DNA from: Rhizobium sp. Q54
Lineage (GTDB): Bacteria; Pseudomonadota; Alphaproteobacteria; UBA828
NCBI GenBank assembly: GCA_945902735.1
Contig: CAMDNF010000001.1
Span: forward strand, 10,594-74,593
DNA length: 64,000 bases
Direction: 5' to 3'
Below, piece after piece: positions 1 to 64,000 of this stretch. The first letter of the stretch is position 1. Each line of letters starts with the position of its first letter. Made by a program: the position numbers and the translations under genes. Below the pieces are notes generated by a model. That model saw only the letters and a list, made by a program, of their open reading frames with translations, ran no database searches and had not been told where the DNA came from.

Positions 1-574
1 GCGGCGCGCTCGGTCTTACCGGGAAGGGCCGAGACATCGGCAAAATTATACATGCCGGCGGTTTTTTCGGTGCCAAGCCGGATCACGATTTTCAAATGCG
101 GCAGTTTGGTGGCCTCAAGCAGGCCGGGCGGCGCGCGATCGAGCTCCGGCGCCAGCTCATGCAGCATGGCCAAATAGTCGCTGGCCTTGAACGAGGCCGC
201 GCTGACTAGCGCCCGGCATTCAACCTTGTTGAGCGCGTATTCAAGCTCGGCCAGGCGATAAGCCGGGTTGATGTTGACCAGAATGAGCCCGGCCTTGGCC
301 GCGGCGAATTGCGTGATCGCCCATTCGGCCGTGTTGGGCGACCAAATGCCGATGCGATCGCCGGGCTCGAGCCCAAGCGCCAAAAGTCCGGCCGCGAAAT
401 TGTCGACCTTGCGCTTGAACGCGACATAAGAGAGGCGGACATTTTGATGACGCACCACGAGCGCGTCATTGTCGGGATAGCGCGCGGCGGTCGCATCAAG
501 GCATTGGCCGATCGTCAGGCCAAGGAGCGGCACATCGCTCGCGCCATGGACATAGCTATGGGTCAACCGCGTCA
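1..574 (-). CDS. AMP-dependent acyl-CoA synthetase/ligase, N-terminal part (gene continues beyond window start)
   Basis: Absent from the ORF track because it runs off the window edge. Manual minus-strand translation from ATG at 572-574 gives MTRLTHSYVHGASDVPLLGLTIGQCLDATAARYPDNDALVV...GDRIGIWSPNTAEWAITQFAAAKAGLILVNINPAY with no stop down to position 1. This is the typical N-terminal region of AMP-binding fatty-acyl-CoA ligases. Confidence 0.75.
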
Positions 575-675
575 TCGACCTGTCCCTCGCATCCCGCCGT
601 CCGCCAGTGGTCCGAGTGTCGCCGGTTTGACCATGGCCCATCAAGCCGCTTCCGGGTCGTGGGTCAGTTTGGTGG

Positions 676-754
676 CCTCATCCTTCGTCCCTCGACAAGC
701 TCGGAGTGAGGACTAAACCACGAACCTCATGCTGAGCTTGTCGAAGCATGAGGG
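676..754. repeat. hairpin repeat family R1 (CCTCATCC/GCT...GTCGAAG(G/C)ATGAGG), copy 1 (two hairpins)
   Basis: cctcatccttcgtccctcgacaagctcggagtgagg and cctcatgctgagcttgtcgaagcatgaggg, in the divergent region between the acyl-CoA ligase and gpx. Confidence 0.55.
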
Positions 755-847
755 TAAACCAACCCGCGACCCACTTCCGAGCTCGCTTGACTTGAACCCG
801 CGCGCGGCCGAGGTTCAATAGGTACGAGCAAAGGGAAGGGTTGAGCC

Positions 848-1417
848 ATGGCGATCCGATGGCCTGTCCGCTCCTGGTCGATCAGCCTTCTCTTCGCGTT
901 GATCCTGGGGATTGCCATGACGAGCCACGCCGCCGCGAAGAGCGCCTTCGACTTCGATTTCGTTTCGATCGAGGGCAAGCCCATGAAACTCGCCGACTTC
1001 AAAGGCAAGCCACTTCTGGTGGTCAACACGGCGTCGTTCTGCGGCTATACGCCGCAATATGAGGGCTTGCAGGCGCTCTGGCAGCGTTATAGCGCCAAGG
1101 GCTTGGTGGTGATCGGCGTGCCGTCCAATGATATCGGCGCGCAGGAGCCGAAAGGCGAGGCCGAGATCAAGGGCTTCTGCGAGCTCAACTACAACGTCGA
1201 TTTCCCGCTCACGACCAAACAGGTGGTCAAGGGCAAGGCCGCGCATCCGTTTTATGTGTGGGCGGCCGAGGCGGGCGGCGAAGCGGCCAAGCCCAAATGG
1301 AATTTCCACAAATTGCTGATCGGGCCTGATGGCGCGCTGGTCGGCGCCTATGCGAGCGCGGTCGAGCCACTATCGGGTGAAATCACCAAAGCGGTCGAAG
1401 GCTTGCTCACGCAATAG
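848..1417 (+). CDS. gpx: glutathione peroxidase (signal peptide-bearing)
   Basis: 189 aa; motifs VVNTASFCGYT, LVVIGVPSNDIGAQEP, WNFHKLLIGPDG are the Gpx/BtuE signature; N-terminal hydrophobic signal. Confidence 0.9.
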   Translation: MAIRWPVRSWSISLLFALILGIAMTSHAAAKSAFDFDFVSIEGKPMKLADFKGKPLLVVNTASFCGYTPQYEGLQALWQRYSAKGLVVIGVPSNDIGAQEPKGEAEIKGFCELNYNVDFPLTTKQVVKGKAAHPFYVWAAEAGGEAAKPKWNFHKLLIGPDGALVGAYASAVEPLSGEITKAVEGLLTQ

Positions 1418-1427
1418 GCGCGGTGCG

Positions 1428-2570
<1,143 letters not shown>

Positions 2571-3185
2571 TTAAGAACTTTGCAGGAACACGCGAATGGG
2601 CGCGAAGGAGCGCCGATGATGGGGCGTGATACCAAATTGCACGAGGCCGGCGCGATGCTCGGCCGTGCCATAGCCGGCATTGCGCTCCCAGCCATAGCCA
2701 GGGTGTGCCGTGCCCAGCGAGGCCATCAGCCGGTCGCGCGTGACCTTGGCGATGATCGAGGCGGCGGCGATTTCGAGCACCAAGGCATCGCCGCCGATCA
2801 CGGGCGTGGCCGGGCAGGGCAAAGTGGGCAGGCTATTGCCATCGACCAAGGCGCGGCGTGGGACCGTATCGAGGGCATCAACCGCGCGCTGCATGGCGAG
2901 GTGAGTGGCCCGTAAAATATTGAGCGCGTCGATTTCATCAACACTGGCGGAACCGACACCAATCGAGGCGTAGGGCGCGAGCGCGTCAAACAACATCTCA
3001 CGCGTGGCGGCGCTGAGCTTTTTCGAATCATCAATGCGGCGTGCGATCGCTTCGGGCAGTTCACCCTTGAGCATCACAGCGGCCGCAACCACCGGCCCAG
3101 CCCATGGTCCGCGCCCGACCTCGTCAAGGCCGGCGACATGGTTTTCATCCAGGCTGGCGCGTTGAAGCGCGACTCGGCGTCCCAT
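2571..3185 (-). CDS. rnhB: ribonuclease HII
   Basis: 204 aa; [21 protein letters not shown]-terminal motif, DDSKKLS, and overall RNase HII collinearity. Confidence 0.9.
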
Positions 3186-3236
3186 GGCCGAAGCCTAGCA
3201 CCGGGTAAGATTGTCGGCTCGGCAAACGACTCAACC

Positions 3237-3310
3237 CCCTCATGCTTCGACAGGCTCAGCATGAGGGATGCTATATTTCGCCTCATCCTGAGCTTGTCGA
3301 AGGATGAGGC
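3237..3310. repeat. hairpin repeat family R1, copy 2 (two hairpins)
   Basis: cctcatgcttcgacaggctcagcatgaggg ... cctcatcctgagcttgtcgaaggatgagg, between rnhB and the radical-SAM pseudogene. Confidence 0.55.
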
Positions 3311-3479
3311 CACGGTACCGCCGCGCGCTTTGGTCAGAGCAGGCTGAGTTGATCGCCGGGGCGTGGCGGGCGATGAAAACGCGTGGTATCGAGCGCGGGG
3401 CGTTTCTGGTTGAGGCCAAGGCGCGCGCAGGCGAGCTCGAAGCGCCGGCGCATCAGCGCGGCATAGGGCCCGGTGCCGG

Positions 3480-4433
3480 TCATGCGCGTGCCGAATTCGC
3501 TTTGGTAAAGCCCACCGCCCGCATTTCGCGCACCAGGTTCAGCACGTGCTTCGCGCGTCCAGGGGCGTGGGTGCGCAACCATTCCTCAAACAGATCTTTG
3601 ATTTCAAGCGGCAGGCGAAGCGCGATATAGGCGGCCTCGCGGGCGCCGGCGGCGTGCGCGGCCTCAAGGATCGTTTCCATCTCGGCGTCGGTCAGGCCCG
3701 GAATGCAGGGCGCGACCATCACGCCGCTCGGCACGCCGGCGTCATTAAGTTGGCGGATCGCGGCGAGCCGTTTTGACGGGGTCGAGGCGCGCGGCTCAAG
3801 CTTGCGGGCGAGCGCGCCATCCAGCGTGGTGACCGAAAGCGCGACGGTGACCAGCCCCTTCGCCGCCATCGGCGCCAAAATATCGATGTCGCGGGTTACC
3901 AGCGCCGATTTCGTGGTGATGCTCAACGGGTGATCGTGCGCGGCCAGCACGTGCAAAATCGAGCGCGTGATTTCCAATCGCTTCTCGGTCGGCTGATAAG
4001 GATCGGTATTGGTGCCGAGCGCGATGAATTGGCAGCGATAGCTCGGCTTAGCGAGCTCGGCTTCCAGAATTTTTGCCGCGTCGGGTTTGAAAAACAATTT
4101 GCTCTCGAAGTCCTGTCCCGGCGATAGACCGAGATACGCATGGGTCGGGCGCGCATAGCAATAAACGCAGCCATGCTCGCAGCCCCGGTAGGGATTGATC
4201 GAGCGATCGAACGGAATATCCGGCGAATCATTCTAGGCGATTACGCTCCGGCTGGTATCGGGCCTGAGCTCGGTACGGAGTGGGGGAAGATCTTCCTCCA
4301 GATTGCCCCACCCATCGTCGATGGCGTCCGTGGCATGGCGCTCAAAACGCCCGGCCCGATTGCTGGCCGCGCCACGGCCCTTGCGCACCAGGCGCGCTTC
4401 GTCGTTGGCGGGATGGTCCTTGAGCTCAGTCAC
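3480..4433 (-). pseudogene. radical SAM protein (PA0069/SplB-like family) interrupted by an in-frame amber codon
   Basis: Track ORFs 4233..4433 and 3480..4097 are in the same frame, separated by a single TAG (plus-strand cta at 4233-4235). Translation reads ...[38 protein letters not shown]..., a CxxxCxxC radical-SAM cluster, then LGTNTDPYQP...AHDHPLSITTKS. Confidence 0.7.
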
Positions 4434-4500
4434 CGCGAAACTCTAATCTCATCCCTGAACGAATCAAGAACTATGAGGCGGTTTCCCGCGCCGACCGTGG

Positions 4501-5202
4501 GTGCTATGCGGAGGCGTGCTCACGCTCGATCTCTCGGTCGTCATCCCAAGCCTGAACGCCGGTGCCTCGCTTGGCGCGACGCTCGCGGCGTTGCCGGCGG
4601 GGCTTGAGGTGATCGTGGTCGATGGCGGCTCAAGCGATGCCACCATCGAGATCGCGCGCGCGGGCGGTGCGCGTGTCGTCTCAGCCCCGCGCGGGCGCGG
4701 TACGCAGCTGAGGCATGGCGCCGAGGACGCGCGGGCCAGCTGGTTGTTGTTTTTGCATGCCGATACGGTGCTGGCGCCGAATTGGACCGAGGCCGCGCGC
4801 GGCTTCATGACCAATGCAGCCAATCAGCAACGCGCCGCGTGTTTTCGCTTGGCGCTCGACGATGCGCGTTGGATAGCGCGATGGCTGGAGCGCATCGTGG
4901 TGTGGCGCACGCGCGCATTGGGTTTGCCTTATGGCGATCAGGGCTTGTTGATATCGCGGGCGCTCTATGAATTGCTCGGCGGCTATCGGCCGCTTCCGAT
5001 CATGGAGGATGTCGACCTCGTGCGTCGCATCGGGCGGCGACGCCTTACAAGACTCGACGTTTCCGCGCGCACCTCGGCGGTTCGTTATCGCCAGGGCTAT
5101 ATGGCGCGTTCATTGCGCAATCTCTGCTGCCTCGCGCTCTATTATGTTGGTGTGTCGCCTGCGCTCATCGCTCGCTTCTATGAGGGGCGCCAACGCCCAT
5201 GA
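4501..5202 (+). CDS. family 2 glycosyltransferase (TIGR04283-like)
   Basis: 233 aa; LSVVIPSLNAGASL, VIVVDGGSSDAT and YGDQGLLISRALYELLGGY are GT2 hallmarks. Overlaps the downstream DUF2064 gene by 4 nt (ATGA). Confidence 0.7.
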   Translation: MLCGGVLTLDLSVVIPSLNAGASLGATLAALPAGLEVIVVDGGSSDATIEIARAGGARVVSAPRGRGTQLRHGAEDARASWLLFLHADTVLAPNWTEAARGFMTNAANQQRAACFRLALDDARWIARWLERIVVWRTRALGLPYGDQGLLISRALYELLGGYRPLPIMEDVDLVRRIGRRRLTRLDVSARTSAVRYRQGYMARSLRNLCCLALYYVGVSPALIARFYEGRQRP

Positions 5203-5798
5203 TCCTGCCGCGCCATTTGATCGTGTTCACACGGCCTGCGCGCTTGGGTGCGGTTAAGACGCGGCTCGCCGCCGGCATCGGCACAAGCGAGGCCTGGCGC
5301 TTTCATCGTCGTACGGTCAGGACATTGCTTATGAAGGTCGCTCGCGATACGCGCTGGCGCACCTGGCTCGCTCTGCCTCCTGAGGCGATCGAGCAAAATG
5401 ATCGCTCCTGGCCGATCGATCTACCACGGCTCGATCAGGGCGAGGGCGATATCGGCCAGCGCATGGCGCGCAGCTTCGATCAATTACCGCCGGGGCCGGC
5501 GGTGCTGATCGGTGGCGATATTCCCTCGATCGAGCCCTTTCATATCGCTGAGGCATTTGAGGCGTTGGGTGCGGCGGAAATTGTGTTTGGTCCGGCGGCG
5601 GATGGCGGATTTTGGCTGGTCGGTTTTGCACGCCGTGGACGGCGGCTCGATCCGTTCAGTGGTGTGCGATGGTCAACCGAACATGCGCTCGCCGATGCGC
5701 GCGCCCACTTGCCGCGCGATACGCGCGTGGCGTTGGTCGAGACTTTGGCGGATGTCGATGACGCGGCGGCTTATGAGCGATGGCGCGCCGGTGCTTAG
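5199..5798 (+). CDS. DUF2064 (TIGR04282, CofC-like nucleotidyltransferase-fold) protein
   Basis: 199 aa; HLIVFTRPARLGAVKTRL...LIGGDIPSIEP...FGPAADGGFWLVGF matches the DUF2064 family, which is usually encoded next to the TIGR04283 GT2. Confidence 0.65.
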   Translation: MILPRHLIVFTRPARLGAVKTRLAAGIGTSEAWRFHRRTVRTLLMKVARDTRWRTWLALPPEAIEQNDRSWPIDLPRLDQGEGDIGQRMARSFDQLPPGPAVLIGGDIPSIEPFHIAEAFEALGAAEIVFGPAADGGFWLVGFARRGRRLDPFSGVRWSTEHALADARAHLPRDTRVALVETLADVDDAAAYERWRAGA

Positions 5799-6337
5799 CT
5801 GACGCGGTCGCGCTCGGTCAAACGCGGCATCAGCTCGACCAAATTGCACGGCCGCCATCTGATATCGAGCTGGAATTTTAGAATTTTCTCCCAGCCATCG
5901 CGGCAGGCGCCGGGTGAGCCGGGCAGCGCAAACAGATAGGTGCCGCCGGCCACACCGCCCGTCGTGCGCGATTGGAGCGTCGAGCTTTGAATTGCGTCGT
6001 AGCTGAGCTGGCGGAACAGCTCGCCAAAGCCTGGAATTTCTTTCTCATAGACGGCCTTGAAGGCTTCGGGCGTGACGTCGCGCCCGGTCACGCCGGTGCC
6101 GCCGGTTGAGATCACGACATCGATCTTGGGATCGGCGATCCAGGTCTTGAGCGCGGCGATGATGTTCGCTTGATCGTCGGTCACGATCTTGCGCGCCGCG
6201 ATCTTGTGGCCGGAGGCCCCGATCAGCTCGACCAATGTGGCGCCGGATTTATCGTCGGCTTCGGTGCGTGTGTCGGAAACCGTCAGGATCGCGATATTGA
6301 CCGGCACGAAGGCCCGGCTCTCGTCGATCTTACCCAT
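5795..6337 (-). CDS. moaB: molybdenum cofactor biosynthesis protein B (MoaB/MogA family)
   Basis: IAILTVSDTRTEADDKSGATLVE...VVISTGGTGVTGRDVTPEA...ALPGSPGACRDGWE. Start chosen at internal MGKIDESRAF; the track ORF extends to 6400. Confidence 0.8.
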   Translation of the reverse strand: MGKIDESRAFVPVNIAILTVSDTRTEADDKSGATLVELIGASGHKIAARKIVTDDQANIIAALKTWIADPKIDVVISTGGTGVTGRDVTPEAFKAVYEKEIPGFGELFRQLSYDAIQSSTLQSRTTGGVAGGTYLFALPGSPGACRDGWEKILKFQLDIRWRPCNLVELMPRLTERDRVS

Positions 6338-8033
6338 TCTTCGCGAGCTTGGGTGCGCTGATGCCTTCATAACGCGGCCAGCGATTGGCCGCGACTTCAT
6401 CGAGCGATGGCGTGGGTTCGCCGAGCCGCATTTTGTAAATCCAATAATCCGCCGAGACGCGCTCGATCATATCGCGCGTCTCGCGAGAGGGCAGCGTCTC
6501 GATGAAAAGGAGCGGGTCGCCCGATTGCCGAGCCTCCTGCCAACGCGATAGCGCGACCGGCCCGGCATTATAGGCGGCGATCAGGTCGAACAGGCCGCCG
6601 CTGATCTCCGGCATCTCGGCCAAATATTCGATATAGCTCTGGCCCAGCGCGATGCTCACTTCGGGTTTGTTGATCGAGGCCGCGTTGACGCCTTTGACGC
6701 CGGCGCGCTTGGCCATGAATTGCGCGGTCGAGGGCATCAACTGCATCACGCCGCTGGCGCCTGACGGGTTTTTCGCACGGGTTTGGAAACCCGATTCACT
6801 GCGGATGAGCGCAAACACCATGGCGCGGTCGAAGGGTCGGCCATTGACCGGCCGCCAATTCGGCATCGGATAGGTTGAGGCGTCGTGGCGCCGGCCATCT
6901 GCCGAGGCCGCTTGCTTGGCAAGCGCGATCTCGAGCGCGGGCGCCTCGAGCAAATGAATGAGGGGCACAAGGGCGCGCCGCATTTCAGGGGCCGCGCGGT
7001 CAATCAGGGTCATCACCAGCGGTTCGGCGCGTTCGAGCTCGCCTGCCTCATAAAGCGCGATCGCGCGGCGGAAGCGCGGCAGATTGCCAATCGCATAAAG
7101 ATCGGTGGTGGTGAGCGGATCGCGGTCCCACATCGGGCGGACCGACATGCCAAGCGAGCGCTGCGCCAAGAGGCCGTAAAAGGTGCGCGAATGTTCAGCC
7201 GCCGCGCCTAACCAGTGGCTAACGAGTTCGGGCTTTTGATCGCGCAAATGGACGCGCGCGGCCCAATAGGCCCCGGCCGCGGCGAGCGCCGCCGGCACGC
7301 CGGCGGTTTCGGCAAGGGTTTCGAAATATTGGCTCGCGCTCTTGTTATTGCCCAATTGGAAGGCGGCGAGGCCCGCGATCCAAGTCGCCTCCGGGCAATC
7401 CGGCGCCTTGGCGAGCGTTTCGATCAGCCCCAAGGCCTCTTTATCGTCGTTTCCGGCAAGCTGCTGCCGCGCGGCACGCAAGGCGGTCGCGCGGCCCGTT
7501 CCGGCGGCGCAAGCGACGTTCTCAATTGCCATAGCGCGCCGCTTGGTTTTGCCATCGCCCGCCACACTGGGTGGTTTCTTGAGGGCGGGCGCCGCGCTCG
7601 GCTTTTTCGAAAGGGCGAGGGCATAGATCGCACTGGCGTCAGGCCCGTCGCCATAACGCTCGAGCCAGTCGACCAATTCGGCATAGCTGGATTTATAACC
7701 GGGCGACAAATAACGCGCGGCCAGCAGGTCGCCGACCAAAATAGGGTCGGCCAGTGCCGGCATAAGCTTATCCGTCTCGGCGTGGTTGCCCTTGCTCACC
7801 AGCGCGAACAGACGACGATAAAGAGCACGATCCGCCTCGGACAGCACGGTCGGCAGGGCGGTCGGCCAGTTCATTTGGGCGGCGCCGGGGTCGAGCGCGG
7901 CGGTGGTCAATTCCTTCGAGGGCTTGCTGGGCGAGCCGGGATAGGCTTCCCCGGCCCCAATCAGGGCAGCCAGGAAGGCCAGGGCGAAAACGCCCAGGCG
8001 CGCAAATCCAGTTCGCGGTCTTGCTGCCGCCAT
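6330..8033 (-). CDS. soluble lytic murein transglycosylase (SLT domain), secreted
   Basis: 567 aa; N-terminal signal peptide; superhelical repeats; C-terminal SLT catalytic motif ESGFQTRAKNPSGASGVMQLMPSTA...AYNAGP. Confidence 0.85.
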   Translation of the reverse strand: MAAARPRTGFARLGVFALAFLAALIGAGEAYPGSPSKPSKELTTAALDPGAAQMNWPTALPTVLSEADRALYRRLFALVSKGNHAETDKLMPALADPILVGDLLAARYLSPGYKSSYAELVDWLERYGDGPDASAIYALALSKKPSAAPALKKPPSVAGDGKTKRRAMAIENVACAAGTGRATALRAARQQLAGNDDKEALGLIETLAKAPDCPEATWIAGLAAFQLGNNKSASQYFETLAETAGVPAALAAAGAYWAARVHLRDQKPELVSHWLGAAAEHSRTFYGLLAQRSLGMSVRPMWDRDPLTTTDLYAIGNLPRFRRAIALYEAGELERAEPLVMTLIDRAAPEMRRALVPLIHLLEAPALEIALAKQAASADGRRHDASTYPMPNWRPVNGRPFDRAMVFALIRSESGFQTRAKNPSGASGVMQLMPSTAQFMAKRAGVKGVNAASINKPEVSIALGQSYIEYLAEMPEISGGLFDLIAAYNAGPVALSRWQEARQSGDPLLFIETLPSRETRDMIERVSADYWIYKMRLGEPTPSLDEVAANRWPRYEGISAPKLAKNG

Positions 8034-8200
8034 CCTGAGGCTACCTGACTTTCTGTTTTGATCCCCCGCCGGCGATGTTCTTGTGACCCGCCTTGGGAGG
8101 CCTTCTAGCGGTCAGCTTGGCCTCGGGCAACCTGGCAAATGCGTCACACACCGAGGGGCGAGCTGTCGCATCATTGCCACACCCCTAGAGTCTAGTAAAA

Positions 8201-9067
8201 TCAGGCTAAAATTTGATGAATATGGGCTTCGATGTCCAAAAGGTCGCGCCAGGCCTCGCGCTTGGCGGCGCTCTGGCGGAGCAAATAGGCCGGGTGGAAG
8301 ACCGCAATCGTGGGGGTAGGGGTGGCCAAACCGGGTCGGTGGTAGTCGAACCAGCGACCGCGGAGGCGGGTGATCCCCTCGCCCGTATTGAGGAGCGCCT
8401 TGGCCGAGATGCCACCCACGAGGATCAGAATTTTGGGTGCAATCAGTTCGATCTGACGCTCGACAAAGGGCTGGCAGGTGGCGATTTCATCGGCGGTTGG
8501 CGTTCGGTTGCCGGGAGGCCGCCAGGGCAACACGTTGGTGATATAGACCTTGGTGCGATCGAGCCCGATGGAGCCCAACATGCGGTCCAAGAGCTGGCCG
8601 GCCGGCCCGACAAAAGGCAGGCCCCGGCGGTCTTCTTCCGCGCCGGGCGCCTCGCCGACCAGCATGATGGTGGCGTGCGGATTGCCATCACCGATCACGG
8701 TGGTGGTCGCGGTGCGTTTGAGCGGGCAGGCATCGAAACGGCCCAGCGCGGCACGGAGCTCGTCGAGATTGGCGCAGGCGGCCGCAATCTCGCGGGCGCT
8801 CAAGGCGGCATCGCTCAATGCGATTGGCGCCGCCGGTGCGGCCATCGCGGGCGCCATCGAGACCGGTGGGCGTGGTGGTGGCGCTGGGCTTGGCGCAGCC
8901 GGCGTTCCCACGTTCTGTGCGCTCGGTTGAGCAGCGGGAATCCGGGCTGGTTGCGGCGGCAGGGCGCTCGCGCTCAGCCAATCGATCGGCGTCTCGCCGA
9001 CCGCCATATCGACCCCGGCCTCGACATAAAATGCGAGCAGTGCCCGGTGGTCTTGCGCCATTGTCAT
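8201..9067 (-). CDS. uracil-DNA glycosylase, family 4 (phage-SPO1-polymerase-related)
   Basis: C-terminal domain [31 protein letters not shown]...[15 protein letters not shown]...HPAYLLRQ is the UDG family 4 signature; N-terminal Pro/Ala-rich low-complexity linker. Confidence 0.8.
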
Positions 9068-9207
9068 GGCCGGTGGCTTCGGGGTGGAACAGGTCCCATC
9101 GTTCTTAGATACGCTCGATTGACCGCTTTCGGCAATCGGACCATAAGTGCGCCCGATGGAACGCCGATCGCGCCGTTTCAGAGGCTTGAGCGCCGCGGAG
9201 GGCCAGG

Positions 9208-10845
9208 ATGAGCCGCGAGTCGATGAGCTACGATGTGGTCGTGGTGGGCGGCGGGCCGGCGGGGCTCGCGGCGGCGATCAAACTTAAGCAATTGGCCCAG
9301 GCGGCTGGGCGTGAGCTCAGTGTTACCGTGGTCGAGAAAGGTTCCGAAATTGGTGCCCATATTCTTTCGGGCGCGGTGTTCGAGACCAAGGCGCTGGATG
9401 AGCTGATTCCAGATTGGAAGGCCAAAGGCGCGCCGCTCAGGACGCCAGTCAGCGCCGAGGAATTCAGCGTGCTGACCAAGCGGCGCCGGTTCACCTTTCC
9501 GGCCTGGATGCTGCCGTCCCAGTTGCATAACAAAGGCAATTACATCATCAGCCTCGGCGAGCTTTGTCGCTGGCTCGCCACCGAGGCCGAGGCGCTTGGG
9601 GTTGAGATTTATCCGGGCTTCGCGGCGGCGGAGGTGCTCTATCACCAGGATGGCAGTGTCAAAGGCGTTGCAACTGGCGATATGGGCGTCTCGCGCGAAG
9701 GGGCGCACAAATCGAGCTATCAGCCGGGTATGGAACTCCATGCCAAATACACGCTGTTCGCCGAGGGCGCGCGGGGCTCGCTATCGAAAGAGCTGATCGA
9801 GCGCTTCAAGCTGCGCGCCGATGCGGCGCCGCAGACCTACGGCATCGGTATCAAAGAGATCTGGGAGGTCGAGCCGGCCAAGCATCGGCCCGGCCTCATT
9901 CAGCATAGTTTCGGCTGGCCGCTCGATTCGCGCACCTATGGCGGTAGTTTTCTCTATCACTTCGACACGAATCTGGTGTCGGTCGGTTTTGTCGTCGCGC
10001 TCGACTATCAGAACCCCTACCTCTCGCCGTTTGACGAGTTTCAGCGCTTCAAGACCCATCCGGCGATTCGTCCAACGTTCGAAGGCGGTAAGCGCATTGT
10101 CTATGGCGCGCGGGCGATCAATGAGGGCGGCTGGCAATCGATACCGAAGCTCAGCTTTCCGGGTGGTGCACTCATCGGTTGTGCCGCCGGCTTCGTCAAC
10201 GTGCCCAAGATCAAGGGCAGCCACAATGCGATGAAGACCGGCATGTTGGCCGCCGAGGCCGTGTTCGCGGCGTTGCAAGCCGGGCGGGACGGTCATGACG
10301 AACTCGTCGATCTAACCAAAACCGTGCGCCGCTCGTGGGTTGGGCGCGAGTTGCGCGAGGTGCGCAATTGCCGCCCGGCCTATCGGTTCGGCCTCGTGCT
10401 CGGCACGCTCATTAGCGGTTTCGAACTCTGGTCGCGCGGCCTTTTGCCATGGACGCTCGGGCACCATGAAGACCATCGCGCGCTCAAGCCGGCGGCGCGG
10501 AGCCGGAGAATCGACTATCCGAAGCCCGATGGCGTGGTCAGTTTCGACAAGCTCTCCTCGGTGTTCATTTCGAACACCAATCACGAGGAAGATCAGCCGG
10601 TACATTTGAAGCTGCGCGATCCAAGTGTGGCGATTCGCCTCAATTTGTCGCTTTATGACGCGCCCGAGCAGCGCTATTGCCCTGCCGGCGTTTACGAAAT
10701 CGTCACTGAAGCCGCGGGGCCGAGGCTGCAAATCAACGCGCAAAACTGCGTGCACTGCAAAACCTGTGATATCAAAGACCCGAGTCAAAACATCAATTGG
10801 ACGGTTCCCGAGGGCGGCGGCGGCCCAAATTATCCCAATATGTGA
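9208..10845 (+). CDS. electron transfer flavoprotein-ubiquinone oxidoreductase (ETF-QO)
   Basis: 545 aa; FAD-binding [11 protein letters not shown]; C-terminal 4Fe-4S ferredoxin motif CPAGVYE...[12 protein letters not shown]. Confidence 0.9.
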
Positions 10846-10934
10846 GCCGCATTTTGGTAAGAACCTGTGATTACAATTTTTGTCGCGCGCCCTTCGGCGT
10901 GCCCGTTGCCTTTGCTGTGAGCTGATCTAGGATC

Positions 10935-12761
10935 ATGGACGTGACCCCACGACTTCCCCCGTCTGCCGCTCAGGCGCCCCGCCATGGATTGCGTTGGTTG
11001 CGCCTGTGGGGCCTCGCCGCGCTTTGCGCGGTGATGGCTGTCGCGATCGTCGGCGCGTGTGCGCAAAGCGATTCGGCGAGCGAGAAAAAAACCGCCGAGG
11101 CGATCTCAAGCGAAGAGGCGATTACCCACAAAGAAGTGGTATCGGGCTTCGGCAATTATCTTGCCGGTCGATTTGCCTATGCGAGCCATGACATCGGCTC
11201 GGCCGCCGAATATATGCGCAAAGCGCTCGATGATGATCCGGGCGATCGGAGCTTGTTGCAGCGAACCGTAACGCTCTTGGTTGCTGATGGGCGTATTGAT
11301 GACGCCGTCGCGCTGGCGCCGCGCTTGATCAAGGCGGAGCCATCGGCGCGCATCGCGCATTTGCTACTGGCGCTCGACAACATAGGTCGCGGTCGCCGCG
11401 AGGCGGCAAAGACCAATCTGACCAGCATTCCGCGCGATGGCGTCTACGTCTTGTTGGTGCCGGCGATCGAGGCCTGGGTGGCGTTCGCCAATGGCGATAG
11501 CAAGGGCGCCTTCGACTTGCTTGCACCATTGTCACAGCGCCAAGCCTATAGCGGCTTTTACAGCTTCCAGGCCGGTTTGATCGCCGATGCGGCGGGCGAC
11601 GCCAAAACGGCCGAGGCGCAATATAAGAAGGCCATCGAGGCGACACCCGGCGGCTCGCTGAGAACGGTGGAAGCCTTTGGCGCGCTTCTGGAGCGCGCGG
11701 GTCGACTCGATGAAGCAAAAAAAATCTATAACGCCTATCTCGCTGAGAACGAAGAATCGGTCTGGCTTGAGACCGTGCAAGAGCGCCTTGCGCGCGGTGA
11801 AAAGCCTGGGCCCGCGCTGAGCGATCCCTTGGATGGCATTGCCGAAGCGTTGTTCGATGCGGCGAGCGCGGTGCCGCAAGAAAGCGGCAATGATGCGGGC
11901 CTCCTCTATGCCCGCTTGGCGCTCGACATAAGGCCGGATTTCGACGTCGCGCGGATTCTTATCGGTGAAACGTTCGAGGCTTTGAGGCGGTTCGACGACG
12001 CCTATGCGATCTATCGCGCGGTCTCGCCGGAATCAGCGTTCTCGTGGACGGCGCGGCTGCGTGCCGCCGGGAGCCTGGCTGAGATCGGGCGGGTCGATGA
12101 GGCCATCGCGGATTTGCGCGTCGCTATGGCCGAACGGCCGGACCGCTCTGATGGCGCCGTTACGCTCGGCGATGTGCTGCGTCAAGCCGAGCGCTATGGT
12201 GATGCCGCCGAGGCCTATGATTTGGCCTTCGCACGGATCAAGACGATTGAACCGCACCATTGGTCGCTCTTCCATGTGCGCGGGATATGCTTCGAACGGA
12301 TCAAGAATTGGCCGCGTGCCGAAGCGGATTTTCTCAAGGCGTTGGAACTCGAACCCGAGCAGCCGCTGGTGCTCAATTATCTCGGTTACTCATGGGTTGA
12401 GCAGGGCACCAATCTTAAGAAAGCGCTCGACATGATCGAGCGGGCGGTCGAGCTGCGCCCCAATGATCCCTATATTGTCGATAGTATCGGTTGGGCGCTG
12501 TACCAGACCGGCGATTATTCGGGCGCTATCTACAATCTCGAAAAGTCGGTCGAGTTGCTTTCGAACGATCCGGTCATCAATGACCATTTGGGCGACGCGT
12601 ATTGGCAGGCCGGACGCAAGACGGAAGCGCGCTTCCAATGGGAGCGTTCGCTGAATCTGAATCCTCAGGACGAAATGGCGGCGAAGATTCGGTTGAAGCT
12701 CAATCGTGGCCTCGCGGCAGAGGCCGAAACCGATACAACGCGCCAGACCAAGACCGAGTGA
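10935..12761 (+). CDS. tetratricopeptide-repeat lipoprotein
   Basis: 608 aa; signal peptide with lipobox IVGAC; multiple TPR units (e.g. AEAQYKKAIEA, AEADFLKALELEP, AIYNLEKSVELL). Conserved position upstream of ispE. Confidence 0.7.
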   Translation: MDVTPRLPPSAAQAPRHGLRWLRLWGLAALCAVMAVAIVGACAQSDSASEKKTAEAISSEEAITHKEVVSGFGNYLAGRFAYASHDIGSAAEYMRKALDDDPGDRSLLQRTVTLLVADGRIDDAVALAPRLIKAEPSARIAHLLLALDNIGRGRREAAKTNLTSIPRDGVYVLLVPAIEAWVAFANGDSKGAFDLLAPLSQRQAYSGFYSFQAGLIADAAGDAKTAEAQYKKAIEATPGGSLRTVEAFGALLERAGRLDEAKKIYNAYLAENEESVWLETVQERLARGEKPGPALSDPLDGIAEALFDAASAVPQESGNDAGLLYARLALDIRPDFDVARILIGETFEALRRFDDAYAIYRAVSPESAFSWTARLRAAGSLAEIGRVDEAIADLRVAMAERPDRSDGAVTLGDVLRQAERYGDAAEAYDLAFARIKTIEPHHWSLFHVRGICFERIKNWPRAEADFLKALELEPEQPLVLNYLGYSWVEQGTNLKKALDMIERAVELRPNDPYIVDSIGWALYQTGDYSGAIYNLEKSVELLSNDPVINDHLGDAYWQAGRKTEARFQWERSLNLNPQDEMAAKIRLKLNRGLAAEAETDTTRQTKTE

Positions 12762-13663
12762 GCGCCGCGTCTCTTGCCGGCGCGGTACGTATCGCCGCGC
12801 CTGCCAAGCTGAATTTGTTTCTCCATATCGTCGGCCGTCGGCCCGATGGCTATCATTTGCTCGATAGCCTGATCGCTTTTGCCTCGGTGCATGACACGCT
12901 GGTCGCTGCACCGGCGCACCAACTCACATTGACGCTCGATGGACCGTTCGGCGCCGATCTTGACGGCGCGGGCGATGATAATTTGGTGTTGAAGGCGGCG
13001 TGGGCCTTGGCCGAGGTGGCCGGTCAACCGGCGCAGGGCGCGCTCAGATTGACCAAGCGCCTACCCGTTGCGTCGGGTATCGGGGGCGGCAGCGCCGATG
13101 CGGCGGCGGCCATCAAGGCGCTGGTGAAATTATGGCGGCTGACACCAACGCCAGAGCAGCTATCAAGCATTGCCTTGTCGCTTGGCGCGGACGTTCCAGT
13201 TTGCCTTGCGGGTCATGTAGCACGCGTTGGCGGTATTGGTGAGGGCATCGCGACGGTTGGTCGGTTGCCGAATTGTGGGCTTGTGCTGGTCAACCCGAGA
13301 GTGCCGCTCGCAACCGCTGCGGTGTTCAAGGCCCGGCAAGGCGTCTTCTCTCGGCGGGCGTCCTTTGATCGCATGCCAAACGATGTCGCGGGTTTGGCCG
13401 CCGCGCTTCGTAACACGAACAATGATCTCGAAGCGCCGGCGCGGGCTCTCTTGCCCTTGATCGATGACGTGCTGGAGGCGATCGCAGGGCTCAAGGGCTG
13501 TCTGATCGCTCGCATGTCAGGTAGCGGGGCGACGTGTTTCGGTTTGTTCGCTGATGAACGAGCGGCGCAATCGGCCAGTGCCGATTTGGCGACGCGGAAT
13601 CAAGGTTGGTGGGTTGCGCCAGGTCGATTATTGAACGCGACCGACGATCTCGTCCCGCTCTGA
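12758..13663 (+). CDS. ispE: 4-diphosphocytidyl-2-C-methyl-D-erythritol kinase
   Basis: GHMP kinase motifs PAKLNLFLHIVGRRPDGYHLLDS and LPVASGIGGGSADAAA. Start assigned to GTG 12758-12760 overlapping the upstream stop (GTGA); the track ORF extends upstream to 12602. Confidence 0.85.
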   Translation: MSAASLAGAVRIAAPAKLNLFLHIVGRRPDGYHLLDSLIAFASVHDTLVAAPAHQLTLTLDGPFGADLDGAGDDNLVLKAAWALAEVAGQPAQGALRLTKRLPVASGIGGGSADAAAAIKALVKLWRLTPTPEQLSSIALSLGADVPVCLAGHVARVGGIGEGIATVGRLPNCGLVLVNPRVPLATAAVFKARQGVFSRRASFDRMPNDVAGLAAALRNTNNDLEAPARALLPLIDDVLEAIAGLKGCLIARMSGSGATCFGLFADERAAQSASADLATRNQGWWVAPGRLLNATDDLVPL

Positions 13664-13669
13664 TCGTTT

Positions 13670-15004
13670 CTACAATTCCCAACGGCGCATGCCGGGTGGG
13701 AGCGCGACATTTCGCCAAATGCCCTTGAGGTCGGCGACCAAGCCACTTGGCGCGACCAAGCGGCCGAAGGTCGCGCTTTCGAATGTGGTGTAGAGCCGGT
13801 GCGCCACGGCGCCGAGCACACAGGCATAGCCGTTCAAGCCATCGAGGCTCTTGACCAGTGTGATCCCGTAAAAGCGCGCTGCCTCGCCCGGATCGGCGAG
13901 CGGGTCGTGCACATCGACGCGGTAGCCCCGCTCATTCAGCCGCGTCACGATATCGACGACGCGGGTATTGCGTAGATCGGGCACGTTTTCCTTGAAGGTG
14001 AGGCCGAGCACGAGAATGGATCGCTCGGCGGGCTGACCCAAGGAATCGGCGAGCGAATCCGCGATGAACGCGCCCATGGCATCGTTCAGCCGACGCCCCG
14101 CCAAAATGATCTCTGGGTTGTGGCCGATCTCGACCGCGCGGTGCGCCAGATAATAGGGGTCGACGCCAATGCAGTGACCGCCAACGAGGCCCGGCTTGAA
14201 GTCGAGGAAATTCCACTTCGTGCGTGCAGCCGCCAACACATCGTGCGTCGCGATGCCCAATTTGTGGAAGATCTGCGAAACCTCATTGATGAAGGCGATG
14301 TTGATGTCGCGCTGCGCGTTTTCGATGACTTTGGCGGCCTCTGCGGTTTTGATATCGCGCGCGATGAAAACGCCGCCTGACGTGATCGCGCCATAAAGGG
14401 CGCCGAGCCGCGCGGCGATCTCAGGCTTTTGCGCCGCCACCACCTTGGTGATGGTCTCGACACGATGCTCGCGATCGCCGGGGTTGATGCGCTCCGGCGA
14501 GTAGCCGAGCTCGAAATCGACACCGGCCCGGAGGCCCGAGGCGCGGGCCAGGACCGGCGCGCAAATCTCTTCGGTGACGCCGGGCCAGACCGTGCTCTCG
14601 AACACCACGATGGCGCCCTTGGAAAGGGCGCGCCCAACCGTTTCCGAGGCTGAAATGACGGCCGATAGATCTGGCTTGTTCTGTTCGTCGACCGGGGTGG
14701 GGACGGTGACGATGTAAAACTCGGCGCCCTTTATCGCCGCGGGATCATCGCTGAGCTCGAGCGCGCTTGTCTTGAGCGCCTGGCCGTCCACTTCGCGCGT
14801 CCGATCATGCCCGGCGCGGAGTTCGGCAATGCGCGAGCGGTCGATATCAAAGCCGATGACCCGATGATGCCGTGCCATGGCGACCGCGAGCGGCAGGCCG
14901 ACGTAACCGAGGCCGACAATCACGACATTGGTGCGGTGGAGCTGGGCGGGCAAGGCGATCGGACGCTTTTGTGGGGTTGGCTGTCGCCGAGCTAATCGCC
15001 TCAA
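13670..15004 (-). CDS. nucleotide-sugar 6-dehydrogenase (UDP-GlcNAc/UDP-GalNAc dehydrogenase, WbpO/TviB-like)
   Basis: 444-aa ORF; Rossmann VVIVGLGYVGLPLAVAMA, catalytic GGHCIGVDPYYL, C-terminal UDP-binding domain. True start probably a few codons inside the track ORF. Confidence 0.85.
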   Translation of the reverse strand: MRRLARRQPTPQKRPIALPAQLHRTNVVIVGLGYVGLPLAVAMARHHRVIGFDIDRSRIAELRAGHDRTREVDGQALKTSALELSDDPAAIKGAEFYIVTVPTPVDEQNKPDLSAVISASETVGRALSKGAIVVFESTVWPGVTEEICAPVLARASGLRAGVDFELGYSPERINPGDREHRVETITKVVAAQKPEIAARLGALYGAITSGGVFIARDIKTAEAAKVIENAQRDINIAFINEVSQIFHKLGIATHDVLAAARTKWNFLDFKPGLVGGHCIGVDPYYLAHRAVEIGHNPEIILAGRRLNDAMGAFIADSLADSLGQPAERSILVLGLTFKENVPDLRNTRVVDIVTRLNERGYRVDVHDPLADPGEAARFYGITLVKSLDGLNGYACVLGAVAHRLYTTFESATFGRLVAPSGLVADLKGIWRNVALPPGMRRWEL

Positions 15005-15091
15005 ATAGCGCCCATGTCAACCGGCGCGCGGTGGATTTTCGACGACCGAGCTTGCGGAGCGGGCCGCAGCCGTCTATAGCCGGGCCCCAAC

Positions 15092-16072
15092 ATGTCCACC
15101 CTGGTCACTGGCGCCGCCGGCTTTATTGGTTATCACCTTTCCGAGGCGTTGCTCGCCCGCGGCGAAGCTGTGATCGGCGTCGACAATCTGAACGATTATT
15201 ATTCGGTGAAGCTCAAGGAAAGCCGGCTTGAGCGGCTGAAGCGCCACAAGGCGTTTCGTTTCCTCAACGCCGATATTGCCGAGCGCGAGGCCTTCGCCTC
15301 GGCCCTACCCGAGAAGGCGACGATCACCGCCATCGTTCACATGGCGGCGCAAGCGGGCGTTCGCTATTCGTTGGACCACCCCGATGCCTATGTTCGTTCA
15401 AACGTCATGGGTCAGCTTTCGATTCTCGAACTGTGCCGTGTTCTGCCGGCGCTGAAGCACCTGGTCTATGCGTCGACCAGTTCGGTCTATGGCGGCAACA
15501 CGAAGCAGCCGTTTTCGGAGGATGATCGGGTCGATGATCCGATTTCGCTTTATGCGGCGACCAAGAAATCGGCCGAGTTGATGAGCCATGTCTATGCGCG
15601 GCTCTTTGGCATTCCGAGCACCGGGCTTCGTTTCTTCACGGTCTATGGGCCTTGGGGGCGACCCGATATGTCCGCCTATTTGTTTGCCGATGCGATTTTC
15701 GCCGATCGCCCGATCAAGCTTTTCAATGGCGGCGACATGCGACGCGATTTCACTTATGTCGATGATATTGTCGATGGTGTGGTGCGTGTGCTCGACGGCC
15801 CGCCGGTTGCGCGGGACGGCCGACCGCCCGAGCAGATTTACAACATTGGCAATCATCGGCCCGAACAATTGACGCATTATGTGAGCGTGCTCGAGCGGGC
15901 GATCGGCAAGAAGGCGATTATTGAGCTCGCGCCGATGCAGCCGGGCGATGTTAAGGAAACCTACGCTGACATTTCGGCGATCCAGCGCGATTTCGGCTTT
16001 CAGCCCAAGACCTCGATCGAAGAGGGTGTGCCTCGTTTCGTTGCCTGGTTCAAAGCCTATCACGGGGTTTAG
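15092..16072 (+). CDS. NAD-dependent nucleotide-sugar epimerase (UDP-glucuronate/GalNAcA 4-epimerase-like)
   Basis: 326 aa; MSTLVTGAAGFIGYHLSEALL, YASTSSVYG, YAATKKSAE (the SDR YxxxK motif). Divergently paired with the dehydrogenase. Confidence 0.85.
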   Translation: MSTLVTGAAGFIGYHLSEALLARGEAVIGVDNLNDYYSVKLKESRLERLKRHKAFRFLNADIAEREAFASALPEKATITAIVHMAAQAGVRYSLDHPDAYVRSNVMGQLSILELCRVLPALKHLVYASTSSVYGGNTKQPFSEDDRVDDPISLYAATKKSAELMSHVYARLFGIPSTGLRFFTVYGPWGRPDMSAYLFADAIFADRPIKLFNGGDMRRDFTYVDDIVDGVVRVLDGPPVARDGRPPEQIYNIGNHRPEQLTHYVSVLERAIGKKAIIELAPMQPGDVKETYADISAIQRDFGFQPKTSIEEGVPRFVAWFKAYHGV

Positions 16073-16105
16073 ACCGGGCGTTCGCAGCAAGAAGAGTCGC
16101 GCTGA

Positions 16106-17788
16106 ATGAGCGGTGATCAGGCGGGACCCAAATCGTTGGCCGCTGAGCGCTTTAATGAAGCGGCGGCGCGCCATGTCGGCGGGCAAATGGCCGAGGCCGA
16201 GGCGCTCTATCGCGCCGCGCTGGAGCTACAGCCCGACCATGTCGAGGCGCTCGGCAATCTAGCCGCTATTTGTGCGCAAACCGGTCGGTTCGACGAGGCG
16301 GAGACGCTGTGCCGCCGTGCGCTGGCGCTCAGGCCCGATTTCGCGCCGGCGCTCAATACGCTCGGGATTGTGCTTCGCCGGCTCAATCGCTTTGAAGAGG
16401 CCGTGGTCTGTTACCGGCAGGCGCTCGAAATCGCGCCCGACGATGTGGCCACTTGGGGCAATCTTGGCCTCGCGCTGCGCGCGCTCGGTCGGCACGAAGA
16501 CTCCGTGTTTCCCTTCGAGCGTGCGGTCGCGTTGCAGCCGACGCGTGCGTCGAACCACCTCAGTCTAGGCAATGCGCTGAGTGACCTTGGTCGCCTCGCG
16601 GAAGCGGAAGCTGTCTATCGGCAAGCGATCGCACTCGATGCCAATTACGCGGAAGCGCATGGCAATTTGGGCAGCGTCTTGCGCAAACTCGGTCGCCTCG
16701 ATGAGGCTGAAACCGAGCTCAGCACGGCCTTGCGTCTCAATCCCAAGCTGATCTCAACGCGCTATAATTTAGCGAATGCGCACAAGGACGCACTTCGCTT
16801 TGAGGCGGCGATCACGGCCTATCGAGAGGTATTGAGCCTGGATCCAAATCATGTGGCGTCGCATTGGAACCTATCTCACGCACTGCTCGCGGCCGGGCAT
16901 TTGGCGGAGGGCTTCGCCGAGTATGAATGGCGCTGGCGCTTGCCCGCGATGGGATCGCACGGATTCTCAGGGCAAATGTGGGGTCTGTCTGCAAAGCCCG
17001 GTGTGCCTGTCGTGGTTCATGCCGAGCAGGGTTTTGGCGATGCGATCCAATTTGCTCGTTATGTGCCGCTGATCGCGGCGCGCGGTCATCCCGTTACCAT
17101 CAAGGTGCGCGAGCCGCTTCGCCGATTGTTCAACACCATTCCGGGCGTCCATGTTGTAACCGACATGCCGTCGGGTACTCAAATGGGGCGCCATTGCCCG
17201 ATGCTCAGCCTGCCTCATGCTTTCGGTACGCGTCTTGAGACAATTCCCGCCAACGTGCCCTATTTGCAGGCTGAGCCACACGCGGCGGAAAGGTACCGGG
17301 CGAGATATGTCGGTGACCGCCTAAGGGTCGGGCTGGTGTGGCGGGGCAATCCGGAGAAAGATGGCGATGCGTGGCGCTCGCTTGATCCGGCCGAGCTTCG
17401 CTCGCTACTCGCGTTTGATGGCGTGAGGTTTGTCAGCCTGCAAAAACAGCCTATTCCCGGTGATCTTGATGTTCTCCGCCGCTTCGCCGGGCTCGATAAC
17501 CCGATGCCCGAAGTCGAGGACTTCGCTGATACCGCGGCGCTTATTTCTGCGCTCGATGTGGTGATCTCGGTCGATACTGCGGTGGTTCATCTGGCGGGCG
17601 CTTTGGCAAAACCGGTATGGGTGCTGTTGCCTTTTGCGCCGGACTGGCGTTGGTTGACCGGGCGAGACGATAGCCCATGGTATCCAACCGGGCGGCTCTT
17701 CCGGCAATCGAAACCGGGCGATTGGGCCGGGGTTATCGAGCGGGTTGCCTTGGCGCTCGGGGCGTTGATCGACCAGAAGATTTCTTAG
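16106..17788 (+). CDS. TPR-repeat protein with C-terminal GT9 (heptosyltransferase-like) glycosyltransferase domain, paralog 1
   Basis: 560 aa; about 7 TPR units; then EQGFGDAIQFARYVP ... FADTAALISALDVVISVDTAVVHLAGALAKPVWVLLP..DWRW. The (D/S)VDT..HLAGALG/AKP motif is the GT9 family signature. Confidence 0.75.
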   Translation: MSGDQAGPKSLAAERFNEAAARHVGGQMAEAEALYRAALELQPDHVEALGNLAAICAQTGRFDEAETLCRRALALRPDFAPALNTLGIVLRRLNRFEEAVVCYRQALEIAPDDVATWGNLGLALRALGRHEDSVFPFERAVALQPTRASNHLSLGNALSDLGRLAEAEAVYRQAIALDANYAEAHGNLGSVLRKLGRLDEAETELSTALRLNPKLISTRYNLANAHKDALRFEAAITAYREVLSLDPNHVASHWNLSHALLAAGHLAEGFAEYEWRWRLPAMGSHGFSGQMWGLSAKPGVPVVVHAEQGFGDAIQFARYVPLIAARGHPVTIKVREPLRRLFNTIPGVHVVTDMPSGTQMGRHCPMLSLPHAFGTRLETIPANVPYLQAEPHAAERYRARYVGDRLRVGLVWRGNPEKDGDAWRSLDPAELRSLLAFDGVRFVSLQKQPIPGDLDVLRRFAGLDNPMPEVEDFADTAALISALDVVISVDTAVVHLAGALAKPVWVLLPFAPDWRWLTGRDDSPWYPTGRLFRQSKPGDWAGVIERVALALGALIDQKIS

Positions 17789-17837
17789 TGATTCTCGGCC
17801 AAAATCACGCAGGGCGTTCACGACGGCGCGGGCGGTA

Positions 17838-20138
17838 ATGGCGCGGACCAAAAATCGACAGGCCGATGCAAATAGCAAGCTCGCATTGGCTCAACGCTTG
17901 GCCGAGGCGACAGCCTTGCAGCAAAAGGGTGCCGCTGGTCCGGCCGAGCGCCTCTATCGCGAGATGCTCGCCGCCGATCCCAACCAGGCCGATGCGCTGC
18001 ACAATCTCGGCGTGATTTGCGCGCAATCATCGCGGCTCGACGAGGCGCTTGACCTGATCCAGCGCTCGCTCGCGCTGAAGCCAGATTTCGCCGCCGCCCA
18101 TAACAGCCTCGGTATCGTGTTCAGGCGAATGGGGCGTGGTGCCGACGCCATCGCGAATTATGAACGGGCGCTCGACCTCGATCCGTCATACGTCGACGCC
18201 TGCCAAAATCTCGGCCTCGCTCTGCGGCTCGCGGGGCGGTTCGACGAGGCGGTGGTAAGACTGGGCGACGTGGTCCGCAAGAAGCCGGCCTCGCCTGACG
18301 CGCAATTCAATCTCGGGCAGGCGCTCAAGGACGCCGGTCATGTTGAAGCGGCGATGACCGCGTTTCGCGAAGCGATTCGCTTGCGCCCCGACCATGCCGA
18401 GAGCCAACGCGCGCTCGGCGCGGCGCTTCTTCAAACGGGCAAGAATGACGAGGCGCTTATCGCTTATGAATGCGCACTCGCGCTGAAACCCGATCAGCCG
18501 GAACTGCTCAGCCAAATCGGCAATCTGTTGGTGGGCCAAGACCGCCTCGATGAGGCAAAGAGCGCCTTTCGCCGCGCCGTCGCCTTGAAGCCCAATAGCC
18601 CTGAATTGTTGTGCAATCTGGGCGTTGCGCTCAATAATATGGAGCTGTCCGATGAGGCGATCGAAAGCTTCAATCGGGCGCTCGAACTCAGGCCCGATTT
18701 TGCTGAAGCGCTGACTAATCTCGGCGTCGCGTTGCAAGTTGTAGGTCGTCTGGCCGAGGCCGATACGGTTTTGACGCGGGCGGTCGCGTTGAAGCCGGAT
18801 TTAGCAGCCGCTCATACCAATCTCGGCATGCTGCGGGGTACACAAGACCGGGTCGATGAGGCCATCGCTTGCTATCGGCACGCGATTTCCTTGCAGATCG
18901 ACGCCATGGAGGCGCATCAGAATTTGTGCGCGGTCCTGCTGATGCATGGCCAGGTCGATGACGCGATTGAAGCAGGCCGGCGGGCCATCGAAATATCGCC
19001 AAACCATCATGCCTCGCGCTTCAATTTATCGACCGCTCTTTTGACCGCCGGTGAGTTCGCGGAAGGTTGGGAGGACTATGAAGCACGGCCGAGCCACAAG
19101 GAGGCGGGGCGCCGGCTCAAACATGGGCCGCTCTGGAGATTGGAGGCGCCGCGCGGTTCGCGGGTGTTGGTTTATAGCGAGCAAGGGTTGGGCGATTCAA
19201 TTCATTTCGCCCGTTATGTTCGCCTCGTCGAAGCGCGGGGCGATCGCGTCGTACTCGAGACGCGCGGCCCGCTGCGCCGACTGATGAGCAGCCTCGGTAA
19301 AGCAACGCTGATCGAGCCGAATGAACCGGTGCCTGAGGTCGATTATCAAATTTCGCTTGTCAGCCTGCCGCGTGCCTTTGGCACCAGGCTCGACACCATA
19401 CCTGCCGATGTTCCCTATTTGCGGGCGAATGAGAATGATGTCGCGCGGTTTCGTGCGCGCTTTGCTGGCGAGAAATTGTCTATCGGCTTGGTTTGGCGCG
19501 GCAACCCAAATCATAAGAACGATCGGAATCGTTCGCTCGATCCCACGCTTCTCGGGCCGCTGTTCAACGTTGATGGCGTGCGCTTTGTCAGCCTTCAAAA
19601 GCAGCCACGTGACGGCGATCTCGACCTGTTGCGGCGCCTCGGGCCGATCGAAGACCCCACATCAGAACTCAAAGACTTTGCCGATACCGCGGCGCTGATC
19701 GAAGCGCTCGATCTGGTGATCTCGGTCGATACGTCGGTCGCCCATTTGGCCGGCGCCTTGGCGAAGCCGGTGTGGATTCTCCTGCCGTCGTCGGGCGATT
19801 GGCGCTGGTTAATCGACCGGGAAGATAGCCCGTGGTACCCGACCGCGCGTCTATTTAGGCAGGCGAGCTATCGCGATTGGCCAAGTGTGATCGAGCGTGT
19901 CGCCGCCGCTTTGCGCGAGAAGGCCGCCCATGCGCCGGTGCGCGAAGGGGTCGCGCCGCCAGGGTGGTGCAGGATCCCTTCATGGCGGCCGTCGCGCATC
20001 AGCAGGCGGGCCGTGTCGCGGAGGCGGGAGCGCTTTATGACGGGCTCCTTGAGCGCGAGCCCGCTCACGTGGCGGCCCTACTCAATCTCGGTTCGCTTAA
20101 GCTCCAGCGCGGCGACCACGCTGATGCTCTATCGCTAA
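17838..20138 (+). CDS. TPR-repeat protein with C-terminal GT9-like domain, paralog 2 (ORF lacks a stop at the expected end near 19950 and reads into paralog 3)
   Basis: 766-aa track ORF; about 11 TPR units; SEQGLGDSIHFARYV ... FADTAALIEALDLVISVDTSVAHLAGALAKPVWILLP. Paralogs end about 15 aa after the DW(P/A/S/E)xVIERV motif, but this ORF continues about 70 aa further in a different frame from paralog 3. Confidence 0.65.
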   Translation: MARTKNRQADANSKLALAQRLAEATALQQKGAAGPAERLYREMLAADPNQADALHNLGVICAQSSRLDEALDLIQRSLALKPDFAAAHNSLGIVFRRMGRGADAIANYERALDLDPSYVDACQNLGLALRLAGRFDEAVVRLGDVVRKKPASPDAQFNLGQALKDAGHVEAAMTAFREAIRLRPDHAESQRALGAALLQTGKNDEALIAYECALALKPDQPELLSQIGNLLVGQDRLDEAKSAFRRAVALKPNSPELLCNLGVALNNMELSDEAIESFNRALELRPDFAEALTNLGVALQVVGRLAEADTVLTRAVALKPDLAAAHTNLGMLRGTQDRVDEAIACYRHAISLQIDAMEAHQNLCAVLLMHGQVDDAIEAGRRAIEISPNHHASRFNLSTALLTAGEFAEGWEDYEARPSHKEAGRRLKHGPLWRLEAPRGSRVLVYSEQGLGDSIHFARYVRLVEARGDRVVLETRGPLRRLMSSLGKATLIEPNEPVPEVDYQISLVSLPRAFGTRLDTIPADVPYLRANENDVARFRARFAGEKLSIGLVWRGNPNHKNDRNRSLDPTLLGPLFNVDGVRFVSLQKQPRDGDLDLLRRLGPIEDPTSELKDFADTAALIEALDLVISVDTSVAHLAGALAKPVWILLPSSGDWRWLIDREDSPWYPTARLFRQASYRDWPSVIERVAAALREKAAHAPVREGVAPPGWCRIPSWRPSRISRRAVSRRRERFMTGSLSASPLTWRPYSISVRLSSSAATTLMLYR

Positions 20139-22012
20139 TTGAACGCGCGGCCGCGCTCGAACCAAATAGCGCCGATGTGCATAACAGCCTCGGTTCGATC
20201 TTTGAGAAGCAAGGGCGATTGGAGGAAGCGGCGGCGGGTTTTGCGCGCGCCGCCGCGCTTCGCCCAGGCGCCATCGGTTTATTGCTGAGCCTTGCGTTCG
20301 TTCAACGCAAACTGGCGCGGTACGGCGAAGCGGTCATGACCGGCGAACGCGCGTTGGCGCTTGATCCCCGCTCGGTCGATGCGCTCAATTCCTTGGGCGT
20401 TTCACTTAAGAACGCCGGCCACAATGATGCGGCGTTGGATTGTTTTCGTCGGGCGATCGAATTGCGGCCGGTCAACCCCCAGGTCCATCTCGGTTATGCC
20501 AATGTGCTCTATGAGCTTAAACGCTTCGATGATGCCGTGGTCGCCTATCGCCGCGCCATTGAACTCAAGCCCGATTATGGCGAGGCGCATGGCAATCTTG
20601 GCGTCGTGTTGCAGGCGCTCGAGCGTTATGGCGAAGCACAAGATAGTTTTAAACGCGCGCTTGAGTTGATCGGCGATTCGCCCGAATTGTTGACCACCTA
20701 TGGGCTTACACTACAGGCGGTGGAGCGCTATGACGACGCGATCGTTCAGCATCGGAAAGCGCTCGCGCTCAAGCCTGATTTTCCATCGGCCTACAATAAT
20801 CTTGGTATCTCGCTCGCCGCGCTGAACCGCCGTGATGAGGCGCTCGCCGCCTATCGTCGTGCGCTGGAGATTCGCCCCGACTACCCGGAAGCGCTCAACA
20901 ATTTGGCCAATCTCTTGAAGGAATTGTCGCGGCCCGACGAGGCGCGGGCGGCCTATAATCGCGCGCTAGAGATCAGGCCCAATTTTCATGAGGCCGAGCT
21001 AAACCGCGCCAATATCGACTATGGGATGGGGGATATCAAAAAGGCGATCGGTGCCTATCGCGAAATCTTGGCGAAGGCGCCTGCGATGGTCGATACGCAT
21101 TTCAATTTGGCCTTGGCGCTGCTCACGCTGGGTGAATTCGCCGAAGGGTGGGAGGAGCATGAATGGCGCTGGCAGCGTCCCGGCGTCAAACCACATGGCT
21201 TCAAACAGCCGATGTGGCATCAGGCCGCGCCGCGCGGCGCCCGGGTTCTCGTTCATTCGGAGCAAAGCTTTGGCGATGCCATCCAGATGGCGCGCTATGT
21301 GCCGCGTATCGTCGCCCTCGGCCACCGCGTCAAAATCGGCGCGCCGAAGCCTTTGCGTCGTTGGCTCGCCACACTGCCCGAGGTTGAGGTCATCCAGACG
21401 GTCGAGCGCCATAACGAGGTTGATTTTCAAATTCCGTTCCTCAGCCTGCCACGTACGTTTGGTACAAGGCTTGAGACCATTCCGGCTGAGGTGCCCTATC
21501 TTCCAGTGCCGCTCGAGGAAGCGGCGCGCTTTCGCAAAAAACTCGGTGATGGGTTCAAGGTCGGCCTGGTTTGGCGCGGTAGCAAAATCCATAAGAACGA
21601 TCGCAACCGCTCGATTGATCCGCGTTTGTTGGCGCCCCTGTTCGGTATCGAGGCTGTGCGGATCGTCAGCCTTCAAAAGGAGCCGCGTCCGGGTGATTTG
21701 GCGGTCATGCGCGATCTCGGTCCGTTCATTGATCTCACGGCCGAGTTTTCCGATTTCGCGGCCACAGCCGCCTTTGTCGAAACGCTCGATCTCGTCGTCG
21801 CGGTCGATACCTCGGTCGCGCACGTCGCCGGCGCGCTCGGCAAGCCGCTATTTTTGATGCTGCCCTTCGTACCCGATTGGCGTTGGTTGCTCGACCGTGA
21901 CGATAGCCCCTGGTATCCCAGTGCGCGCCTGTTTCGCCAAACGCAGATCGGCGATTGGTCGGATGTCATAGAGCGTGTCGCGGCGGCCCTCCGCGAACGC
22001 GTTGCGCGATAA
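19982..22012 (+). CDS. TPR-repeat protein with C-terminal GT9-like domain, paralog 3
   Basis: Start placed at ATG 19982 (MAAVAHQQAG); the track ORF begins at a TTG at 19877. About 12 TPR units; SEQSFGDAIQMARYVP ... FAATAAFVETLDLVVAVDTSVAHVAGALGKPLFLMLP. Confidence 0.7.
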   Translation: MAAVAHQQAGRVAEAGALYDGLLEREPAHVAALLNLGSLKLQRGDHADALSLIERAAALEPNSADVHNSLGSIFEKQGRLEEAAAGFARAAALRPGAIGLLLSLAFVQRKLARYGEAVMTGERALALDPRSVDALNSLGVSLKNAGHNDAALDCFRRAIELRPVNPQVHLGYANVLYELKRFDDAVVAYRRAIELKPDYGEAHGNLGVVLQALERYGEAQDSFKRALELIGDSPELLTTYGLTLQAVERYDDAIVQHRKALALKPDFPSAYNNLGISLAALNRRDEALAAYRRALEIRPDYPEALNNLANLLKELSRPDEARAAYNRALEIRPNFHEAELNRANIDYGMGDIKKAIGAYREILAKAPAMVDTHFNLALALLTLGEFAEGWEEHEWRWQRPGVKPHGFKQPMWHQAAPRGARVLVHSEQSFGDAIQMARYVPRIVALGHRVKIGAPKPLRRWLATLPEVEVIQTVERHNEVDFQIPFLSLPRTFGTRLETIPAEVPYLPVPLEEAARFRKKLGDGFKVGLVWRGSKIHKNDRNRSIDPRLLAPLFGIEAVRIVSLQKEPRPGDLAVMRDLGPFIDLTAEFSDFAATAAFVETLDLVVAVDTSVAHVAGALGKPLFLMLPFVPDWRWLLDRDDSPWYPSARLFRQTQIGDWSDVIERVAAALRERVAR

Positions 22013-22018
22013 CTGGCG

Positions 22019-23389
22019 GTGACAATGGAGGACGAAACATCGGCGGATGAGCGGCTGGCCCGAGCGGTCACGGCCCATAGTCGGGGGGATCTGACCGAGG
22101 CCGAGCGACTTTATCGGGTGGTCTTGACCGCATGCCCGACACAGCGTGATGCGCTCAACAATCTCGGTGTGATTTGCGCTGAATCGGGGCGCATCGATGA
22201 AGCGAAGGCCCTCATCGAACGCGCCCTTGCGGCACATCCTGATTTTGCCGTAGCGCATAACAGTCTGGGCATCGTGCTGCGCCGGCTCGATCGCCTGGAT
22301 GACGCGGTCGATCATTATCGGCGCGCCGTCGAGCTCGATAATCGCTATGCCGAGGCCTTCACCAATCTCGGTCTGTCATTGCGGGCGCTTGGGCAGCACG
22401 ATGAGGCGATCGCAGCGATGCGTCGTGTCGTGACCTTGCGGCCGGAATCGGCTGATGCCCATATGAGCCTCGCCTCGACTCTGCTGATGACCGGTAATTT
22501 CGCCGAGGGCCGGCGCGAATATGAGTGGCGTTGGAAATTGGAGCGTCTGCCGCCACCGCCGGTGCTCGCGCCGCCTTGGACGCTCGATGCGCCGAGGGGA
22601 AGTTCCGTGTTGCTCAATACCGAGCAAGGCTTCGGCGATACCATTCAATTTACGCGCTTTGCGCCTTTCCTTGTCGAACGGGGCCATCGCGTAGTGCTTG
22701 AGGTGCGCGAGCCATTGCAGCGCCTGTTTGCTGGTGCTTTACCGGGCGTCGAGATCATTGTGCGGGGCGCGAAGATCGGGCCGGTTGACCGGCAGATCGC
22801 GCTGTTGAGCCTACCGCGCGTCATGGGAACCACGCTCGATACTATTCCCACGAAGGTGCCCTATTTGTCGGCCGATATTGACGCGGTTGAGCGGTGGCGC
22901 GCGCGGCTTGATTTCAAACGACCAAACATTGGATTGGTGTGGCGTGGTAGCGCGACGCATGGCAAGGACCGCGCCCGTTCGCTCGATCCCGCATTGCTAG
23001 CGCCGTTATTTGCGATCGATGGTGTGCAGCTGGTCAGCCTGCAAAAAGCACCAAGGCCTGGTGACCTCGATGTTATCGCGCGGCTCGGTCGGCTCGAGGA
23101 TTGGACGGCGGAGCTTGACGACTTCGCGGATACCGCCGCGCTGATCTCAGCCCTCGATTTGGTGATCACGGTCGATACGTCGGCCGCGCATCTGGCAGGC
23201 GCCTTGGCCAAGCCGTTCTGGGTCATGCTGCCGCACGTGCCCGATTGGCGTTGGCTTCTGGCGCGTGAGGATAGCCCGTGGTATCCGACCGCGCGGCTGT
23301 TTCGCCAAACCCGCCTGGATGATTGGGAGGGCGTTATTCAACGGGTTGGCACGGCGCTGATTGAGTGGTGGGGAAAGCGCGCGCCGTAA
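22019..23389 (+). CDS. TPR-repeat protein with C-terminal GT9-like domain, paralog 4
   Basis: 456 aa; about 4 TPR units; TEQGFGDTIQFTRFAP ... FADTAALISALDLVITVDTSAAHLAGALAKPFWVMLP. Confidence 0.75.
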   Translation: MTMEDETSADERLARAVTAHSRGDLTEAERLYRVVLTACPTQRDALNNLGVICAESGRIDEAKALIERALAAHPDFAVAHNSLGIVLRRLDRLDDAVDHYRRAVELDNRYAEAFTNLGLSLRALGQHDEAIAAMRRVVTLRPESADAHMSLASTLLMTGNFAEGRREYEWRWKLERLPPPPVLAPPWTLDAPRGSSVLLNTEQGFGDTIQFTRFAPFLVERGHRVVLEVREPLQRLFAGALPGVEIIVRGAKIGPVDRQIALLSLPRVMGTTLDTIPTKVPYLSADIDAVERWRARLDFKRPNIGLVWRGSATHGKDRARSLDPALLAPLFAIDGVQLVSLQKAPRPGDLDVIARLGRLEDWTAELDDFADTAALISALDLVITVDTSAAHLAGALAKPFWVMLPHVPDWRWLLAREDSPWYPTARLFRQTRLDDWEGVIQRVGTALIEWWGKRAP

Positions 23390-23413
23390 TGCGATTCAGG
23401 CTAAGATGTCTGC

Positions 23414-24154
23414 ATGAGGGAGTTCGTCGAGATCGTCGTGTTGCCGCCGACCAGCCTATTCATTTTGGGCGCGCTCGGTCTCGTGCTGTTGGTCTTTCGT
23501 GTTCGCTTCGGCGGATTTCTTTGCGTGCTCGCCCTCATTCTGCTCTATGCGCTTTCGACCCCGGCCGTGGCACGCGCGATTGGCATGCCACTCAATGCGG
23601 CGCCCGCGCTCGAGCCGGCGCGCTTCGAGGATGATGTTGGCGCCATCGTGATTCTGGGTGCCGGGCGCTATGCCCAGGCGCCCGAATATGGCGGCGATAC
23701 GATCAGCGGCAACGGGCTCGAGCGCGTGCGCTATGGTGCGTGGCTGCATCGCAAGACGGGTCGGCCCATTTTGGTCAGCGGGGGCGACCCCGATATGGCT
23801 GGCATCCCCGAGGCAACCTTGATGAAACGCGCGCTCGAAAGCGAATTCGGCGTGACCGTGGCGTGGATCGAGGCGGCCTCGGCCAACACCGCCGAAAACG
23901 CCAGCCTCAGCCAGGCGATTCTTGAGAAAGCGGGCATCAAGAAGATTTATCTGGTTACCCACGCCCAGCATATGCGCCGCGCGGTCGAGGCGTTCGAGCG
24001 GACCGGGCTTCTTGTCGTGCCGGCGCCGACGATCCTGCCCCGGCAACGCGGCCTTGCGCCCGCAGACTTCATCCCCACGGGCGGCGCCATGAGCACGAGC
24101 GCGCGCGTGGTCCATGAATGGCTCGGCCGCGCCTGGTACGCGCTGGCGGAGTGA
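23414..24154 (+). CDS. DUF218 (YdcF/ElyC/SanA-like) membrane protein
   Basis: 246 aa; two N-terminal TM helices then AIVILGAG...ILVSGG...NTAENA...KIYLVTHAQHMRR, typical of DUF218. Confidence 0.7.
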   Translation: MREFVEIVVLPPTSLFILGALGLVLLVFRVRFGGFLCVLALILLYALSTPAVARAIGMPLNAAPALEPARFEDDVGAIVILGAGRYAQAPEYGGDTISGNGLERVRYGAWLHRKTGRPILVSGGDPDMAGIPEATLMKRALESEFGVTVAWIEAASANTAENASLSQAILEKAGIKKIYLVTHAQHMRRAVEAFERTGLLVVPAPTILPRQRGLAPADFIPTGGAMSTSARVVHEWLGRAWYALAE

Positions 24155-24183
24155 CAAGCGCCATGTTAGAGAGGCGGCGCCAA

Positions 24184-24257
24184 TGGGGCGTGGCCAAGCG
24201 GTAAGGCAACGGTTTTTGGTACCGTGATCCCAGGTTCGAATCCTGGCGCCCCAACCA
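24184..24257 (+). tRNA. tRNA-Gln (anticodon UUG)
   Basis: Hand-folded cloverleaf: acceptor TGGGGCG/CGCCCCA with the U1:A72 pair typical of bacterial tRNA-Gln; anticodon stem ACGGT/ACCGT with loop TTTTGGT (anticodon TTG); T-arm CCAGGTTCGAATCCTGG; 3' CCA encoded. Coordinates +/-2 nt. Confidence 0.85.
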
Positions 24258-24282
24258 TTTCCTCGACCGACCGTGAAAAGGA

Positions 24283-24936
24283 ATGACGGGCATGTCAGCC
24301 AAGACGACCCTGCCCATTCGCAGTACCGATTCCGGGCGCGCCGCCGCCGAGCAGGTGCGGGCCTTGCTGCGGCGTTCCATTGCGGTGAAAGAGAGTTTGA
24401 TCGCCGGCCATGCCGAGCGTGTGGTCGAGATCGCTGAGCTATGCGCGGCCGCGCTTGCCGCCGGCGGCAAATTGATGTTTTGCGGCAATGGCGGCTCGGC
24501 CGCCGATGCTCAGCACCTCGCGGCCGAACTTTTGATTCGGCTGCGCTCCGAGGTCAATCGTCAGGGGCTACCGGCGCTCGCGCTCGCCACCGATTCCTCG
24601 TCGCTCACCGCGTGCGGCAATGACTATGACTTCGAAACCTATTATGCCCGCATGGCCGAAACCTTGGGTCGACCCGGCGATGTGCTGATCGCGATCACCA
24701 CCTCGGGCCGCTCGCCCAATATCGTGCGCGTGCTGCAAGCGGTGCGAACAAAGGGCATTAAGACGGTTGGCCTGCTTGGCAATGATGGCGGGCCGGCGCT
24801 GGCCGAATGCGATCTCGCGTTGATCGTGCCGTCAAAGGAAACCGGGCGCATTCAAGAAGCCCATATCGCGATCGGCCACGCGGTGATGGAGCTGATCGAG
24901 GACCGCCTGCTGGCGGCTGGCTTGATCAAGAGTTGA
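24283..24936 (+). CDS. gmhA: D-sedoheptulose-7-phosphate isomerase (SIS domain, GmhA)
   Basis: 217 aa; GKLMFCGNGGSAADAQHLAAEL ... ITTSGRSPNIV are the GmhA/SIS motifs. Confidence 0.85.
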   Translation: MTGMSAKTTLPIRSTDSGRAAAEQVRALLRRSIAVKESLIAGHAERVVEIAELCAAALAAGGKLMFCGNGGSAADAQHLAAELLIRLRSEVNRQGLPALALATDSSSLTACGNDYDFETYYARMAETLGRPGDVLIAITTSGRSPNIVRVLQAVRTKGIKTVGLLGNDGGPALAECDLALIVPSKETGRIQEAHIAIGHAVMELIEDRLLAAGLIKS

Positions 24937-24946
24937 TGTGGCGCCC

Positions 24947-25819
24947 CTAGCGCGTCGGAACCGGTGTCGGCCCTGAATAATTGTAGAACCCTTTGCCGGT
25001 CTTGCGGCCGAGCCAACCGGCCTCGACATATTTCGCGAGCAGCGGGCAGGGGCGGTATTTGCTATCGGCCAGGCCCTCATAGAGCACCTGCATGATGGCA
25101 TGACAAGTGTCGAGCCCGATGAAATCGGCCAGCTCCAGAGGGCCCATCGGGTGATGCGCGCCGAGCTTCATGGCGGTGTCGATATTCTGCACCGAGCCGA
25201 CGCCCTCATAGAGCGCGTAGATCGCCTCGTTGATCATCGGCAACAGGATGCGGTTGACGATGAAGGCGGGGAAATCCTCGGCGGTGGCCGAGGTCTTGCC
25301 GAGCTTCAAGGTCAGCTCATGAATGGTTTTATAGACCGTCTCATCGGTCGCGATACCGCGCACCAACTCAACCAATTCCATGCGTGGCACGGGGTTCATG
25401 AAATGCATGCCCATGAAGCGCTCGGGCCGATCGGTCGCCGCGGCGAGCCGCGTGATCGAGATCGACGAGGTGTTCGAACAGATGATCGCTTCGGGCTTCA
25501 GCACGCCCTTCAATTTGGCGTAGATGGCTTTTTTGATCACTTCGTTTTCGGCGGCGGCCTCGATCACGAGATCGACATTCTTGAGCGCGTCGATATCGGC
25601 GGCGGGTTTGATCAACGCCAGCGCGGCAGCCTTCTGATCGGCCGTGATCAAGCCCTTATTGACCTGCCGGCCGAGACTTTGCTCGATCGTCGCAAGGCCC
25701 TTTTTGATCTGCTCTTGCGAGATATCAGAGAGCAACACCTCGAAGCCTTTGAGCGCGAACACATGGGCAATGCCATTGCCCATTTGGCCCGCGCCGATGA
25801 TGGCGATCGTTTTGATCAT
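24947..25819 (-). CDS. hbd: 3-hydroxybutyryl-CoA / 3-hydroxyacyl-CoA dehydrogenase
   Basis: 290 aa; IAIIGAGQMGNGIAHV Rossmann motif; NTSSISIT; C-terminal dimerisation domain. Confidence 0.9.
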   Translation of the reverse strand: MIKTIAIIGAGQMGNGIAHVFALKGFEVLLSDISQEQIKKGLATIEQSLGRQVNKGLITADQKAAALALIKPAADIDALKNVDLVIEAAAENEVIKKAIYAKLKGVLKPEAIICSNTSSISITRLAAATDRPERFMGMHFMNPVPRMELVELVRGIATDETVYKTIHELTLKLGKTSATAEDFPAFIVNRILLPMINEAIYALYEGVGSVQNIDTAMKLGAHHPMGPLELADFIGLDTCHAIMQVLYEGLADSKYRPCPLLAKYVEAGWLGRKTGKGFYNYSGPTPVPTR

Positions 25820-25863
25820 GGACGTTCTCTCGCCGCGCGGGGGTGGCGCGGCGCCTCCTCATC

Positions 25864-26829
25864 TCAGCTTGATGGCTTGTTCTTCGATAGGCCCTGCTTG
25901 TCGAGTTCGGCCGCAAGCTCGGGCAGTGCTTTGAACAAATCGGCGACCAGACCGTAATCGGCAACCTGAAAGATCGGCGCTTCGGCATCTTTGTTGATGG
26001 CGACGATCACCTTCGAATCTTTCATGCCGGCGAGATGTTGGATCGCGCCTGAAATGCCGACCGCGACATAGAGATCAGGCGCCACCACCTTGCCGGTTTG
26101 CCCGACCTGATAGTCGTTCGGCACAAAGCCGGCATCGACCGCCGCGCGAGAGGCCCCAACGCCGGCGCCCAAGCGATCGGCGACCGCTTCGATCAGTTTG
26201 AAATTGTCGCCGCTCTGCATGCCGCGCCCACCGGAGACGATAATCCGCGCGCTGGTCAGCTCCGGGCGGCCGGTATTGGCGAGCTCGGCTTTGACAAAGC
26301 GCGATAGGCCTTTATCGCCCGCGCCGCTCGCGGCCTCGATCGTGGCGTTGCCGCCATCTGCCGCAGCCGGCTCAAAGGCCGTCGCGCGCACCGTAATGAC
26401 ACGCTTGGCATCGAGGCTTTGCACCGTTGCCATTGCATTGCCGGCATAGGTCGGCCGTACAAAGGTATCGGGTGAAATGATTTGGGAGATTTCGGAAATC
26501 TGCGCGACGTCCAAGAGCGCGGCAATGCGCGGCATCAAGTTTTTGCCGAACGTGGTGGCGGTTGCGAGCAGATGCGTATAGCCGCCAGCCAGCCCAACCG
26601 CGAGCGGCGCCATATTTTCGGCGAGGCCATGGCCATAGGCCGGGTCATCGGCGTGCAAAACTTTGCGCACGCCGGCCACTTTTGCGGCCTGCGCGGCGAC
26701 ACCTTGCGCGCCGGCGCCGGCGACCAGTAGATCGACCTCGCCGCCAAGCGCCTTGGCCGCCGTCACCGCGTGAAGCGTCGCACGCTTGAGCGATTTGTTG
26801 TCGTGTTCGGCAATGACAAGCGCGCTCAT
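25864..26829 (-). CDS. etfA: electron transfer flavoprotein subunit alpha
   Basis: 321 aa; C-terminal FAD-binding region IVSGGRGM...[28 protein letters not shown]. Confidence 0.9.
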
Positions 26830-27578
26830 CCGATCACCTTCGCTTCGGAGCGGAGTTTGCTGACCAATTCGGCGACATCGGCGACCTTGACGCCGCCTTT
26901 GCGCCGCGCCGGCTCTTCAACCTTCAACACCTTGAGGCGTGGGGTCACGTCGACGCCTAGATCTTCCGGCTTCAGCGTGTCGATGGTTTTCTTTTTCGCC
27001 TTCATGATATTGGGCAGCGAGGCATAACGCGGCTCATTCAGCCGCAAATCGGTCGTCACGATCGCGGGCAGATTGATCGCGATCGTCTCGAGCCCGCCAT
27101 CGACCTCGCGCGTGACCTCGGCACCTTCGCCCTCGATCTTTAGCTTCGAGGCAAAGGTCGCTTGCGGCCAATCCAAGAGCGCGGCCAACATTTGGCCGGT
27201 CTGGTTGTTGTCGTCATCGATCGCTTGCTTGCCGAGGATAATAAGCTTCGGTTGTTCCTTGGCCGCGATCGCCTTCAAAAGTTTTGCGATGGCGAGCGGC
27301 TGCAAGGCAACGTCCGTCACCACATGAATGGCGCGGTCGGCGCCAATCGCGAGCGCCGAGCGTAAGGTCTCCTGCACGGCTTGGGGGCCAGCCGAAACCG
27401 CGATCACTTCGCTCGCAATATTCGCTTCGCGTAATCGCACGGCCTCTTCGATCGCGATTTCGCAAAACGGATTCATCGCCATTTTTACATTCGCGGTCTC
27501 GACGCCCGTACCGTCCGCCTTGACGCGGACTTTGACATTGGCGTCGATCGTTCGCTTTACCGCGACAAGCACCTTCAT
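26826..27578 (-). CDS. etfB: electron transfer flavoprotein subunit beta
   Basis: 250 aa; [19 protein letters not shown]...[14 protein letters not shown]; 4-nt overlap with etfA. Confidence 0.9.
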
Positions 27579-27755
27579 TGTTGTTCGTCCCTCATTTGCT
27601 CAAGGCCCCGACAGGCCGCAATATGGCGGGCGGCGCCCCATTCTAGGCGACCCGCGGCACATTTCTTCGCAAATGCAATAGAACCGATGCGCGGACTTCG
27701 CAGACGCACCATAGGCGGGTGTCCTTTGTGAAGTCAACGCCGCCACTGGCGCGGC

Positions 27756-28310
27756 TTATCGGTTGGCGCCGGGGACCCAGAGGACGTCGCGGGCGCCCTT
27801 GTCGTTCAGGTCGCGGCCAAGCACGAAAAGGTGGTCTGAGAGCCGGTTGAGATAGACGATCGCGAGTGGGTTGACCGCGTCTTCGCGCGCGAGGGCAACG
27901 GTGAGGCGCTCGGCCCGGCGCGCCACCGTGCGGGCCAAATGAAGATAGGCCGAGGCCGCCGTGCCGCCCGGCAGGATGAACGATTCAAGCGGCTTCAATT
28001 CGGCGTTCATCGCATCGATTTCGTGCTCGAGTCGGTCGATCTGCGCCTGCACGATTTGCAGCGCGCCGGGCTTCGGCTTCGGGTTGCAGAGATCGGCGCC
28101 AAGGTCGAACAAATCGTTTTGAATACGCCCGAGCATGGCATCGGCCGCGCCTTCGGTGTGGAGACGCGCGAGGCCGATCGCGGCATTCGCTTCATCGACC
28201 GTGCCGAAGCTCTCGACCCTCAGATCGTCTTTCGGCGTGCGCGAGCCATCGCCGAGCGAGGTTTCGCCCTTGTCGCCGCCTCGCGTATAGATGCGCGTCA
28301 GACGAACCAT
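27756..28310 (-). CDS. PduO-type ATP:cob(I)alamin adenosyltransferase
   Basis: Start at MVRLTRIYTRGGDKGETSLGDGSR (the track ORF extends to 28379); conserved PduO-type motifs throughout. Confidence 0.8.
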   Translation of the reverse strand: MVRLTRIYTRGGDKGETSLGDGSRTPKDDLRVESFGTVDEANAAIGLARLHTEGAADAMLGRIQNDLFDLGADLCNPKPKPGALQIVQAQIDRLEHEIDAMNAELKPLESFILPGGTAASAYLHLARTVARRAERLTVALAREDAVNPLAIVYLNRLSDHLFVLGRDLNDKGARDVLWVPGANR

Positions 28311-28317
28311 GGCCGGC

Positions 28318-28512
28318 CTATTTCTTGAAGACGAAAACGAGGATCGCCAGCAGGGCGACCGCGGCCAATTGCAAGCCAACGCGCCAGCGCATCAACCGAT
28401 TGCCGCGATTGCCATCCTTGCCGCCCTTGCCGATCGTGCCGAGCCCCATGAACAGCACGACAACCGTTCCGGCCATGGCGACATAGACCAAGATTTGAAC
28501 GACCGTGCTCAT
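28318..28512 (-). CDS. twin-transmembrane-helix small protein (HIG1-like)
   Basis: Start at MSTVVQILVYVAMAGTVVVLFMGL; two hydrophobic helices; basic tail. Confidence 0.5.
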   Translation of the reverse strand: MSTVVQILVYVAMAGTVVVLFMGLGTIGKGGKDGNRGNRLMRWRVGLQLAAVALLAILVFVFKK

Positions 28513-28780
28513 GGTTCCAGACTCGGTGATGCCTATTCTACGCCGACGTAGGCCGGCCCGTGCGGCCAAAGGCGTGACATTCAGCCCGGCAATGGTCAAG
28601 TCAAACCGCGATCATGGGCCCGGCTTGCCGGCCGGGGTATCCTTGGGTACTCTAGCGTTATGGACCTGGAGCAACCGATCCGCAGCCTGTGCGCGGCGCG
28701 AATTACGGACCCGGCGCTTATCAAGCGCCGGGCTTCTTTGATTCGCCCCCTCAGCCCTGCTTTATCGGAGTTGCTCCGCC

Positions 28781-29092
28781 ATGTCGTATTCTAACGAATC
28801 GCCCTATTCACCCCCTTTAGCCGTTACCAGCTTTTCGGTTCAGACCGACGCCGAGCCAACCACGCTGGCCCGCGTGCTCGAAGTCTTCGCTTTGCGCGAG
28901 GTGATGCCGGCGCGCTTCCACAGCGTCGTCGACCCACTGCCGCTCAATGAGCCGAACACGGGCCGCCTCAATGTCGACATTCAAGTTGCTGGGTTGGCGC
29001 CCGAGGCCGCCGAAGCCATCGCGCGTAAGCTCGCGGCGGTGATCGGGGTGCGTTCGGTGTTGACCGAAGGGCCGGCCACTTGTTCCGGTTGA
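28781..29092 (+). CDS. hypothetical protein (103 aa)
   Basis: Complete ORF with plausible spacing; no motif recognised. Confidence 0.4.
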   Translation: MSYSNESPYSPPLAVTSFSVQTDAEPTTLARVLEVFALREVMPARFHSVVDPLPLNEPNTGRLNVDIQVAGLAPEAAEAIARKLAAVIGVRSVLTEGPATCSG

Positions 29093-29097
29093 GCCGA

Positions 29098-29976
29098 TCA
29101 GCCCCTCAATAAGGGGTCGAATAGGCCGGTTTCCAGCACGGCGATGATCGCCTCGGGCGCGACGCCATTCTCACGGAGCGTCGCCAGATTAAGCGCGTTG
29201 TCGCGTTTGGCGAAGCGCCGACCGCTCGAATCCGTGATCAGCCGGTGGTGCGCGTAGTCTGGCGTGTCGAGCCCGAGCAGGGCCTGAAGCAAACGGTGAA
29301 TGTGGGTGGCTTCGAACAAATCTTCGCCGCGCGTGACCAAGTTTACGCCCTGTAGATGATCGTCGAGCGTTGCCGCCAAATGATAGCTCGTGGGCATTTC
29401 CTTGCGCGCGATGACGATATCGCCGAAGCGGTCGGGCCGGGCCTTGATGCGTCCCTGGTTGCGGTCGTGCCAATCGAGCGGGCCAGTTTGGGTCAACGCC
29501 GCTTGGACATTGAGGCGTAGCGCAAAAACCTCGCCGTGCGCGATGCGTGCCGCGCGTTCGGCGGCGGACAACATGCGGCAGATGCCGGGATAGATCGGCT
29601 CGGGTTGTTCGTTTGATAGGTGCGGCGCCGCGCCGGCGCGCGCGATTTCGGCCTTGATCGCGGCGCGCGTGCAGAAACAGGGATAGATCAAACCCGCTTG
29701 TTCGAGGCGTGCGAGGGCGGCCGCATAATCCGCCATATGTTCAGATTGGCGGCGTAGCGGGCCATCCCAAACGAGGCCGAGCCAGGCGAGGTCGCGCTGG
29801 AGCGCGGCGTCGAACGCGGGTTTGCAGCGGGTTGGATCGATGTCTTCGATACGCAGCAGGAAGCGCCCGTCTTCGGTTTTGGCCGCGCGCCAGGCCGTGA
29901 AGGCCGCAAAGGCATGGCCGAGATGCAGAAGGCCGGTTGGGCTCGGCGCAAAGCGTGTGACGGTTCGACGCGTCAT
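29098..29976 (-). CDS. gluQ: glutamyl-Q tRNA(Asp) synthetase
   Basis: 292 aa; RFAPSPTGLLHLGHA (HIGH motif); truncated GluRS catalytic domain without an anticodon-binding domain. Confidence 0.85.
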   Translation of the reverse strand: MTRRTVTRFAPSPTGLLHLGHAFAAFTAWRAAKTEDGRFLLRIEDIDPTRCKPAFDAALQRDLAWLGLVWDGPLRRQSEHMADYAAALARLEQAGLIYPCFCTRAAIKAEIARAGAAPHLSNEQPEPIYPGICRMLSAAERAARIAHGEVFALRLNVQAALTQTGPLDWHDRNQGRIKARPDRFGDIVIARKEMPTSYHLAATLDDHLQGVNLVTRGEDLFEATHIHRLLQALLGLDTPDYAHHRLITDSSGRRFAKRDNALNLATLRENGVAPEAIIAVLETGLFDPLLRG

Positions 29977-30038
29977 GGCGGGTGACCTTGAAGCGATGAG
30001 CGCGAAGCCCCATCATCAATCGGTCTCAATGATGCACC

Positions 30039-30722
30039 ATGAAGGATGAGCCCATGAGCGGTGGCACCCCGCGCCTTGACGGTCCTGAACTGCCGCCGCA
30101 GAGCGGGGGAAAAGCGCGGCAATTGATCGTGTTTCTGCACGGCCTCGGCGCCGATGGCAATGATTTGATCGGCCTGGCCGATCATTGGGCGGCGCTGTTG
30201 CCAAACGCGCATTTCGCTTCGCCGCACGCGCCCGAGCCATGCGACATGGCGCCGATGGGCCGGCAATGGTTCTCGCTGCAACGGCGCGACGAGGCGGCCT
30301 TGTTGAACGGCGTCAGTCGCTTGGCACCACTGTTGAATGAATATCTCGATGCGCGGCTCGCGGCCTTGGGTCTCAGCGCGCAATCCCTCGCGCTGGTCGG
30401 CTTCAGCCAGGGCACCATGACCTCGCTCTATGTCGCCTATCGTCGGCCGATGGGCGTCGGCGCGGTGCTCGGTTATTCGGGCCGGATCATCGGGGCCGAG
30501 CGCCTGGCCGAGGAAGCCCGCGCCAAGCCGCCGACCATGCTGATTCACGGCGATGCCGATGAGATCGTACCCGTGGGCGCGATCTTCGAGGCGGCGCAGG
30601 CCTTGGGCGCCGCCGACATTCCGGCGCAATGGCATATCAGCGAAGACCTCGGCCACGGCATCGCGCCCGATGGGCTCGAAATCGGCGGCAAATTCCTGCT
30701 CGATACGGTCGGGCGGGTTTGA
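30039..30722 (+). CDS. alpha/beta hydrolase, phospholipase/carboxylesterase family
   Basis: 227 aa; LIVFLHGLGADGND, nucleophile elbow GFSQGT, HGDADEIVP. Confidence 0.75.
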   Translation: MKDEPMSGGTPRLDGPELPPQSGGKARQLIVFLHGLGADGNDLIGLADHWAALLPNAHFASPHAPEPCDMAPMGRQWFSLQRRDEAALLNGVSRLAPLLNEYLDARLAALGLSAQSLALVGFSQGTMTSLYVAYRRPMGVGAVLGYSGRIIGAERLAEEARAKPPTMLIHGDADEIVPVGAIFEAAQALGAADIPAQWHISEDLGHGIAPDGLEIGGKFLLDTVGRV

Positions 30723-30748
30723 AATTTTCACGAGAGTTGATTGTGGTC

Positions 30749-31228
30749 ATGAAACGATTTGCCGTTTCGGTGTGCTTTGTTCTGGCTGTTTCGATCGCCG
30801 CGCTCGGCCACGCGCATGACTATAGCTTTGGTGACATCGAAATCACCCATCCCTGGGCGCGCTTCACGCCGCCCGGTGCGCCGAATGGCGCGGCCTATTT
30901 AGTGATCGAGAACAAGAGCGCCGCGCCTGACCAGCTGATCGGCGCCGCGACACCGCGCGCGGCCAAGGTTGAGTTCCATGGCCACGAGATGGAGGGCGAG
31001 ATGATGGCCATGCGTCAGCGCGAGGCGATCGACCTCGCCGCGAAGGACATCGTCGCGTTCGAACCCGGCGGCCTTCATTTGATGCTGCTTAAGCTTACCG
31101 CGCCACTTAAAGACGGCGAGCGCTTTCCGCTCACGCTTCGGTTCGAAAAGGCCGGCGACATATCGATCGAGGTGGTGGTTGAGCGTGGGACCGAAACAAA
31201 GTCGGGCACGCACCATCAGATGAAATAA
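30749..31228 (+). CDS. copper chaperone PCu(A)C (DUF461)
   Basis: Start at MKRFAVSVCFVLAVS (signal peptide); H(x)nM-rich motif FHGHEMEGEMMAM typical of PCuAC. Confidence 0.75.
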   Translation: MKRFAVSVCFVLAVSIAALGHAHDYSFGDIEITHPWARFTPPGAPNGAAYLVIENKSAAPDQLIGAATPRAAKVEFHGHEMEGEMMAMRQREAIDLAAKDIVAFEPGGLHLMLLKLTAPLKDGERFPLTLRFEKAGDISIEVVVERGTETKSGTHHQMK

Positions 31229-31996
31229 TCAGCGGGGCTCCGGCGCGTCGTCGCGGAGCGTGTTGCGCGCGCCAATGGCCACCGCCGGGCCCGGCATCGC
31301 CACCAGCACGCGGCGGCGCACGCGCTTCGCCGCGGGGCGCGCGCCATAAACCTGCTTGGTCGCCTCGACCAGTACGACACCGCCAAACGGCTTGCCGAAA
31401 ATCGGCCCAAGGCGCTGCCAGAGCGCGCTCGTGCGTAAGATGAGCCGCGCTTGAATGGGCGGCAGATAGAGCGCGCCTTCATGACGCACGGGGTCGAAAT
31501 GATTTTCGCGCAACAGCCGCGTCAATTGCGAGCCGCTGAATGGCCGGCCATGGCCGAAGGGCGTGCGCTCGACACGCGCCCAAAGGCTCCGCCGGTTCGG
31601 CACCAGCGCGAGGAGGCGCCCGCCGGGCCTTAGCACGCGCCAGACCTCGCGCATCAAAGGTTCGGTCTGCTCGGCGAATTCGATCGCGTGCACGAGCAAA
31701 ATCCGATCGATCGATTCATCGGGTAGCGGCAGCTCGCCTTCCTCGGTGATCGCGACCAGGCGCTTGCCATCGCTCGGCCAGGCCAAAACGCCTTGGCCTG
31801 CCGGCATGAAGGCGATGGTGCGCACGGCCTCCTCGCGAAAGAGGCCGAGAAAGGGCGTGGCATAGCCGAGCCCAAGCACGGATTCGCCGGTCACCTTCGG
31901 CCAGAGCGCGCGCAGCTCGCGCCGGATCACGCGCCGCGCGACCTGGCCGAGGTGCGATTCATAGAAGGCGTTCAGATCGACGACATCCGGGCGCAT
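31229..31996 (-). CDS. class I SAM-dependent methyltransferase
   Basis: 255 aa; VLGLGYATPFL (motif I-like), LRPGGRLLALVPN. Confidence 0.7.
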   Translation of the reverse strand: MRPDVVDLNAFYESHLGQVARRVIRRELRALWPKVTGESVLGLGYATPFLGLFREEAVRTIAFMPAGQGVLAWPSDGKRLVAITEEGELPLPDESIDRILLVHAIEFAEQTEPLMREVWRVLRPGGRLLALVPNRRSLWARVERTPFGHGRPFSGSQLTRLLRENHFDPVRHEGALYLPPIQARLILRTSALWQRLGPIFGKPFGGVVLVEATKQVYGARPAAKRVRRRVLVAMPGPAVAIGARNTLRDDAPEPR

Positions 31997-32088
31997 GGGG
32001 AATCATAGCACGACCTAGAGTTTTGGTTAGTCGGCAGCGGAAGATGGCAAGCTCTGCCGCAACATTATGATCGATTTGTTTTGGTCTG

Positions 32089-32215
32089 CCCCACCCGGCA
32101 ACGCAAGCGTTGCCGCCCTCCCCCTCAAGGGGGGAGGGGAAGGAAATTCGGATTGTCGTGGTGCGTACCTTTTACCCCCTCCCCCTCGACGGGCGAGAGT
32201 TGGGGTGGGGGTGAC
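32089..32215. repeat. REP-like nested-palindrome intergenic element (family R2), copy 1
   Basis: cACCCGGcAACGCAAGCGTTgCCGCCCTCCCCCTCAAGGGGGGAGGGGa plus a second G/C-rich hairpin; homologous to 57708-57765. Confidence 0.6.
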
Positions 32216-32235
32216 TGCGAAAGCGACTTGGTGCC

Positions 32236-32267
32236 CCGCCTCAATACATATGCGTGCGGCGGTTCAT
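32236..32267. repeat. left direct repeat (duplicated phaB 3' end) flanking the insertion
   Basis: ccgcctcaatacatatgcgtgcGGCGGttcat matches 34334-34365 (ccgcctcaatacatatgcgtgcCGCCGttcat) except for a 6-bp inverted core. Reverse complement encodes MNRRTHMY*, a remnant of the phaB C-terminus MNGGTHMY*. Confidence 0.7.
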
Positions 32268-32998
32268 CCAGCCTGCCTTCCGGTACCATCGACCGCCATC
32301 TCCAGCACATCCAGAAACGACGAATCGTATGTCTCATCGACGTGGCGCTGGTTCCACAGCCCTGATTCGCGCACGAGACTGCGGTCGGAGCCTTGCCCGA
32401 GCCACCCGAGGGATGGCGGATCGAGGGCTGGGCGGTCGAAATTGCTCAGCAGCGCAATGCCATTGCGCTCGATAAACCCGCGTAGACTTTGGGGCCCGGG
32501 ATCGTCGTTGATGTCGAGCCAGAGGAACGGCATGGCCCCGATATATCGCGTCACGGCCTGCTCGACCGGCGCTTCGGCTTTGTTCAACGCTTCTCGATCG
32601 ATGCCTAACGCCGCCGCTGCCTTGGTGGCGTCGCTCTTCACGCCCCAGGAAGGGCAAAGCGGGGCCTTCCCTGCCGCGATCAGCGCCTGACCAATCAGCA
32701 GACGGAAGATCGAGCCGCGGTGATTCCCTCCGCCTGACGAAGGTCCGCGATGCTGTCCGAGCCGCTGGCCGAGCGTCGAACGCGAACCCGCACGAAGCGC
32801 GTGCGTGCCCACACGCACGACGCGCGGCCCGGCGCCGCTTTCTTGGCGAACTTCGGACGGCTCGAAGAACAGATAGACTCCGCGCTGGGGCCAATCACGA
32901 TACGTGCCAAAGTTCGCGAGCGTGCGAGTTCCACCGGCGCGTTGCTGCAGGCGGTCGAGCAGGCCGTAGAAACGCAGGAGATCTTCGAGGCGGCTCAT
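32264..32998 (-). CDS. GIY-YIG-like nuclease family protein (244 aa)
   Basis: RGVYLFFEPSE...VVRVGTHAL...STLGQRLGQHRG...GNHRGSIFRLLIGQAL resembles the degenerate GIY-YIG module of the widespread 'GIY-YIG nuclease family protein' group. Start overlaps the upstream gene's stop (ATGA). Confidence 0.6.
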   Translation of the reverse strand: MSRLEDLLRFYGLLDRLQQRAGGTRTLANFGTYRDWPQRGVYLFFEPSEVRQESGAGPRVVRVGTHALRAGSRSTLGQRLGQHRGPSSGGGNHRGSIFRLLIGQALIAAGKAPLCPSWGVKSDATKAAAALGIDREALNKAEAPVEQAVTRYIGAMPFLWLDINDDPGPQSLRGFIERNGIALLSNFDRPALDPPSLGWLGQGSDRSLVRESGLWNQRHVDETYDSSFLDVLEMAVDGTGRQAG

Positions 32999-34332
32999 TC
33001 CTCTTCGGATAACCAGGCCAACTGCTCGCCGCGAGTGAGATGTTCCATCGGGGCTTCCACAACCAACCCATGTCGTCGCAGGGGCTCGATTAGAAACTCG
33101 CGGTAGCGTGCTCCGGCTAAGAACACAACGCGTCGATAGTTGGCAGTGGCCGGCAGAAGCCTTTCGAGAACCTTGGCCGCCCAGGCCTTCCGCACGGCGA
33201 CTCCGAGCGTATTCAGTGTGTAATCATAGGGAGCGATCACTTCGCCGGGATCGACGAGGCCGTATTGCGACGAGAGAAGCAACCACCGTGCGCCGCTCGC
33301 TTCAACGAGATTCCGCGCCTTGCGAAACAGGGGAGACGTATAGAGTTCTCGCGCAGGCGCAGCGTGTGGCAGTTTACTTTTGACGCAAGATATCAAGACA
33401 AGCGCATCGGAGAGATCGAGAGTGCTGCTTGCTCGGGGCGCCGCAGGCTCGGGCATAGGTGCTGGAACTGAGGCCGTGAGTCGTTCAGATGAAGGCGGGG
33501 CGCTAAGCCCAAACCTAAAGTAGACGTTCGCACCGTTCGGCGGACCTTTGCGTTCTATGACCTTGACGCCAGCGACGTCGTTGAATTTCCTGCTGCCGAT
33601 TGCGCTGCAAACTGCCGGCATGGCGCTGCTCAAACCCATCGCCTTATGTATGTCACCAACGCGAATGGTGAGCTCCTTGTGACCAGCCGCCCTCGCGGGA
33701 GCGACAAGGCGATCGATGACGAACTGACGAATCCGATCGGCCTGACCGATATCGCGTCGATCGGTCCGCTTGCTTGATGTCTCAATCGGCTGGGTCGGAC
33801 TTTGTGAGTCTATTTTCTCGTGCCGTGGCCTGAAATTTTCGGTTGCTTCACTTTGGTTGACGTCTGCCACGGGCTGCTGAATCTCGCCGCCCGCTTCTTC
33901 TTCGTCGAGATGGAGCCGGCGCAGTGCCTTTTTCATCGTTTCGACGTCATTGGCCTCGGGCGCCGAAATCGCGGCCAGAAGACGCCCTGAGGTATCAAGC
34001 GCGCGGTAAGCGTCGTCGGCCGAGAAATGGCCCTGGTGTGCCCACCGGTTCCGAATGTCTATTAGTTCGTTGACGAGACTGCGTTCGGCTCTGCCGAAGC
34101 GGGGACGGAAAACTTCGCCCCAACTTCGATCCATGATGACCAACAGAGCGGCGACGTCGTAGGTCGCATCGGCCTTTTCACTACGAAGCCGGGTGTCGGC
34201 CAGTATGTCTTGGATTTGTTCGGCCCAGCCCTTGCCGAATTGAGCCTTGAACTCGCGTTCGATGAACGGTCGCAAACCATCCCGCAGCCACCCTAGGGCT
34301 TTGCCGACTCGCTCATGATTGGAGGTGCTCAT
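32995..34332 (-). CDS. Swt1-like HEPN domain protein with two additional uncharacterised domains (445 aa)
   Basis: N-terminal ~135 aa: WGEVFRPRFGRAERSLVNELIDIRNRWAHQGHFSADDAYRALDTSGRLL carries the Rx4H motif and layout of Swt1-type HEPN. Central region: LTIRVGDIHKAMGL...VCSAIGSRKF. C-terminal region: LVLISCVKSKLPHAAPARELYTSPLF...WLLLSSQYGLVDPGEVIAPYDYTLN (DUF6884-like). Confidence 0.7.
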   Translation of the reverse strand: MSTSNHERVGKALGWLRDGLRPFIEREFKAQFGKGWAEQIQDILADTRLRSEKADATYDVAALLVIMDRSWGEVFRPRFGRAERSLVNELIDIRNRWAHQGHFSADDAYRALDTSGRLLAAISAPEANDVETMKKALRRLHLDEEEAGGEIQQPVADVNQSEATENFRPRHEKIDSQSPTQPIETSSKRTDRRDIGQADRIRQFVIDRLVAPARAAGHKELTIRVGDIHKAMGLSSAMPAVCSAIGSRKFNDVAGVKVIERKGPPNGANVYFRFGLSAPPSSERLTASVPAPMPEPAAPRASSTLDLSDALVLISCVKSKLPHAAPARELYTSPLFRKARNLVEASGARWLLLSSQYGLVDPGEVIAPYDYTLNTLGVAVRKAWAAKVLERLLPATANYRRVVFLAGARYREFLIEPLRRHGLVVEAPMEHLTRGEQLAWLSEEE

Positions 34333-34333
34333 A

Positions 34334-34365
34334 CCGCCTCAATACATATGCGTGCCGCCGTTCAT
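34334..34365. repeat. right direct repeat (authentic phaB 3' end)
   Basis: See left repeat; overlaps the last 8 codons and stop of phaB. Confidence 0.7.
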
Positions 34366-35064
34366 GGTGACGGTCGAGCCCGTGGTCCAGGCCGCTTTGT
34401 CATCGACCAGGAACAGCACCGCATGGGCGACTTCTTCGGGCAGGCCGAAGCGGCGCACCGGCGATTTATCCAGGATCTTCTCGCGAATGCGCGCCGGCGC
34501 GTCGCGCATCATATAGGTGTCGAGATAGCCGGGCGCGATGTTGTTGACCGTGATGCCGTATTTCGCGGCTTCGAGCGCGAGGCCCTTGGTGAAGCCGTGC
34601 ATGCCGGCTTTGGCCGCGACGTAATTGACCTGGTTGAGCTGGCCGGCCTGGCCGTTCATCGAGCCGATATTGACGATGCGGCCCCAGCGCTTCTCGATCA
34701 TCGCGGGGTAAACCTGCTTGCACATGTAGAAGACCGAATCGAGATCGATGCGGATCACTCTGTGCCATTGTTCGACGGTCATGTTCTCGAACTTGGCTTC
34801 CGAGACCGCGCCGGCGTTGTTGACCAGAATGTCGATCGCGCCCAAATCTTTCACCACTTGGGCGTGGCCGCGCGCGCAGGAATCGAAATCGCCGACGTCC
34901 CATTTATAGGCCTTGATGCCGGTCTCGGCGCTGAATGCCTGGGCGAACTTGTCGTCGCTCGCATAATTGACCGCGACTTTATGGCCGGCGGCCTTGAGCG
35001 CGACCGCGATCGCCGCGCCAATGCCGCGACTGCCGCCCGTAACAAGTGCAATGCGTGAGGTCAT
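34339..35064 (-). CDS. phaB: acetoacetyl-CoA reductase (SDR), paralog 1
   Basis: 241 aa; IALVTGGSRGIGAAIA, NNAG, YVAAKAGMHG (YxxxK), C-terminal TMNGGTHMY. Confidence 0.9.
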   Translation of the reverse strand: MTSRIALVTGGSRGIGAAIAVALKAAGHKVAVNYASDDKFAQAFSAETGIKAYKWDVGDFDSCARGHAQVVKDLGAIDILVNNAGAVSEAKFENMTVEQWHRVIRIDLDSVFYMCKQVYPAMIEKRWGRIVNIGSMNGQAGQLNQVNYVAAKAGMHGFTKGLALEAAKYGITVNNIAPGYLDTYMMRDAPARIREKILDKSPVRRFGLPEEVAHAVLFLVDDKAAWTTGSTVTMNGGTHMY

Positions 35065-35091
35065 CGTTCTCTTACTCTGTTTGTTCGTCGA

Positions 35092-35814
35092 TCAATACAT
35101 GTGCTGGCCGCCATTCACCGAAACCGTCGAGCCGGTGATGAAACCGGCGTCGTCGGCCACCAGGAACAGCACGGTGCGCGCGATGTCGTCCGCGCGCCCC
35201 AAGCGCCCGACCGGAATGCGCGCGATGATTTTTTCCAAAATATCGGCCGGCACGGCGCGTACCATGTCGGTGTCGACATAGCCGGGCGCGACCGCGTTGG
35301 CCGTGATGTTGAAGCGCGCGCCCTCTTGCGCGAGCGCCTTGGTGAAGCCGTGAATGCCCGATTTCGCGGCGGCGTAATTGACCTGGCCATATTGGCCCGC
35401 CTGGCCGTTGATCGAGCCGATATTGACGATGCGGCCGAATTTTTTCTCGCGCATGCCGTTCACGACAAGGCTGCATAGATTGAAGCACGAGCTCAGATTA
35501 GTATCGAGCACCGCGCGCCATTGCTCGGGCGTCATGCGGAAGATCGTCGAATCGCGCGTGATGCCGGCATTGTTGACCAGAATTTCAACCGGCCCGAGCT
35601 CGGCGGTGATTTTGGCGATGCCGGCCTTGCAGGCGTCGTAATCGGCGACGTCCCATTTAAAGGTTTTGATGCCGGTCTCGGCGTTGAAGCGCTTCGCGGC
35701 CTCGTCATTGCCGGCATAGGTCGCGGCAACCTTGTAGCCGGCCTCGTGCAAACGACGTGAAATCGCTTCGCCAATGCCTCGTGTGCCGCCGCTGACCAAT
35801 GCGACCCGTGCCAT
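35092..35814 (-). CDS. phaB: acetoacetyl-CoA reductase (SDR), paralog 2
   Basis: 240 aa; VALVSGGTRGIGEAIS, YAAAKSGIHG, C-terminal VNGGQHMY. Tandem with paralog 1. Confidence 0.9.
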   Translation of the reverse strand: MARVALVSGGTRGIGEAISRRLHEAGYKVAATYAGNDEAAKRFNAETGIKTFKWDVADYDACKAGIAKITAELGPVEILVNNAGITRDSTIFRMTPEQWRAVLDTNLSSCFNLCSLVVNGMREKKFGRIVNIGSINGQAGQYGQVNYAAAKSGIHGFTKALAQEGARFNITANAVAPGYVDTDMVRAVPADILEKIIARIPVGRLGRADDIARTVLFLVADDAGFITGSTVSVNGGQHMY

Positions 35815-35944
35815 GATGGCCTCTTTGGTAGACCCGCCTCGCGGCGAGGTGAATTTGTGCTTTAGATTTGGCCTTGGGTCTCGCGGCGTCGCAAGCGGTC
35901 ATTTGTACGAGGTCTCGATGAGTCATGCTCATCAAGACTTGGTG

Positions 35945-37117
35945 TTATTTCGACGTTTCGAGAATCCAGCGCGCGAGCGGTCCATAAAGCGCGGTGTTGG
36001 CGCGTGGGCTCGCGATCATGCCGATATGACCAAGGGGCGGGCGCATGGCGCGGGCGCCTGGGATCGAATGCGCCAGCACTTCGGCCGTGGGCGGCGGCAC
36101 GATGCGGTCCGCCTCCGGAACCACCACGAGCGCGGGCATGGCAAGGCGCTCAGGGTGCACCGCCTCGCCGCCGACTCTATAGGTGCCGCGTCCCGGCTGG
36201 TTTTCGTCATACCAGCCGGTCAAACATTGGCGCGCCACGGGGCCGGCGAGCGGCACGCCGTCATTAAGCCAGTCCTCGAGCGCGACGAAGCCTTGCGCCG
36301 CCGCGCTCGTGGGGTCGAGCGTGGCGAAGCGCACGAATTTGCGCGCCGCCAAGAGGGGGTCGAGCCCGCTGAACAGGCTTTGAATGAGATCGGTCGGTAA
36401 CAGACCGAAAAGGTTGATCGCGTTGTCGAGCATGGCGCGATGCGCCTGAAGGAGGGTGCGCTGGGTACCGCCATCGGCCGCGAAATCCCAAGGCGTCGCC
36501 AAAAGGCCGAGCGCGTTCACCTTGTCGGGCGCGCGGAGTGCCAGCGGCAGGGTCAACAGCCCGCCCATGCAATAGCCGATCAAGGCCATGGGACCGCCAT
36601 AAGAGGCGACCGCCGCGTCGAGCGCCTTGGCGAGCCGGCCGAGGATGTAGTCGTCCAGCGAAAAGCGCTGCTCGACCGCGCCGGGTGCCGCCCAATCGAG
36701 CAGGAAGCATCTGATGCCGTCGCGGTTGAGGGCGCGCATCAGGCTGCGCTCGGGCGCGAGATCGAGAATATAGGCGCGGTTGATCAGGGACGGCACGAAC
36801 AGCGCGGCTGCCTTGGTCGGCCCGGCTGGCCGGTAATCGAGCAAACGCGAGGTGCCCTCGGCCCACAGCACGGGCGGGTCGATCAGGCTTCGGCGATAGG
36901 GATGGGCGCGGTAGGCCGCGATGCCGTCGAGAAAGAGCCCAAAGCGCCGTCTGGTTTCGCGCTCGAGTGCCGTGAGCAGGGCGTCGGGCGGTGCCTTGGC
37001 CAGGGCGTCGGCGAGCGCGGTCGCGTCAGCCGCCAGCCCGTTTTTCCAATTGATCGAGTTGCTCTTCGCAAGCGGCAAGGCGCCGAGTGAGCTCATCCAT
37101 GTGGCGCTCGCCAGCAT
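35945..37117 (-). CDS. phaC: class III-type PHA synthase PhaC-like alpha/beta hydrolase
   Basis: Lipase-box G-x-C-x-G-G (LIGYCMGGLLTL); collinear with Allochromatium-type PhaC (LLDYRP.., FLLDW, SLDDYI). Start uncertain: the track ORF extends to 37192 and overlaps the upstream small ORF. Confidence 0.65.
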   Translation of the reverse strand: MLASATWMSSLGALPLAKSNSINWKNGLAADATALADALAKAPPDALLTALERETRRRFGLFLDGIAAYRAHPYRRSLIDPPVLWAEGTSRLLDYRPAGPTKAAALFVPSLINRAYILDLAPERSLMRALNRDGIRCFLLDWAAPGAVEQRFSLDDYILGRLAKALDAAVASYGGPMALIGYCMGGLLTLPLALRAPDKVNALGLLATPWDFAADGGTQRTLLQAHRAMLDNAINLFGLLPTDLIQSLFSGLDPLLAARKFVRFATLDPTSAAAQGFVALEDWLNDGVPLAGPVARQCLTGWYDENQPGRGTYRVGGEAVHPERLAMPALVVVPEADRIVPPPTAEVLAHSIPGARAMRPPLGHIGMIASPRANTALYGPLARWILETSK

Positions 37118-37469
37118 GAGGTGCAACGGAAGGGGCCTCGGTCCTTGCCGGGGGGCCAGGGTCGGCGCGGCGTGGCTGGTCATGCGGCGCACCGGGTCCG
37201 GGGCCCGGTTGGGGGCCGGGGTCGGGTTTGGGCTCGGCGGCGGGTCCGGGTTTGGGCCATAAAGTGGTGACCTGGCTTGCCTTCAAGAATGCCTGCGCCG
37301 CGCCGATCTGGCTTTCGATCAGCTGGCCGAGCAAGCGATTGGTCTCGGGGTCGCTGGCCAACGCGGCCACATGGCTTTGCCACAGATCGAGGAACCGGCG
37401 CGCCAACGCCTCCAGGCTGGGTGGCTCGCCCGTTTTGGGGGTATCCGAATCGGTTTTGGCGGTGGCCAT
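37026..37469 (-). CDS. hypothetical Pro-rich protein with C-terminal coiled coil (possible PHA-synthase-associated partner)
   Basis: 147-aa ORF; PKPGPAAEPKPDPGPQPGPGPGAP low-complexity region; C-terminal ELTRRLAACEEQLDQLEKR. Could be spurious in this GC-rich DNA. Confidence 0.3.
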   Translation of the reverse strand: MATAKTDSDTPKTGEPPSLEALARRFLDLWQSHVAALASDPETNRLLGQLIESQIGAAQAFLKASQVTTLWPKPGPAAEPKPDPGPQPGPGPGAPHDQPRRADPGPPARTEAPSVAPHAGERHMDELTRRLAACEEQLDQLEKRAGG

Positions 37470-37624
37470 GGCGCGAGGATAACGGCAAGCCCATGGCGTG
37501 ATCCAGCCTCAAGGGAGCGGCTTTGCCGCGCCGCACTGTCAAATTTGCGCGTTGCAGCATTTCCTGCCAGACTAAGCCCTAAGTTAGGAGGGGGCGCCCT
37601 CCGCCCCGGGAAGGATTGCGCCAG

Positions 37625-38245
37625 ATGAGCGATACAAGCACCAGCGCCACGCCGCCCGGCGAAACCATCGTGATCAAGAAATACGCGAATCGCCGTCTCT
37701 ATAACACGGCGAGTTCAAGCTATGTGACGCTTGAGCATCTCGCCCAGATGGTGCGCGATGGTCAGGAGTTCGTGGTTCAAGATGCGAAGACCGGCGATAA
37801 CATTACGCATCAGGTGTTGACTCAGATCATCGTCGAAGAAGAGGCCAAGGGCCATACCATGTTGCCGATCGGCTTTCTGCGTCAGTTGATCCGGCTCTAT
37901 GGCGATTCATTGCAGGCCTTCGTGCCGCGCTATCTGGAAACCTCGATGGATAATTTCTCGAAGAATCAGGGCCAGATTCGCGAGCAGATCGAACGCACCT
38001 TCGGCGGCATTTTTCCGTTCGGCGAAATCGAACGCCTGAGCCGGCAGAACCTCGGCGTGTTTCAGCGCGCCATGAGCATGTTCACGCCCTTCGCCACCAC
38101 CCAGGCCGGCAAGGCGGCGAGCAATGGCGCGGACAGCGCCCCGGCCGAGGAACGCGAGCGCGAAGATATTTCGACGCTCAAAGATCGCATGAACCAGATG
38201 CAGGCCGAGCTCGATCGCTTGGTCCGCCGACGCGAGAGCGAATAA
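37625..38245 (+). CDS. phaR: polyhydroxyalkanoate synthesis repressor PhaR
   Basis: IVIKKYANRRLYNTASSSYVTLEHLAQMVRDGQEFVVQDAKTGDNITHQVLTQII is the PhaR N-terminal DNA-binding domain signature. Confidence 0.9.
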   Translation: MSDTSTSATPPGETIVIKKYANRRLYNTASSSYVTLEHLAQMVRDGQEFVVQDAKTGDNITHQVLTQIIVEEEAKGHTMLPIGFLRQLIRLYGDSLQAFVPRYLETSMDNFSKNQGQIREQIERTFGGIFPFGEIERLSRQNLGVFQRAMSMFTPFATTQAGKAASNGADSAPAEEREREDISTLKDRMNQMQAELDRLVRRRESE

Positions 38246-38261
38246 GAGAAATTCATTTCTT

Positions 38262-38291
38262 GTCTCGATGATCGAGGCCGATCATCGAGAC
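38262..38291. terminator. perfect 13-bp inverted repeat with 4-nt loop downstream of phaR (hairpin; terminator or operator)
   Basis: gtctcgatgatcg-aggc-cgatcatcgagac, 17 nt after the phaR stop in a convergent intergenic region; no clear U-tract. Confidence 0.4.
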
Positions 38292-38435
38292 GCCATCAGA
38301 CGCCGGGCGCTCTGCGCGCGCAAAGCGCGCGACGCGCGCGCAGGGCGCACGACGCGCTTGGCTTACGCCGCTCACGCGGCGCGGCACGTGAGCGCCGTGT
38401 AGATCCTTTCGCTATTTGATCCCAAATCCCCTGCC

Positions 38436-39965
38436 TTACATCTCCTTCCAATCGGTCGCGGCTTCGAAGGCCTGCGCGAATTGCAAGACGGTCGCGTCGT
38501 CATAGCGTTTGCCGATGATCATCATGCCGATCGGCAAATCATCCGACACGCCGCAGGGGATCGTTAGCGCCGGGTGGCCCGAGCAATCGAATGGCGCGGT
38601 GTTGCGCAGCATGTTGAGCGCCGTGTCGACGTATTCCTCGCGCGAGCAATCGGGCGCCGGCAATTTGGTGGCGCGGAACGGAATGGTCGGCATGACCAAG
38701 ACGTCATATTCAGCCAGAGCCGCGTCATAGGCGTCGCGCAAGAGGCGCGAGAGGTTCTGCGCCTTGGCATAGAAGCGGCCATGATAATTCCGGTGCATGA
38801 ACTCGCCGGTCATCATCACGAGCTTGACGGTTTCCGACAGATCGTTCGGGCGCGTGCGCCAACCGCGGGCATAGGCATCCAAGAGCGAGGTGTTGTAATA
38901 GCCCTCCCAATTCCAGCCCATGCCATTGCCCTTGAGCATTTGGGCAGTGGCGCCTTCGGTCGCGATTGGGGTCCAAATATCGAGGCCGTGCAAATGCCAG
39001 GGCACTGAAATTTGCTTCACCTCGGCGCCGAGTTTCTTGAATACATCGGCCGCTGCCTTGACCTTGGAATCGGTCACGCGCTCGCTCTCGGGATGGCCGA
39101 AGCCCTCTTTGACCACGCCGACCTTCAAGCCCTTCACGCCCTTCTCCAGCGCCGCGACATAATTTTGCGTCTTGGTGCCGATCTGGCGCGGATCATAACC
39201 ATCGACACCCGCGATCACTTGAAGAAGCGTCGCGGTATCGCGCACCGTGCCGGCCATCGGGCCGCAATGATCGAGCGTCGCCTCGATTGGAAAAACACCG
39301 GTATAAGGCACCAGGCCATGGGTCGGTTTGTGGCCGACAATGCCCGACCACGCGCCCGGCATGCGGACCGAGCCGCCTTGATCGCCGCCCAAGGCCATGT
39401 CGGCCTCGCCGGTCACGATGACGACCGCGCTACCGGCTGAAGAACCGCCGGATGAATGACCGGGCTTGCGCGGGTTCTCGACCATGCCGGTCGCGGTCGT
39501 AGCGCTACCGCCATCGAAACAAAGATAGGTGTTGGCGGCCTTGCCGATGATGGTGCCGCCAGCATCCAATATGCGCGTGACCACGGTCGCGTCGATATCG
39601 GGCACGAAGCCTTCGAGCACGCTCGCGCCGTTCATCATCGGCACGCCGGCGAGACAGATATTATCCTTGAGTGCGATGCGCTTGCCGGCGAGCGGGCCGT
39701 TCTTCTTGCCCTTCACCTCGCAGCGCCAATACCACTGATTATATTTATTGTCGGCCGGTTGCGGCCGATGACCGGGATCGCGCGGATATTTCACCGGCAG
39801 TTTGACGTCGGGCAATTCATCGAGCCGGCTATAAACTGCGGCGGTGCCCGCCATCATTTTGCGAAAGGATTCGGCGTCTTCGATCGTGAGCGTCAGGCCG
39901 TAGGAATCGGCGATGTCGAGCACCTCCTCGATCTTGGGCGCGCGAACGGTGGGAAATTTGGCCAT
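38436..39965 (-). CDS. amidase (amidase-signature family)
   Basis: 509 aa; [54 protein letters not shown] is the AS-family Ser-cisSer-Lys signature region. Confidence 0.85.
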   Translation of the reverse strand: [509 protein letters not shown]

Positions 39966-40012
39966 GGTCTCCTCCCTGAGATTTTTGGGCCTTGAGGTTT
40001 TTGGTCGCGTTG

Positions 40013-40315
40013 TTAGCTGTGCTTGGCGGCGGTCTCATGCCCGATATAGCGCACGAGATCGCCATCGATCAGCGCGCCATAAAGCGCGACCCATTGGTCG
40101 CGATAGGCCGACGTGTTGTGAGCCTCGAGCGCGGCGCGATCGACAAACCGTTCATAAGTGATGAAGCGCGATGGGTCCTCGCCATCGCGACAGACATAAA
40201 ACCCCGCCGTGCCCGGCTCGTTTTGAATGACATGGGCGGTCATTTCACCGAGCGCCGCCTGAAGCGCATCGCCCTTGCCGGGCTTGGCGCGAAAGATCGC
40301 ATTGAGAAAAATCAT
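40013..40315 (-). CDS. antibiotic-biosynthesis-monooxygenase (ABM) domain protein
   Basis: Start at MIFLNAIFRAKPG; ferredoxin-like ABM fold motifs (EPGTAGFYVCRD...FITYERFVDRAALEAH). Confidence 0.6.
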   Translation of the reverse strand: MIFLNAIFRAKPGKGDALQAALGEMTAHVIQNEPGTAGFYVCRDGEDPSRFITYERFVDRAALEAHNTSAYRDQWVALYGALIDGDLVRYIGHETAAKHS

Positions 40316-40644
40316 GGGCCCTCGGTCGAATGGCGAGCGGCCGCGCCGCCCTTGCAGAAGCAGTTTTGGCCGTGGCTTGGCGCGCTTGTCAAACCGGCCC
40401 ACCCCGATGAACCGAATTTTCGTGTTGCAAAACAGCATGTTGCATTGCAGCGGACAGTCCGTAAGTCGTCATTAAGGTCAATTCATCCAGATGTTTTAAT
40501 GATTTAGCATAAAACTTCAAACGCTTGCCGGGTTCTGGGCGGGTCCCTATAGTCCGCCGCCATTGCAGCGCACAAAGAGCGCCGCAACACCGATCGACCG
40601 ACCGCGCGGCGGGTCCCCGCAAGCGGCCTGTGTGGGAGCCAAAG

Positions 40645-41094
40645 ATGCAGCCGAGTCGTTATATCGAGGGATTGCCGGCCTATTACTTCGAAGATTTGGC
40701 CATTGGCATGATGGGCGAATATAGCCGGGTCATCAGCCAAGCCAAAGTTGCCCGGTTCGCGGAGCTCTCGGGCGATTTCAATCCGCTGCATTTCAGCCCT
40801 GAATTCACCAAGGGCACCATCTTCAAGACTCCGATCGTGCACGGCATGCTGACCGCCGCGATGATCTCGACCGTGATCGGCAGCCGGATGCCAGGGCCGG
40901 GCTGCATATATATCAACCAGGAATTGCGCTTTAAGGCGCCGGTCCGCGCCGGTGACTATGTGACGGCGCGCGCCGTGGTCGAGACCCTGCACGCCGAAAA
41001 GAAGCGCGTCACCTTCCGCACCACCTGCGCGGTTGGCGATAAATTGGTGGTCGACGGCCAGGCCCTAATCCAAGTGCCCTCGCGCGAGTCGTAA
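40645..41094 (+). CDS. phaJ: MaoC-like (R)-specific enoyl-CoA hydratase
   Basis: Start at MQPSRYIEGL; hot-dog fold motifs DFNPLHFSPEFTKGTIFKTPIVHGML. Confidence 0.8.
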   Translation: MQPSRYIEGLPAYYFEDLAIGMMGEYSRVISQAKVARFAELSGDFNPLHFSPEFTKGTIFKTPIVHGMLTAAMISTVIGSRMPGPGCIYINQELRFKAPVRAGDYVTARAVVETLHAEKKRVTFRTTCAVGDKLVVDGQALIQVPSRES

Positions 41095-41192
41095 AAGCGG
41101 GGCGCCATCGCCGCTTCTCAAGCCGAAGCGCACCGCCTATTCTCAGGCCCGCGTCCACCGGACCGGGTGTCGACCCTCGCGCGAGGCTTGAA

Positions 41193-42188
41193 TTGCTCAT
41201 TATTCGCGGTCATGCCGGCCTAGCGCCGTCGCAACGAGGCGCTGTGGTTGCCATCGGTAATTTCGATGGCGTGCATCGTGGGCACCGCGCGGTGATCGAG
41301 GCAACCGCCGCGATCGCGCGGGCCGAACGGGCGCCGCTCGGCGTGCTGACCTTCGAGCCCCATCCGCGGGCGGTGCTGGGCGCGCCGGCCGCGCCGTTTC
41401 GCCTGACGCCTCTTCGAATCAAGGCGCACGCACTTAAGTCGCTCGGCGTCGAGCGGCTCCACCTCCTTCATTTCACGCGCGCGCTCGCGGCCAAGACGCC
41501 CGAACAATTCGTGCGCGAGGTGTTGGTTGAGGGCGTTGGCGCCAAACATCTGGTGGTCGGTCAGGATTTTGCCTTCGGCAAGTCGCGGGCCGGCAATCCG
41601 GCGCTGCTGCGCCAGGTCGCCGGCGCGGCCGGGGTTGGCGTCACGGTGATTGCGCCGCAGGGCGAGGGCCAGGGCAAATATTCGTCGAGCGATGCGCGGC
41701 GCTTGGTCGGCGAGGGCAGGATCGCGGACGCCGCGCGCATTCTTGGCCGGTGGTTCGAGCTTGAGGGCCGCGTTGCCAAAGGCGATCAGCGGGGGCGCAC
41801 GCTCGGCTTCCCAACCGCGAATATCGGGCTCAAGGGGCTCCTGCACCCGGTGGCGGGGGTCTATGCGCTTTATGCCGGCGCCGATGGTGGGGCGGGCACG
41901 GTCTGGCACAGAGCGGTTGGCAATCTCGGCAAACGCCCGACTTTCGCCGGGCAAGAAGAGCGGCTTGAAGTGCATTTGTTCGATTTCGCGGGCGACCTCT
42001 ACGGCCAGCGCCTCTGCTTCCGCTTCGTCGCCAAATTGCGTCCGGAGCGAAAATTCGACGGGCTTGAGGCCTTGAAGGCGCAGATCGCGCTTGATTGTCG
42101 CGAGGCGCGCGCCATCCTCGCGCGCGAGCGGCCGGAGGGTCCGAGACTCGAGCGCGCCGAGACCATGGTTGAGCAGGCTTCGACATGA
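41193..42188 (+). CDS. ribF: bifunctional riboflavin kinase / FMN adenylyltransferase
   Basis: 331 aa, TTG start; [15 protein letters not shown], and riboflavin kinase motif [20 protein letters not shown]. Confidence 0.9.
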
Positions 42189-45058
42189 CGACCGATTACA
42201 AAGCAACTGTATTCCTGCCGCGGACGGCGTTCGCCATGAAGGCCGATTTGCCGAAGCGCGAGCCTGAGTTCCTCGCCCTCTGGGAGCGCTTGGGTCTTTA
42301 TCAGAAGTTGCGGGCGGACTCGAAGGGGCGCGAGAAATTCGTGCTGCATGATGGCCCGCCCTATGCCAATGGCCATCTCCATATCGGCCACGCGCTGAAT
42401 AAGATTTTGAAGGACGTCATCGTTCGCTCGCAGCAAATGCTCGGCAAGGACGCGGTCTATGTGCCGGGGTGGGATTGCCATGGCCTGCCGATCGAATGGC
42501 AGATCGAGCAAAATTATCGCAAGGCCGGCAAAGACAAAGACGCCGTGCCGGTGCCGCAATTTCGTGCCGAGTGCCGCGCCTTCGCCGAACATTGGATCGA
42601 TGTGCAGAGGGCCGAGTTCAAGCGCCTCGGCATCATCGGCGATTGGGAGAATCCGTATACGACGATGAGCCGCGATGCCGAGGCGCAGATCGTGCGCGAG
42701 GTCGGCAAGTTTCTGGTCAATGGCAGCCTCTATCGCGGCAAGCGACCGGTGATGTGGTCGGTCGTGGAAAAGACCGCGCTGGCCGAGGCCGAGGTCGAAT
42801 ATCACGATCACAATTCGACGACGATTTGGGTGCGCTTCAAGGTGATCAAACCGGGCGCGCCGGCGCTCGATGGCGCGTCGGTCTTGATTTGGACGACGAC
42901 GCCTTGGACCATTCCGGGCAATCGCGCGATCGCCTATGGGCCTGCGATCGCGTATCAGGTGATCGCGATCGAGGCGGTGGCGGAAGGCAGCCTCGCGCGC
43001 GTGGGCGAAAAGCTCGTGGTCGCGGCGGAATTGCTTGGCCAGATCGCGAAAGATCTCAAAATCGAGCGCTACAAGGTGGTGGCGGGCGAGGTGCCGGGAG
43101 CGGCGCTCGCTGAAACCGTTTGCGCGCATCCTTGGCGCGGCAAGGGCTATGAGTTCGATGTGCCGCTGTTGTCCGGCGATCATGTCACGATCGAGCAGGG
43201 CACTGGTTTCGTGCATACCGCGCCCGGCCATGGCGCGGAGGACTTCGAGGTTGTGCGCCTGCACAATGCGGGTGCCGCGGTCAAAGCCGGTCAGAAGAAC
43301 CGCATCGAGGTGCCCGATACGGTCGACGATGGCGGCAGCTTTTTGCCGCTGGTACCGTTGGTCGCGGGCCTTCATGTGTTCAAGGCCGACGAACGGGTCG
43401 CCGAGCTTCTGGCCGAGGTCGGGGCGCTTGCCGCCAAGGGCAAACTGACGCATTCCTATCCGCACTCCTGGCGCTCCAAGGCCCCACTGATTTTTCGCGC
43501 CACGCCGCAATGGTTCATCTCAATGTCGACGACGGGCTTGCGCGAAACCGCGTTGGCCGCGATCGACCAGGTGCGTTGGGTGCCGGCCTCGGGCCGCCAA
43601 CGCATTCGCGCCATGATCGAACAGCGCCCCGATTGGGTGATCTCGCGCCAGCGCATTTGGGGCGTGCCGATCACCGTCTTCGTCGACAAGCAATCGGGCG
43701 AGCCTTTGCGCGACCCGAAGGTGGTCGAGCGCGTTGCCGAGGCGGTTCGTAAGGATGGCGTCGAAGCGTGGTTCACCGCCGACGCGAAAGACTTTCTTGG
43801 GCCCGATTACGATGCCGCGCGGTTCGAGCGCGTCACAGATATTCTCGATGTCTGGTTCGAATCGGGGTCGAGCCACGCCTTCGTGCTCGAGCAGCGGCCC
43901 GACCTTGCGTGGCCGGCCTCGCTTTATCTCGAAGGCTCGGACCAGCATCGCGGCTGGTTCCATTCCTCGTTGCTCGAATCTTGCGGCACGCGCGGCCGCG
44001 CGCCCTATGAAGCGGTGCTGACGCACGGTTTCGTGGTCGATGGCGAGGGGCGCAAAATGTCGAAATCGCTCGGCAATGTGGTGGCGCCGCAGACCGTGAT
44101 CGACCAATACGGCGCCGATATCTTGCGGCTTTGGGTCGTTAGCACCGACTATTCCGACGACCTTCGCATCAGTCAGGATATTTTACGCTATCAGGCCGAT
44201 TCCTATCGACGGTTGCGCAATACCTTGCGGTATCTCTTGGGAAGCCTCGAAGGCTTCGGCGAGGCCGAGCGCCTGCCGGTGGCCGAAATGCCGCCGCTTG
44301 AGCGCTATGTTCTCCACCGCCTCAACCGCCTTGATACCGATTTGCGCGGTAGGTTGGAGGCGTTCGACTTCCATACCATCTTCAGCACGCTGCATAATTT
44401 TTGCGCGGTTGAATTGTCGGCGCTCTATTTCGACATTCGGAAAGATTCGCTCTATTGCGATCGGCGCGATTCAAAGCGCCGGCGTGCCGCTCGCACCGTG
44501 CTCGAGAATTTATTCGATTTTCTGACCGCCTGGTTTGCGCCGCTGATTCCGTTCACCGCCGAGGAAGCCTGGCGTACGCGCCATAGCGGGCCGGATGAGA
44601 GCGTTCATCGCCGTGGCTTTCCTGTTATTCCTGAGGCCTGGCGCGACGATGCGCTGGCGGCGAAGGTGGAAAAACTGCTTGGCGTTCGACGCGTGATCAC
44701 CAAGGCGCTTGAGCTCGCGCGCGCGGAAAAGAAGATTGGCGCCTCGCTTGAGGCATGGCCGGAATTGTTCATCGACGAGGGGTATGGCGACGTGCTCAAT
44801 CTGCCGGGGCTCACTTTGCCCGAGCTTGGCATCATGTCGGGTGTCGTCGTGCGTCCCTTTGCCGAGGCCAAGGGCGAAAGCGGGCTTGAAACCCTGCCCG
44901 ATGTTCCGGGCGTCGCGGTGCGCTTCAAGCCCTCGCCGCACTCGAAGTGCGGGCGTTGTTGGCAGCTTGTGCCCGATGTCGGTCAAAATGAGGCCCATGC
45001 CGATTTGTGTGGCCGGTGCGCCGATGCGGTCGATGCGTTTCGTGCCGCGGCCGAATAA
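42185..45058 (+). CDS. ileS: isoleucyl-tRNA synthetase
   Basis: 957 aa; [17 protein letters not shown]-terminal Zn-finger CGRCW...CGRC. Confidence 0.95.
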
Positions 45059-45091
45059 GCGCATGGCCATCCAAACGGGCGGGGCCGCCGC

Positions 45092-45562
45092 GTGATCAAA
45101 CTCGGTCTACCCATCGCAGCCATCGTCATCGTGCTCGACCAGTTGACCAAGTGGTTTGCCCGCGACGCGCTGTGGGATCCGCCCAGCCGGGTTGAGGTTT
45201 TTTCTTTCTTCAATTTGGTCGCGGTCGAAAACCGCGGCATCAGCTTTGGGATGCTGGAAAGCGATTCCGGCTTCGGTCCCTGGTTGATTGCTGGGGTTGC
45301 GCTTGCGATTGCCGCGGCGCTGGTGGTTTGGCTGGCGCGAACCAAGCGACATCTGCCGGCCATCGCGCTTGGGCTCATTGTTGGCGGCGCGGTCGGCAAT
45401 GTGATCGATCGGGCACGCCTGGGCTGGGTGATCGACTTCATCGATCTCCACGTGGGCGATTATCACTGGCCGGCGTTTAATATCGCGGATGCTGGAATCA
45501 CGGTCGGTGTGGGTCTTCTGTTGATCGATGCCTTGTTCCGACCGAGCCGCCCTGCTAGATAA
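45092..45562 (+). CDS. lspA: lipoprotein signal peptidase (signal peptidase II)
   Basis: 156 aa; four TM helices; FNLVAVENRGISFG, GGAVGNVIDR, FNIADAGI motifs. Confidence 0.9.
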   Translation: MIKLGLPIAAIVIVLDQLTKWFARDALWDPPSRVEVFSFFNLVAVENRGISFGMLESDSGFGPWLIAGVALAIAAALVVWLARTKRHLPAIALGLIVGGAVGNVIDRARLGWVIDFIDLHVGDYHWPAFNIADAGITVGVGLLLIDALFRPSRPAR

Positions 45563-45568
45563 GAGAGT

Positions 45569-46162
45569 ATGCAGTCTGTGAAATTGCCCTTTGGCGGTCG
45601 GGCGTTCCGAGCCCTGGCCACAATGCTGGTCGGGGGCGGATTACTGGTCGCGATCAATGCCTGCGAGGGCATTAAGGGCTCGCTCGGCCTGTCGAAATCG
45701 TCGCCGGACGAGTTCGCGGTCGTGCCGAATCTGCCATTGTCGGTGCCGCCCGATTTCCAATTGCGGCCGCCAGGCACCGGTGGGCCGGGGCTGCAAGAGC
45801 GCCCGGTGCGTGAAAAAGCGGCGGAAAGCGTGTTTGGCGCCGAAGCCGGTCAGGGCGCCGAGCCCGATGTCGGGTTCGCGCAGGGCGAAGCGGCGCTGCT
45901 TCGATCCGCCGGCGCCACCACCATCGAGCCCAATATCCGCGACGTTATCGATCGCGAGTTCTCGATTTATGCTAAAAATGATCAAGGCTTCCTGACCGAT
46001 CTGATGTTTTGGCGCGCCGAGCCGGAGCCAGGCGAGCCTTTGGATCCAAACGCCGAGGCCAAGCGCCTGAAAGAAAATGCGGCGCTCGGCAAGCCGGTGA
46101 CCGAAGGCGAAACGCCGGTCATCAAGCGGCGTGAAAAAGGCATGCTGGAAGATATCTTCTAG
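45569..46162 (+). CDS. DUF3035 lipoprotein
   Basis: 197 aa; signal peptide plus lipobox LVAINAC; conserved position downstream of lspA in alphaproteobacteria. Confidence 0.6.
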   Translation: MQSVKLPFGGRAFRALATMLVGGGLLVAINACEGIKGSLGLSKSSPDEFAVVPNLPLSVPPDFQLRPPGTGGPGLQERPVREKAAESVFGAEAGQGAEPDVGFAQGEAALLRSAGATTIEPNIRDVIDREFSIYAKNDQGFLTDLMFWRAEPEPGEPLDPNAEAKRLKENAALGKPVTEGETPVIKRREKGMLEDIF

Positions 46163-46385
46163 GCTGACTGCCTGATTTCAGCCGATTTCCCCGTCGGGGC
46201 TACCGATCATCACAGCCTTTCCCCCCAGATTAATTCGGTTTCACCCGTCTTGCCGACCATTGCGTTAACCATACTTAACGATCTGCGGCCGCACGCTAGT
46301 GGCGCCATGGGGTGGCGCTTTGTCGCATGCGGCACGATGGCGCAGCGCGATGGTGTCGCGTGATGACAGTCGAAGGGAATAGCGG

Positions 46386-47738
46386 ATGAAACGGGCTTTT
46401 GGTTTCGGTGTTATCGCGAGTCTCGTTGCGTTCGTCTTGCTGTTGTTGCCGGCCGCGCCAGTGCGCGCCGAATTGTTTCCGGCCGAGAGCTTCATGCTAG
46501 CGAATGGCATGCAGGTTGTCGTGCTGCCGAACCATCGGGCGCCGGTTGTCGTGCATATGGTTTGGTATCGCGTCGGCGCGGCCGATGATCCGCCCGGTAA
46601 ATCAGGGGTCGCGCATTTCCTCGAACATCTGATGTTCAAGGGCACGGCCAAACATGGGCCGGGTGAATTCTCGCGAATGGTCGCAGACAATGGCGGTTCG
46701 GAAAACGCGTTCACCTCGGCTGATTACACCGGATATTTCCAAAAGGTCGCGCGCGATCGGCTCGAGATGGTGATGGAATTGGAAGCCGATCGGATGCGCA
46801 ATCTGATCCTTACCGACGCCGTCATCACGCCCGAGCGGCAGGTCATCATCGAAGAGCGCAATAGCCGAATCGACAACGATCCCTCGGCGCTCCTGCAGGA
46901 GCAGATGGAGGCCGCGCTCTATGTGCGTCATCCCTTCGGCTCGCCCAATATCGGCTGGCGCGTTGAAATGGAGGGGCTCGATCGGGAGACCGCGTTGAGC
47001 GTTTATCGCCAGTATTACGCGCCGGACAATGCGATCCTGATTGTCGCGGGCGATATCACGGCAGCTGAATTGAAGCCGCTAGCCGAAAAATACTATGGTG
47101 TTCTCAAACCCAGTGGCATTGAGGCGCGTCAACGCCTGGCTGAGCCGACGCCCTTGGCCGAGCGCCGCGTCATTTTGCGTGATGCGCGTGTCACCCAGCC
47201 CTCCTTGATGCGTGCTTATTTGGCGCCAAGCGCCGCCTCGAACGACCGTGAAACGGCGACCGCGCTTTCAGTGTTATCGGATATTCTCGGCAGCAACACG
47301 ACGAGCCGGCTCTATCGCTCGCTCACCGTCGAACAGAAAAAGGCGACCTATGCTGGATCGAGCTATCACTCGCTCGCGCTCGATTGGTCGGGCTTCTATG
47401 TTTATGCGGCGCCGCTGCCTGAAACCTCAATGACGGAACTCGAAACGGCGCTTGATGCCGCGATTGCCGATCTTTTGAAAAACGGCGTTACTGAGACTGA
47501 ACTTAAGGAATCGGTGACGCGCATGAAGGCGCGCGCGATCTATGCGCTCGACGACCCCCAGGCGATCGCCAATATTTTTGGGTCGGTGCTCGCGATCGGC
47601 CTTACCATTGATGACATCCAAAATTGGCCCATGCGTCTTGATGCGGTGACGGTGGACAGGATCAACGCCGCGGCGCGCGCGATTCTGAAGCCGGAGCGTT
47701 CGGTCACGGGGCAACTTCTGCCCAAGACGGAGGGCTAG
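46386..47738 (+). CDS. M16-family zinc peptidase (active subunit)
   Basis: 450 aa; signal peptide; inverted zinc motif HFLEHLMFKGT (HxxEH) ... E. Confidence 0.85.
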   Translation: MKRAFGFGVIASLVAFVLLLLPAAPVRAELFPAESFMLANGMQVVVLPNHRAPVVVHMVWYRVGAADDPPGKSGVAHFLEHLMFKGTAKHGPGEFSRMVADNGGSENAFTSADYTGYFQKVARDRLEMVMELEADRMRNLILTDAVITPERQVIIEERNSRIDNDPSALLQEQMEAALYVRHPFGSPNIGWRVEMEGLDRETALSVYRQYYAPDNAILIVAGDITAAELKPLAEKYYGVLKPSGIEARQRLAEPTPLAERRVILRDARVTQPSLMRAYLAPSAASNDRETATALSVLSDILGSNTTSRLYRSLTVEQKKATYAGSSYHSLALDWSGFYVYAAPLPETSMTELETALDAAIADLLKNGVTETELKESVTRMKARAIYALDDPQAIANIFGSVLAIGLTIDDIQNWPMRLDAVTVDRINAAARAILKPERSVTGQLLPKTEG

Positions 47739-47741
47739 GCC

Positions 47742-49088
47742 ATGCGGTGGTTTGCCAAACGCCCTGTCTCGGCCGCCCTCGCATTGATTGTTCTGGTGCT
47801 CGGCATGGCGAGCGCGATGCCCGCCAGCGCCACGACCATGGTTGAAGAAATCAAAACGCCAAAGGGTTTCACCCTTTGGTATGTCCGGGAGGCGACGATC
47901 CCGGTGATTTCGCTGCAACTCCATTTCAAGGGCGGCGCGGCGCTCGATCCGGCCGGAAAAAATGGTTTGGCGCGCTTTGCCTCGAGCCTGTTCGATGAGG
48001 GGGCCGGCGATCTCGATTCGCAAACCTTCCAGCGCCGCATCACCAATTTGGCGATCGGCCTGAAGTTCGACGCCGGGCTCGATTCTTTTTCCGTCGATCT
48101 GCAGACGTTGACCGAGAACCGCGAGGAGGCATTTCAATTGGCGGGGCTCGCGCTTTCATCACCGCGCTTCGATCAAGATGCTGTTGAGCGGGTGCGGGCG
48201 CAGTTCCTTCATATTATTCGCGAGGGCGAACAAGACCCGGCTAAGCGTTCCGCGCAAGGCTGGTTTCGCGCGGCCTTTGGCGATCATCCCTATGCCGCGC
48301 CGAGCGATGGCACCAAAGCGAGCATCACAAGCATCACCATCGATGATCTCAAGGTCTTCGCGCGGGATCGCCTGGCGCGCGACAATGTGGTGATTGGTGC
48401 GTCAGGCGATGTGTCATCGGACGAAATCGCACGGCTGGTCGATTTGGTGCTTGGCAAGCTACCGGAGAAGGCCGTCGCGGCGACGCTGCCCGACGTCGCA
48501 TTGCCGGCAGCCGGTCTCATGCGGATCGAACAACTTGATGTGCCGCAAAGCGTGGTCTCGTTTGGGCTCAATGGGTTTAAGCGTGATAACCCCGATTTTT
48601 ATGCCGCCTATGTGATGAACCATGTGCTGGGTAGCGGCGGTTTCACGTCGCGGCTCTATGCCGAGGTGCGTGAAAAGCGCGGCCTTGCCTATTCGGTCTA
48701 TAGCTATTTGCAGCCGATGCGGGCGGCGGGCCTTTTTATGGGTGGTGTCGCGACGCAAAATGACCGAGTGGCCGAATCGATTGCGCTCATTCGGGCCGAA
48801 ATCGCGCGAATGGCAAAAGACGGTGTGACCGAGGCGGAGCTCGCGGCGGCCAAGCGTCATCTCACGGGCGCCTTTCCGCTTAATTTCGATACGGGGGACC
48901 AGATTGCCGACATGCTGGTTGGCATGCAGGTGGATCGCCTGGGCATCGATTATTTCGTGAAACGTAATGCGTATCTCAACGCTGTAACGGTCGCGGATGT
49001 CGCACGCGTCGCCAAACAATTGCTCGATCCGGAAAAGCTGGTCATCGTCGTTGCGGGAAATCCGGTTGGGCTCGTTGCGACGCCCTAG
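47742..49088 (+). CDS. M16-family peptidase (non-catalytic partner subunit)
   Basis: 448 aa; signal peptide; M16 fold but no HxxEH motif. Lies 4 nt after the active subunit, as in heterodimeric pairs. Confidence 0.8.
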   Translation: MRWFAKRPVSAALALIVLVLGMASAMPASATTMVEEIKTPKGFTLWYVREATIPVISLQLHFKGGAALDPAGKNGLARFASSLFDEGAGDLDSQTFQRRITNLAIGLKFDAGLDSFSVDLQTLTENREEAFQLAGLALSSPRFDQDAVERVRAQFLHIIREGEQDPAKRSAQGWFRAAFGDHPYAAPSDGTKASITSITIDDLKVFARDRLARDNVVIGASGDVSSDEIARLVDLVLGKLPEKAVAATLPDVALPAAGLMRIEQLDVPQSVVSFGLNGFKRDNPDFYAAYVMNHVLGSGGFTSRLYAEVREKRGLAYSVYSYLQPMRAAGLFMGGVATQNDRVAESIALIRAEIARMAKDGVTEAELAAAKRHLTGAFPLNFDTGDQIADMLVGMQVDRLGIDYFVKRNAYLNAVTVADVARVAKQLLDPEKLVIVVAGNPVGLVATP

Positions 49089-51367
49089 ACCGTTTCTTTA
49101 CCTGATAAAAGAGCGCGGTTTTTCAAGGCGCGTCTGAGCGCGTCGGGGCGGGCGATCAACGCACCGATGAGTAGCCAAAAGACGCGCTGATACGCCACAT
49201 CGTGCGTCAGCGAGACGACGACGAAAACCACAATGCATGATAGTGCGGCGACGCTGGATTCGTCGCTCACCCAGCGAGGCTTTCGAAGGGTGTACACAAC
49301 GATTAGGCCTAGAGCCGTGAGGAACGTAATCAGGCCGACCGCGCCAAACTCAGCCATCAGCCAAAGGAATGTGTTGTGAATGACGAGCGGTGCGCCGGTC
49401 TTTGCAGTCCAATTGTGCATGAACGCACCGAGGCCGGCGCCGAAGACGGGGTGATCAAACCACATCTGCAAGCCACCGGTGAGACTGTCCATGCGATTGG
49501 CTTGAATAAAGCCATAGCGTTCGACCGTTCGCAGACCCCAGCCGAATTGCATATCAATGGCTGGACCGCCGGTGCCTGGACCGCCGGCCAGTTCCGCCAC
49601 CGCGTTGCCAAGGAAGAATATGCCGGTAATGACGGCCGCGCCGAAAGCCACATGCAAAAGGAGCTTCCGACATTTCGGGATCGCCGCGAGGAAGATCAAC
49701 ACAGCAAGCGCCGCCACGCCGACGCCACGCGAGCCGGTGAGATAGATCCCCCAAGCGAGTAAGCCAAGAACGACGCCCTGCAATACGGCGCCGCGCCGAC
49801 CATGCCATAGCTGGCGTCCGCTTACCGCAACTGCAAGGACAAGCAGGAGCACCATGGCAAAGGCATTCCGATTGCCGATCAGGCCGCTGAATTGACTGGA
49901 ATACCAGCCCATCGACTTCAAGGCGACTTCGGCGCTAAGAACGTAGGCCCCAACCCATTCGGCGAACACGACCGCCGCACAGGCGATCACGAGCGCTCGA
50001 ATCAGGCTCCGCGTTCCGACGTGGCCAGCGGCGGCGGTGGCCAGCGCACCGGTCAATAAATAGGCGAGTACAATGCCAAACCCGACCATGCGGTTATAGA
50101 GCGCCCAGTCGGTCAAACCGAACCGAATCCAACCGTGGAAAAATCCGGCGACCAGGGTTGCGGCCATGAGGCCGAGCGCAAGATTGAAGTGAGGAATTCG
50201 CCACAAAGTTCTTCCGATCGAGTCACGCAAAACGAACAGAAACATGGTGAGCCCGGCGACGATCACGATCGGATCGGCAAGGTTCGCGGTGACCGAACTT
50301 TTGGTTGTCGGCAATTGAACGTGAACATTGACGAGAATTGCGGCCAGCGCCGGGGCGAGCCAAGCCAAGGCGCGTATGGCGCGGCTGGTTCGCCGTTGAC
50401 TTTCTCCGATGTCCGCATCGATCGCGCGCTGCGGTCGCGCGTTGACGAAGAACGCGATCGCCACATTGAGCACAACGGCGATCAGGCTCAGAAGGCCAAT
50501 GGTGAGGCCCATGGCAACGCCGGCTTCCGAGGGTAGATTGCCGGCCTCGAAGACATAGCCGGCGGTGAGTTCTCGAATGCCCCAGCCGCCAAAGCTGATC
50601 GGGAACGATGCCGCCATCATCACGATGGTCGACGCAGCGACCAGTTTGGCGCTGAATGCAGCGTGGATGAGATCGGCGGCCACGGTGAGATAGGCCAAAA
50701 TCATGCAGGCATGCATGGCAAAGGTAATGCCGAGAACCCGCCACCCGAGCGGTCCGATCGCTACCGAAAAAACCAGCCTGAGCTCGCGCCGCTGCTTGCG
50801 CCCAAGGGCCAATTTGGTCGCCGCCACGAGAATGAGAGCCAGGATGGAGACGAAGACAGCCAGCATCGTGCCGGGTGTTTCGGCGATACTCAGCCCGCCC
50901 AAGGCAAGCAAAGTGCTGATGATCGCCAGCAAAAGAAGCATCGCCAATGAGGAGACGCGTTCGACGGCGGTGATGAGGAAGGCGGTCGACGTCGCGCTAC
51001 GGCTATCGGCCATAAGGGCGGCACGCGTCGCGCCTTGCCCAATAAAATTCATGAACGCCAAGCCACCCAAAAGCGACATGGTGTTGACGTAGAACGACCG
51101 TCTGAGTGACTGCGCGACGCCGAATTCCGATGCCAAATAGTGGAAGCGGAGACTGCTCATTATTTGATTGGCGAGAATGAGCGCGATAGCGATGACAAAT
51201 GTCCAGACCGAGAGGCCGCTAAACAAATTGCCGAGGCGTTGGTGGTCGTTGCTTAGAAAAACCGCGGCCAAAAGGCCGATCGCGACGGCGATCTGAACAG
51301 CGCGGTGCCGGCCAATGCGGACCGACAAAGAGCCGCTTGAGCGAACTTCAAGATTGCTTGCTGTCAC
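49085..51367 (-). CDS. fusion protein: N-terminal flippase-like/LPG-synthase-TM (UPF0104) domain plus C-terminal O-antigen ligase (Wzy_C) domain
   Basis: 760 aa, GTG start. About 8 TM helices in residues 1-330, typical of the MprF/UPF0104 family. Then about 10 TM helices with the O-antigen-ligase loop (YLTGSRGVGVAALA; periplasmic loop with HN/WT residues). Confidence 0.7.
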   Translation of the reverse strand: MTASNLEVRSSGSLSVRIGRHRAVQIAVAIGLLAAVFLSNDHQRLGNLFSGLSVWTFVIAIALILANQIMSSLRFHYLASEFGVAQSLRRSFYVNTMSLLGGLAFMNFIGQGATRAALMADSRSATSTAFLITAVERVSSLAMLLLLAIISTLLALGGLSIAETPGTMLAVFVSILALILVAATKLALGRKQRRELRLVFSVAIGPLGWRVLGITFAMHACMILAYLTVAADLIHAAFSAKLVAASTIVMMAASFPISFGGWGIRELTAGYVFEAGNLPSEAGVAMGLTIGLLSLIAVVLNVAIAFFVNARPQRAIDADIGESQRRTSRAIRALAWLAPALAAILVNVHVQLPTTKSSVTANLADPIVIVAGLTMFLFVLRDSIGRTLWRIPHFNLALGLMAATLVAGFFHGWIRFGLTDWALYNRMVGFGIVLAYLLTGALATAAAGHVGTRSLIRALVIACAAVVFAEWVGAYVLSAEVALKSMGWYSSQFSGLIGNRNAFAMVLLLVLAVAVSGRQLWHGRRGAVLQGVVLGLLAWGIYLTGSRGVGVAALAVLIFLAAIPKCRKLLLHVAFGAAVITGIFFLGNAVAELAGGPGTGGPAIDMQFGWGLRTVERYGFIQANRMDSLTGGLQMWFDHPVFGAGLGAFMHNWTAKTGAPLVIHNTFLWLMAEFGAVGLITFLTALGLIVVYTLRKPRWVSDESSVAALSCIVVFVVVSLTHDVAYQRVFWLLIGALIARPDALRRALKNRALLSGKETV

Positions 51368-51382
51368 GCGGAATGGACCACC

Positions 51383-51422
51383 AAATTCTTTGTCCGCCTT
51401 TTAAATTCTTTGTCCGCCTTTT
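51383..51422. repeat. perfect 2 x 20-nt tandem duplication in a divergent promoter region
   Basis: aaattctttgtccgcctttt repeated twice head-to-tail, 16 nt upstream of the minus-strand ligase-fusion start and about 210 nt upstream of pgi. Confidence 0.8.
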
Positions 51423-51634
51423 AGAAGTGCCGCTGGCCGGCCTCTCGCCGGAACAATCGAGGTTCCGCCGCACCGGCGTGGGGAACGCCCGATTCGCAGC
51501 GGGCACTCTATCGTGGCCGTCGAATGAAGCCCAAGGCGGATTGCGGGTCAAGCCTCGTCCGCCTGCCTTGCGGTCCGGTAGTCTCGCGCGGTCTTGCGCT
51601 GGCCGTGACGATCGAACATCGGCCATGCTAGCGT

Positions 51635-52936
51635 TTGTCGCCCATGTCATTTCAGCTCAATTTCACCAAGAACTGGATTATCCGCGCCGAAGGCGGTGCG
51701 TCGGCATTCCAGCGCGCGCTCGGCGAGGGCCAGCGGGCGCTGGCCGATTTGTGTGGCACCGAGTTGGGCGAGCCTCGTGTTCGGGCGATTCTCGGCCTTC
51801 CCGGACGCACGGACGATCTGGATGGGCTTGATCGCCTCGCCGCTTCGCTCCGAGCACGATTCAAACGTCTTTTTGTGCTCGGCACCGGCGGCTCGAGCCT
51901 TGGTGGTCAGGCGATCATGGGGGCCTTGGCGCCATTGGGCGCGCGCGACGGCCGAAGCCTGGTTTTTCTCGACAATGTCGATCCTGCGTCGTTTGCCGCT
52001 GCGTTCGAGGGCGTCGATTTGCGCGAGGCTGCGTTCTTGTCGATCAGCAAATCGGGTTCGACTGACGAGACCGTGGCGCAGACGCTGATAGCGTTTGATC
52101 GCGTATCGAGCGTGGTAGGTTCTGAGCGAGCCGGCGAACACTTCACCTTTATCGTCGAACCCGGCGATAGCCCGCTCCGGCGGTTCGCTGCCCGCTTGAA
52201 GGCGGTCACGCTCGACCACGATGCCAATTTGGGCGGTCGCTTCTCGGTGCTTTCATCGGTCGGGCTGTTGCCGGCGCTTTACCTTGGCGTCGATGCGCGC
52301 GCTTTGCGGGCTGGTGCGGCCGCCATGCTGCGCGACGCGCAAGGCTCGAGCGAAAAGCAGCCGGCGAGTGTCGTCAAATCCGCCGTGCTCTCGGCCACGC
52401 TCATGAAGGAAGGGTGTGCCGGCGCGGTGCTCATGAGCTATGGCGATGCGCTACAGCCTTTGGCGCGCTGGTGGCAACAATTGGCTGCCGAGTCGCTTGG
52501 CAAGGATGGTCGCGGGCTCACGCCTCAATTGGCGCGTGGGGCAACCGATCAGCACAGCCTGTTGCAGCTCTATCTGGCGGGCCCGGCTGACAAATTCTTC
52601 ACGATCCTTGGGCCTATGCCGGGGGCCGGGGGCACTGTCATTCAGCCCTCGCTCGCGACGGCGATCGGAATCCCCTACCTTGGCGGGCGTACGCTTGAGG
52701 CGCTGTTCGTGGCGGAAGCGGATGCGACCGCGGCGGCGCTCGAAGAGGCCGGCCGCTCGGTGCGCCGCATCGCGTTGTCGGCGCTTGATGCCGCGACGCT
52801 GGGTGGGTTGTTCATGCATTTCATGGTGGAAACGATTTTGATCGCGACGCTCATTGGCGTCGATCCGTTCGGTCAGCCGGCGGTTGAGTGCGCCAAGATG
52901 CGCACGCGGCAAATCCTCGAAGGACGAACGCCATGA
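51635..52936 (+). CDS. pgi: glucose-6-phosphate isomerase (short bacterial/archaeal type)
   Basis: 433 aa; [32 protein letters not shown] motifs. Confidence 0.8.
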
Positions 52937-54741
52937 CCATTCGCTTGCTGCCTGAGGGCGTGGTCAACCGCATCGCCGCGGGTGAGGTGATCGAACGGCC
53001 CGCTTCGGTGGTCAAGGAATTAGTCGAGAACGCGCTTGATGCCGGGGCGACGCGCATTGAGATCACGGTCGAGGATGGCGGCCGGGCGCTCGTGCGTGTG
53101 TCGGATGATGGCGAAGGAATCAGCGCGGAAGAACTGCCGCTTGCGCTCGCGCGTCACGCCACCTCGAAGCTCGCTGATGATGACGACCTTCTGGCGATCC
53201 ACTCGCTCGGTTTTCGCGGTGAGGCGCTGCCGTCGATTGCGGCGGTCAGCCGGCTCGCGATCGTCAGTCGGCGCAAGGGCGCCGATACGGCCTTTGAGAT
53301 CGCGGTCGAGGCGGGCGCCATGGGTTCGGTGCGGCCCGCCGCGCGAGCACGCGGCACCGAATTGATCGTGCGCGATCTTTTTTTCGCGACGCCAGCGCGG
53401 CTCAAATTCCTCAAGAGCGCGCGGTCTGAAATGCTGGCGATCGGCGAGATGGTCGATCGGTTGGCCATGGCGAATCCGCGTGTTGCCTTCGTGCTCACAT
53501 CGGATGGTCGTCTGGCGCGGCGCTTCGAGCCTGATCTCGAGCCCGGCGGCCTCGCGCGCTTGGCGGCGATCATGGGTCGTCCCTTCGCCGATAACGCGCT
53601 CGCGATCGATGCTGAGCGCGAGGGCATTCGCCTCAGCGGCTTCGTCGGCGTGCCAACCGAGCATCGCGCGAGCGCGCAACATCAATATTTGTTCGTCAAT
53701 CGCCGGCCGGTGCGCGACCGCTTGGTTCACGGTGCTGTCCGCGCGGCCTATCAGGATTTGGTCGCGGGCGGACGCCACCCGATGCTCGCGCTGTTTCTCG
53801 AGCTCGATCCGCACGAGGTCGACGTCAATGTGCATCCGACCAAGGCGGAAGTGCGCTTTCGCGATGCCGGGTTGGTGCGTGGGCTGATCATTGGCGCGTT
53901 GAAGGTAGCGCTTGCGGGTGCCGGCCATCGGGCCTCATCGAGTGTCAGCAATGCCGCGCTCGGGGCGTTTCGCCCCGGTGGGGATCATGGATCTGGCGGT
54001 TCACGCCAATTGCCGCTCGCGCCGCATGGTGGCGGTGGTTTTTCCTATGACCGGCCCGCGCCGTTGCCGCCGCGTGGGCTGGCCGAGAGCGCCGCGAATT
54101 TTCAAGCGCCCTACGTTGCCGCGCGGGACGACGCGGCCGAAGCGGACGAGAATTCCGATGCCGCACCGCTTGGCCATGCGCGCGCGCAGGTGCATGGCAC
54201 CTATATCGTGGCGCAAACGACGGATGGGCTGATCATCGTCGATCAACACGCGGCGCATGAGCGCATCGTGTTCGAGCGCATGAAAGCCGCGCTCGGCGAT
54301 GGCAGCGTGAAGCGGCAGATGTTGTTGGTGCCGGAGATCGTTGAACTTGACGAGGCGGCGATTGAGCGGCTGATGGAGCGGGCCGGCGAACTGGCCGAGC
54401 TTGGCCTGGTGATTGAACGGTTCGGGTCGGGCGCCATGATCGTGCGCGAAGTGCCGGCGTTGCTCGGCCAGGCGGATGTAAAAAGCCTGGTGCGCGATTT
54501 GGCCGATGAATTGGCCGAGCTTGGTCATGCGGTCGCGCTGAAGGAAAAGCTCGGTGAAATTTGCGCGACGCTCGCTTGTCATTCGAGCATCCGCGCTGGC
54601 CGTCGGCTGAGCGCGGCTGAGATGGACGCATTGTTGCGGCAGATGGAATCAACGCCGCATGCCGGCCAGTGCAATCACGGCCGGCCGACTTATGTCGAGC
54701 TCAAGCTTGCCGACATCGAGCGCCTGTTTGGGCGACGGTGA
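52934..54741 (+). CDS. mutL: DNA mismatch repair protein MutL
   Basis: Start at ATG 52934 ([38 protein letters not shown]); GHKL ATPase motifs; C-terminal dimerisation domain. Confidence 0.9.
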
Positions 54742-54790
54742 GAAGAGGTTTCACCACAAAGACACGAAGGCACAAAGTCGATTCTTCTTC

Positions 54791-54830
54791 GTGCCTTGGT
54801 GCCTTGGTGCCTTGGTGCCTTGGTGCCTTT
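54791..54830. repeat. tandem octamer array (GTGCCTTG x4 plus one degenerate unit) embedded in an inverted repeat; probable bidirectional terminator
   Basis: gtgccttggtgccttggtgccttggtgccttggtgccttt. Flanking ccacaaag (54754-61) / ctttgtgg (54827-34) and cacgaag/cttcgtg inverted repeats. Lies between convergent mutL and rsmD. Confidence 0.8.
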
Positions 54831-54835
54831 GTGGT

Positions 54836-55402
54836 TCAACTCCCTTTGTGGAAGCGCAGAAAGACGATATGCGCGGCGCCATAGCGGCGTTCGTCGAGCA
54901 CCACAAAACCAGCGGGCGGCGTGAAGTCATCTTGGCGGCCGAGTTCGAGCACGCAGAGCGCGCCGTCCTTCAACCAGCCGCGTGTTCCAAGCGTTTGAAG
55001 CGCGGGCGCGGCCAAATCCTCGCCATAGGGCGGATCGAGAAAGGCAAAATCGGCCGGCGTGGTGGCGTGCGCGAGGTTCACCGCTTCGCTCCGCAGCACG
55101 CGCGCTTCTGACGGGCCGAGGCCGCAGGCCTTGAGATTGGCCTCGAGGGCGGCCAGCGCCGCGCGATTGTGCTCGATAAAGGTGCCATGCGCCGCGCCGC
55201 GCGAGAGTGCCTCGATGCCGAGTGCGCCGGTGCCGGCGAAAACATCGATCACCCTTGCGCCCTCCAGCGCGTGGTCGGTCAACGTGCCGTGTTCGATGAT
55301 GTTGAAGATCGCCTGACGCGCTTTATCGGCGGTGGGGCGAATGTCGCGCCCTTCTGGGGCGCCAAGCTTGCGGCCCTTAAGCCGCCCGGCGACGACGCGC
55401 AT
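54836..55402 (-). CDS. rsmD: 16S rRNA (guanine966-N2)-methyltransferase
   Basis: 188 aa; MRVVAGRLKGRKL...PTADKARQAIFN...DVFAGTGALGIEALSRGA...FLDPPY. Confidence 0.85.
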   Translation of the reverse strand: MRVVAGRLKGRKLGAPEGRDIRPTADKARQAIFNIIEHGTLTDHALEGARVIDVFAGTGALGIEALSRGAAHGTFIEHNRAALAALEANLKACGLGPSEARVLRSEAVNLAHATTPADFAFLDPPYGEDLAAPALQTLGTRGWLKDGALCVLELGRQDDFTPPAGFVVLDERRYGAAHIVFLRFHKGS

Positions 55403-56228
55403 CGGAACCGCCGGTCTTGGGCGGCATTTTTTTGCCGAGCTGCTCGCGCATCACCTTGGGCTGCACGCGCTCGAGCTCGCCGCGTTTGAGCTTGCCGAGT
55501 TGGAACGGCCCATAGGCGGTGCGGATCAAGCGGGTCACCTTGAGGCCCAAATGCTCGCACACGCGGCGCACTTCGCGGTTCTTGCCCTCGGCGAGCGCCA
55601 CCGTGAGCCAGACATTGTCGCGCTTGGCGGAATCGATGCTGGCTTCGATCGGGCCATAGCGCACGCCCTCGATCGTGATGCCGTCTTTCAGGGCAGCGAG
55701 CGCGGCGGGGTCGGGCTTGCCATAGACGCGCACGCGATAGCGCCTGATCCAGCCCGTCGAGGGCAGCTCAAGCGCGCGGGCGAGCGCGCCATCATTGGTC
55801 AGCAGCAACAGGCCTTCGGAGGCGTAATCGAGCCGCCCGATCGAAATGACGCGGCCGATGTCGCGCGGCAAAGCCTCGAACACGGTGCGGCGCCCTTCGG
55901 GATCGCGGTGCGTGGTGATCAGGCCGTCGGGTTTGTGATAGCGCCAGAGCGCGCTTGGCCGCGCGCCCTCGACCACCCGACCGTCGACGGTGAGGATTTG
56001 TTCGCGCGTCACCTTGGTTCCCGGCGCGGTGACGACCACGCCATCGAGCTTGACGCGACCATCGGCGATCAGGCGCTCGGCATCGCGGCGCGAGGCAACG
56101 CCCGCGCGCGCCAATACTTTTGCGATGCGCTCGGGCGCGAGCGACGGCGCGATGCGCTCAGTGGCGAGTGGTGTCGCGCTCGGCTCAGGTGTGAGCCCTT
56201 TGGTGACGCGCGGGGGCGCGTCGGTCAC
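55377..56228 (-). CDS. rluB: 23S rRNA pseudouridine synthase (RluB/RsuA family, S4 domain)
   Basis: S4 domain ERIAKVLARAGVASRRDAERLI; catalytic RLDYASEGLLLLTNDG. Start assigned to GTG at 56226-56228 overlapping the upstream stop (GTGA); the track ORF extends to 56300. Confidence 0.8.
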   Translation of the reverse strand: MTDAPPRVTKGLTPEPSATPLATERIAPSLAPERIAKVLARAGVASRRDAERLIADGRVKLDGVVVTAPGTKVTREQILTVDGRVVEGARPSALWRYHKPDGLITTHRDPEGRRTVFEALPRDIGRVISIGRLDYASEGLLLLTNDGALARALELPSTGWIRRYRVRVYGKPDPAALAALKDGITIEGVRYGPIEASIDSAKRDNVWLTVALAEGKNREVRRVCEHLGLKVTRLIRTAYGPFQLGKLKRGELERVQPKVMREQLGKKMPPKTGGSDARRRRAA

Positions 56229-56950
56229 CGGCGGCACGCGGCGATCAGGGCGGTGAAAAGTTTGGCATCGCCCGGATCGATCGAGAATTCGGGGTGCCAT
56301 TGCACGCCGATGAAATAGCGCCGCGTCGGATCCTCGATGCCCTCGATCACGCCATCGGGCGCGACCGCGTTGGTGACGAGCCCGGGCGCCACGAGCTTGA
56401 CCGCCTGATGGTGCGCGCTGTTCACGTTCATGGTCAGCCCCGCCACGATCTGCGCGAGCTGCGAGCCGTTTGTGACCGCGACCGCGTGGCCCGGCTCATC
56501 GCGCGGGTTCGGCTGCTCGTGCGCGAGCGGGTTCTGGATTTCATCCGGGATGTGTTGGATCAACGTGCCGCCAAGCGCCACGTTCATCAATTGCTGGCCG
56601 CCGCATATGCCAAGGCTCGGCATGTCGGCGCGGTGCGCCTCGCGGCAGATCGCGAGCTCGAAGGCGGTGCGGCGGTCCTTGGTGGTGACGGTCGGGTGGC
56701 GTGATTCGCCGAACAAAGAGGGGTCGACGTCGAAGGCGCCGCCGGTCACCACCAGGCCGTCGACGAGGGCCAGATAATGCTGGGCCAGTTCCGGCTCATG
56801 CGGCAGCGCGATCGGCAGGCCGCCGGCCGCCGCGACCGCACTGAAATAATTCTGGCGCAGCGCATACCAGGGAAATTTGGAATAGCCCCCGGGCGCCTCG
56901 GAATCGAGGCTGAGGCCGATCACGGGCCGGTCGGGGCGTCGCTTGGTCAT
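56225..56950 (-). CDS. class I glutamine amidotransferase (peptidase C26, PuuD-like gamma-glutamyl hydrolase)
   Basis: Start at MTKRRPDRPVIG; catalytic GICGGQQLMN (Cys) and QWHPEF (His). The track ORF extends to 57010 through a tandem duplication. Confidence 0.75.
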   Translation of the reverse strand: MTKRRPDRPVIGLSLDSEAPGGYSKFPWYALRQNYFSAVAAAGGLPIALPHEPELAQHYLALVDGLVVTGGAFDVDPSLFGESRHPTVTTKDRRTAFELAICREAHRADMPSLGICGGQQLMNVALGGTLIQHIPDEIQNPLAHEQPNPRDEPGHAVAVTNGSQLAQIVAGLTMNVNSAHHQAVKLVAPGLVTNAVAPDGVIEGIEDPTRRYFIGVQWHPEFSIDPGDAKLFTALIAACRR

Positions 56951-56963
56951 GGCGGGGAACATA

Positions 56964-57011
56964 GGGGGCGCGCCGCCCCGGCGCAACGGGGGCGCGCCGC
57001 CCCGGCGCAAC
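56964..57011. repeat. perfect 2 x 24-nt tandem duplication (GC-rich) at the 5' end/leader of the amidotransferase gene
   Basis: gggggcgcgccgccccggcgcaac x2; on the coding strand it would translate as RRGGAPPL RRGGAPP if the TTG at 57010 were used. Confidence 0.8.
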
Positions 57012-57054
57012 CGCGCGGCTTGACGGATTAGGCCCTATTGCAGAGTGTCGCGCC

Positions 57055-57513
57055 ATGAGCCCGAGCCCTTTGACGCCCATGGAACTGGCCTTGGCCGAGG
57101 CCGAGGCGGCCGCCGCGCGCGGCGAGGTGCCGGTTGGCGCGGTCGTGGTCGATGGCGCGAGCGGCGCGGTGCTGGCCGCCGCCTTCAACCGCACCGAGGC
57201 CGATCACGACCCGAGCGCGCATGCCGAAATCCTCGCGCTCCGCGCGGCGGCGAAGCGGCTCGGCTCGCCGCGTCTCACGAATTGCGATCTCTATGTCACG
57301 CTCGAGCCCTGCGCCATGTGCGCGCAAGCGATTTCGTTCGCGCGTATCCGCCGGCTTTATTATGGCGCGCGCGATGCCAAGGGCGGCGGCGTCGAGCATG
57401 GCGCGCGGGTGTTTACGCACGCCACCTGCCACCACCGACCCGAAATCTATGGCGGGATCGAGGAACACAGAGCGGGAGAGATGTTGAAGAAGTTTTTTCA
57501 GGAGCGGCGGTGA
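57055..57513 (+). CDS. tadA: tRNA-specific adenosine deaminase
   Basis: 152 aa; HAEILALR and TLEPCAMCAQAI, the CDA-fold zinc motifs HAE / PCxxC. Confidence 0.9.
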   Translation: MSPSPLTPMELALAEAEAAAARGEVPVGAVVVDGASGAVLAAAFNRTEADHDPSAHAEILALRAAAKRLGSPRLTNCDLYVTLEPCAMCAQAISFARIRRLYYGARDAKGGGVEHGARVFTHATCHHRPEIYGGIEEHRAGEMLKKFFQERR

Positions 57514-57583
57514 TCTCCCCATCGAGGAGGTAATAGATTCTGAAACCAGAGGATTCCCAAGCCAGAAATTGTGTCTCAGCGTG

Positions 57584-57765
57584 TTTCCCTCTCCCGCTTG
57601 CGGAAGAGGCTAGGGTGAGGGTGTTTCGCGCGTTGAAGAGGCATCGTACCCAAACGCTGAAAGCAGGGATGCAACTTCTGTGACCTGCCATCTTTCTTGG
57701 GTGGCTGGCCCTCACCCGGAAACGCAAGCGTTTCCGCCCTCTCCCGCAAGCGGGAGAGGGGGCCG
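57584..57765. repeat. REP-like nested-palindrome intergenic elements (family R2), copy 2 (two units)
   Basis: ggccctcACCCGGaAACGCAAGCGTTtCCGCCCTCtCCCGCAAGCGGGAGAGGGGgcc and the related upstream unit ccctctcccgcttgcggaagagg...gggtgagggtg. Homologous to 32089-32143. Confidence 0.6.
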
Positions 57766-57814
57766 ACTTAAGAAGCCGATCGACTAGACGGTCTTTTGGT
57801 CTTACTTCGGCAGC

Positions 57815-59086
57815 TCAGCCCTTCACCGCCCGCCACCCAATATCCGTCCGGCAAAATCCCTCCGGCCAATCAATCCGCGCCACCGCCGCATAAGCCGCAT
57901 CTTGCGCGGCTTTGACGGTGGCGCCGCGCCCGACCACGTTGAGCACGCGGCCGCCATCGGCGATCAGCGCGCCATCATCGCGTCGTTTGGTGCCGGCGTG
58001 GAAGATGGTGACGTTGGGAATTTGCGCGGCGGCCTCTAGGCCCCTGATCACCGTGCCCTTCTGATAGGCGCCGGGATAGCCGTTGCTCGCCATGACGACG
58101 CAGAGTGCCGCGTCGTCATACCAGCGGAGACTGACGGTCTTGAGCGCGCCGTCGCGCGACGCGATCAGCGCGGGTAAAAGGTCGGACATCAGGCGCGGGA
58201 TTAGCACCTGAGTCTCCGGGTCGCCGAAGCGGCAATTGATTTCCAAGAGCTTCGGCCCGTCCTTCGTCACCATGATGCCGGCGAACAGCACGCCCTTATA
58301 AAGCGCGCCGGCCTCCGCCATGCCCTCGATCAAAGGCTGGGCGATGCGCGTGCGGATCTCGTTCTTGAGCGCGAGCGTGGCCAGCGGGGTTGGCGAATAG
58401 GCGCCCATGCCGCCGGTGTTCGGGCCCTGATCGCCATCGAAGACGCGCTTATGATCCTGCGCCGCGTCGAGCTCCAAAAGGTTGGTGCCATCGACCAGCG
58501 CGAAATAGCTGAGCTCCTCGCCGTCCAAGAATTCCTCGATCACGATTTCGCGTCCCGCCGCGCCCAAAGCACCTTCCAACATGTCGGCGGCGGCGGCCTT
58601 CGCAGCCTCGCGCGTCGCGGCGATGATGACGCCCTTGCCGGCGGCGAGCCCATCGGCCTTGACCACGGTCGGCGCCGTCTGCCGGTCAATAAAGCGCGCG
58701 GCGGCATCAAGCGCGGTGAAGCGGCCAAAGGCCGCGGTCGGGATGTTGTGGCGCGCGCAGAGCTCTTTCATAAACGCCTTGGAGCCTTCGAGTCGCGCGG
58801 CCTTTTGGTTCGGCCCGAAGGCCATGATGCCGTTCGCTTCCAAATGGTCGACGATGCCGGCGCAGAGCGGCGCCTCGGGCCCGACCACCACGAATCCAAT
58901 GTGCTCGTCCTTGCAGAACCCGGTAATTCCGGCGAAGTCCATCACATCGATCGGCAGGCAGGTGGCTTCGGCCGCGATGCCGGCATTGCCCGGCGCGGCA
59001 TAGAGCTTGTCGACCAGTGGCGAGGCGGCGAGCGACCAGGCGAGGGCATGTTCCCGCCCGCCCGCGCCGAGCACGAGGACTTTCAT
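57815..59086 (-). CDS. purD: phosphoribosylamine--glycine ligase
   Basis: Start at MKVLVLGAGGREHALAW (the track ORF extends to 59314 with a TTG start); ATP-grasp motifs; collinear with PurD throughout. Confidence 0.9.
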   Translation of the reverse strand: MKVLVLGAGGREHALAWSLAASPLVDKLYAAPGNAGIAAEATCLPIDVMDFAGITGFCKDEHIGFVVVGPEAPLCAGIVDHLEANGIMAFGPNQKAARLEGSKAFMKELCARHNIPTAAFGRFTALDAAARFIDRQTAPTVVKADGLAAGKGVIIAATREAAKAAAADMLEGALGAAGREIVIEEFLDGEELSYFALVDGTNLLELDAAQDHKRVFDGDQGPNTGGMGAYSPTPLATLALKNEIRTRIAQPLIEGMAEAGALYKGVLFAGIMVTKDGPKLLEINCRFGDPETQVLIPRLMSDLLPALIASRDGALKTVSLRWYDDAALCVVMASNGYPGAYQKGTVIRGLEAAAQIPNVTIFHAGTKRRDDGALIADGGRVLNVVGRGATVKAAQDAAYAAVARIDWPEGFCRTDIGWRAVKG

Positions 59087-59129
59087 AACGCGACCAATTC
59101 CCCCTGGCTTCGAAGTGTCGGCGGGCTCG

Positions 59130-59225
59130 ACCCCATGCTTCGTCCCTCGACAGGCTCGGGATGAGGGGCTCAGCATGAGGGCTTTTGGTTGGGCCGCATC
59201 CTGAGCGAGTCGAAGGATGAGGCCG
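59130..59225. repeat. hairpin repeat family R1, copy 3 (two to three hairpins)
   Basis: catgcttcgtccctcgacaggctcgggatgagg, gctcagcatgaggg, catcctgagcgagtcgaaggatgagg, in the purD-xseA divergent region. Coordinates +/-2 nt. Confidence 0.55.
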
Positions 59226-59294
59226 TCACGCTCCACGTCACCCCAATGTGGATCGCCCTTGTAGCACAGGCCGGCTCCGGGGCAAGGTCGTGCC

Positions 59295-60788
59295 ATGGCC
59301 GAATCAGAGAGCAACGCCAGCCTTGAGAATGCCGGCGTTTATTCCGTCAGCGAGCTCTCGGTCGCGCTCAAGCGCGCGCTCGAGGAGGGCTTCGGCTTCG
59401 TGCGCGTGCGGGGCGAGATTTCGGGCTTCAAGCGCCATGCCTCGGGGCACCTTTATTTCGCGCTGAAAGACCAGGAGGCGGTGTTGGATGCCGTGTGCTG
59501 GCGTGGCACCGCCGGGCGGCTCGGCCTCGCGCCCGAGGACGGCATGGAGGTGATCGCTGCGGGACGCATCACCACCTATCCGGGTCGCTCGAAATACCAG
59601 ATCGTGATCGAGCGCCTGGAGCTCGCTGGCGTGGGCGCGCTGTTGAAACTGCTGGAAGAGCGCAAGAAGAAGCTTGCCGCCGAAGGCCTGTTCGAGCCAG
59701 CGCGTAAAAAGCCGCTGCCCTATTTGCCCGAGGTGATCGGGGTGATCACCTCCCCGACCGGCGCGGTGATCCGCGATATTCTGCACCGCATCGCCGAGCG
59801 CTTTCCGCGCCATATTCTGGTCTGGCCGGTGTTGGTGCAGGGCGAGGGCGCGGCGGAGCAGATCGCGCGCGCGATCGAAGGCTTCAACGCGTTGCCTGAA
59901 CGGGGCAAAATTCCGCGCCCCGATTTGCTCATCGTCGCGCGTGGTGGTGGCAGCCTTGAAGATTTGTGGGCGTTCAATGAAGAGATCGTCGTACGCGCGG
60001 CGGCCGCGAGTGGCATTCCGCTTATTTCAGCGGTCGGCCATGAGACCGACACCACGCTGATCGATTTCGCCGCCGATCGTCGTGCGCCGACGCCGAGTGC
60101 CGCGGCCGAAATGGCGGTGCCGGTGCGCGCCGACATTCAACGCGATGTGCTGGCCAGACAGGCGCGCGCGGTCGGCGCGTTCGACCGGCTGTTGCGCGGG
60201 CGGCGCGAGCGCGTCTCAAGCCTCGCGCGCGGGCTTAATGTCGTGCCGGGTCTCGTGCAGCATGCCGGCCAGCGGCTCGATGATCGGGGCGACCGGTTGG
60301 AGAGCGCGCTGCATGCGCGCCTGCGCCGGCTCGAAACAAGATTGGCCGCCACCCGCGTGCCGCACCCGCGCCATGTGCTCGCGGTCAAACGCGGGCGGTT
60401 TGACGCGGCGACCAAGCGCCTTGCGCGCGTGCACCCTGCGCTCGGGTTCACCCTTCGGACGGAGGCCTTGACGCGGCTCGGCGCGCGGCTGCCAGAATTG
60501 TTCAGGCTCAACCTCAATCGCATTGAATCGCGGTTTGCGACGGCCGGCCGCCTGCTTGAGAGTCATTCCTATCGTGTAGTGCTCAAGCGCGGCTACGTCG
60601 TGGTGCGCGATGAGCATGGCAAGCCGATCCGTGCGGCGGCGGCTGTGCGAGCAGGCGATGCGCTCGGGCTTGAATTTGCCGACGGCACCGTCAGCGCGAT
60701 TGCGACCGAGGGGGCCGCGCCCACACCCGCCTCGGCACCAAAGCGCGCGCAAAAGGGTGGTGACGGCCGTCAGGGCTCGCTGCTCTGA
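59295..60788 (+). CDS. xseA: exodeoxyribonuclease VII large subunit
   Basis: 497 aa; N-terminal OB-fold (VSELSVALKRALEEGFGFVRVRGEISGFKRHASGHLYFALKD), catalytic domain, C-terminal coiled-coil region. Confidence 0.9.
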   Translation: MAESESNASLENAGVYSVSELSVALKRALEEGFGFVRVRGEISGFKRHASGHLYFALKDQEAVLDAVCWRGTAGRLGLAPEDGMEVIAAGRITTYPGRSKYQIVIERLELAGVGALLKLLEERKKKLAAEGLFEPARKKPLPYLPEVIGVITSPTGAVIRDILHRIAERFPRHILVWPVLVQGEGAAEQIARAIEGFNALPERGKIPRPDLLIVARGGGSLEDLWAFNEEIVVRAAAASGIPLISAVGHETDTTLIDFAADRRAPTPSAAAEMAVPVRADIQRDVLARQARAVGAFDRLLRGRRERVSSLARGLNVVPGLVQHAGQRLDDRGDRLESALHARLRRLETRLAATRVPHPRHVLAVKRGRFDAATKRLARVHPALGFTLRTEALTRLGARLPELFRLNLNRIESRFATAGRLLESHSYRVVLKRGYVVVRDEHGKPIRAAAAVRAGDALGLEFADGTVSAIATEGAAPTPASAPKRAQKGGDGRQGSLL

Positions 60789-60799
60789 TGAGAATAGAC

Positions 60800-60950
60800 G
60801 GGGCCGTCATCCCCTGTCGTCATGCCCGGCCTTGAGCCGGGCATCCAGGCTCAACTCAAAGATTGGATGGCCGGGCCTGCCTGCGCGAAGCCGGAGCTTC
60901 GCTTCGGCGAAGGCAGGTCAAGCCCGGTCATGACGATCAAAAAAGATCCA
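60800..60950. terminator. cluster of near-perfect palindromes downstream of xseA (convergent intergenic region)
   Basis: atgcccggc-cttga-gccgggcat; cctgcctgcgcgaagccggagcttcgcttcggcgaaggcagg (long imperfect palindrome); ggtcatgacgatc. Likely bidirectional terminator/structured RNA. Confidence 0.4.
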
Positions 60951-60977
60951 TCGTCCAGCGCCCGATTGAGGGCTGCG

Positions 60978-61859
60978 TTAATCCGGCCAGCGTTTGTGGA
61001 CCCAGAGCCATTGCGCGGGGCGTTCGCGGATCCACACTTCGAGCATTTGGTTGATCTGGAGCATGGCGGCCGTGACGTCGGCGCTACGATCGCCCGTGTG
61101 TACGAGTACGAGTTTCGGAAAAATGGTGATCCGAAAGCGCGCGCCTTCAAGCCGCTCGACGCGCACCGGATAAACCGGCACGTCATATTTTAGCGCGAGT
61201 TCGGCGAGCGCAGGCGCGGTCATCGCGTCGCGACCAAAGAAGGGGACCGCGATGCCGTCGTTCATTTTCTGGTCGATCAGCATGGCGAGATGTTTGCCCT
61301 GCTTGAGCCAAACCAAGAGATTGCGGATGCTAGCCGGACCCTTGGGCACGCGATATTTCGCGACCGGGCCCCGGCAATAGCGAATCAGAAGATCAACGAT
61401 CGGATTGTTGGGCGCGCGATAGATCAACGCCACCGGAATGCCGCGCCCCTCGACCGCGAGCGCGCCGATTTCCCAATTGCCAACATGAGCGGAAAAGAAA
61501 ACGCCGCCCTTGCTTTCGGCCTTGGCGTCATCGAGACGCTCGATGCCCACCACCTCGGTGCGGCTATTCGCGCGATAGGGCGCGAAGCGACCGAGATGCG
61601 GATATTCCGCCGTCACGCGGCCGAGATTGTCCCACATCGCGCGTAGTATTTCGCGGCGCTGCTTGGGCGTGAGGTCGGGCAGCGCCTGCGCCAAATTGCG
61701 CTTGGCGCGTTGGTGGACCGGGACAAGCGGCCCGAGGCCACGCGCGAGCCAGCCGCCGAACGCCGATGCCCAAGCGACCGGCAATAGGCGTAGGACCACG
61801 AACAGGCCCAGTGTCGCCATGCCTTCAAGCGTGTGTCTGACCGGCCGACGCCTAGCCAT
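60978..61859 (-). CDS. lpxL: lipid A biosynthesis lauroyl/myristoyl acyltransferase (LpxL/HtrB family)
   Basis: 293 aa; N-terminal TM helix; H(x)4D-type acyltransferase motif SAHVGNWE; conserved position next to lpxK. Confidence 0.8.
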   Translation of the reverse strand: MARRRPVRHTLEGMATLGLFVVLRLLPVAWASAFGGWLARGLGPLVPVHQRAKRNLAQALPDLTPKQRREILRAMWDNLGRVTAEYPHLGRFAPYRANSRTEVVGIERLDDAKAESKGGVFFSAHVGNWEIGALAVEGRGIPVALIYRAPNNPIVDLLIRYCRGPVAKYRVPKGPASIRNLLVWLKQGKHLAMLIDQKMNDGIAVPFFGRDAMTAPALAELALKYDVPVYPVRVERLEGARFRITIFPKLVLVHTGDRSADVTAAMLQINQMLEVWIRERPAQWLWVHKRWPD

Positions 61860-62862
61860 GATCGGTCGCCCTCTGGCGCGAGCGCTCGACCAGCGGCGCG
61901 ATCAGAGCGCGCAGTGCCATCGGGTCGCGCCATTCGAGATCGACGCTCAAGACATCAACCATCAGACGCGCCTCGGGCGGCAGGCGCATATAATCTTTTG
62001 TCGTCGTCACGGGCTTATTGCCATGGTGGCTGGCCGCTTCGCACAGGCGCATGATTTCATCCGGCGTGTAGCGATGATGATCTGCAAAACCATGACGTTC
62101 AACAAGGACCGCGCCAATGGTCGTGAGCGTTTCGAAAAACTTAGCCGGCCGTCCTATGCCGGCAAAGGCGACAATCGGCTGATCGCGAAATCTCAAGGCT
62201 TCCGGTCCCGGTACGAGTTCGGCCACGAAGACCGGTCGCGCGAATGCTTTTAGCCGGTCGGTTAGCCCGACGCGATCGGGGCCGAGCATGACAATCGCAT
62301 CGGCGTGCGCCAGGCCGCGCGCCACCGGCTCGCGCAAGGGACCGGCCGGCAAGACCCGACCATTGCCGAAGCCAAACCCACCATCGATCACGACGAATGA
62401 GAGATCCTTGGCGAGCGAAGGGTTTTGCAAACCATCATCCATGATGACGAGACCCGCGCCACCGGCGGCGGCCGCGGCGGCGCCCGCGACCCGATCGGCC
62501 GAGCGCCAGGTCGGCGCCTCGGCCGCCAGCAACAAGGCTTCATCGCCAACGTCGTGCGCGGTGTGCCGCATTGGGTCGACGCGCAAGGGTTTCCCCCTCT
62601 CTCCGCCATAGCCGCGCGTAAGGAAATGCGCGTTGCCGCCGAGCTCGCGCACGAGCCGGTTCAGCGCCAGCGCGGTCGGCGTTTTGCCGGCGCCGCCCGT
62701 GACGAGATTGCCGACGCACATGATCGGGATCGCGGCGCGCGCCGGCTCGATCAACGCGCGACGCGCGGCGGCGACGCCGCGATAGATCAAGGCGAAGGGC
62801 GTGAGGGCCAGGGCGGCCGGGTGGTGCGCGCCGCCGGGGCCCCAAAACTCAGGGGGGCGCAT
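61852..62862 (-). CDS. lpxK: tetraacyldisaccharide 4'-kinase
   Basis: P-loop VGNLVTGGAGKTP; RGYGG motif. Start at MRPPEFW; the track ORF extends to 63009. Confidence 0.85.
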   Translation of the reverse strand: MRPPEFWGPGGAHHPAALALTPFALIYRGVAAARRALIEPARAAIPIMCVGNLVTGGAGKTPTALALNRLVRELGGNAHFLTRGYGGERGKPLRVDPMRHTAHDVGDEALLLAAEAPTWRSADRVAGAAAAAAGGAGLVIMDDGLQNPSLAKDLSFVVIDGGFGFGNGRVLPAGPLREPVARGLAHADAIVMLGPDRVGLTDRLKAFARPVFVAELVPGPEALRFRDQPIVAFAGIGRPAKFFETLTTIGAVLVERHGFADHHRYTPDEIMRLCEAASHHGNKPVTTTKDYMRLPPEARLMVDVLSVDLEWRDPMALRALIAPLVERSRQRATDHG

Positions 62863-64000
62863 GAGCCGTCTTCCTCGCGCCATTTTCTCGCCGCAGCAGT
62901 GGCCGGATCTGCTCCAGCGTGCGGTCGAGGGCGCCGCCGAGCGAGGCCGCGATTCGCTGTGCCGCCGCGGCGCGCGCGGCGATTGTTTGCGGGTCGGCGA
63001 TGAGGCCATCGATCGCGTCGGCCAGGGAGGCGGCGTCGCGCACGGTCATGAGCGCGCCACCGGCGCGGAGCGTGGCTTGAAGTTCGGCGAAATTCTTCAT
63101 GTCGGGCCCGGTTATCAACGCGCAATCGAGGCGCGCGGGTTCGAGCGCATTATGCCCGCCGACCGGGGTCAATGAGCCGCCGATAAAAACAATCGGGGCA
63201 AGCGCATAGAACAGGCCGAGTTCGCCCAGCGAATCGGCCAAATAGATCGCCGTCTCGGGGGCGATCGGTTCGCCTCGGCTGCGCTGCGCGATCGTCAGAC
63301 CCTTGGATTTGGCGAAGCGGGCGATGGTGTCGCCGCGTTTTGGATGACGCGGTGCGATGATGGTGAGAATGGAAGGCCGACGCGCCGAGAGTCGATCATG
63401 AGCGTTGAGCGCGATGATCTCCTCGCCATCGTGCGTGCTGGAGGCCAGCCAAAGGGGGCGGTCACCGATCTCGCTTTTGAGGGCGCGCAGGGTGCCCTCG
63501 TCATAGTCGAGGGGCGGTGCCTCGTATTTGAGATTGCCGATGGTATGGACGGTGGTTGCGCCGAGGACGCGATAACGCGAGGCGTCGTCCTCCGTCTGGG
63601 CCAAGACAGCGCGGAACGAGGCAAGCATCGGGCGGATCAGTTTTGGAAAGTGTGCCCAATTTTTGGCCGAAGCCTCGGACATGCGGCCATTGATGAGAAC
63701 CATCGGCACGCCACGCGCGGCGGTCTCGAACACGAGATTGGGCCACAATTCGGATTCAACCCAGAGCGCGATGTTGGGCCGCCAATGGGCTAGAAAGCGA
63801 CGCGTGGGTCCGAGCCGATCGATCGGTACATAGTGATGGATCGCATGCGGCGGCAGCCGCGGGCCGAGGAGCGCCGCCGAGGTCGGCGTGCCGCTCGTCA
63901 CAAGGACGCGCACATCGGGCCGCTCGCGCGCCAAGGCTGCGATGAGCGGCAGGAGCGTTATTGATTCACCGACACTCGCGGCATGGGCCCAGAGCAAAAC
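62849..64000 (-). CDS. waaA: 3-deoxy-D-manno-octulosonic acid transferase (partial, N-terminus beyond window end)
   Basis: LWAHAASVGESITLLPLI..., ALWVESELWPNL, C-terminal GGSL..GGHN motif typical of KdtA/WaaA. Confidence 0.85.
   Translation of the reverse strand, partial: VLLWAHAASVGESITLLPLIAALARERPDVRVLVTSGTPTSAALLGPRLPPHAIHHYVPIDRLGPTRRFLAHWRPNIALWVESELWPNLVFETAARGVPMVLINGRMSEASAKNWAHFPKLIRPMLASFRAVLAQTEDDASRYRVLGATTVHTIGNLKYEAPPLDYDEGTLRALKSEIGDRPLWLASSTHDGEEIIALNAHDRLSARRPSILTIIAPRHPKRGDTIARFAKSKGLTIAQRSRGEPIAPETAIYLADSLGELGLFYALAPIVFIGGSLTPVGGHNALEPARLDCALITGPDMKNFAELQATLRAGGALMTVRDAASLADAIDGLIADPQTIAARAAAAQRIAASLGGALDRTLEQIRPLLRRENGARKTAHAPP

Follow-up and report, generated by a model that had tools for sequence, protein, structure and literature searches.

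In Caulobacter, the TPR of FlmG binds the acceptor flagellin, while a soluble nucleotide-sugar supplies the sugar that the GT-B domain of the enzyme transfers (Ardissone et al. 2020, PMC7591256). Orthologs of FlmG have been reported in the literature from Caulobacterales only, and our literature search returned no characterised family member besides FlmG and nothing relevant on TPR in combination with 'glycosyltransferase family 9'. FlmG has been described as founding a new class of O-glycosyltransferases that work in the cytoplasm. Flagellin is also recognised by a TPR module for cytoplasmic O-glycosylation in the sialyltransferases Maf-1 and GlfM-Maf-2. In OGT and SPINDLY (GT41), a TPR superhelix feeds a GT-B catalytic domain, and some capsule polymerases (e.g., 8qoy) have TPR domains that mediate oligomerisation.

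Here we describe four tandem genes, T1 to T4, which by sequence comparison are distant but end-to-end homologues of Caulobacter FlmG. They lie within the 64-kb stretch of DNA that was analysed as a whole (the window), in the following arrangement:

13670-15004, minus strand: NDP-sugar 6-dehydrogenase, divergent from the array operon, with three Pfam UDPG_MGDP_dh domains
15092-16072, plus strand: UDP-glucuronate 4-epimerase-like SDR (Pfam Epimerase, 179 bits), 33 nt 5' of T1
16106-17788, plus strand: T1, 560 aa, 8 TPR repeats and a GT9-like GT-B domain
17838-20138, plus strand: T2, 766 aa, 12 TPR repeats and a GT9-like domain ending at ~19955
19982-22012, plus strand: T3, 676 aa from the ATG, 11-12 TPR repeats and a GT9-like domain
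22019/22025-23389, plus strand: T4, 456/454 aa, 5 TPR repeats and a GT9-like domain
23414-24154, plus strand: DUF218/ElyC-like membrane protein (Pfam DUF218, 104.5 bits), 24 nt 3' of T4
24184-24257, plus strand: tRNA-Gln (UUG), found by ARAGORN
24283-24936, plus strand: GmhA-like sedoheptulose-7-phosphate isomerase (Pfam SIS_2), 0.9 kb downstream of the array

A sequence-only reading of this DNA had proposed an array of four genes, each joining TPR repeats to a C-terminal domain of ~290 aa. The ORFs, the TPR hits (counted with a repeat HMM and also matched in Pfam) and the domain lengths bear this out, the C-terminal domains measuring 290-300 aa and sharing 53-58% mutual identity. One boundary needs correction: T2 had been taken to end at ~19950, but its frame has no stop there and is open to 20138, overlapping T3 by 157 nt. 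The resulting out-of-frame tail of 60 aa appears to be what a frameshift has left of a former T2-T3 fusion. The T3 ORF is open already from a TTG at 19877, and its ATG falls exactly at the start of the first TPR. T3 and T4 share a common reading frame with a single TAA between them; their spacer is 6 nt (one in-frame TAA and two codons), and that between T1 and T2 is 49 nt. The database protein P0001, 100% identical to T4, begins at the ATG at 22025. Neither a signal peptide nor a transmembrane segment was found in T1-T4 when both were looked for. A promoter/terminator scan gave 17 terminator-like sites against 13.7 expected, none of them intergenic.

Assignment of the C-terminal domain to GT9 by HMM was borderline. 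Against a cut-off of 22 bits, PF01075 scored 23.3 for T1, 23.8 for T2, 20.1 for T3 and 21.1 for T4, and the match covers one stretch of 31 residues only (profile positions 174-205 of 247). Since a PDB sequence search with the domain gave no meaningful match, a fold comparison was needed. AlphaFold modelled the T4 C-terminal domain with a pLDDT of 90.4 and full-length T4 with a pLDDT of 95.2 and a pTM of 0.91, and the models comprise 10 TPR helices and two Rossmann-like lobes. In the fold search with the T4 domain, WaaF and WaaC came out closest, with TibC as an equally close match. The predicted GT-B fold, whose nearest solved structures are GT9, thus agrees with the earlier reading and supports a GT9-like domain on modelled fold rather than on HMM. 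Full-length T4 matched SPINDLY and OGT best in Foldseek (E ~1e-15), a likeness in architecture only, and the GT41 catalytic domain (PF13844) was looked for in T1-T4 and not found. The capsule enzyme Cps3D (8qoy) was a low-rank match in both fold searches.

T1-T4 are just 11-17% identical to WaaC and WaaF (GT9, PF01075), which work at the membrane on Kdo2-lipid A and lack a TPR arm. Identity to the BAHT enzymes TibC and AAH is 11%; their four-Cys iron finger is missing from T1-T4, where there is no Cys among the conserved columns, and acceptors are bound by a ring-type assembly in TibC/AAH as opposed to the TPR arm expected to do so in T1-T4. The Maf enzymes differ from T1-T4 in having a GT-A catalytic domain (MAF_flag10), with the TPR placed C-terminally or on a separate protein.

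The GT9 signatures quoted in the sequence-only reading are real and coincide with family-invariant columns, namely EQG(F/L)GD, VDTxxAHLAGA, DWRW and SPWYPxxRLFRQ. The catalytic motifs are intact in all of T1-T4, with the variants EQSFGD and AHVAGA in T3. The D-T..H motif is near-invariant in 229 family domains and is included in the only 31 columns that hhalign aligned with WaaC (D261/T262/H266). By its position, the GD loop would correspond to the N-terminal GD loop of GT9.

To compare the array with FlmG, we retrieved the flmG gene via a published cloning primer, its identity being checked by both published primers and the length of 596 aa. Aligned with FlmG by BLASTP, T4 is 28% identical over 452 aa (E 7e-35), from the last TPRs through the entire GT domain. 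Each of the four C-terminal domains shares 28-30% identity with FlmG, and in hhalign the family profile matched the C-terminal domain of FlmG at 99.7% probability (E 4e-27, 265 columns). FlmG is built like T1-T4, with the TPR at the N-terminus and a GT-B domain of ~290 aa at the C-terminus, and both are cytoplasmic and soluble, with the EQGxGD, DxAAL..DLVI..LAGA and PWYP motifs in common. The donor site, however, reads VDTxxAH and DWRW in T1-T4 and GFSNxxN and SWTR in FlmG. FlmG is a single module whereas T1-T4 are four, and the gene context of T1-T4, unlike that of FlmG, is neither flagellar nor related to Pse/Leg. T1-T4 fall in the very large main body of the family, in contrast to the reported confinement of FlmG orthologs.

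The function of FlmG is not directly transferable to T1-T4, because identity is just 28-30% and the donor-site residues differ. The proposal of TPR-guided protein glycosylation is nonetheless strengthened by a full-length homologue in place of a mere analogy, and we moderately favour the view that T1-T4 co-operate as cytoplasmic protein O-glycosyltransferases guided by their TPRs.

The genes on either side of the array had all been named correctly, as domain, PDB and ARAGORN matches confirm. The dehydrogenase scores 388 bits on the NCBIfam NDP-sugar dehydrogenase model and 418 bits on a TviB-like model, the latter below the TviB-like cut-off, and its best PDB matches are UDP-ManNAc/Cap5O-type dehydrogenases. 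It is kept at three orthologous loci (L006, L098 and L096); since the L006 ortholog has 427 aa, the true start is likely near 14953. The SDR epimerase matches 5u4q (370 bits) and the B. cereus UDP-GlcA 4-epimerase 6zl6 (174 bits), is 80-98% identical across the same three loci and is probably co-transcribed with the array. The DUF218 protein has a hydrophobic N-terminus and is the right-hand neighbour of the array throughout the clade. The best PDB matches of the GmhA-like protein are phosphoheptose isomerases (~165 bits), and gmhA is its top NCBIfam match, yet under the equivalog cut-offs. Its gene is probably transcribed separately from the array; L096 carries an insertion of toxin-antitoxin genes between it and the DUF218 gene.

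We sampled 80 further family loci from metagenomes (802 kb). A dehydrogenase, DUF218 or GmhA homologue was present at none of them, and we reject a family-wide link to these genes. The embedding of the array between sugar-nucleotide genes and gmhA is therefore true here but confined to this lineage. Distant DUF218 homologues (~50% identity) do not adjoin TPR-GT genes.

With a UDP-GlcA 4-epimerase, a dehydrogenase, an ElyC-like DUF218 protein and GmhA, the neighbourhood consists of envelope-polysaccharide genes. This would fit GT9-like transferases working at the inner face of the membrane, where an LPS core, O-antigen or capsule intermediate would receive GalA, heptose or another sugar, the TPR arms only assembling a four-enzyme complex. 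WaaF and WaaC as closest folds, the WaaC donor motif SVDTGLSHL kept as VDTxxAHL, the clustering of Azospirillum homologues with GDP-Man and CDP-Glc dehydratases and GT2/GT4 genes, and the existence of TPR-bearing capsule polymerases point the same way. We nevertheless consider such a role rather unlikely. FlmG, the one homologue characterised so far, O-glycosylates the very protein that its TPR binds, and TibC, equally close in fold, also glycosylates protein. T1-T4 have no membrane-association segment, the linkage to dehydrogenase, DUF218 and GmhA is missing at 80/80 other loci, and several homologues sit in flagellin or autotransporter loci.

The family to which the array belongs amounts to ~30,000-48,000 clusters at 50% identity and extends over Alpha- and Betaproteobacteria, Acidobacteria and even enterobacterial plasmids. 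All of the best 150 of 47,719 family matches carry 2-6 modules per chain. Co-occurrence with flagellin, which the sequence-only reading had suggested checking, was seen at 3 of the 80 metagenome loci and absent from the other 77; by a rough estimate, chance alone would give ~0.5 such loci in 802 kb. In one of them (L057) a four-module protein of 2101 aa lies beside two flagellins and FliD, in another (L070) four tandem genes lie beside three flagellins, and L033 is the third flagellar locus with a family member. Elsewhere, homologues are found beside autotransporters (Kluyvera, Thalassospira), a 2615-aa Ca-binding protein (Azospirillum) or flagellar or chemotaxis genes (Ralstonia, Komagataeibacter), and two (P0005 and P0082) among unrelated genes. 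Most sampled loci have no obvious secreted-protein neighbour.

The members at the three flagellar loci have the motif set of T1-T4, two of them in four modules, and homology to FlmG is full-length. T1-T4 might then be plain equivalents of FlmG that add pseudaminic acid, legionaminic acid or another sugar to the flagellins of the host and whose genes just happen to lie apart from the flagellar ones. We judge this improbable. Neither flagellar nor nonulosonic-acid synthesis genes, nor flagellin, autotransporter or RTX genes, occur within the 64-kb window or 7 kb upstream, and this absence of acceptor candidates weighs against our favoured reading too. The difference in the donor site argues against CMP-Pse or CMP-Leg as donor, the literature has FlmG orthologs in Caulobacterales only, and the near relative L006 survives with a single hybrid module.

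That hybrid is one of several rearrangements in the sister lineages. The same array was found in four other assemblies. L098 has a T1 ortholog and one ORF of 1919 aa equal to T2+T3+T4, and L096 has a two-module ORF of 1069 aa and a T2+T3 ORF of 1435 aa. The T2 and T3 orthologs thus form one continuous ORF in both, where the window has a frameshift between T2 and T3 and one in-frame stop between T3 and T4. In L006, a MAG, a single T1/T4 hybrid gene with its 5' end from T1 corresponds to an in-frame deletion of 5904 bp, with three module-equivalents lost. T1 and T4 have just ~9 consecutive identical bases in common at the junction; this and the preserved frame make an assembly artefact unlikely.

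The modules diverge ~3x faster than their flanks, with 60-68% identity against 86-94%; in L098 and L096, module orthologs are 52-68% identical to those of the window (T1: 68% in L098, 65% in L096). In an NJ tree T3 is sister to T2, and T1-T4 form one lineage-specific clade, which establishes the supposed paralogy of the four genes. Recent serial duplication does not hold: with paralogs 53-58% identical and the same four modules in sister lineages, the duplication must be old. The unstopped T2 frame with its tail, the stop between T3 and T4, the losses in L006 and the fast divergence could also mark dispensable or partly pseudogenised modules, but this is very improbable with long intact ORFs and every family-invariant motif in all four modules, a T3 start codon placed precisely at its first TPR, the array recurring in other assemblies, and all four modules persisting in two lineages (L098, L096) despite such low ortholog identity.

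Returning to protein O-glycosylation, the modules most likely act on one pathway, because they are co-inherited, co-oriented, probably co-transcribed and, in sister lineages, fused into two- and three-module proteins. The earlier idea that they diversified in acceptor specificity is less likely than such co-operation, as relatives fuse modules into single polypeptides. Each enzyme follows one ancient two-domain design, a TPR superhelix (5-12 repeats) rigidly joined to a compact GT-B domain of GT9-fold descent, the arm presumably holding a protein substrate that is unfolded or competent for export, or else a partner module. Sugar transfer by the GT domain would involve three conserved elements: the Asp of EQGxGD as putative catalytic base, the R-S loop as putative phosphate binder, and VDTxxAH, aligned to the WaaC residues, as probable donor-sugar site. 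Before it is exported, a single secreted or surface protein may receive successive or different sugars from the modules, or be modified by them at many sites, with UDP-GalA from the epimerase of the operon and NDP-heptose as candidate donors. Since the modules diverge fast and recombine, we propose that the glycan is strain-variable. It is possible, if somewhat doubtful, that the array is a conserved four-module assembly line of GT9-derived, OGT-like enzymes from which a secreted, non-flagellin protein acquires a strain-variable O-glycan, perhaps with GalA or heptose in it, and that it exemplifies the uncharacterised main body of the superfamily (at least 30,000 clusters) with FlmG as a specialised side branch.

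If the assembly line exists, a general and widespread bacterial pre-export protein glycosylation has gone unrecognised. FlmG is a divergent member of a far larger, almost unstudied TPR and GT9-like family, which probably glycosylates secreted proteins and whose typical members are fast-evolving tandem or fused multi-module sets that keep heptosyltransferase-type donor-site residues. Should flagellins, autotransporters and other secreted proteins be the acceptors, bacteria would have in this family a major and so far unexplored way of glycosylating proteins, and with it a means of varying their surface antigens. The module fusions show which enzymes to study jointly, and T4, which at 454 aa is short and is modelled with confidence, offers a tractable start for biochemistry.

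A horizontal origin of the array had been suspected from a slightly AT-richer composition. We reject it, as the array is found at the orthologous position across the clade, in four related lineages, its genes form one lineage-specific clade, and the shift in GC is ~1%. The compositional difference itself is marginal, at 61.3% GC for the array and 62.6% for the window; GC3 is 0.67-0.69 in the array and 0.69-0.80 in the flanking genes.

Reanalysis of the window confirmed, with corrections, the array of four TPR plus GT9-like genes described in the sequence-only reading, and the flanking genes were all as stated there. TPR units were counted with a repeat HMM derived from the structure model of T4, and the genes of the array and its flanks are as follows:

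NDP-sugar dehydrogenase gene, divergent from the array
SDR epimerase gene, 33 nt upstream of T1, closest to UDP-glucuronate 4-epimerases (5u4q, 370 bits)
16106-17788, + strand, T1, ORF with 8 TPR
17838-20138, + strand, T2, ORF with 12 TPR
19982-22012, + strand, T3, ORF with 11-12 TPR
22019/22025-23389, + strand, T4, ORF with 5 TPR
DUF218/ElyC-like membrane protein gene, 24 nt past T4
tRNA-Gln, flank of the array
GmhA-like isomerase gene, flank of the array

In all four proteins a run of TPR at the N-terminus is followed by a C-terminal domain of 290-300 aa, which is 53-58% identical between paralogs, and neither signal peptides nor membrane segments are present in any of them. The end of T2 had been placed at ~19950, where no stop codon is found; the frame stays open as far as 20138, so that its last 157 nt overlap T3. 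The lower GC content suspected for the array turned out to be marginal only (61.3% versus 62.6% in the surroundings, with a GC3 of 0.67-0.69 in the array). The remaining genes of the window are housekeeping genes, among them those for ETF/ETF-QO, IspE, IleRS, MutL, PurD and LpxK/LpxL.

The Pfam GT9 model PF01075 matched T1-T4 in a single 31-residue stretch at 20-24 bits, with a cut-off of 22. This stretch is the donor motif of the LPS heptosyltransferase WaaC: SVDTGLSHLTAALDRP is aligned to VDTSAAHLAGALAKP, and D261, T262 and H266 of WaaC therefore equal the family-invariant D, T and H. A sequence search of the PDB with the C-terminal domain returned no match; in the fold comparison of this domain, the next fold reached 12.1 and the bacterial OGT XCC0866 10.3. 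The full-length model of T4 is confident and rigid (pLDDT 95.2, pTM 0.91), with the GT domain packed against ten TPR helices. SPINDLY and OGT were its best PDB matches at TM-scores of only 0.35-0.39, and thus share the architecture with T4 but belong to a different catalytic family.

FlmG, the flagellin O-glycosyltransferase of Caulobacter, binds flagellin through its TPR arm, while its GT-B domain sets the donor, Pse or Leg (PMC7591256). Its gene was located by an exact-match scan of reference genomes with a cloning primer from the supplement of that paper. The resulting ORF encodes 596 aa, equal to the published length of FlmG, and its 3' end is the published reverse-primer sequence. The alignment of T4 with FlmG spans 452 residues, which include the last TPRs and the whole GT domain, and shows 28% identity (E 7e-35); each of the four C-terminal domains is 28-30% identical to FlmG. 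The family profile matched the C-terminal domain of FlmG with 99.7% probability over 265 columns, compared to 31 columns only for WaaC. These matches make T1-T4 members of the FlmG family, but they are not orthologs of FlmG itself. The donor site of FlmG reads GFSNxxN and SWTR, whereas T1-T4 and nearly all other members carry VDTxxAH and DWRW. FlmG, previously invoked as an analogy, is a true homologue, and the earlier interpretation, partly supported as a whole, is strengthened in this respect.

Neighbour-joining analysis of 229 domains placed T1-T4 together in one nine-leaf clade. A search keyed on the neighbouring DUF218 gene recovered a syntenic block (dehydrogenase, epimerase, modules, DUF218, gmhA, hbd, etfAB) in three related lineages, in which the modules are arranged differently. 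In L098/L099, with flanks 86-94% identical to the window, an ortholog of T1 is accompanied by a 1919-aa ORF that represents an in-frame fusion of T2, T3 and T4 (L098:4223-9982). L096 (flanks 78-90% identical) encodes a 1069-aa ORF made of T1 and another unit (1776-4985) and a 1435-aa T2-T3 fusion (5697-10004). In L006 (GCA_009691045.1), the flanks are 98-99% identical to the window (95-98% nucleotide identity), and one 459-aa gene at 8485-9864 replaces all four. Its 5' end is T1 and the rest is T4, corresponding to window positions 16106-16393 and 22298-23389, which equals a loss of 5904 bp with the frame kept. T1 and T4 have a short TPR-coding stretch in common that encodes GIVLRRL(N/D)R, and the crossover falls inside it. 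Within the window, T4 continues in the reading frame of T3 after one in-frame TAA (22010-22024). Between T2 and T3 there is a frameshift (19950-20138), and translation across it matches the linker of the fused orthologs. Module identity amounts to 60-68% versus 86-94% for the neighbours, a roughly threefold faster divergence. Given the loci of the relatives and the junctions in the window, the four-module set is ancestral to the clade of the array, and its modules fuse and split freely, which is classical evidence of joint action.

The tRNA-Gln region takes up small mobile genes, as seen in L098 and L096, where the interval from DUF218 to gmhA has gained small genes of the GIY-YIG or PIN/antitoxin kind. 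In a comparison of window 32013-34334 with L006:18489-18980, the window has ~1.8 kb that are absent from this close relative, including a GIY-YIG-family ORF (32264-32998, - strand).

Homologues of the dehydrogenase, DUF218 and GmhA were found in 0/80 metagenome loci of the family, and a distant SDR in two of them; the setting among sugar-nucleotide genes and gmhA is thus peculiar to the lineage of the array. Family members elsewhere adjoin genes for flagellar or secreted proteins in the following loci:

L057: FliD (2786-4207), two flagellins (4384-5259, 5403-6209), a 2101-aa four-module protein (7448-13753), TPR-GT41 (13875-15815)
L070: four tandem TPR-GT genes (3-7600), then three 278-aa flagellin genes (8326-11527), on a contig of 43% GC
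L033: flagellin, a 1056-aa family member and FlgI
L102:2210-12689: Kluyvera ascorbata pKATP2, autotransporter genes
L103:8728-14759: Thalassospira marina, autotransporter genes

The same GT9-like domain occurs four times in the 2101-aa protein of L057, which adjoins the two flagellins, with the OGT-type TPR-GT41 following as a separate protein. The four tandem genes of L070 are a direct parallel to the array, and the domains at all three flagellar loci carry the motif set of T1-T4. In Ralstonia, a distance of 3.5 kb separates a family gene from the fliF-fliK operon, and in Komagataeibacter the family genes lie between chemotaxis and flagellar genes. In the two unrelated bacteria with neighbouring autotransporters, the GT9-like TPR enzyme is paired with a TPR-sulfotransferase (PF13469). 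A sulfotransferase domain also occurs in 6/80 metagenome loci (L082, L046, L044, L030, L019 and L045), in four of them seemingly within one ORF together with the GT domain (coordinates confirmed for L082), and this pairing suggests sulfated protein glycans. On a plasmid of Azospirillum oryzae (L009:5529-19349), tandem members of 729 and 997 aa stand beside a 2615-aa 'calcium-binding protein', in a vicinity rich in sugar-nucleotide genes (GDP-mannose and CDP-glucose dehydratase genes, along with GT2/GT4 genes); the domain occurs as many as 12 times on Azospirillum replicons. Other members are solitary, with unrelated genes around them.

The best-supported reading is that T1-T4 are cytoplasmic TPR-guided protein O-glycosyltransferases co-operating on one substrate or glycan. 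FlmG, the protein heptosyltransferase TibC and the secreted-protein neighbours in other genomes point to a protein acceptor, and the fusions to modules that may act sequentially or at many sites. If WaaC and TibC are a guide, the aspartate of EQGxGD, the R-S loop and VDT..H would have catalytic roles. As to the donor, the co-oriented UDP-GlcA 4-epimerase suggests UDP-GalA, while the GT9-type site and the nearby gmhA suggest NDP-heptose; the non-FlmG site residues argue against CMP-nonulosonic acids.

The main rival, a role in LPS or capsule synthesis with the TPR serving complex assembly only, draws on the relatives by fold and on neighbouring genes of envelope type; next to the homology to FlmG, we regard it as rather unlikely. 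Strict FlmG-like glycosylation of flagellin by the array would parallel L057, L070 and L033 and is less probable again, flagellar and nonulosonic-acid genes being absent from the 64-kb window. Genes for autotransporters or RTX proteins are likewise absent from it. That the frameshift and stop codon between modules mark an array in decay is very improbable, the motifs being intact in all four modules.

A word-indexed search for family members gave at least 7,977 matches among 8,000 scored candidates. An exhaustive search with the family profile across 1.84 billion cluster representatives gave 47,719 matches at E <= 1e-3, of which 29,896 reached E <= 1e-30. Every chain among the best 150 of the 47,719 holds 2-6 domain copies, with lengths of up to 3,140 aa, and 15/80 metagenome loci hold two to four copies. 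This contrasts with the published narrow distribution of FlmG enzymes in Caulobacterales, and FlmG itself seems to have branched off, as a specialised form, from a far larger family that is uncharacterised. The array represents the main body of this family, which is large and uncharacterised; it comprises four modules and lies away from any flagellar locus. Its locus is not unique and exposes a very large family that is experimentally almost untouched, and the clear pattern of module fusion points to enzymes worth studying jointly.

Two further features of the window were recorded. A 760-aa ORF at 49085-51367 (- strand) joins an LPG_synthase_TM region to a Wzy_C/O-antigen-ligase domain, a combination of two membrane-protein families that is unusual. 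Tandem short-chain dehydrogenase paralogs at 34339-35064 and 35092-35814 (- strand) are ~68% identical by blastn cross-match.

What the first reader, a model, noticed from the sequence alone, without database searches (positions are those of the whole stretch)
32236..34365. Integrase-less ~2.1-kb insertion inside the last 32 nt of phaB, flanked by imperfect direct repeats of the phaB 3' end
The sequence ccgcctcaatacatatgcgtgcSGCSGttcat occurs twice, at 32236-32267 and 34334-34365, about 2.1 kb apart. The right copy is the genuine end of acetoacetyl-CoA reductase (..MNGGTHMY*). The left copy encodes an orphan remnant MNRRTHMY*, immediately followed by REP-like palindromes that look like the ancestral phaB terminator region. 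This is the architecture of a site-specific integration that duplicates and reconstitutes the 3' end of a target gene. Integrases usually do this at tRNA/tmRNA genes; here the target is a protein-coding gene and no recombinase is present, so the element is either a degraded or mobilisable island or inserted by an unknown mechanism. The two repeats differ only by a 6-bp core (GGCGG vs CCGCC, an exact local inversion), reminiscent of a crossover/overlap region. The cargo is a two-gene operon with defence-like domains.
Basis: seen in the sequence. Interest (0 to 1): 0.8.

Follow-up and report, generated by a model that had tools for sequence, protein, structure and literature searches.

The report
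Recombinase-less defence cassette inserted behind phaB
A 2.1-kb foreign two-gene candidate anti-phage cassette sits right behind the stop codon of a storage-polymer gene in a freshwater alphaproteobacterium, flanked by a 32-bp duplication of that gene's end and carrying no recombinase; the insertion is real, but how it got there is unresolved and it looks like a one-off event.

Summary
The 32-mer occurs exactly twice (32236-32267 and 34334-34365, 2 mismatches, 0 copies expected by chance). Seven loci from related lineages have a clean empty site, with phaB...TGAGGCGG followed directly by GGCA/GGCG. Eight independent assemblies of the same population carry the identical insertion.

The cargo is a translationally coupled pair matching the PADLOC candidate system PDC-M57. 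It has a HEPN_Swt1-DUF6884 protein (445 aa) and a GIY-YIG-fold nuclease (244 aa). Its GC3 is lower than the host's. It has no promoter or spacer of its own. The first ATG lies 1 nt after the right repeat, and the last stop codon lies inside the left repeat.

I found no recombinase, terminal inverted repeats, attC or dif-like site. I found no second copy of the site and no matching viral att. About 50 other non-redundant M57 loci show no such flanking repeat, so the repeat belongs to this event and not to the cassette family.

The "6-bp inversion" is just two G-to-C changes in the orphan copy. They improve a weak dyad symmetry. The insertion point lies 5 nt from a very stable REP-like hairpin.

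My best reading is a one-off recombinase-independent capture by template switching or illegitimate joining (confidence 0.4). The main rival is att-type integration by a recombinase acting in trans (0.28). Interest is moderate.

The parts
34334..34365 (-). phaB-proximal (right) copy of the 32-bp direct repeat. It holds the last 8 codons of phaB-1 (MNGGTHMY), the stop codon (34339-34341) and 5 further nt (GGCGG). Its GAGG (34337-34340) is the only Shine-Dalgarno-like sequence in front of the cassette's first ATG.
   Evidence: The sequence is identical to the single copy at the empty sites of L012 and L031.
32236..32267 (-). Distal (left) orphan copy of the repeat (ATGAACCGCCGC...TGAGGCGG, would read MNRRTHMY*). 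It has two G-to-C changes relative to phaB and contains the stop codon of the GIY-YIG gene (32264-32266).
   Evidence: As single-stranded DNA it folds into CCGCC.GC / 11-nt loop / TG.GGCGG at -7.9 kcal/mol, against -2 to -4 for the phaB versions, but z is only -1.
32268..34333 (-). Unique inserted DNA (2066 nt; 2098 nt with one repeat copy). It is absent from all seven related loci.
   Evidence: The L012 alignment stops exactly at window 34334 and resumes in the downstream flank. GC3 is 0.63 and 0.71 for the two genes, against 0.74-0.82 in flanking host genes.
32995..34332 (-). Cassette gene 1 (445 aa): N-terminal Swt1-like HEPN domain (aa 11-123, contains RNRWAH), a linker, and C-terminal DUF6884 (aa 312-443, YaaA-like DNA-binding fold). 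It matches PADLOC PDC-M57A. Its ATG is 1 nt after the right repeat.
   Evidence: Pfam PF18731 1e-34 and PF21818 2.5e-45. PDC-M57A 1e-34. The DUF6884 description comes from PMC11701544.
32264..32998 (-). Cassette gene 2 (244 aa): GIY-YIG-fold nuclease (PF26468 GIY_YIG_3 in precomputed annotation), matching PADLOC PDC-M57B. Its start overlaps the stop of gene 1 by 4 nt (ATGA).
34339..35064 (-). phaB-1, the target gene (241-aa SDR, acetoacetyl-CoA reductase type), left intact by the insertion.
35092..35814 (-). phaB-2, a tandem paralogue upstream. Its 3' end (GTGAATGGCGGCCAGCACATGTATTGA) is not the source of the repeat.
32071..32227 (-). REP-like, highly structured element whose stem base starts 5 nt after the left repeat. 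The same element follows phaB directly in the empty relative L012. It is a probable transcript end or stabiliser and a possible replication obstacle.
   Evidence: RNA fold of 32060-32270 gives -94.8 kcal/mol, z -4.3, 0 of 200 shuffles as stable. The CCCTCCCCCTC motif occurs twice.
31229..31996 (-). Downstream flanking core gene (255-aa class I methyltransferase), used as the anchor to find empty sites.

Best explanation
A foreign, promoterless two-gene unit of the PDC-M57 type was captured once, in the ancestor of this population, by a recombinase-independent event. The unit encodes a HEPN_Swt1-DUF6884 protein and a GIY-YIG nuclease.

The event most likely involved two microhomology-guided template switches, or equivalent illegitimate joins, at a replication fork or break stalled by the large REP-like hairpin just 3' of phaB. 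In this model synthesis left the chromosome at ...TGAGGCGG and copied the foreign DNA from just before the first ATG through the last stop codon (...GGATGA). It then re-entered the chromosome 32 nt behind the exit point, at ATGAAC. That duplicates the last 32 nt of the phaB region as a by-product.

The proximal copy stays under selection as the phaB end and supplies the ribosome-binding site. The distal copy is an orphan. It has since picked up two G-to-C changes, possibly in a single quasi-palindrome template-switch mutation.

The cassette is read through from the phaB operon and is kept because it is useful. Its presumed role is anti-phage: DUF6884 would sense DNA, and the GIY-YIG and HEPN domains would act as nucleases. 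Spread within the population would then need only homologous recombination in the flanking core genes.

Shown: the insertion, its exact borders, the empty sites, the cargo identity, the absence of mobility genes, the uniqueness of the repeat and the adjacent hairpin. Inferred: the template-switch mechanism, co-transcription and the defence function.
For: (1) Empty sites in seven related loci and an identical occupied structure in eight assemblies define the event to the nucleotide.
(2) Both ends of the 32-bp duplication coincide with signals the cassette itself needs. The stop codon of gene 2 is the TGA of ATGAAC. Its position fits the C-terminal length of homologues to within 1-2 residues, so TGA was probably donor sequence too. 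That would be microhomology at this junction. The GAGG 4 nt before the first ATG lies in the other repeat end.
(3) The exit point is 5 nt from the base of a roughly 165-nt structure (z -4.3). This intergenic region is hypervariable among relatives: 42 nt in L031, 513 nt in L012 and 239 nt here.
(4) There is no recombinase in the element or among 10 candidate ORFs of the window, and no inverted repeat between the cassette's two ends.
(5) The repeat is unique to this event. Among 32 non-redundant M57 loci with both flanks, only this one has a flush repeat (score 24; control maximum 11). About 20 further loci, including 15 viral contigs, have none.
(6) Foreign origin: GC3 is 0.63 and 0.71 against 0.74-0.82. 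The best full-length relative of gene 1 is 52% identical.
(7) There is a 6-nt gap to the phaB stop and no terminator-like site on the minus strand.
Against: A 32-bp duplication is not a routine product of illegitimate recombination in bacteria. I could not retrieve a documented bacterial precedent, so the mechanism is drawn from general knowledge of FoSTeS/MMBIR-type events.

Both borders lie flush with ORF ends, which needs some luck under a random-join model. Selection for expression helps explain only the 5' side.

The two mismatches are not random-looking. Both raise the dyad symmetry of the distal copy (my rough estimate is about 1% for two random substitutions). That fits a recombinase site at least as well as it fits drift.

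The donor sequence is unknown, so microhomology at the junctions is inferred and not seen.
Confidence: 0.4

Rival explanations
1. Site-specific (att-type) integration of a minimal circular cassette by a recombinase supplied in trans. The 32-mer would be the identity block of attL and attR. The CGCCGC version would be the element's own arm (attP-type). Crossover would occur in the AT-rich centre (CGCATATGTAT), and the element-borne part would rebuild the phaB end. This would make it a CIME- or pseudo-SCC-like or integron-cassette-like unit.
For: The repeat spans exactly the end of a conserved gene and restores it, as integrases that target gene 3' ends do. The mismatches lie only in the distal copy, on the side expected for a P-type arm. 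The reconstructed attP junction has 7 of 8 bp dyad symmetry (ACCGCCGC ... GAGGCGGT) around an AT-rich 13-nt centre, against 4 of 8 in the empty site, and it folds better (-7.9 vs -4.2 kcal/mol). The cassette is as compact as an integron cassette, with 29 nt between stop and start in a circular form. A different DUF6884 gene lies downstream of phaB in a sister lineage, hinting at repeated use of this region.
Against: There is no recombinase in the element or among 10 candidate ORFs in the window. The window has no further copy of the site. Viral contigs give 0 hits for the 27-mer and the 20-mer. About 50 non-redundant M57 loci have no flanking repeat. None of seven related loci carries an autonomous element at this site. 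The dyad arms (8 bp) and spacer (13 nt) do not match known core-site geometries. The fold z-scores are not significant. In the sister lineage the DUF6884 gene lies 690 nt from phaB and is not flush with it.
Confidence: 0.28
2. Remnant of a larger integrated island or prophage that entered at the phaB 3' end with its own integrase. It later lost everything except the two defence genes.
For: Direct repeats at a gene 3' end are the classic footprint of such islands. The same gene pair occurs in prophages and viral contigs, for example next to terminase and ParB-methylase genes in L136-L140, and in 15 IMG/VR contigs.
Against: The ORFs are flush with both repeats (1 nt on one side, stop codon inside the repeat on the other). 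Two independent clean deletions ending exactly at ORF borders would therefore be needed. There are no pseudogene fragments. The 2066 nt are fully accounted for by two overlapping intact genes.
Confidence: 0.07
3. Homing-like spread driven by the cassette's own GIY-YIG nuclease. This would resemble the free-standing endonuclease ORFs in fungal mitochondria, which carry a copy of the target gene's 3' end and displace the resident end downstream.
For: The element encodes a GIY-YIG-fold protein. The architecture is the same: intact gene end, then ORFs, then an orphan gene end.
Against: There is no co-conversion tract. The last 51-63 nt of phaB are identical to the empty relatives, and divergence is not raised near the junction. 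The nuclease family is highly conserved (65-80% identity) and almost always paired with DUF6884. It sits in many unrelated contexts and never behind phaB elsewhere. The orphan copy is the one that differs from the relatives, not the in-frame copy.
Confidence: 0.05
4. Xer/dif-type (IMEX), integron attC-type or transposase-mediated insertion.
For: ACGCATATGTATT loosely resembles the XerC arm plus spacer of E. coli dif. I compared it with the consensus recalled from memory.
Against: There is no XerD-arm equivalent, and the target is not the chromosome's dif. There are no RYYYAAC/GTTRRRY cores. The cassette ends have no terminal inverted repeats, and 32 bp is far outside usual target-site duplications.
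Confidence: 0.03

Closest known systems
PADLOC candidate defence system PDC-M57 (DUF6884 protein + GIY_YIG_3 protein)
   Same: Both genes hit the PDC-M57A and PDC-M57B models (1e-34 and 2.1e-87). The order, orientation and ATGA overlap match those seen in dozens of other loci.
   Different: Gene 1 carries an extra N-terminal Swt1-like HEPN domain, which is the rarer architecture (best full-length relative 52% identical). The small third gene that follows M57B in many relatives is missing here. The family's anti-phage activity is a prediction. I found no experimental paper.
Recombinase-less att-flanked elements: CIMEs of streptococci and pseudo-SCC elements at the 3' end of rlmH/orfX in staphylococci (from my own knowledge)
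   Same: Cargo only, no recombinase, flanked by direct repeats that include the 3' end of a protein-coding gene, which stays intact.
   Different: Those elements share their att sites with autonomous relatives whose integrases are known and which occupy the same site. Here I found no such relative, integrase or second site. The cargo is also flush with the repeats.
Defence 'hotspots' between core genes without mobility genes, as in the core defence hotspots of Pseudomonas aeruginosa and the E. coli hotspots (from my own knowledge)
   Same: A defence cassette sits between conserved core genes, relatives have empty sites, and there are no mobility genes. Exchange through flanking homology is plausible. 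A different DUF6884 gene occupies the same intergenic region in a sister lineage.
   Different: Hotspot exchange by homologous recombination leaves no duplication. The 32-bp repeat here records the original non-homologous entry.
Mobile endonuclease ORFs with duplicated gene 3' ends in fungal mitochondria, such as Allomyces atp6 and the Glomeromycota mobile ORFs (from my own knowledge)
   Same: A GIY-YIG ORF sits behind a gene whose 3' end is present twice, and the downstream copy is an orphan.
   Different: There is no co-conversion signal. The nuclease belongs to a conserved two-gene system, and the target is not recurrent.
Template-switch insertions with flanking duplication (FoSTeS/MMBIR) and quasi-palindrome templated mutations (from my own knowledge)
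   Same: The insert is bounded by a short duplication whose ends can be read as junction microhomologies. It lies next to a strong hairpin. Paired base changes perfect an inverted repeat.
   Different: These are described mainly in eukaryotes and in E. coli mutation assays. Capture of a 2-kb foreign operon in this way has no precedent that I could retrieve.

Membership tests
PDC-M57 candidate defence system | A DUF6884-containing protein matching the PDC-M57A model | tested here: met
   PDLC04712 E 1e-34 over aa 310-444. Pfam PF21818 2.5e-45.
PDC-M57 candidate defence system | An adjacent, co-oriented protein matching the PDC-M57B model (GIY_YIG_3) | tested here: met
PDC-M57 candidate defence system | Protection against phage | not testable with these tools
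   No paper mentions PDC-M57. The function is inferred from the domains.
Integrase-mediated genomic island | Direct repeats (attL/attR) that reconstitute the target | tested here: met
   A 32-bp repeat is present and phaB is intact.
Integrase-mediated genomic island | A tyrosine or serine recombinase gene within the element | tested here: not met
   The element holds only two genes, and neither is a recombinase.
Cis-mobilisable element (CIME / pseudo-SCC type) | The same att site is used by an autonomous element with a cognate recombinase | tested here: not met
   All seven related loci are empty. Viral contigs give 0 matches. There is no recombinase among 10 candidate ORFs of the window. The rest of the genome was not searchable.
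Cis-mobilisable element (CIME / pseudo-SCC type) | Evidence of excision (circular junction or precise loss in the same background) | not testable with these tools
   This needs raw reads. All eight same-population contigs are occupied.
IMEX (Xer-dependent element) | A 28-bp dif-like site with XerC arm, 6-bp spacer and XerD arm, with integration at dif | tested here: not met
   By eye against the E. coli dif consensus recalled from memory, there is a partial XerC-arm and spacer resemblance only and no XerD arm. The target is a gene end.
Integron gene cassette | An attC site with RYYYAAC ... GTTRRRY cores and an imperfect palindrome | tested here: not met
   The sequence after gene 2 lacks both cores.
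DDE transposon / IS / MITE | Terminal inverted repeats and a short (2-15 bp) target duplication | tested here: not met
   The cassette ends (TATGAGCACC... / ...GGCAGGCTGG) are not inverted repeats of each other. The duplication is 32 bp.
Free-standing homing endonuclease gene | Co-conversion of flanking target sequence and recurrence at the same target in other genomes | tested here: not met
   The last 51-63 nt of phaB are identical to the empty relatives. No other M57 locus lies behind phaB.

The most novel reading that the evidence does not exclude
The 2.1-kb unit is a minimal mobile defence cassette. It would move as a circle of two ORFs plus a 32-bp recombination site, inserted and excised by a chromosomal or helper recombinase at the 3' end of phaB. 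That would be an integron-like cassette economy operating outside integrons and targeting a protein-coding gene end.
Probability: 0.12. Interest if true: 0.75.

Novelty: new variant of a known kind. Interest (0 to 1): 0.42.

Why it matters
Many defence systems sit in chromosomal spots with no mobility genes nearby, and how they first get there is rarely visible. Here the entry event is preserved to the nucleotide. There is an exact empty site in close relatives, a 32-bp duplication and ORF-flush borders, and expression is borrowed from the phaB operon.

If the repeat is a by-product of a template switch at a hairpin, this is a clean natural example of recombinase-independent capture of a foreign operon. 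If it is an att site, it points to a very small cassette type mobilised in trans.

Either way it is a single case. The cargo belongs to an already catalogued but untested candidate family. The wider significance is therefore moderate until more examples or excision evidence are found.

Tried and rejected
(1) Is the flanking repeat a general property of M57 cassettes? I fetched 80 metagenome loci, 15 viral loci and 15 loci via exact-protein look-ups, and scanned for direct repeats bridging the gene pair. Only two other loci scored above control, and both are something else. L109 has a 26-nt hairpin in front of two ORFs that both start MTPS. L066 has a diverged repeat that looks like the N-terminus of the small gene that often follows M57B, present on both sides of the pair.

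(2) A sister copy of this cassette. The best full-length relative of gene 1 is 52% identical. A 173-aa fragment, P0249, is 96% identical over 69% of the 173-aa C-terminal query.

(3) A phage or element with a matching att. A 27-mer and a 20-mer gave 0 hits in viral contigs.

(4) A recombinase in the window. Ten ORFs of integrase-like size are all housekeeping enzymes. The remaining ORFs were not scanned.

(5) Homing. There is no co-conversion tract.

(6) Gene conversion from the phaB-2 paralogue. Its 3' end is different.

(7) A structured RNA or tRNA target. There are no Rfam hits in 30000-37000, and the only tRNA is at 24184.

(8) Hairpin significance of the left copy. The fold is better than for the phaB copies, but z is only -1.

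(9) Plasmids and phages in annotated collections. There are 10 plasmid hits below 60% identity, mostly haloarchaeal, and no phage hit.

(11) Literature on illegitimate insertion with duplication. I found nothing directly applicable.
Full report
**Observation**

The 32-nt sequence occurs twice in the window, at 32236-32267 and 34334-34365, 2098 nt apart. None of 100 shuffles produced a match. The copies differ at two positions, both G/C.

All genes here are on the minus strand, so I describe them in gene direction:
- phaB-2 (35092-35814).
- phaB-1 (34339-35064, ending MNGGTHMY*).
- A 445-aa gene (32995-34332).
- A 244-aa gene (32264-32998).
- The orphan repeat copy, then REP-like sequence.
- A methyltransferase gene (31229-31996).

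The ATG of the 445-aa gene lies 1 nt after the phaB-proximal repeat. The TGA of the 244-aa gene is the TGA of ATGAAC inside the distal repeat. The two genes overlap each other by ATGA. The 2066 nt between the repeats therefore contain two ORFs and nothing else.

**It is a true insertion**

Exact-protein look-ups with phaB-1 and the methyltransferase found eight independent assemblies from several samples and from one NCBI MAG. They are at least 99.94% identical to the window, and all show the same occupied structure and the same two repeat versions.

I anchored a genome scan on the methyltransferase and looked up other members of the phaB 90% cluster. This gave seven related loci without the cassette:
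- L012, a Lake Baikal MAG about 95-96% identical in DNA. It reads ...ACCATGAACGGCGGCACGCATATGTATTGAGGCGG|GGCATTAAGTCGCTTTCGC..., exactly the single-copy site with the same downstream sequence as in the window.
- L031, L146, L147 and L148. L031 shows the single-copy 32-mer. The other three show phaB followed after 42 nt by the methyltransferase gene.
- L013 and L014, which are more distant.

L146 and L148 come from samples that also hold the occupied population. Empty sites in several outgroups make insertion the parsimonious direction. The cassette has lower third-position GC (0.63 and 0.71) than the flanking host genes (0.74-0.82), which fits foreign origin.

**The cargo**

Gene 1 has a Swt1-like HEPN domain (1e-34) and a C-terminal DUF6884 domain (2.5e-45). 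Pfam's curators describe DUF6884 as a YaaA-like DNA-binding fold with CxxxK and LSAxxG motifs (PMC11701544). Both motifs can be read in this protein.

The gene 2 family is very large, with more than 6800 clusters. In 80 metagenome loci it is usually preceded directly by a DUF6884 gene. It occurs in prophage-like regions next to terminase, in other variable regions, in 15 viral contigs and on a few haloarchaeal plasmids. The HEPN fusion is the rarer form, and the closest full-length relative is 52% identical. No experimental work on PDC-M57 was found, so 'defence' remains a prediction.

**What the repeat is not**

- The element has no recombinase gene. Ten window ORFs of integrase-like size are all housekeeping enzymes. 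Other ORFs were not scanned.
- The cassette ends are not inverted repeats of each other.
- There are no attC cores.
- There is no convincing dif-like site. I saw only a partial resemblance to the XerC arm and spacer, judged against a consensus recalled from memory.
- There is no tRNA or known RNA at the site.
- The 27-mer and 20-mer versions of the site are absent from viral contigs.
- The phaB-2 paralogue ends differently.

The repeat is also not a property of the cassette family. Among 32 non-redundant M57 loci with both flanks, only the window has a flush flanking repeat (score 24, control maximum 11). About 20 further loci have none. Two other scoring loci, L109 and L066, turned out to be a repeated promoter-region hairpin and a repeated N-terminus of a neighbouring small gene.

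**The two mismatches**

A crossover or overlap region must be identical in both partners. This block therefore cannot be one.

The changes do create CCGCC, which pairs with the GGCGG at the other end of the repeat. The orphan copy, and the hypothetical circular junction, fold at -7.9 kcal/mol, against -2 and -4.2 for the phaB versions. The z-scores are only -1 to -1.4. By my rough count, two random substitutions would both improve this pairing about 1% of the time.

Three readings fit:
- A single quasi-palindrome template-switch mutation in a now neutral sequence.
- The element-type arm of an att site.
- Chance.

The neutral divergence of the shared 52 nt downstream between the window and L012 is 5 differences. 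Two changes in 32 neutral nt is therefore not excessive in number.

**Context of the insertion point**

The sequence from 5 nt after the repeat onward folds into a very stable, roughly 165-nt REP-like structure (-94.8 kcal/mol, z -4.3). L012 has the same start of this element right after phaB. The phaB-methyltransferase spacer is 42 nt in L031, 513 nt in L012 and 239 nt here, so this is a hypervariable, repeat-invaded spacer.

No terminator-like site lies on the minus strand between phaB and the cassette. The only Shine-Dalgarno-like sequence for gene 1 (GAGG) overlaps the phaB stop codon inside the repeat. The cassette is thus most likely expressed by read-through from phaB.

**Testing the homing idea**

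The cargo includes a GIY-YIG nuclease, and the architecture recalls mitochondrial mobile ORFs that duplicate a gene's 3' end. I therefore looked for a co-conversion tract. There is none. The last 51-63 nt of phaB are identical to those of the empty relatives, and mismatches are not enriched towards the junction. Together with the conserved pairing with DUF6884 and the varied contexts of the family, this makes homing unlikely.

**Mechanism**

The data fix the product but not the process.

I favour a single recombinase-independent capture (confidence 0.4). In this model a nascent strand, or a broken end, stalls at the hairpin and leaves the chromosome at ...GAGGCGG. It copies or joins the foreign two-gene segment and re-enters at ATGAAC, 32 nt upstream, which duplicates those 32 nt. 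This reading explains four things:
- The event is unique.
- The position lies next to a strong structure.
- No mobility function is present.
- Both repeat ends double as cassette signals. The stop codon of gene 2 sits where homologues end to within 1-2 residues, so TGA was probably present in the donor as well, giving microhomology with ATGA.

It does not easily explain why both borders are ORF-flush, or why the mismatches improve symmetry.

The main rival (0.28) is att-type integration of a minimal circle by a recombinase in trans. It explains the flush borders, the gene-end target and the mismatch pattern. It lacks any recombinase, any second site and any related element. A decayed larger island (0.07), homing (0.05) and Xer, integron or transposase routes (0.03) are less likely.

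**A loose end that bears on this**

Two phaB variants from another sample (P0245 and P0247, 92% identical to the window's phaB) lie on short contigs. On P0245's contig phaB is followed, after a 690-nt gap, by a 167-aa DUF6884 gene. On P0247's contig a gene cut off by the contig end starts at the same 690-nt offset.

That 167-aa protein is not among the 120 best relatives of the window's DUF6884 domain, so it is probably a different cassette. This suggests the spacer behind phaB is a recurrent landing place for such genes. That fits a permissive hotspot, or less directly a targeted site.

**Verdict**

It is a recombinase-less insertion of a candidate defence operon with a target duplication. 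A site-specific origin is not demonstrated, and the 'crossover core' reading is wrong.

The cargo belongs to a catalogued but untested candidate family, in its HEPN-fused form. The entry architecture is an unusual variant of known integrase-less defence islets. Interest is moderate. It would rise sharply if excision products or further examples with the same architecture were found.

Noticed in passing
No DNA held: contigs of sample ERZ1305449 carrying phaB variants P0245 and P0247: In a sister lineage (phaB 92% identical), P0245's contig shows a 167-aa stand-alone DUF6884 gene 690 nt downstream of phaB, in the same spacer that holds the cassette here. P0247's contig has a gene cut by the contig end at the same 690-nt offset. 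The 167-aa protein is not among the 120 closest relatives of the window's DUF6884 domain, so it is probably an independent acquisition.
   Followed up: partly
window 32071-32227, and L012 6493-7000: REP-like G/C-tract palindromes (CCCTCCCCCTC...GGGGGAGGG) form a very stable structure (z -4.3) behind phaB. The phaB-methyltransferase spacer is 42 nt in L031, 239 nt here and 513 nt in L012, so small repeats have repeatedly invaded or left it.
   Followed up: partly
L136 4970-5251; also L053, L054, L064, L131 and L066, just after the M57B stop: In many loci a small third gene starts at or overlapping the M57B stop, with an N-terminus of the type xxFxNDDxxYLxW (93 aa in L136, no Pfam hit). It is absent from the window's cassette. 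In L066 a similar N-terminal sequence lies on both sides of the gene pair.
   Followed up: partly
L109 3807-5717: Here the DUF6884 and GIY-YIG proteins are fused into one 636-aa ORF preceded by a ParA-like gene. A 26-nt hairpin (CTGAGTGCCATGATCTGGCACTCATG) occurs at 2388-2413 and 5726-5751, each time in front of an ORF starting MTPS.
   Followed up: partly
P0249 (Logan assemblies, 1979-nt contig): A 173-aa fragment is 96% identical to the window's gene 1 over 69% of the 173-aa C-terminal query and ends in a frameshifted tail. A closely related but not identical copy of the cassette therefore exists in other samples. Its genomic context could not be retrieved.
   Followed up: no
window 34339-37192 and 37616-38245: The insertion sits in a PHA gene cluster: two tandem acetoacetyl-CoA reductase paralogues, an alpha/beta-hydrolase-type gene of 415 aa that I read as PHA-synthase-like, and a divergently placed PhaR-type regulator (PHB_acc domains in the equivalent genes of L001).
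   Followed up: no
window 1428-2549 (minus strand): A 373-aa N6/N4 DNA methyltransferase with a C-terminal RAMA domain. I read it as CcrM-like and typical of Alphaproteobacteria. It has no adjacent restriction gene among the ORFs I checked.
   Followed up: no
window 33624-33736 and 34220-34222: Several metagenome contigs of the same population break inside gene 1 (L001, L003, L006, L008, L010). This may reflect low coverage or co-existing alleles of the cassette.
   Followed up: no

Follow-up and report, generated by a model that had tools for sequence, protein, structure and literature searches.

A copy of the candidate defence cassette PDC-M57 with an added HEPN domain, inserted into an alphaproteobacterial gene row

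PDC-M57 (cassette CAS_00183, 'assign as candidate') is one of 145 candidate defence systems that Payne et al. (2024 bioRxiv 10.1101/2024.01.29.577857) proposed from a 'guilt-by-embedding' screen, which came across it inside BREX, DISARM or type I RM operons. Our literature searches found no paper on PDC-M57, none on DUF6884 (the domain of its first protein) in defence, and none on YaaA-like domains paired with GIY-YIG. DUF6884 is related to YaaA, a DNA-binding protein of oxidative stress, and has a YaaA-type fold with a positively charged DNA cleft (PMC11701544); the enzyme DpdC targets a base in duplex DNA (PMC10164549). Separately, Anantharaman et al. (2013, PMC3710099) describe Swt1-like HEPN domains of the Ava_2192 type that occur with DUF499 AAA+ proteins in R-M-like operons and belong to a clade with predicted catalytic activity. 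The locus described here consists of two overlapping genes.

Match of the gene pair to candidate PDC-M57

The window (the whole 64,000-nt stretch of DNA that was analysed) contains the following pair:

32995..34332, minus strand: gene A, 445 aa, with HEPN_Swt1, linker, winged helix and DUF6884 (ORF list, Pfam, PADLOC)
32264..32998, minus strand: gene B, 244 aa, a predicted nuclease of the GIY_YIG_3 family (PDC-M57B)
32995..32998, minus strand: ATGA overlap of the A stop codon and the B start codon (TCAT on the plus strand)

Gene A matched the PADLOC model PDC-M57A (PDLC04712; E=1e-34, aa 310-444, profile positions 3-135 of 138), and gene B matched PDC-M57B (PDLC04714; E=2.1e-87, aa 1-238, profile positions 1-233 of 238). 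Adjacent and on one strand, with A preceding B, the genes are arranged as in the PDC-M57 cassette (FAM_03160>>FAM_00294); the two families and their orientation agree too, and PADLOC would call the locus PDC-M57. On these profile matches, the locus is a copy of candidate PDC-M57 with an extra N-terminal HEPN domain. It differs from the catalogued system in two respects: the PDC-M57A model spans only the 138-residue DUF6884, whereas gene A adds HEPN_Swt1 and a winged helix, and the locus sits in a housekeeping (PHA-related) gene row rather than in a BREX, DISARM or RM operon. The pair itself is thus an already catalogued candidate, and what is new here is the HEPN-fused copy.

The initial annotation had placed the two ORFs at these coordinates and lengths and had noted their ATGA overlap, all of which we recovered, but its view of the pair as undescribed and not a named system gives way, since both proteins match a listed candidate; the catalogued system so matched is a computational candidate, not an experimentally characterised one. 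The overlap suggests that A and B are translationally coupled, and an abutting or overlapping arrangement was also present in two relative loci (L001 and L005).

Domains of the two proteins and a proposed mechanism

Gene A resolved into the following parts, and gene B carried a distinct set of key residues:

33964..34302, minus strand: HEPN_Swt1 domain of gene A, aa 11-123 (Pfam E=1e-34; score 119.7 bits, cut-off 27.5)
34036-34053, minus strand: Rx4H motif RNRWAH of HEPN, aa 94-99 (R94 to H99)
33751..33963, minus strand: linker, aa ~124-194, with gaps, low conservation and variable length in the alignment of HEPN-fused homologues
33505..33750, minus strand: winged-helix (wHTH) domain, aa ~195-276
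33004..33399, minus strand: DUF6884 domain (PF21818), aa 312-443 (Pfam E=2.5e-45, 154.4 bits against a cut-off of 30)
33373-33390, minus strand: S-C-V-K-S-K of DUF6884, aa 315-320 (CxxxK motif, C316-K320)
33259-33276, minus strand: LSSQYG of DUF6884, aa 353-358 (LSAxxG motif, L353-S-S-Q-Y-G358)
Gene B, key residues: GVY aa 40-42, RVG 62-64, R79-x3-H83, GNHRGSIFR 91-99, E177, WNQRHV 215-220

The two ends of gene A bear out what the initial annotation had read there, namely a Swt1-type HEPN with Rx4H and a C-terminal DUF6884: both exceed their Pfam cut-offs, and RNRWAH and both DUF6884 signature motifs (CxxxK and LSAxxG, as defined in PMC11701544) are intact. The HEPN domain is a predicted RNase with an intact Rx4H motif, the R-N-x3-H pattern being kept in 16/16 aligned HEPN-fused homologues. 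Evolutionarily, its closest relatives (63-67% identity) are small stand-alone HEPN_Swt1 genes directly upstream of DUF499, in restriction-type islands with DUF1156, GmrSD and MTase genes. This likens it to the Ava_2192-type HEPN, from which it differs in being fused to wHTH-DUF6884 rather than lying with or beside a DUF499 ATPase.

For the middle of gene A, the initial reading holds only in part: the domain is a generic winged helix, and an Mrr/McrB-type N-domain was not demonstrable, as Mrr_N/McrB_N gave no match by sequence or specific fold. This winged helix is the usual N-terminus of the common 250-aa DUF6884 partner. A profile of winged helix plus DUF6884 yielded only chance-level matches among PDB sequences. 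Within DUF6884, residues C316, K318, K320, L353 and S354 were invariant in 32 aligned sequences. The domain shares the YaaA (DUF328)-type fold and has a weak DpdC match (3.5e-6, aa 320-375, 56 residues of a 312-position profile; PADLOC), although the CxxxK motif is specific to DUF6884 and sets it apart from YaaA and DpdC. The Dpd system as such was rejected, with the DpdC match weak and partial, no DpdA or DpdB (TGT or ParB-like) genes near, and a predicted nuclease, not a base-exchange enzyme, as the partner of A.

Gene B had been read as GIY-YIG-like, and this is supported by its GIY_YIG_3 annotation (a family name taken from precomputed annotations only) and by its structural matches, of which R.Eco29kI was second-best and the UvrC GIY-YIG domain third-best. 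Foldseek gave no significant match, the local Pfam and NCBIfam collections gave none (Pfam E<=1), the classical GIY-YIG PF01541 included, and a gene B profile against PDB sequences (E<=10) gave only chance-level matches (E 0.3-0.7) to the unrelated ORF134. Structurally, the Tyr of the GIY motif is present on strand 1 (G40-V-Y42), the Tyr of the YIG motif is absent from strand 2 (R62-V-G64, with R62 invariant), R79 lies with H83 on helix 76-84, and the helix that carries E177 (172-184) follows strand 157-162. Among 86 sequences, Y42, R79, H83 and E177 were invariant (Y42 in 85/86, the one exception being a gap). From their positions we infer that R79 and E177 are the catalytic Arg and metal-binding Glu of the GIY-YIG type. 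Gene B departs from the GIY-YIG restriction and repair nucleases (R.Eco29kI, T4 EndoII, the UvrC N-domain and I-TevI) in the replacement of the YIG Tyr by invariant R62, in a ~60-residue helical insert and in the additional invariant GNHRGSIFR and WNQRHV motifs.

Functionally, we posit that the most likely role of the pair is DNA-sensing defence. The winged helix and the YaaA/DpdC-like DUF6884 would bind DNA and probe a flipped-out base, e.g., one that is modified or abnormal in the DNA of an incoming phage or plasmid, recognition would license the GIY-YIG partner to cut that DNA, and the HEPN domain would add an RNA-cleaving, growth-arresting (abortive-infection) arm. As a working analogy only, the suicide RNases PrrC and RloC likewise join a DNA-targeting restriction-type function to a possible abortive RNase; here, however, both an ABC-ATPase and an anticodon-nuclease domain are lacking, and nothing indicates that the DNA-targeting part restrains HEPN. 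The clade of the gene A HEPN, found beside DUF499 in restriction-type islands (PMC3710099), suggests such a defence role by analogy, and anti-phage activity would be its expected outcome. Taken whole, as a PDC-M57 copy with HEPN, delivered as a promoterless insert and acting in DNA-sensing defence, this explanation has, in our judgement, about an even chance of being right. Its interest is that fold and motifs tie DUF6884 to DNA-binding, flipped-base proteins (YaaA, DpdC), which offers a testable mechanism for PDC-M57, and that the three-arm variant (predicted RNase, DNA reader and predicted DNase) could reveal DNA sensing coupled to abortive infection. Validation of PDC-M57 would assign DUF6884 a function, and a nuclease directed at modified bases might find practical use.

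Linkage and neighbourhood of the pair

A pattern scan of 185,579 species genomes, by a method that detects close relatives only, returned 584 matching stretches and 579 confirmed relatives, and linkage was counted in the best 80 of these 579 (80 loci on 80 different contigs). Among these best 80, a DUF6884 gene lay directly upstream of GIY3 in 58/80 loci and was fused to it in 7/80, so that the two were adjacent or fused in 65/80 genomes. The link between DUF6884 and GIY_YIG_3 is therefore strong, and treating A and B as a conserved unit, as had been proposed, is justified. Fusions are known in both domain orders, one of them with a YaaA-type domain, and a further fusion is P0237. The HEPN fusion is a minority variant, and HEPN has been taken up repeatedly: it is fused in the window and in L017, L023 and L027, is a separate gene in L001, and also lies downstream in L027.

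Solitary GIY3 genes bear on a second reading, in which the locus is an R-M-like or addiction module: DUF6884 would modify or shield host DNA, the GIY-YIG protein would cut unshielded DNA, and loss of the protector would kill the cell. Several observations fit, in that DUF6884 has a weak match to DpdC, whose family chemically changes a base within DNA, conserved Cys and Lys residues in DUF6884 hint at catalysis, several type II restriction enzymes are GIY-YIG proteins (including Eco29kI, matched by B as above), and a protector-first gene order with translational coupling would suit control of a toxin. However, 14 GIY3 genes (~17%; best 80 of 579) are solitary, without an adjacent DUF6884, and keep every invariant residue; such genes imply a nuclease without strict need for DUF6884 and are hard to square with an obligately toxic one. 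The surroundings of the pair also lack Dpd-type partner genes and any cofactor or donor domain, and the adjacent methyltransferase can be ruled out as a cognate R-M partner, being of the Methyltransf_11 type and already present at the empty site (see below). We consider this second reading unlikely. The solitary genes count against DNA-sensing defence as well.

The genes around the pair divide by evolutionary distance, with defence or mobile-element neighbours frequent around closer relatives (L007-L050) and at background level around more distant ones (L051-L086). Close relatives neighbour GmrSD-like, AbiEii, DUF499, HmaC and type II MTase genes as well as integrases, TraD and MobA, and in L001 the pair is surrounded by HEPN_RiboL-PSP, REase-ARP and HNH genes. 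One transferred element accounts for seven of the set-1 defence matches. For the distant relatives, ~4/135 neighbours were defence genes, equal to a control set around a housekeeping gene, and in the window itself the neighbours are all housekeeping (SDRs, a hydrolase, PhaR, a small-molecule MTase and PCuAC). The defence neighbours of close relatives, the repeated uptake of HEPN and the embedding in BREX, DISARM and type I RM operons reported by the PDC-M57 screen suggest a defence role, against which stand the background-level neighbours of distant relatives and the housekeeping genes of the window.

It is these housekeeping settings, where many distant copies are found, that would suit an accessory DNA-repair module, with DUF6884 recognising a damaged or non-canonical base (abasic, ribonucleotide or oxidised) and the GIY-YIG protein nicking beside it, like the UvrC N-domain. 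The kinship of DUF6884 with YaaA and the third-best structural match of B, to the UvrC domain, agree with such a role, and the B. subtilis DUF6884 protein YfjM was pulled down on abasic and ribonucleotide lesions (PMC11701544), a result on damaged DNA that points to repair and counts against defence. We nonetheless hold repair to be very unlikely: confirmed relatives occur in only ~579 of 185,579 species genomes (in a scan for close relatives), the pair is horizontally acquired, restriction-type genes neighbour it and BREX, DISARM and RM operons embed it, and HEPN is recurrently fused or linked to it, an RNase toxin domain being of no obvious use to a repair enzyme.

The insertion site

The pair was acquired horizontally as a ~2.3-kb insert, and the small horizontally inserted island suspected from the initial annotation is confirmed by an empty site on a related metagenomic contig (L107) and by lower GC3. 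The features of the site are as follows:

32016..34336: insert absent at the empty site of L107, comprising genes A and B, the left repeat and a ~220 nt GC-rich hairpin sequence
32016-32235: GC-rich hairpin sequence within the insert, ~220 nt
32236..32267: left direct repeat copy, 30/32 identical, holding the B stop codon (32264-32266)
34334..34365: right direct repeat copy, 32 nt, made up of the 3' end of the SDR (phaB-like) gene (27 nt, stop codon included) plus 5 nt
31229-31996: adjacent methyltransferase, small-molecule, Methyltransf_11 type

An exact-match metagenome search for the left junction gave no match, and the empty site was then found via the SDR protein. By blastn, L107 positions 1-518 correspond to 34854-34337 of the window and positions 519-2222 to 32015-30331, and the alignment of empty and filled junctions places the insert between the SDR (phaB-like) gene and the methyltransferase gene; the latter is found at the empty site too and so lies outside the insert. 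The right repeat copy provides a GAGG upstream of the gene A ATG (34332). Scans of 31.5-35.2 kb for promoters, terminators and Rfam families found none on the coding strand and no match reaching gathering score. We suggest that the pair came in as a ~2.3-kb cassette lacking a promoter, which, lying on one strand with the SDR and methyltransferase genes, is probably transcribed by read-through. Comparison of the empty with the filled site reveals a discrete mobile unit that entered an ordinary operon in frame with the expression signals there, and a habit of operon insertion may account for the finding of such cassettes inside other defence operons. Should the defence reading fail, the locus would still be a tidy case of horizontal insertion.

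How the cassette moves raises a further reading, that of a selfish mobile element in which the GIY-YIG protein, serving as homing or insertion endonuclease, would spread the pair into gene boundaries, with DUF6884 and the winged helix recognising the target and defence being secondary. The insert holds hardly more than its two ORFs and sits precisely between two genes, with a 32-nt repeat of the target on either side; imperfect flanking repeats of 23-57 nt, with differing target sequences, also occur in L009 (hrcA 5' end), L045 (polA 3' end) and L057, and the distribution of the pair is patchy, with recent transfer between genera. Yet loci with flanking direct repeats, the window included, amount to only 4/76, above the control but too few to make such repeats a defining trait. 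Target duplications are moreover foreign to classical homing, and neither terminal inverted repeats at the insert ends nor a recombinase, transposase or attC-like site within it (which has only the two ORFs) was found. Multi-copy spread within sampled genomes was likewise not seen (80 loci on 80 contigs; 579 relatives from 584 stretches), and no relative of GIY3 was found in the phage collection. We judge this selfish reading improbable, and we think it just as improbable that the pair represents a new mechanistic class of immunity, in which a YaaA/DpdC-like base-flipping domain, sensing modified or abnormal bases of incoming DNA, would be wired to a DNase (GIY-YIG) and, in this variant, to a HEPN RNase, all on a promoterless cassette that enters gene boundaries with duplication of 23-57 bp of target and without a recombinase of its own.

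Two compositional and distributional observations accompany the insertion: the insert genes have GC3 values of 0.63 and 0.71, compared with 0.74-0.82 for their neighbours, and a 7-kb segment containing the pair is common to several alphaproteobacterial genera at 85-99% identity.

Identity and domain architecture of the locus

The two open reading frames were confirmed at exactly the positions and lengths given in the initial annotation, together with their ATGA overlap, and Pfam supports its assignment of both HEPN_Swt1 and DUF6884 to the upstream gene (gene A), with scores far above threshold:

32995..34332, minus strand, gene A, open reading frame of 445 aa
32264..32998, minus strand, gene B, open reading frame of 244 aa
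gene A aa 11-123, HEPN_Swt1 domain (Pfam E=1e-34, 119.7 bits, cut-off 27.5)
gene A aa 312-443, DUF6884 domain (Pfam E=2.5e-45)

The Rx4H motif of the HEPN domain is RNRWAH (aa 94-99), with R-N-x3-H retained in all 16 of 16 aligned HEPN-fused homologues, and the signature that Pfam curators give for DUF6884, CxxxK plus LSAxxG (PMC11701544), appears in invariant alignment columns as C316-VKS-K320 and L353-SSQY-G358. The middle region (residues ~195-276) had no Pfam match and is strongly conserved among homologues; the commonest partner protein, of ~250 aa, consists of this middle domain, its usual N-terminus, followed by DUF6884. The original domain reading was largely right.

Gene B itself had no match in local copies of Pfam and NCBIfam, and the newer Pfam family PF26468 (GIY_YIG_3, hereafter GIY3) is carried by 120/120 of its homologues among the matches listed. 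Structurally, match scores were modest, with nothing significant from Foldseek against the PDB and no sequence relative found there. Residues that are invariant, or almost so, across 86 family members are G40-V-Y42 in strand 1, R79-x3-H83 in the first helix and E177 in the helix that follows strand 3. Calling gene B "degenerate GIY-YIG-like" was fair, since this residue pattern mostly fits GIY-YIG, the position of the YIG tyrosine is an invariant arginine (R62), and the family has additional invariant motifs (GNHRGSIFR and WNQRHV). Gene B is a probable member of the GIY-YIG fold and a putative nuclease.

Contrary to the initial claim, the system is not undescribed, because the pair corresponds to PDC-M57, a candidate in the PADLOC database: gene A matches PDC-M57A on the DUF6884 domain (E=1e-34), and gene B matches PDC-M57B end to end (E=2.1e-87). 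The locus is a variant of this known candidate. PDC systems originate from Payne et al. 2024 (bioRxiv 10.1101/2024.01.29.577857), who mined BREX, DISARM and type I RM operons for embedded gene cassettes and named 145 "phage defence candidates", all untested. PDC-M57 is their cassette CAS_00183 (FAM_03160>>FAM_00294), to which the source file attaches a value of 46, in a column whose header is absent from the excerpt. We found no literature mentioning PDC-M57, nor any that connects GIY-YIG or defence with DUF6884 or YaaA-like domains, so the system is named, not characterised. New here are the HEPN-fused architecture of PDC-M57, the tie between the gene A HEPN and a DUF499-associated HEPN clade, the fusion evidence binding DUF6884 to the GIY3 nuclease, and a documented filled and empty insertion site.

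DUF6884-GIY3 pairing and the HEPN fusion

A pattern scan of 185,579 genomes, one per species, confirmed gene B relatives at 579 places, in Alpha- and Gammaproteobacteria, Chloroflexota, Acidobacteriota, Planctomycetota, Binatia and Marinimicrobia. Among the best 80 of these 579 loci, the DUF6884 gene lay immediately upstream of GIY3 on the same strand in 58, formed a single polypeptide with it in 7 and was undetectable beside it in 15, bearing out conservation of the pair as a unit. Searching 1.84 billion cluster representatives returned 2,645 GIY3 clusters (E<=1e-3), the longer of which include both fusion orders, DUF6884-GIY3 and GIY3-DUF6884, and one joining GIY3 to a YaaA-type domain. Adjacency together with fusion in both orders is strong evidence for a physical partnership between the two domains. 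Fusion partners of GIY3 in these longer proteins (P0363, P0368, P0390, P0404, P0375, P0371 and P0395) were DUF6884 in both orders, a YaaA-type domain and DUF7662, with a complete Mur-ligase module in one case.

On haloarchaeal plasmids, GIY3 adjoins DUF955 (ImmA/IrrE-type) and HNH endonuclease genes in place of DUF6884, which suggests alternative partners. Five loci have a third small ORF of ~125 aa with a C-terminal CGxCDP downstream of GIY3, without a Pfam match and absent from the window, that may be an optional third component. Several relatives have DUF6884 or GIY3 genes fragmented by frameshifts or stop codons, so the cassette decays in some lineages; the window copy is intact. Coordinates are local to each locus:

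L088 (Haloarcula taiwanensis plasmid pNYT1), 6924-9566, haloarchaeal GIY3 example
L045, 2155-2532, third ORF
L009, 7594-8013, third ORF
L011, 946-1257, third ORF
L069, 7575-8135, third ORF
L027, 7847-8560, third ORF
L016, 6119-7645, broken copy
L073, 1353-2132, broken copy
L077, 6899-7708, broken copy
L009, 6520-7001, broken copy

The HEPN fusion is what makes this copy a variant: HEPN_Swt1 is present in only ~20 of the best 120 gene A relatives, and fused in only 3 of the best 80 genome loci (L017, L023 and L027). Locus L001 has a separate HEPN_RiboL-PSP gene just upstream of the pair, and the downstream gene of L027 joins a HEPN-like N-terminus to the small accessory domain (the ~125-aa ORF) that also follows GIY3 in L009, L011, L045 and L069. 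Searched alone, the window HEPN domain was closest to small stand-alone HEPN_Swt1 proteins (63-67% identity), whose genes lie directly upstream of DUF499 in 3/3 cases looked up (L090, L091 and L092), within islands holding DUF1156, GmrSD, methyltransferase, UvrD-helicase or MNT/HepT genes. This setting, beside DUF499 in restriction-type islands, matches the "Ava_2192" clade described by Anantharaman et al. 2013, in which a Swt1-like HEPN, predicted to be catalytically active, is fused to a DUF499 AAA+ ATPase in R-M-type operons (PMC3710099). Because of this kinship, gene A looks like a restriction-island RNase module fused onto the DNA-binding subunit of PDC-M57.

Proposed mechanism and alternatives

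The locus has this domain set and conserved catalytic-type residues, and its two gene families are tightly linked and, in some relatives, fused. YaaA is a DNA-binding protein, and DUF6884 has the same fold and charged cleft, with an AlphaFold3 model placing a flipped base at its conserved residues (PMC11701544); DpdC belongs to the same superfamily and converts a base within duplex DNA (PMC10164549). HEPN domains with Rx4-6H are RNases of abortive infection and R-M-linked suicide (PMC3710099). We posit that the winged-helix middle domain and DUF6884 of gene A would bind DNA and probe a flipped base, presumably one that is modified or abnormal in the DNA of an invader, that its recognition would license the GIY-YIG subunit to cut, and that the HEPN domain would add an RNA-cleaving, growth-arresting arm. 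That the locus is a PDC-M57-type defence module working roughly in this way we judge to be an even call, with three alternatives sharing the remaining probability: a restriction-modification or addiction module, a selfish cassette that homes or is otherwise mobile, and an accessory module for DNA repair. Under the first, GIY3 would be an obligate toxin shielded by DUF6884, and all invariant residues are kept in 14 alignable solitary GIY3 proteins, which speaks against such dependence.

Insertion site and genomic surroundings

L107, a metagenomic contig whose SDR gene is 89% identical to that of the window at the DNA level, preserves the empty site. Its positions 1-2222 align to window 34854-34337 and then jump straight to 32015-30331, so that the window has 2,321 bp extra (32016-34336), comprising genes A and B, a second 32-nt copy of the SDR 3' end and ~220 nt of GC-rich hairpin sequence. 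Since the SDR stop codon and methyltransferase start codon are ~25 nt apart in L107, the cassette interrupts an apparent operon. The horizontal insertion proposed initially is upheld by this empty site, the 2,321 bp insert and lower GC3 (0.63 in gene A and 0.71 in gene B, versus 0.74-0.82 in eight neighbouring genes); the cassette is of foreign origin.

Direct repeats bracket the two ORFs very closely. The gene A ATG is 1 nt from the right copy, which provides GAGG, and the gene B stop codon is inside the left copy; read-through expression of the cassette is likely. Imperfect direct repeats of target sequence (23-57 nt, 80-96% identity) flank the cassette in 4/76 loci (blastn-short of left versus right flank, 38-48 bits versus at most 30 for mismatched-pair controls):

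window, 32236-32267 and 34334-34365, 32 nt, 94% (30/32 identical), SDR gene 3' end
L009, 6480-6536 and 8059-8115, 57 nt, 84%, hrcA 5' UTR and start codon
L045, 289-342 and 2534-2587, 54 nt, 80%, polA 3' end
L057, 6362-6384 and 7857-7879, 23 nt, 96%

For the three loci examined (window, L009 and L045), the repeat copies one edge of a housekeeping gene and thereby leaves that gene complete. We found no recombinase or terminal inverted repeats in the window insert; possible origins of the repeats are a long target duplication, single-crossover integration of a circle that shares a short stretch of homology, or insertion assisted by a nuclease. They may be related to cassettes being "embedded" in other operons. 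The GC-rich hairpin or REP-like stretch (32016-32235), missing from the empty site, contains two copies of CCCTCCCCCTC...GGGGGAGGG (32116-32136 and 32177-32197), and its weak Rfam match (whalefall-1, E=0.07) is below threshold. This stretch may have arrived with the cassette or on its own.

Defence context elsewhere is mixed. For each pair, the two closest genes on either flank were compared with PADLOC (E<=1e-8). The 148 neighbours in L007-L050 matched 50 PADLOC families, including GmrSD-like (7), AbiEii, DUF499, HmaC, type II MTase and PDC-M05A/S07/S09/S53/S68, and by Pfam also include integrases, TraD and MobA/MobL. The 135 neighbours in L051-L086 gave only ~4 matches, as did 135 metagenome neighbours of the housekeeping SDR gene used as a control. 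The seven GmrSD-like matches are probably one element, because a segment of L019 (Brucella) is common to loci from Agrobacterium, Bradyrhizobium, Breoghania, Brevundimonas and two MAGs (5.9-9.7 kb, mostly ~7.2 kb, 85-99% nucleotide identity), which indicates recent transfer between genera:

L019, 2540-9744, shared segment with DUF6884 and GIY3 genes; matching parts in L020, L022, L025, L026, L031 and L032

In most L019-type loci a GmrSD-like gene follows the pair, with TraD and MobA matches in the same neighbour set. Some single loci do have defence-like or mobile surroundings: HEPN, REase-ARP and HNH genes in L001, an integrase/AlpA island around L005, and a resolvase gene and a T5orf172 gene close to the relative P0122; no gene B relatives were found in the phage collection. 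The window copy is outside any defence island, its neighbours all being housekeeping genes (two SDRs, PhaC-like hydrolase, PhaR, a Methyltransf_11 enzyme, PCuAC and GluQ-RS). The SDR genes are tandem acetoacetyl-CoA-reductase-like paralogues and belong to a row of PHA genes that has the cassette at its downstream end:

34339-35064 and 35092-35814, tandem SDR genes
35945-37192, PhaC-like hydrolase
37616-38245, PhaR
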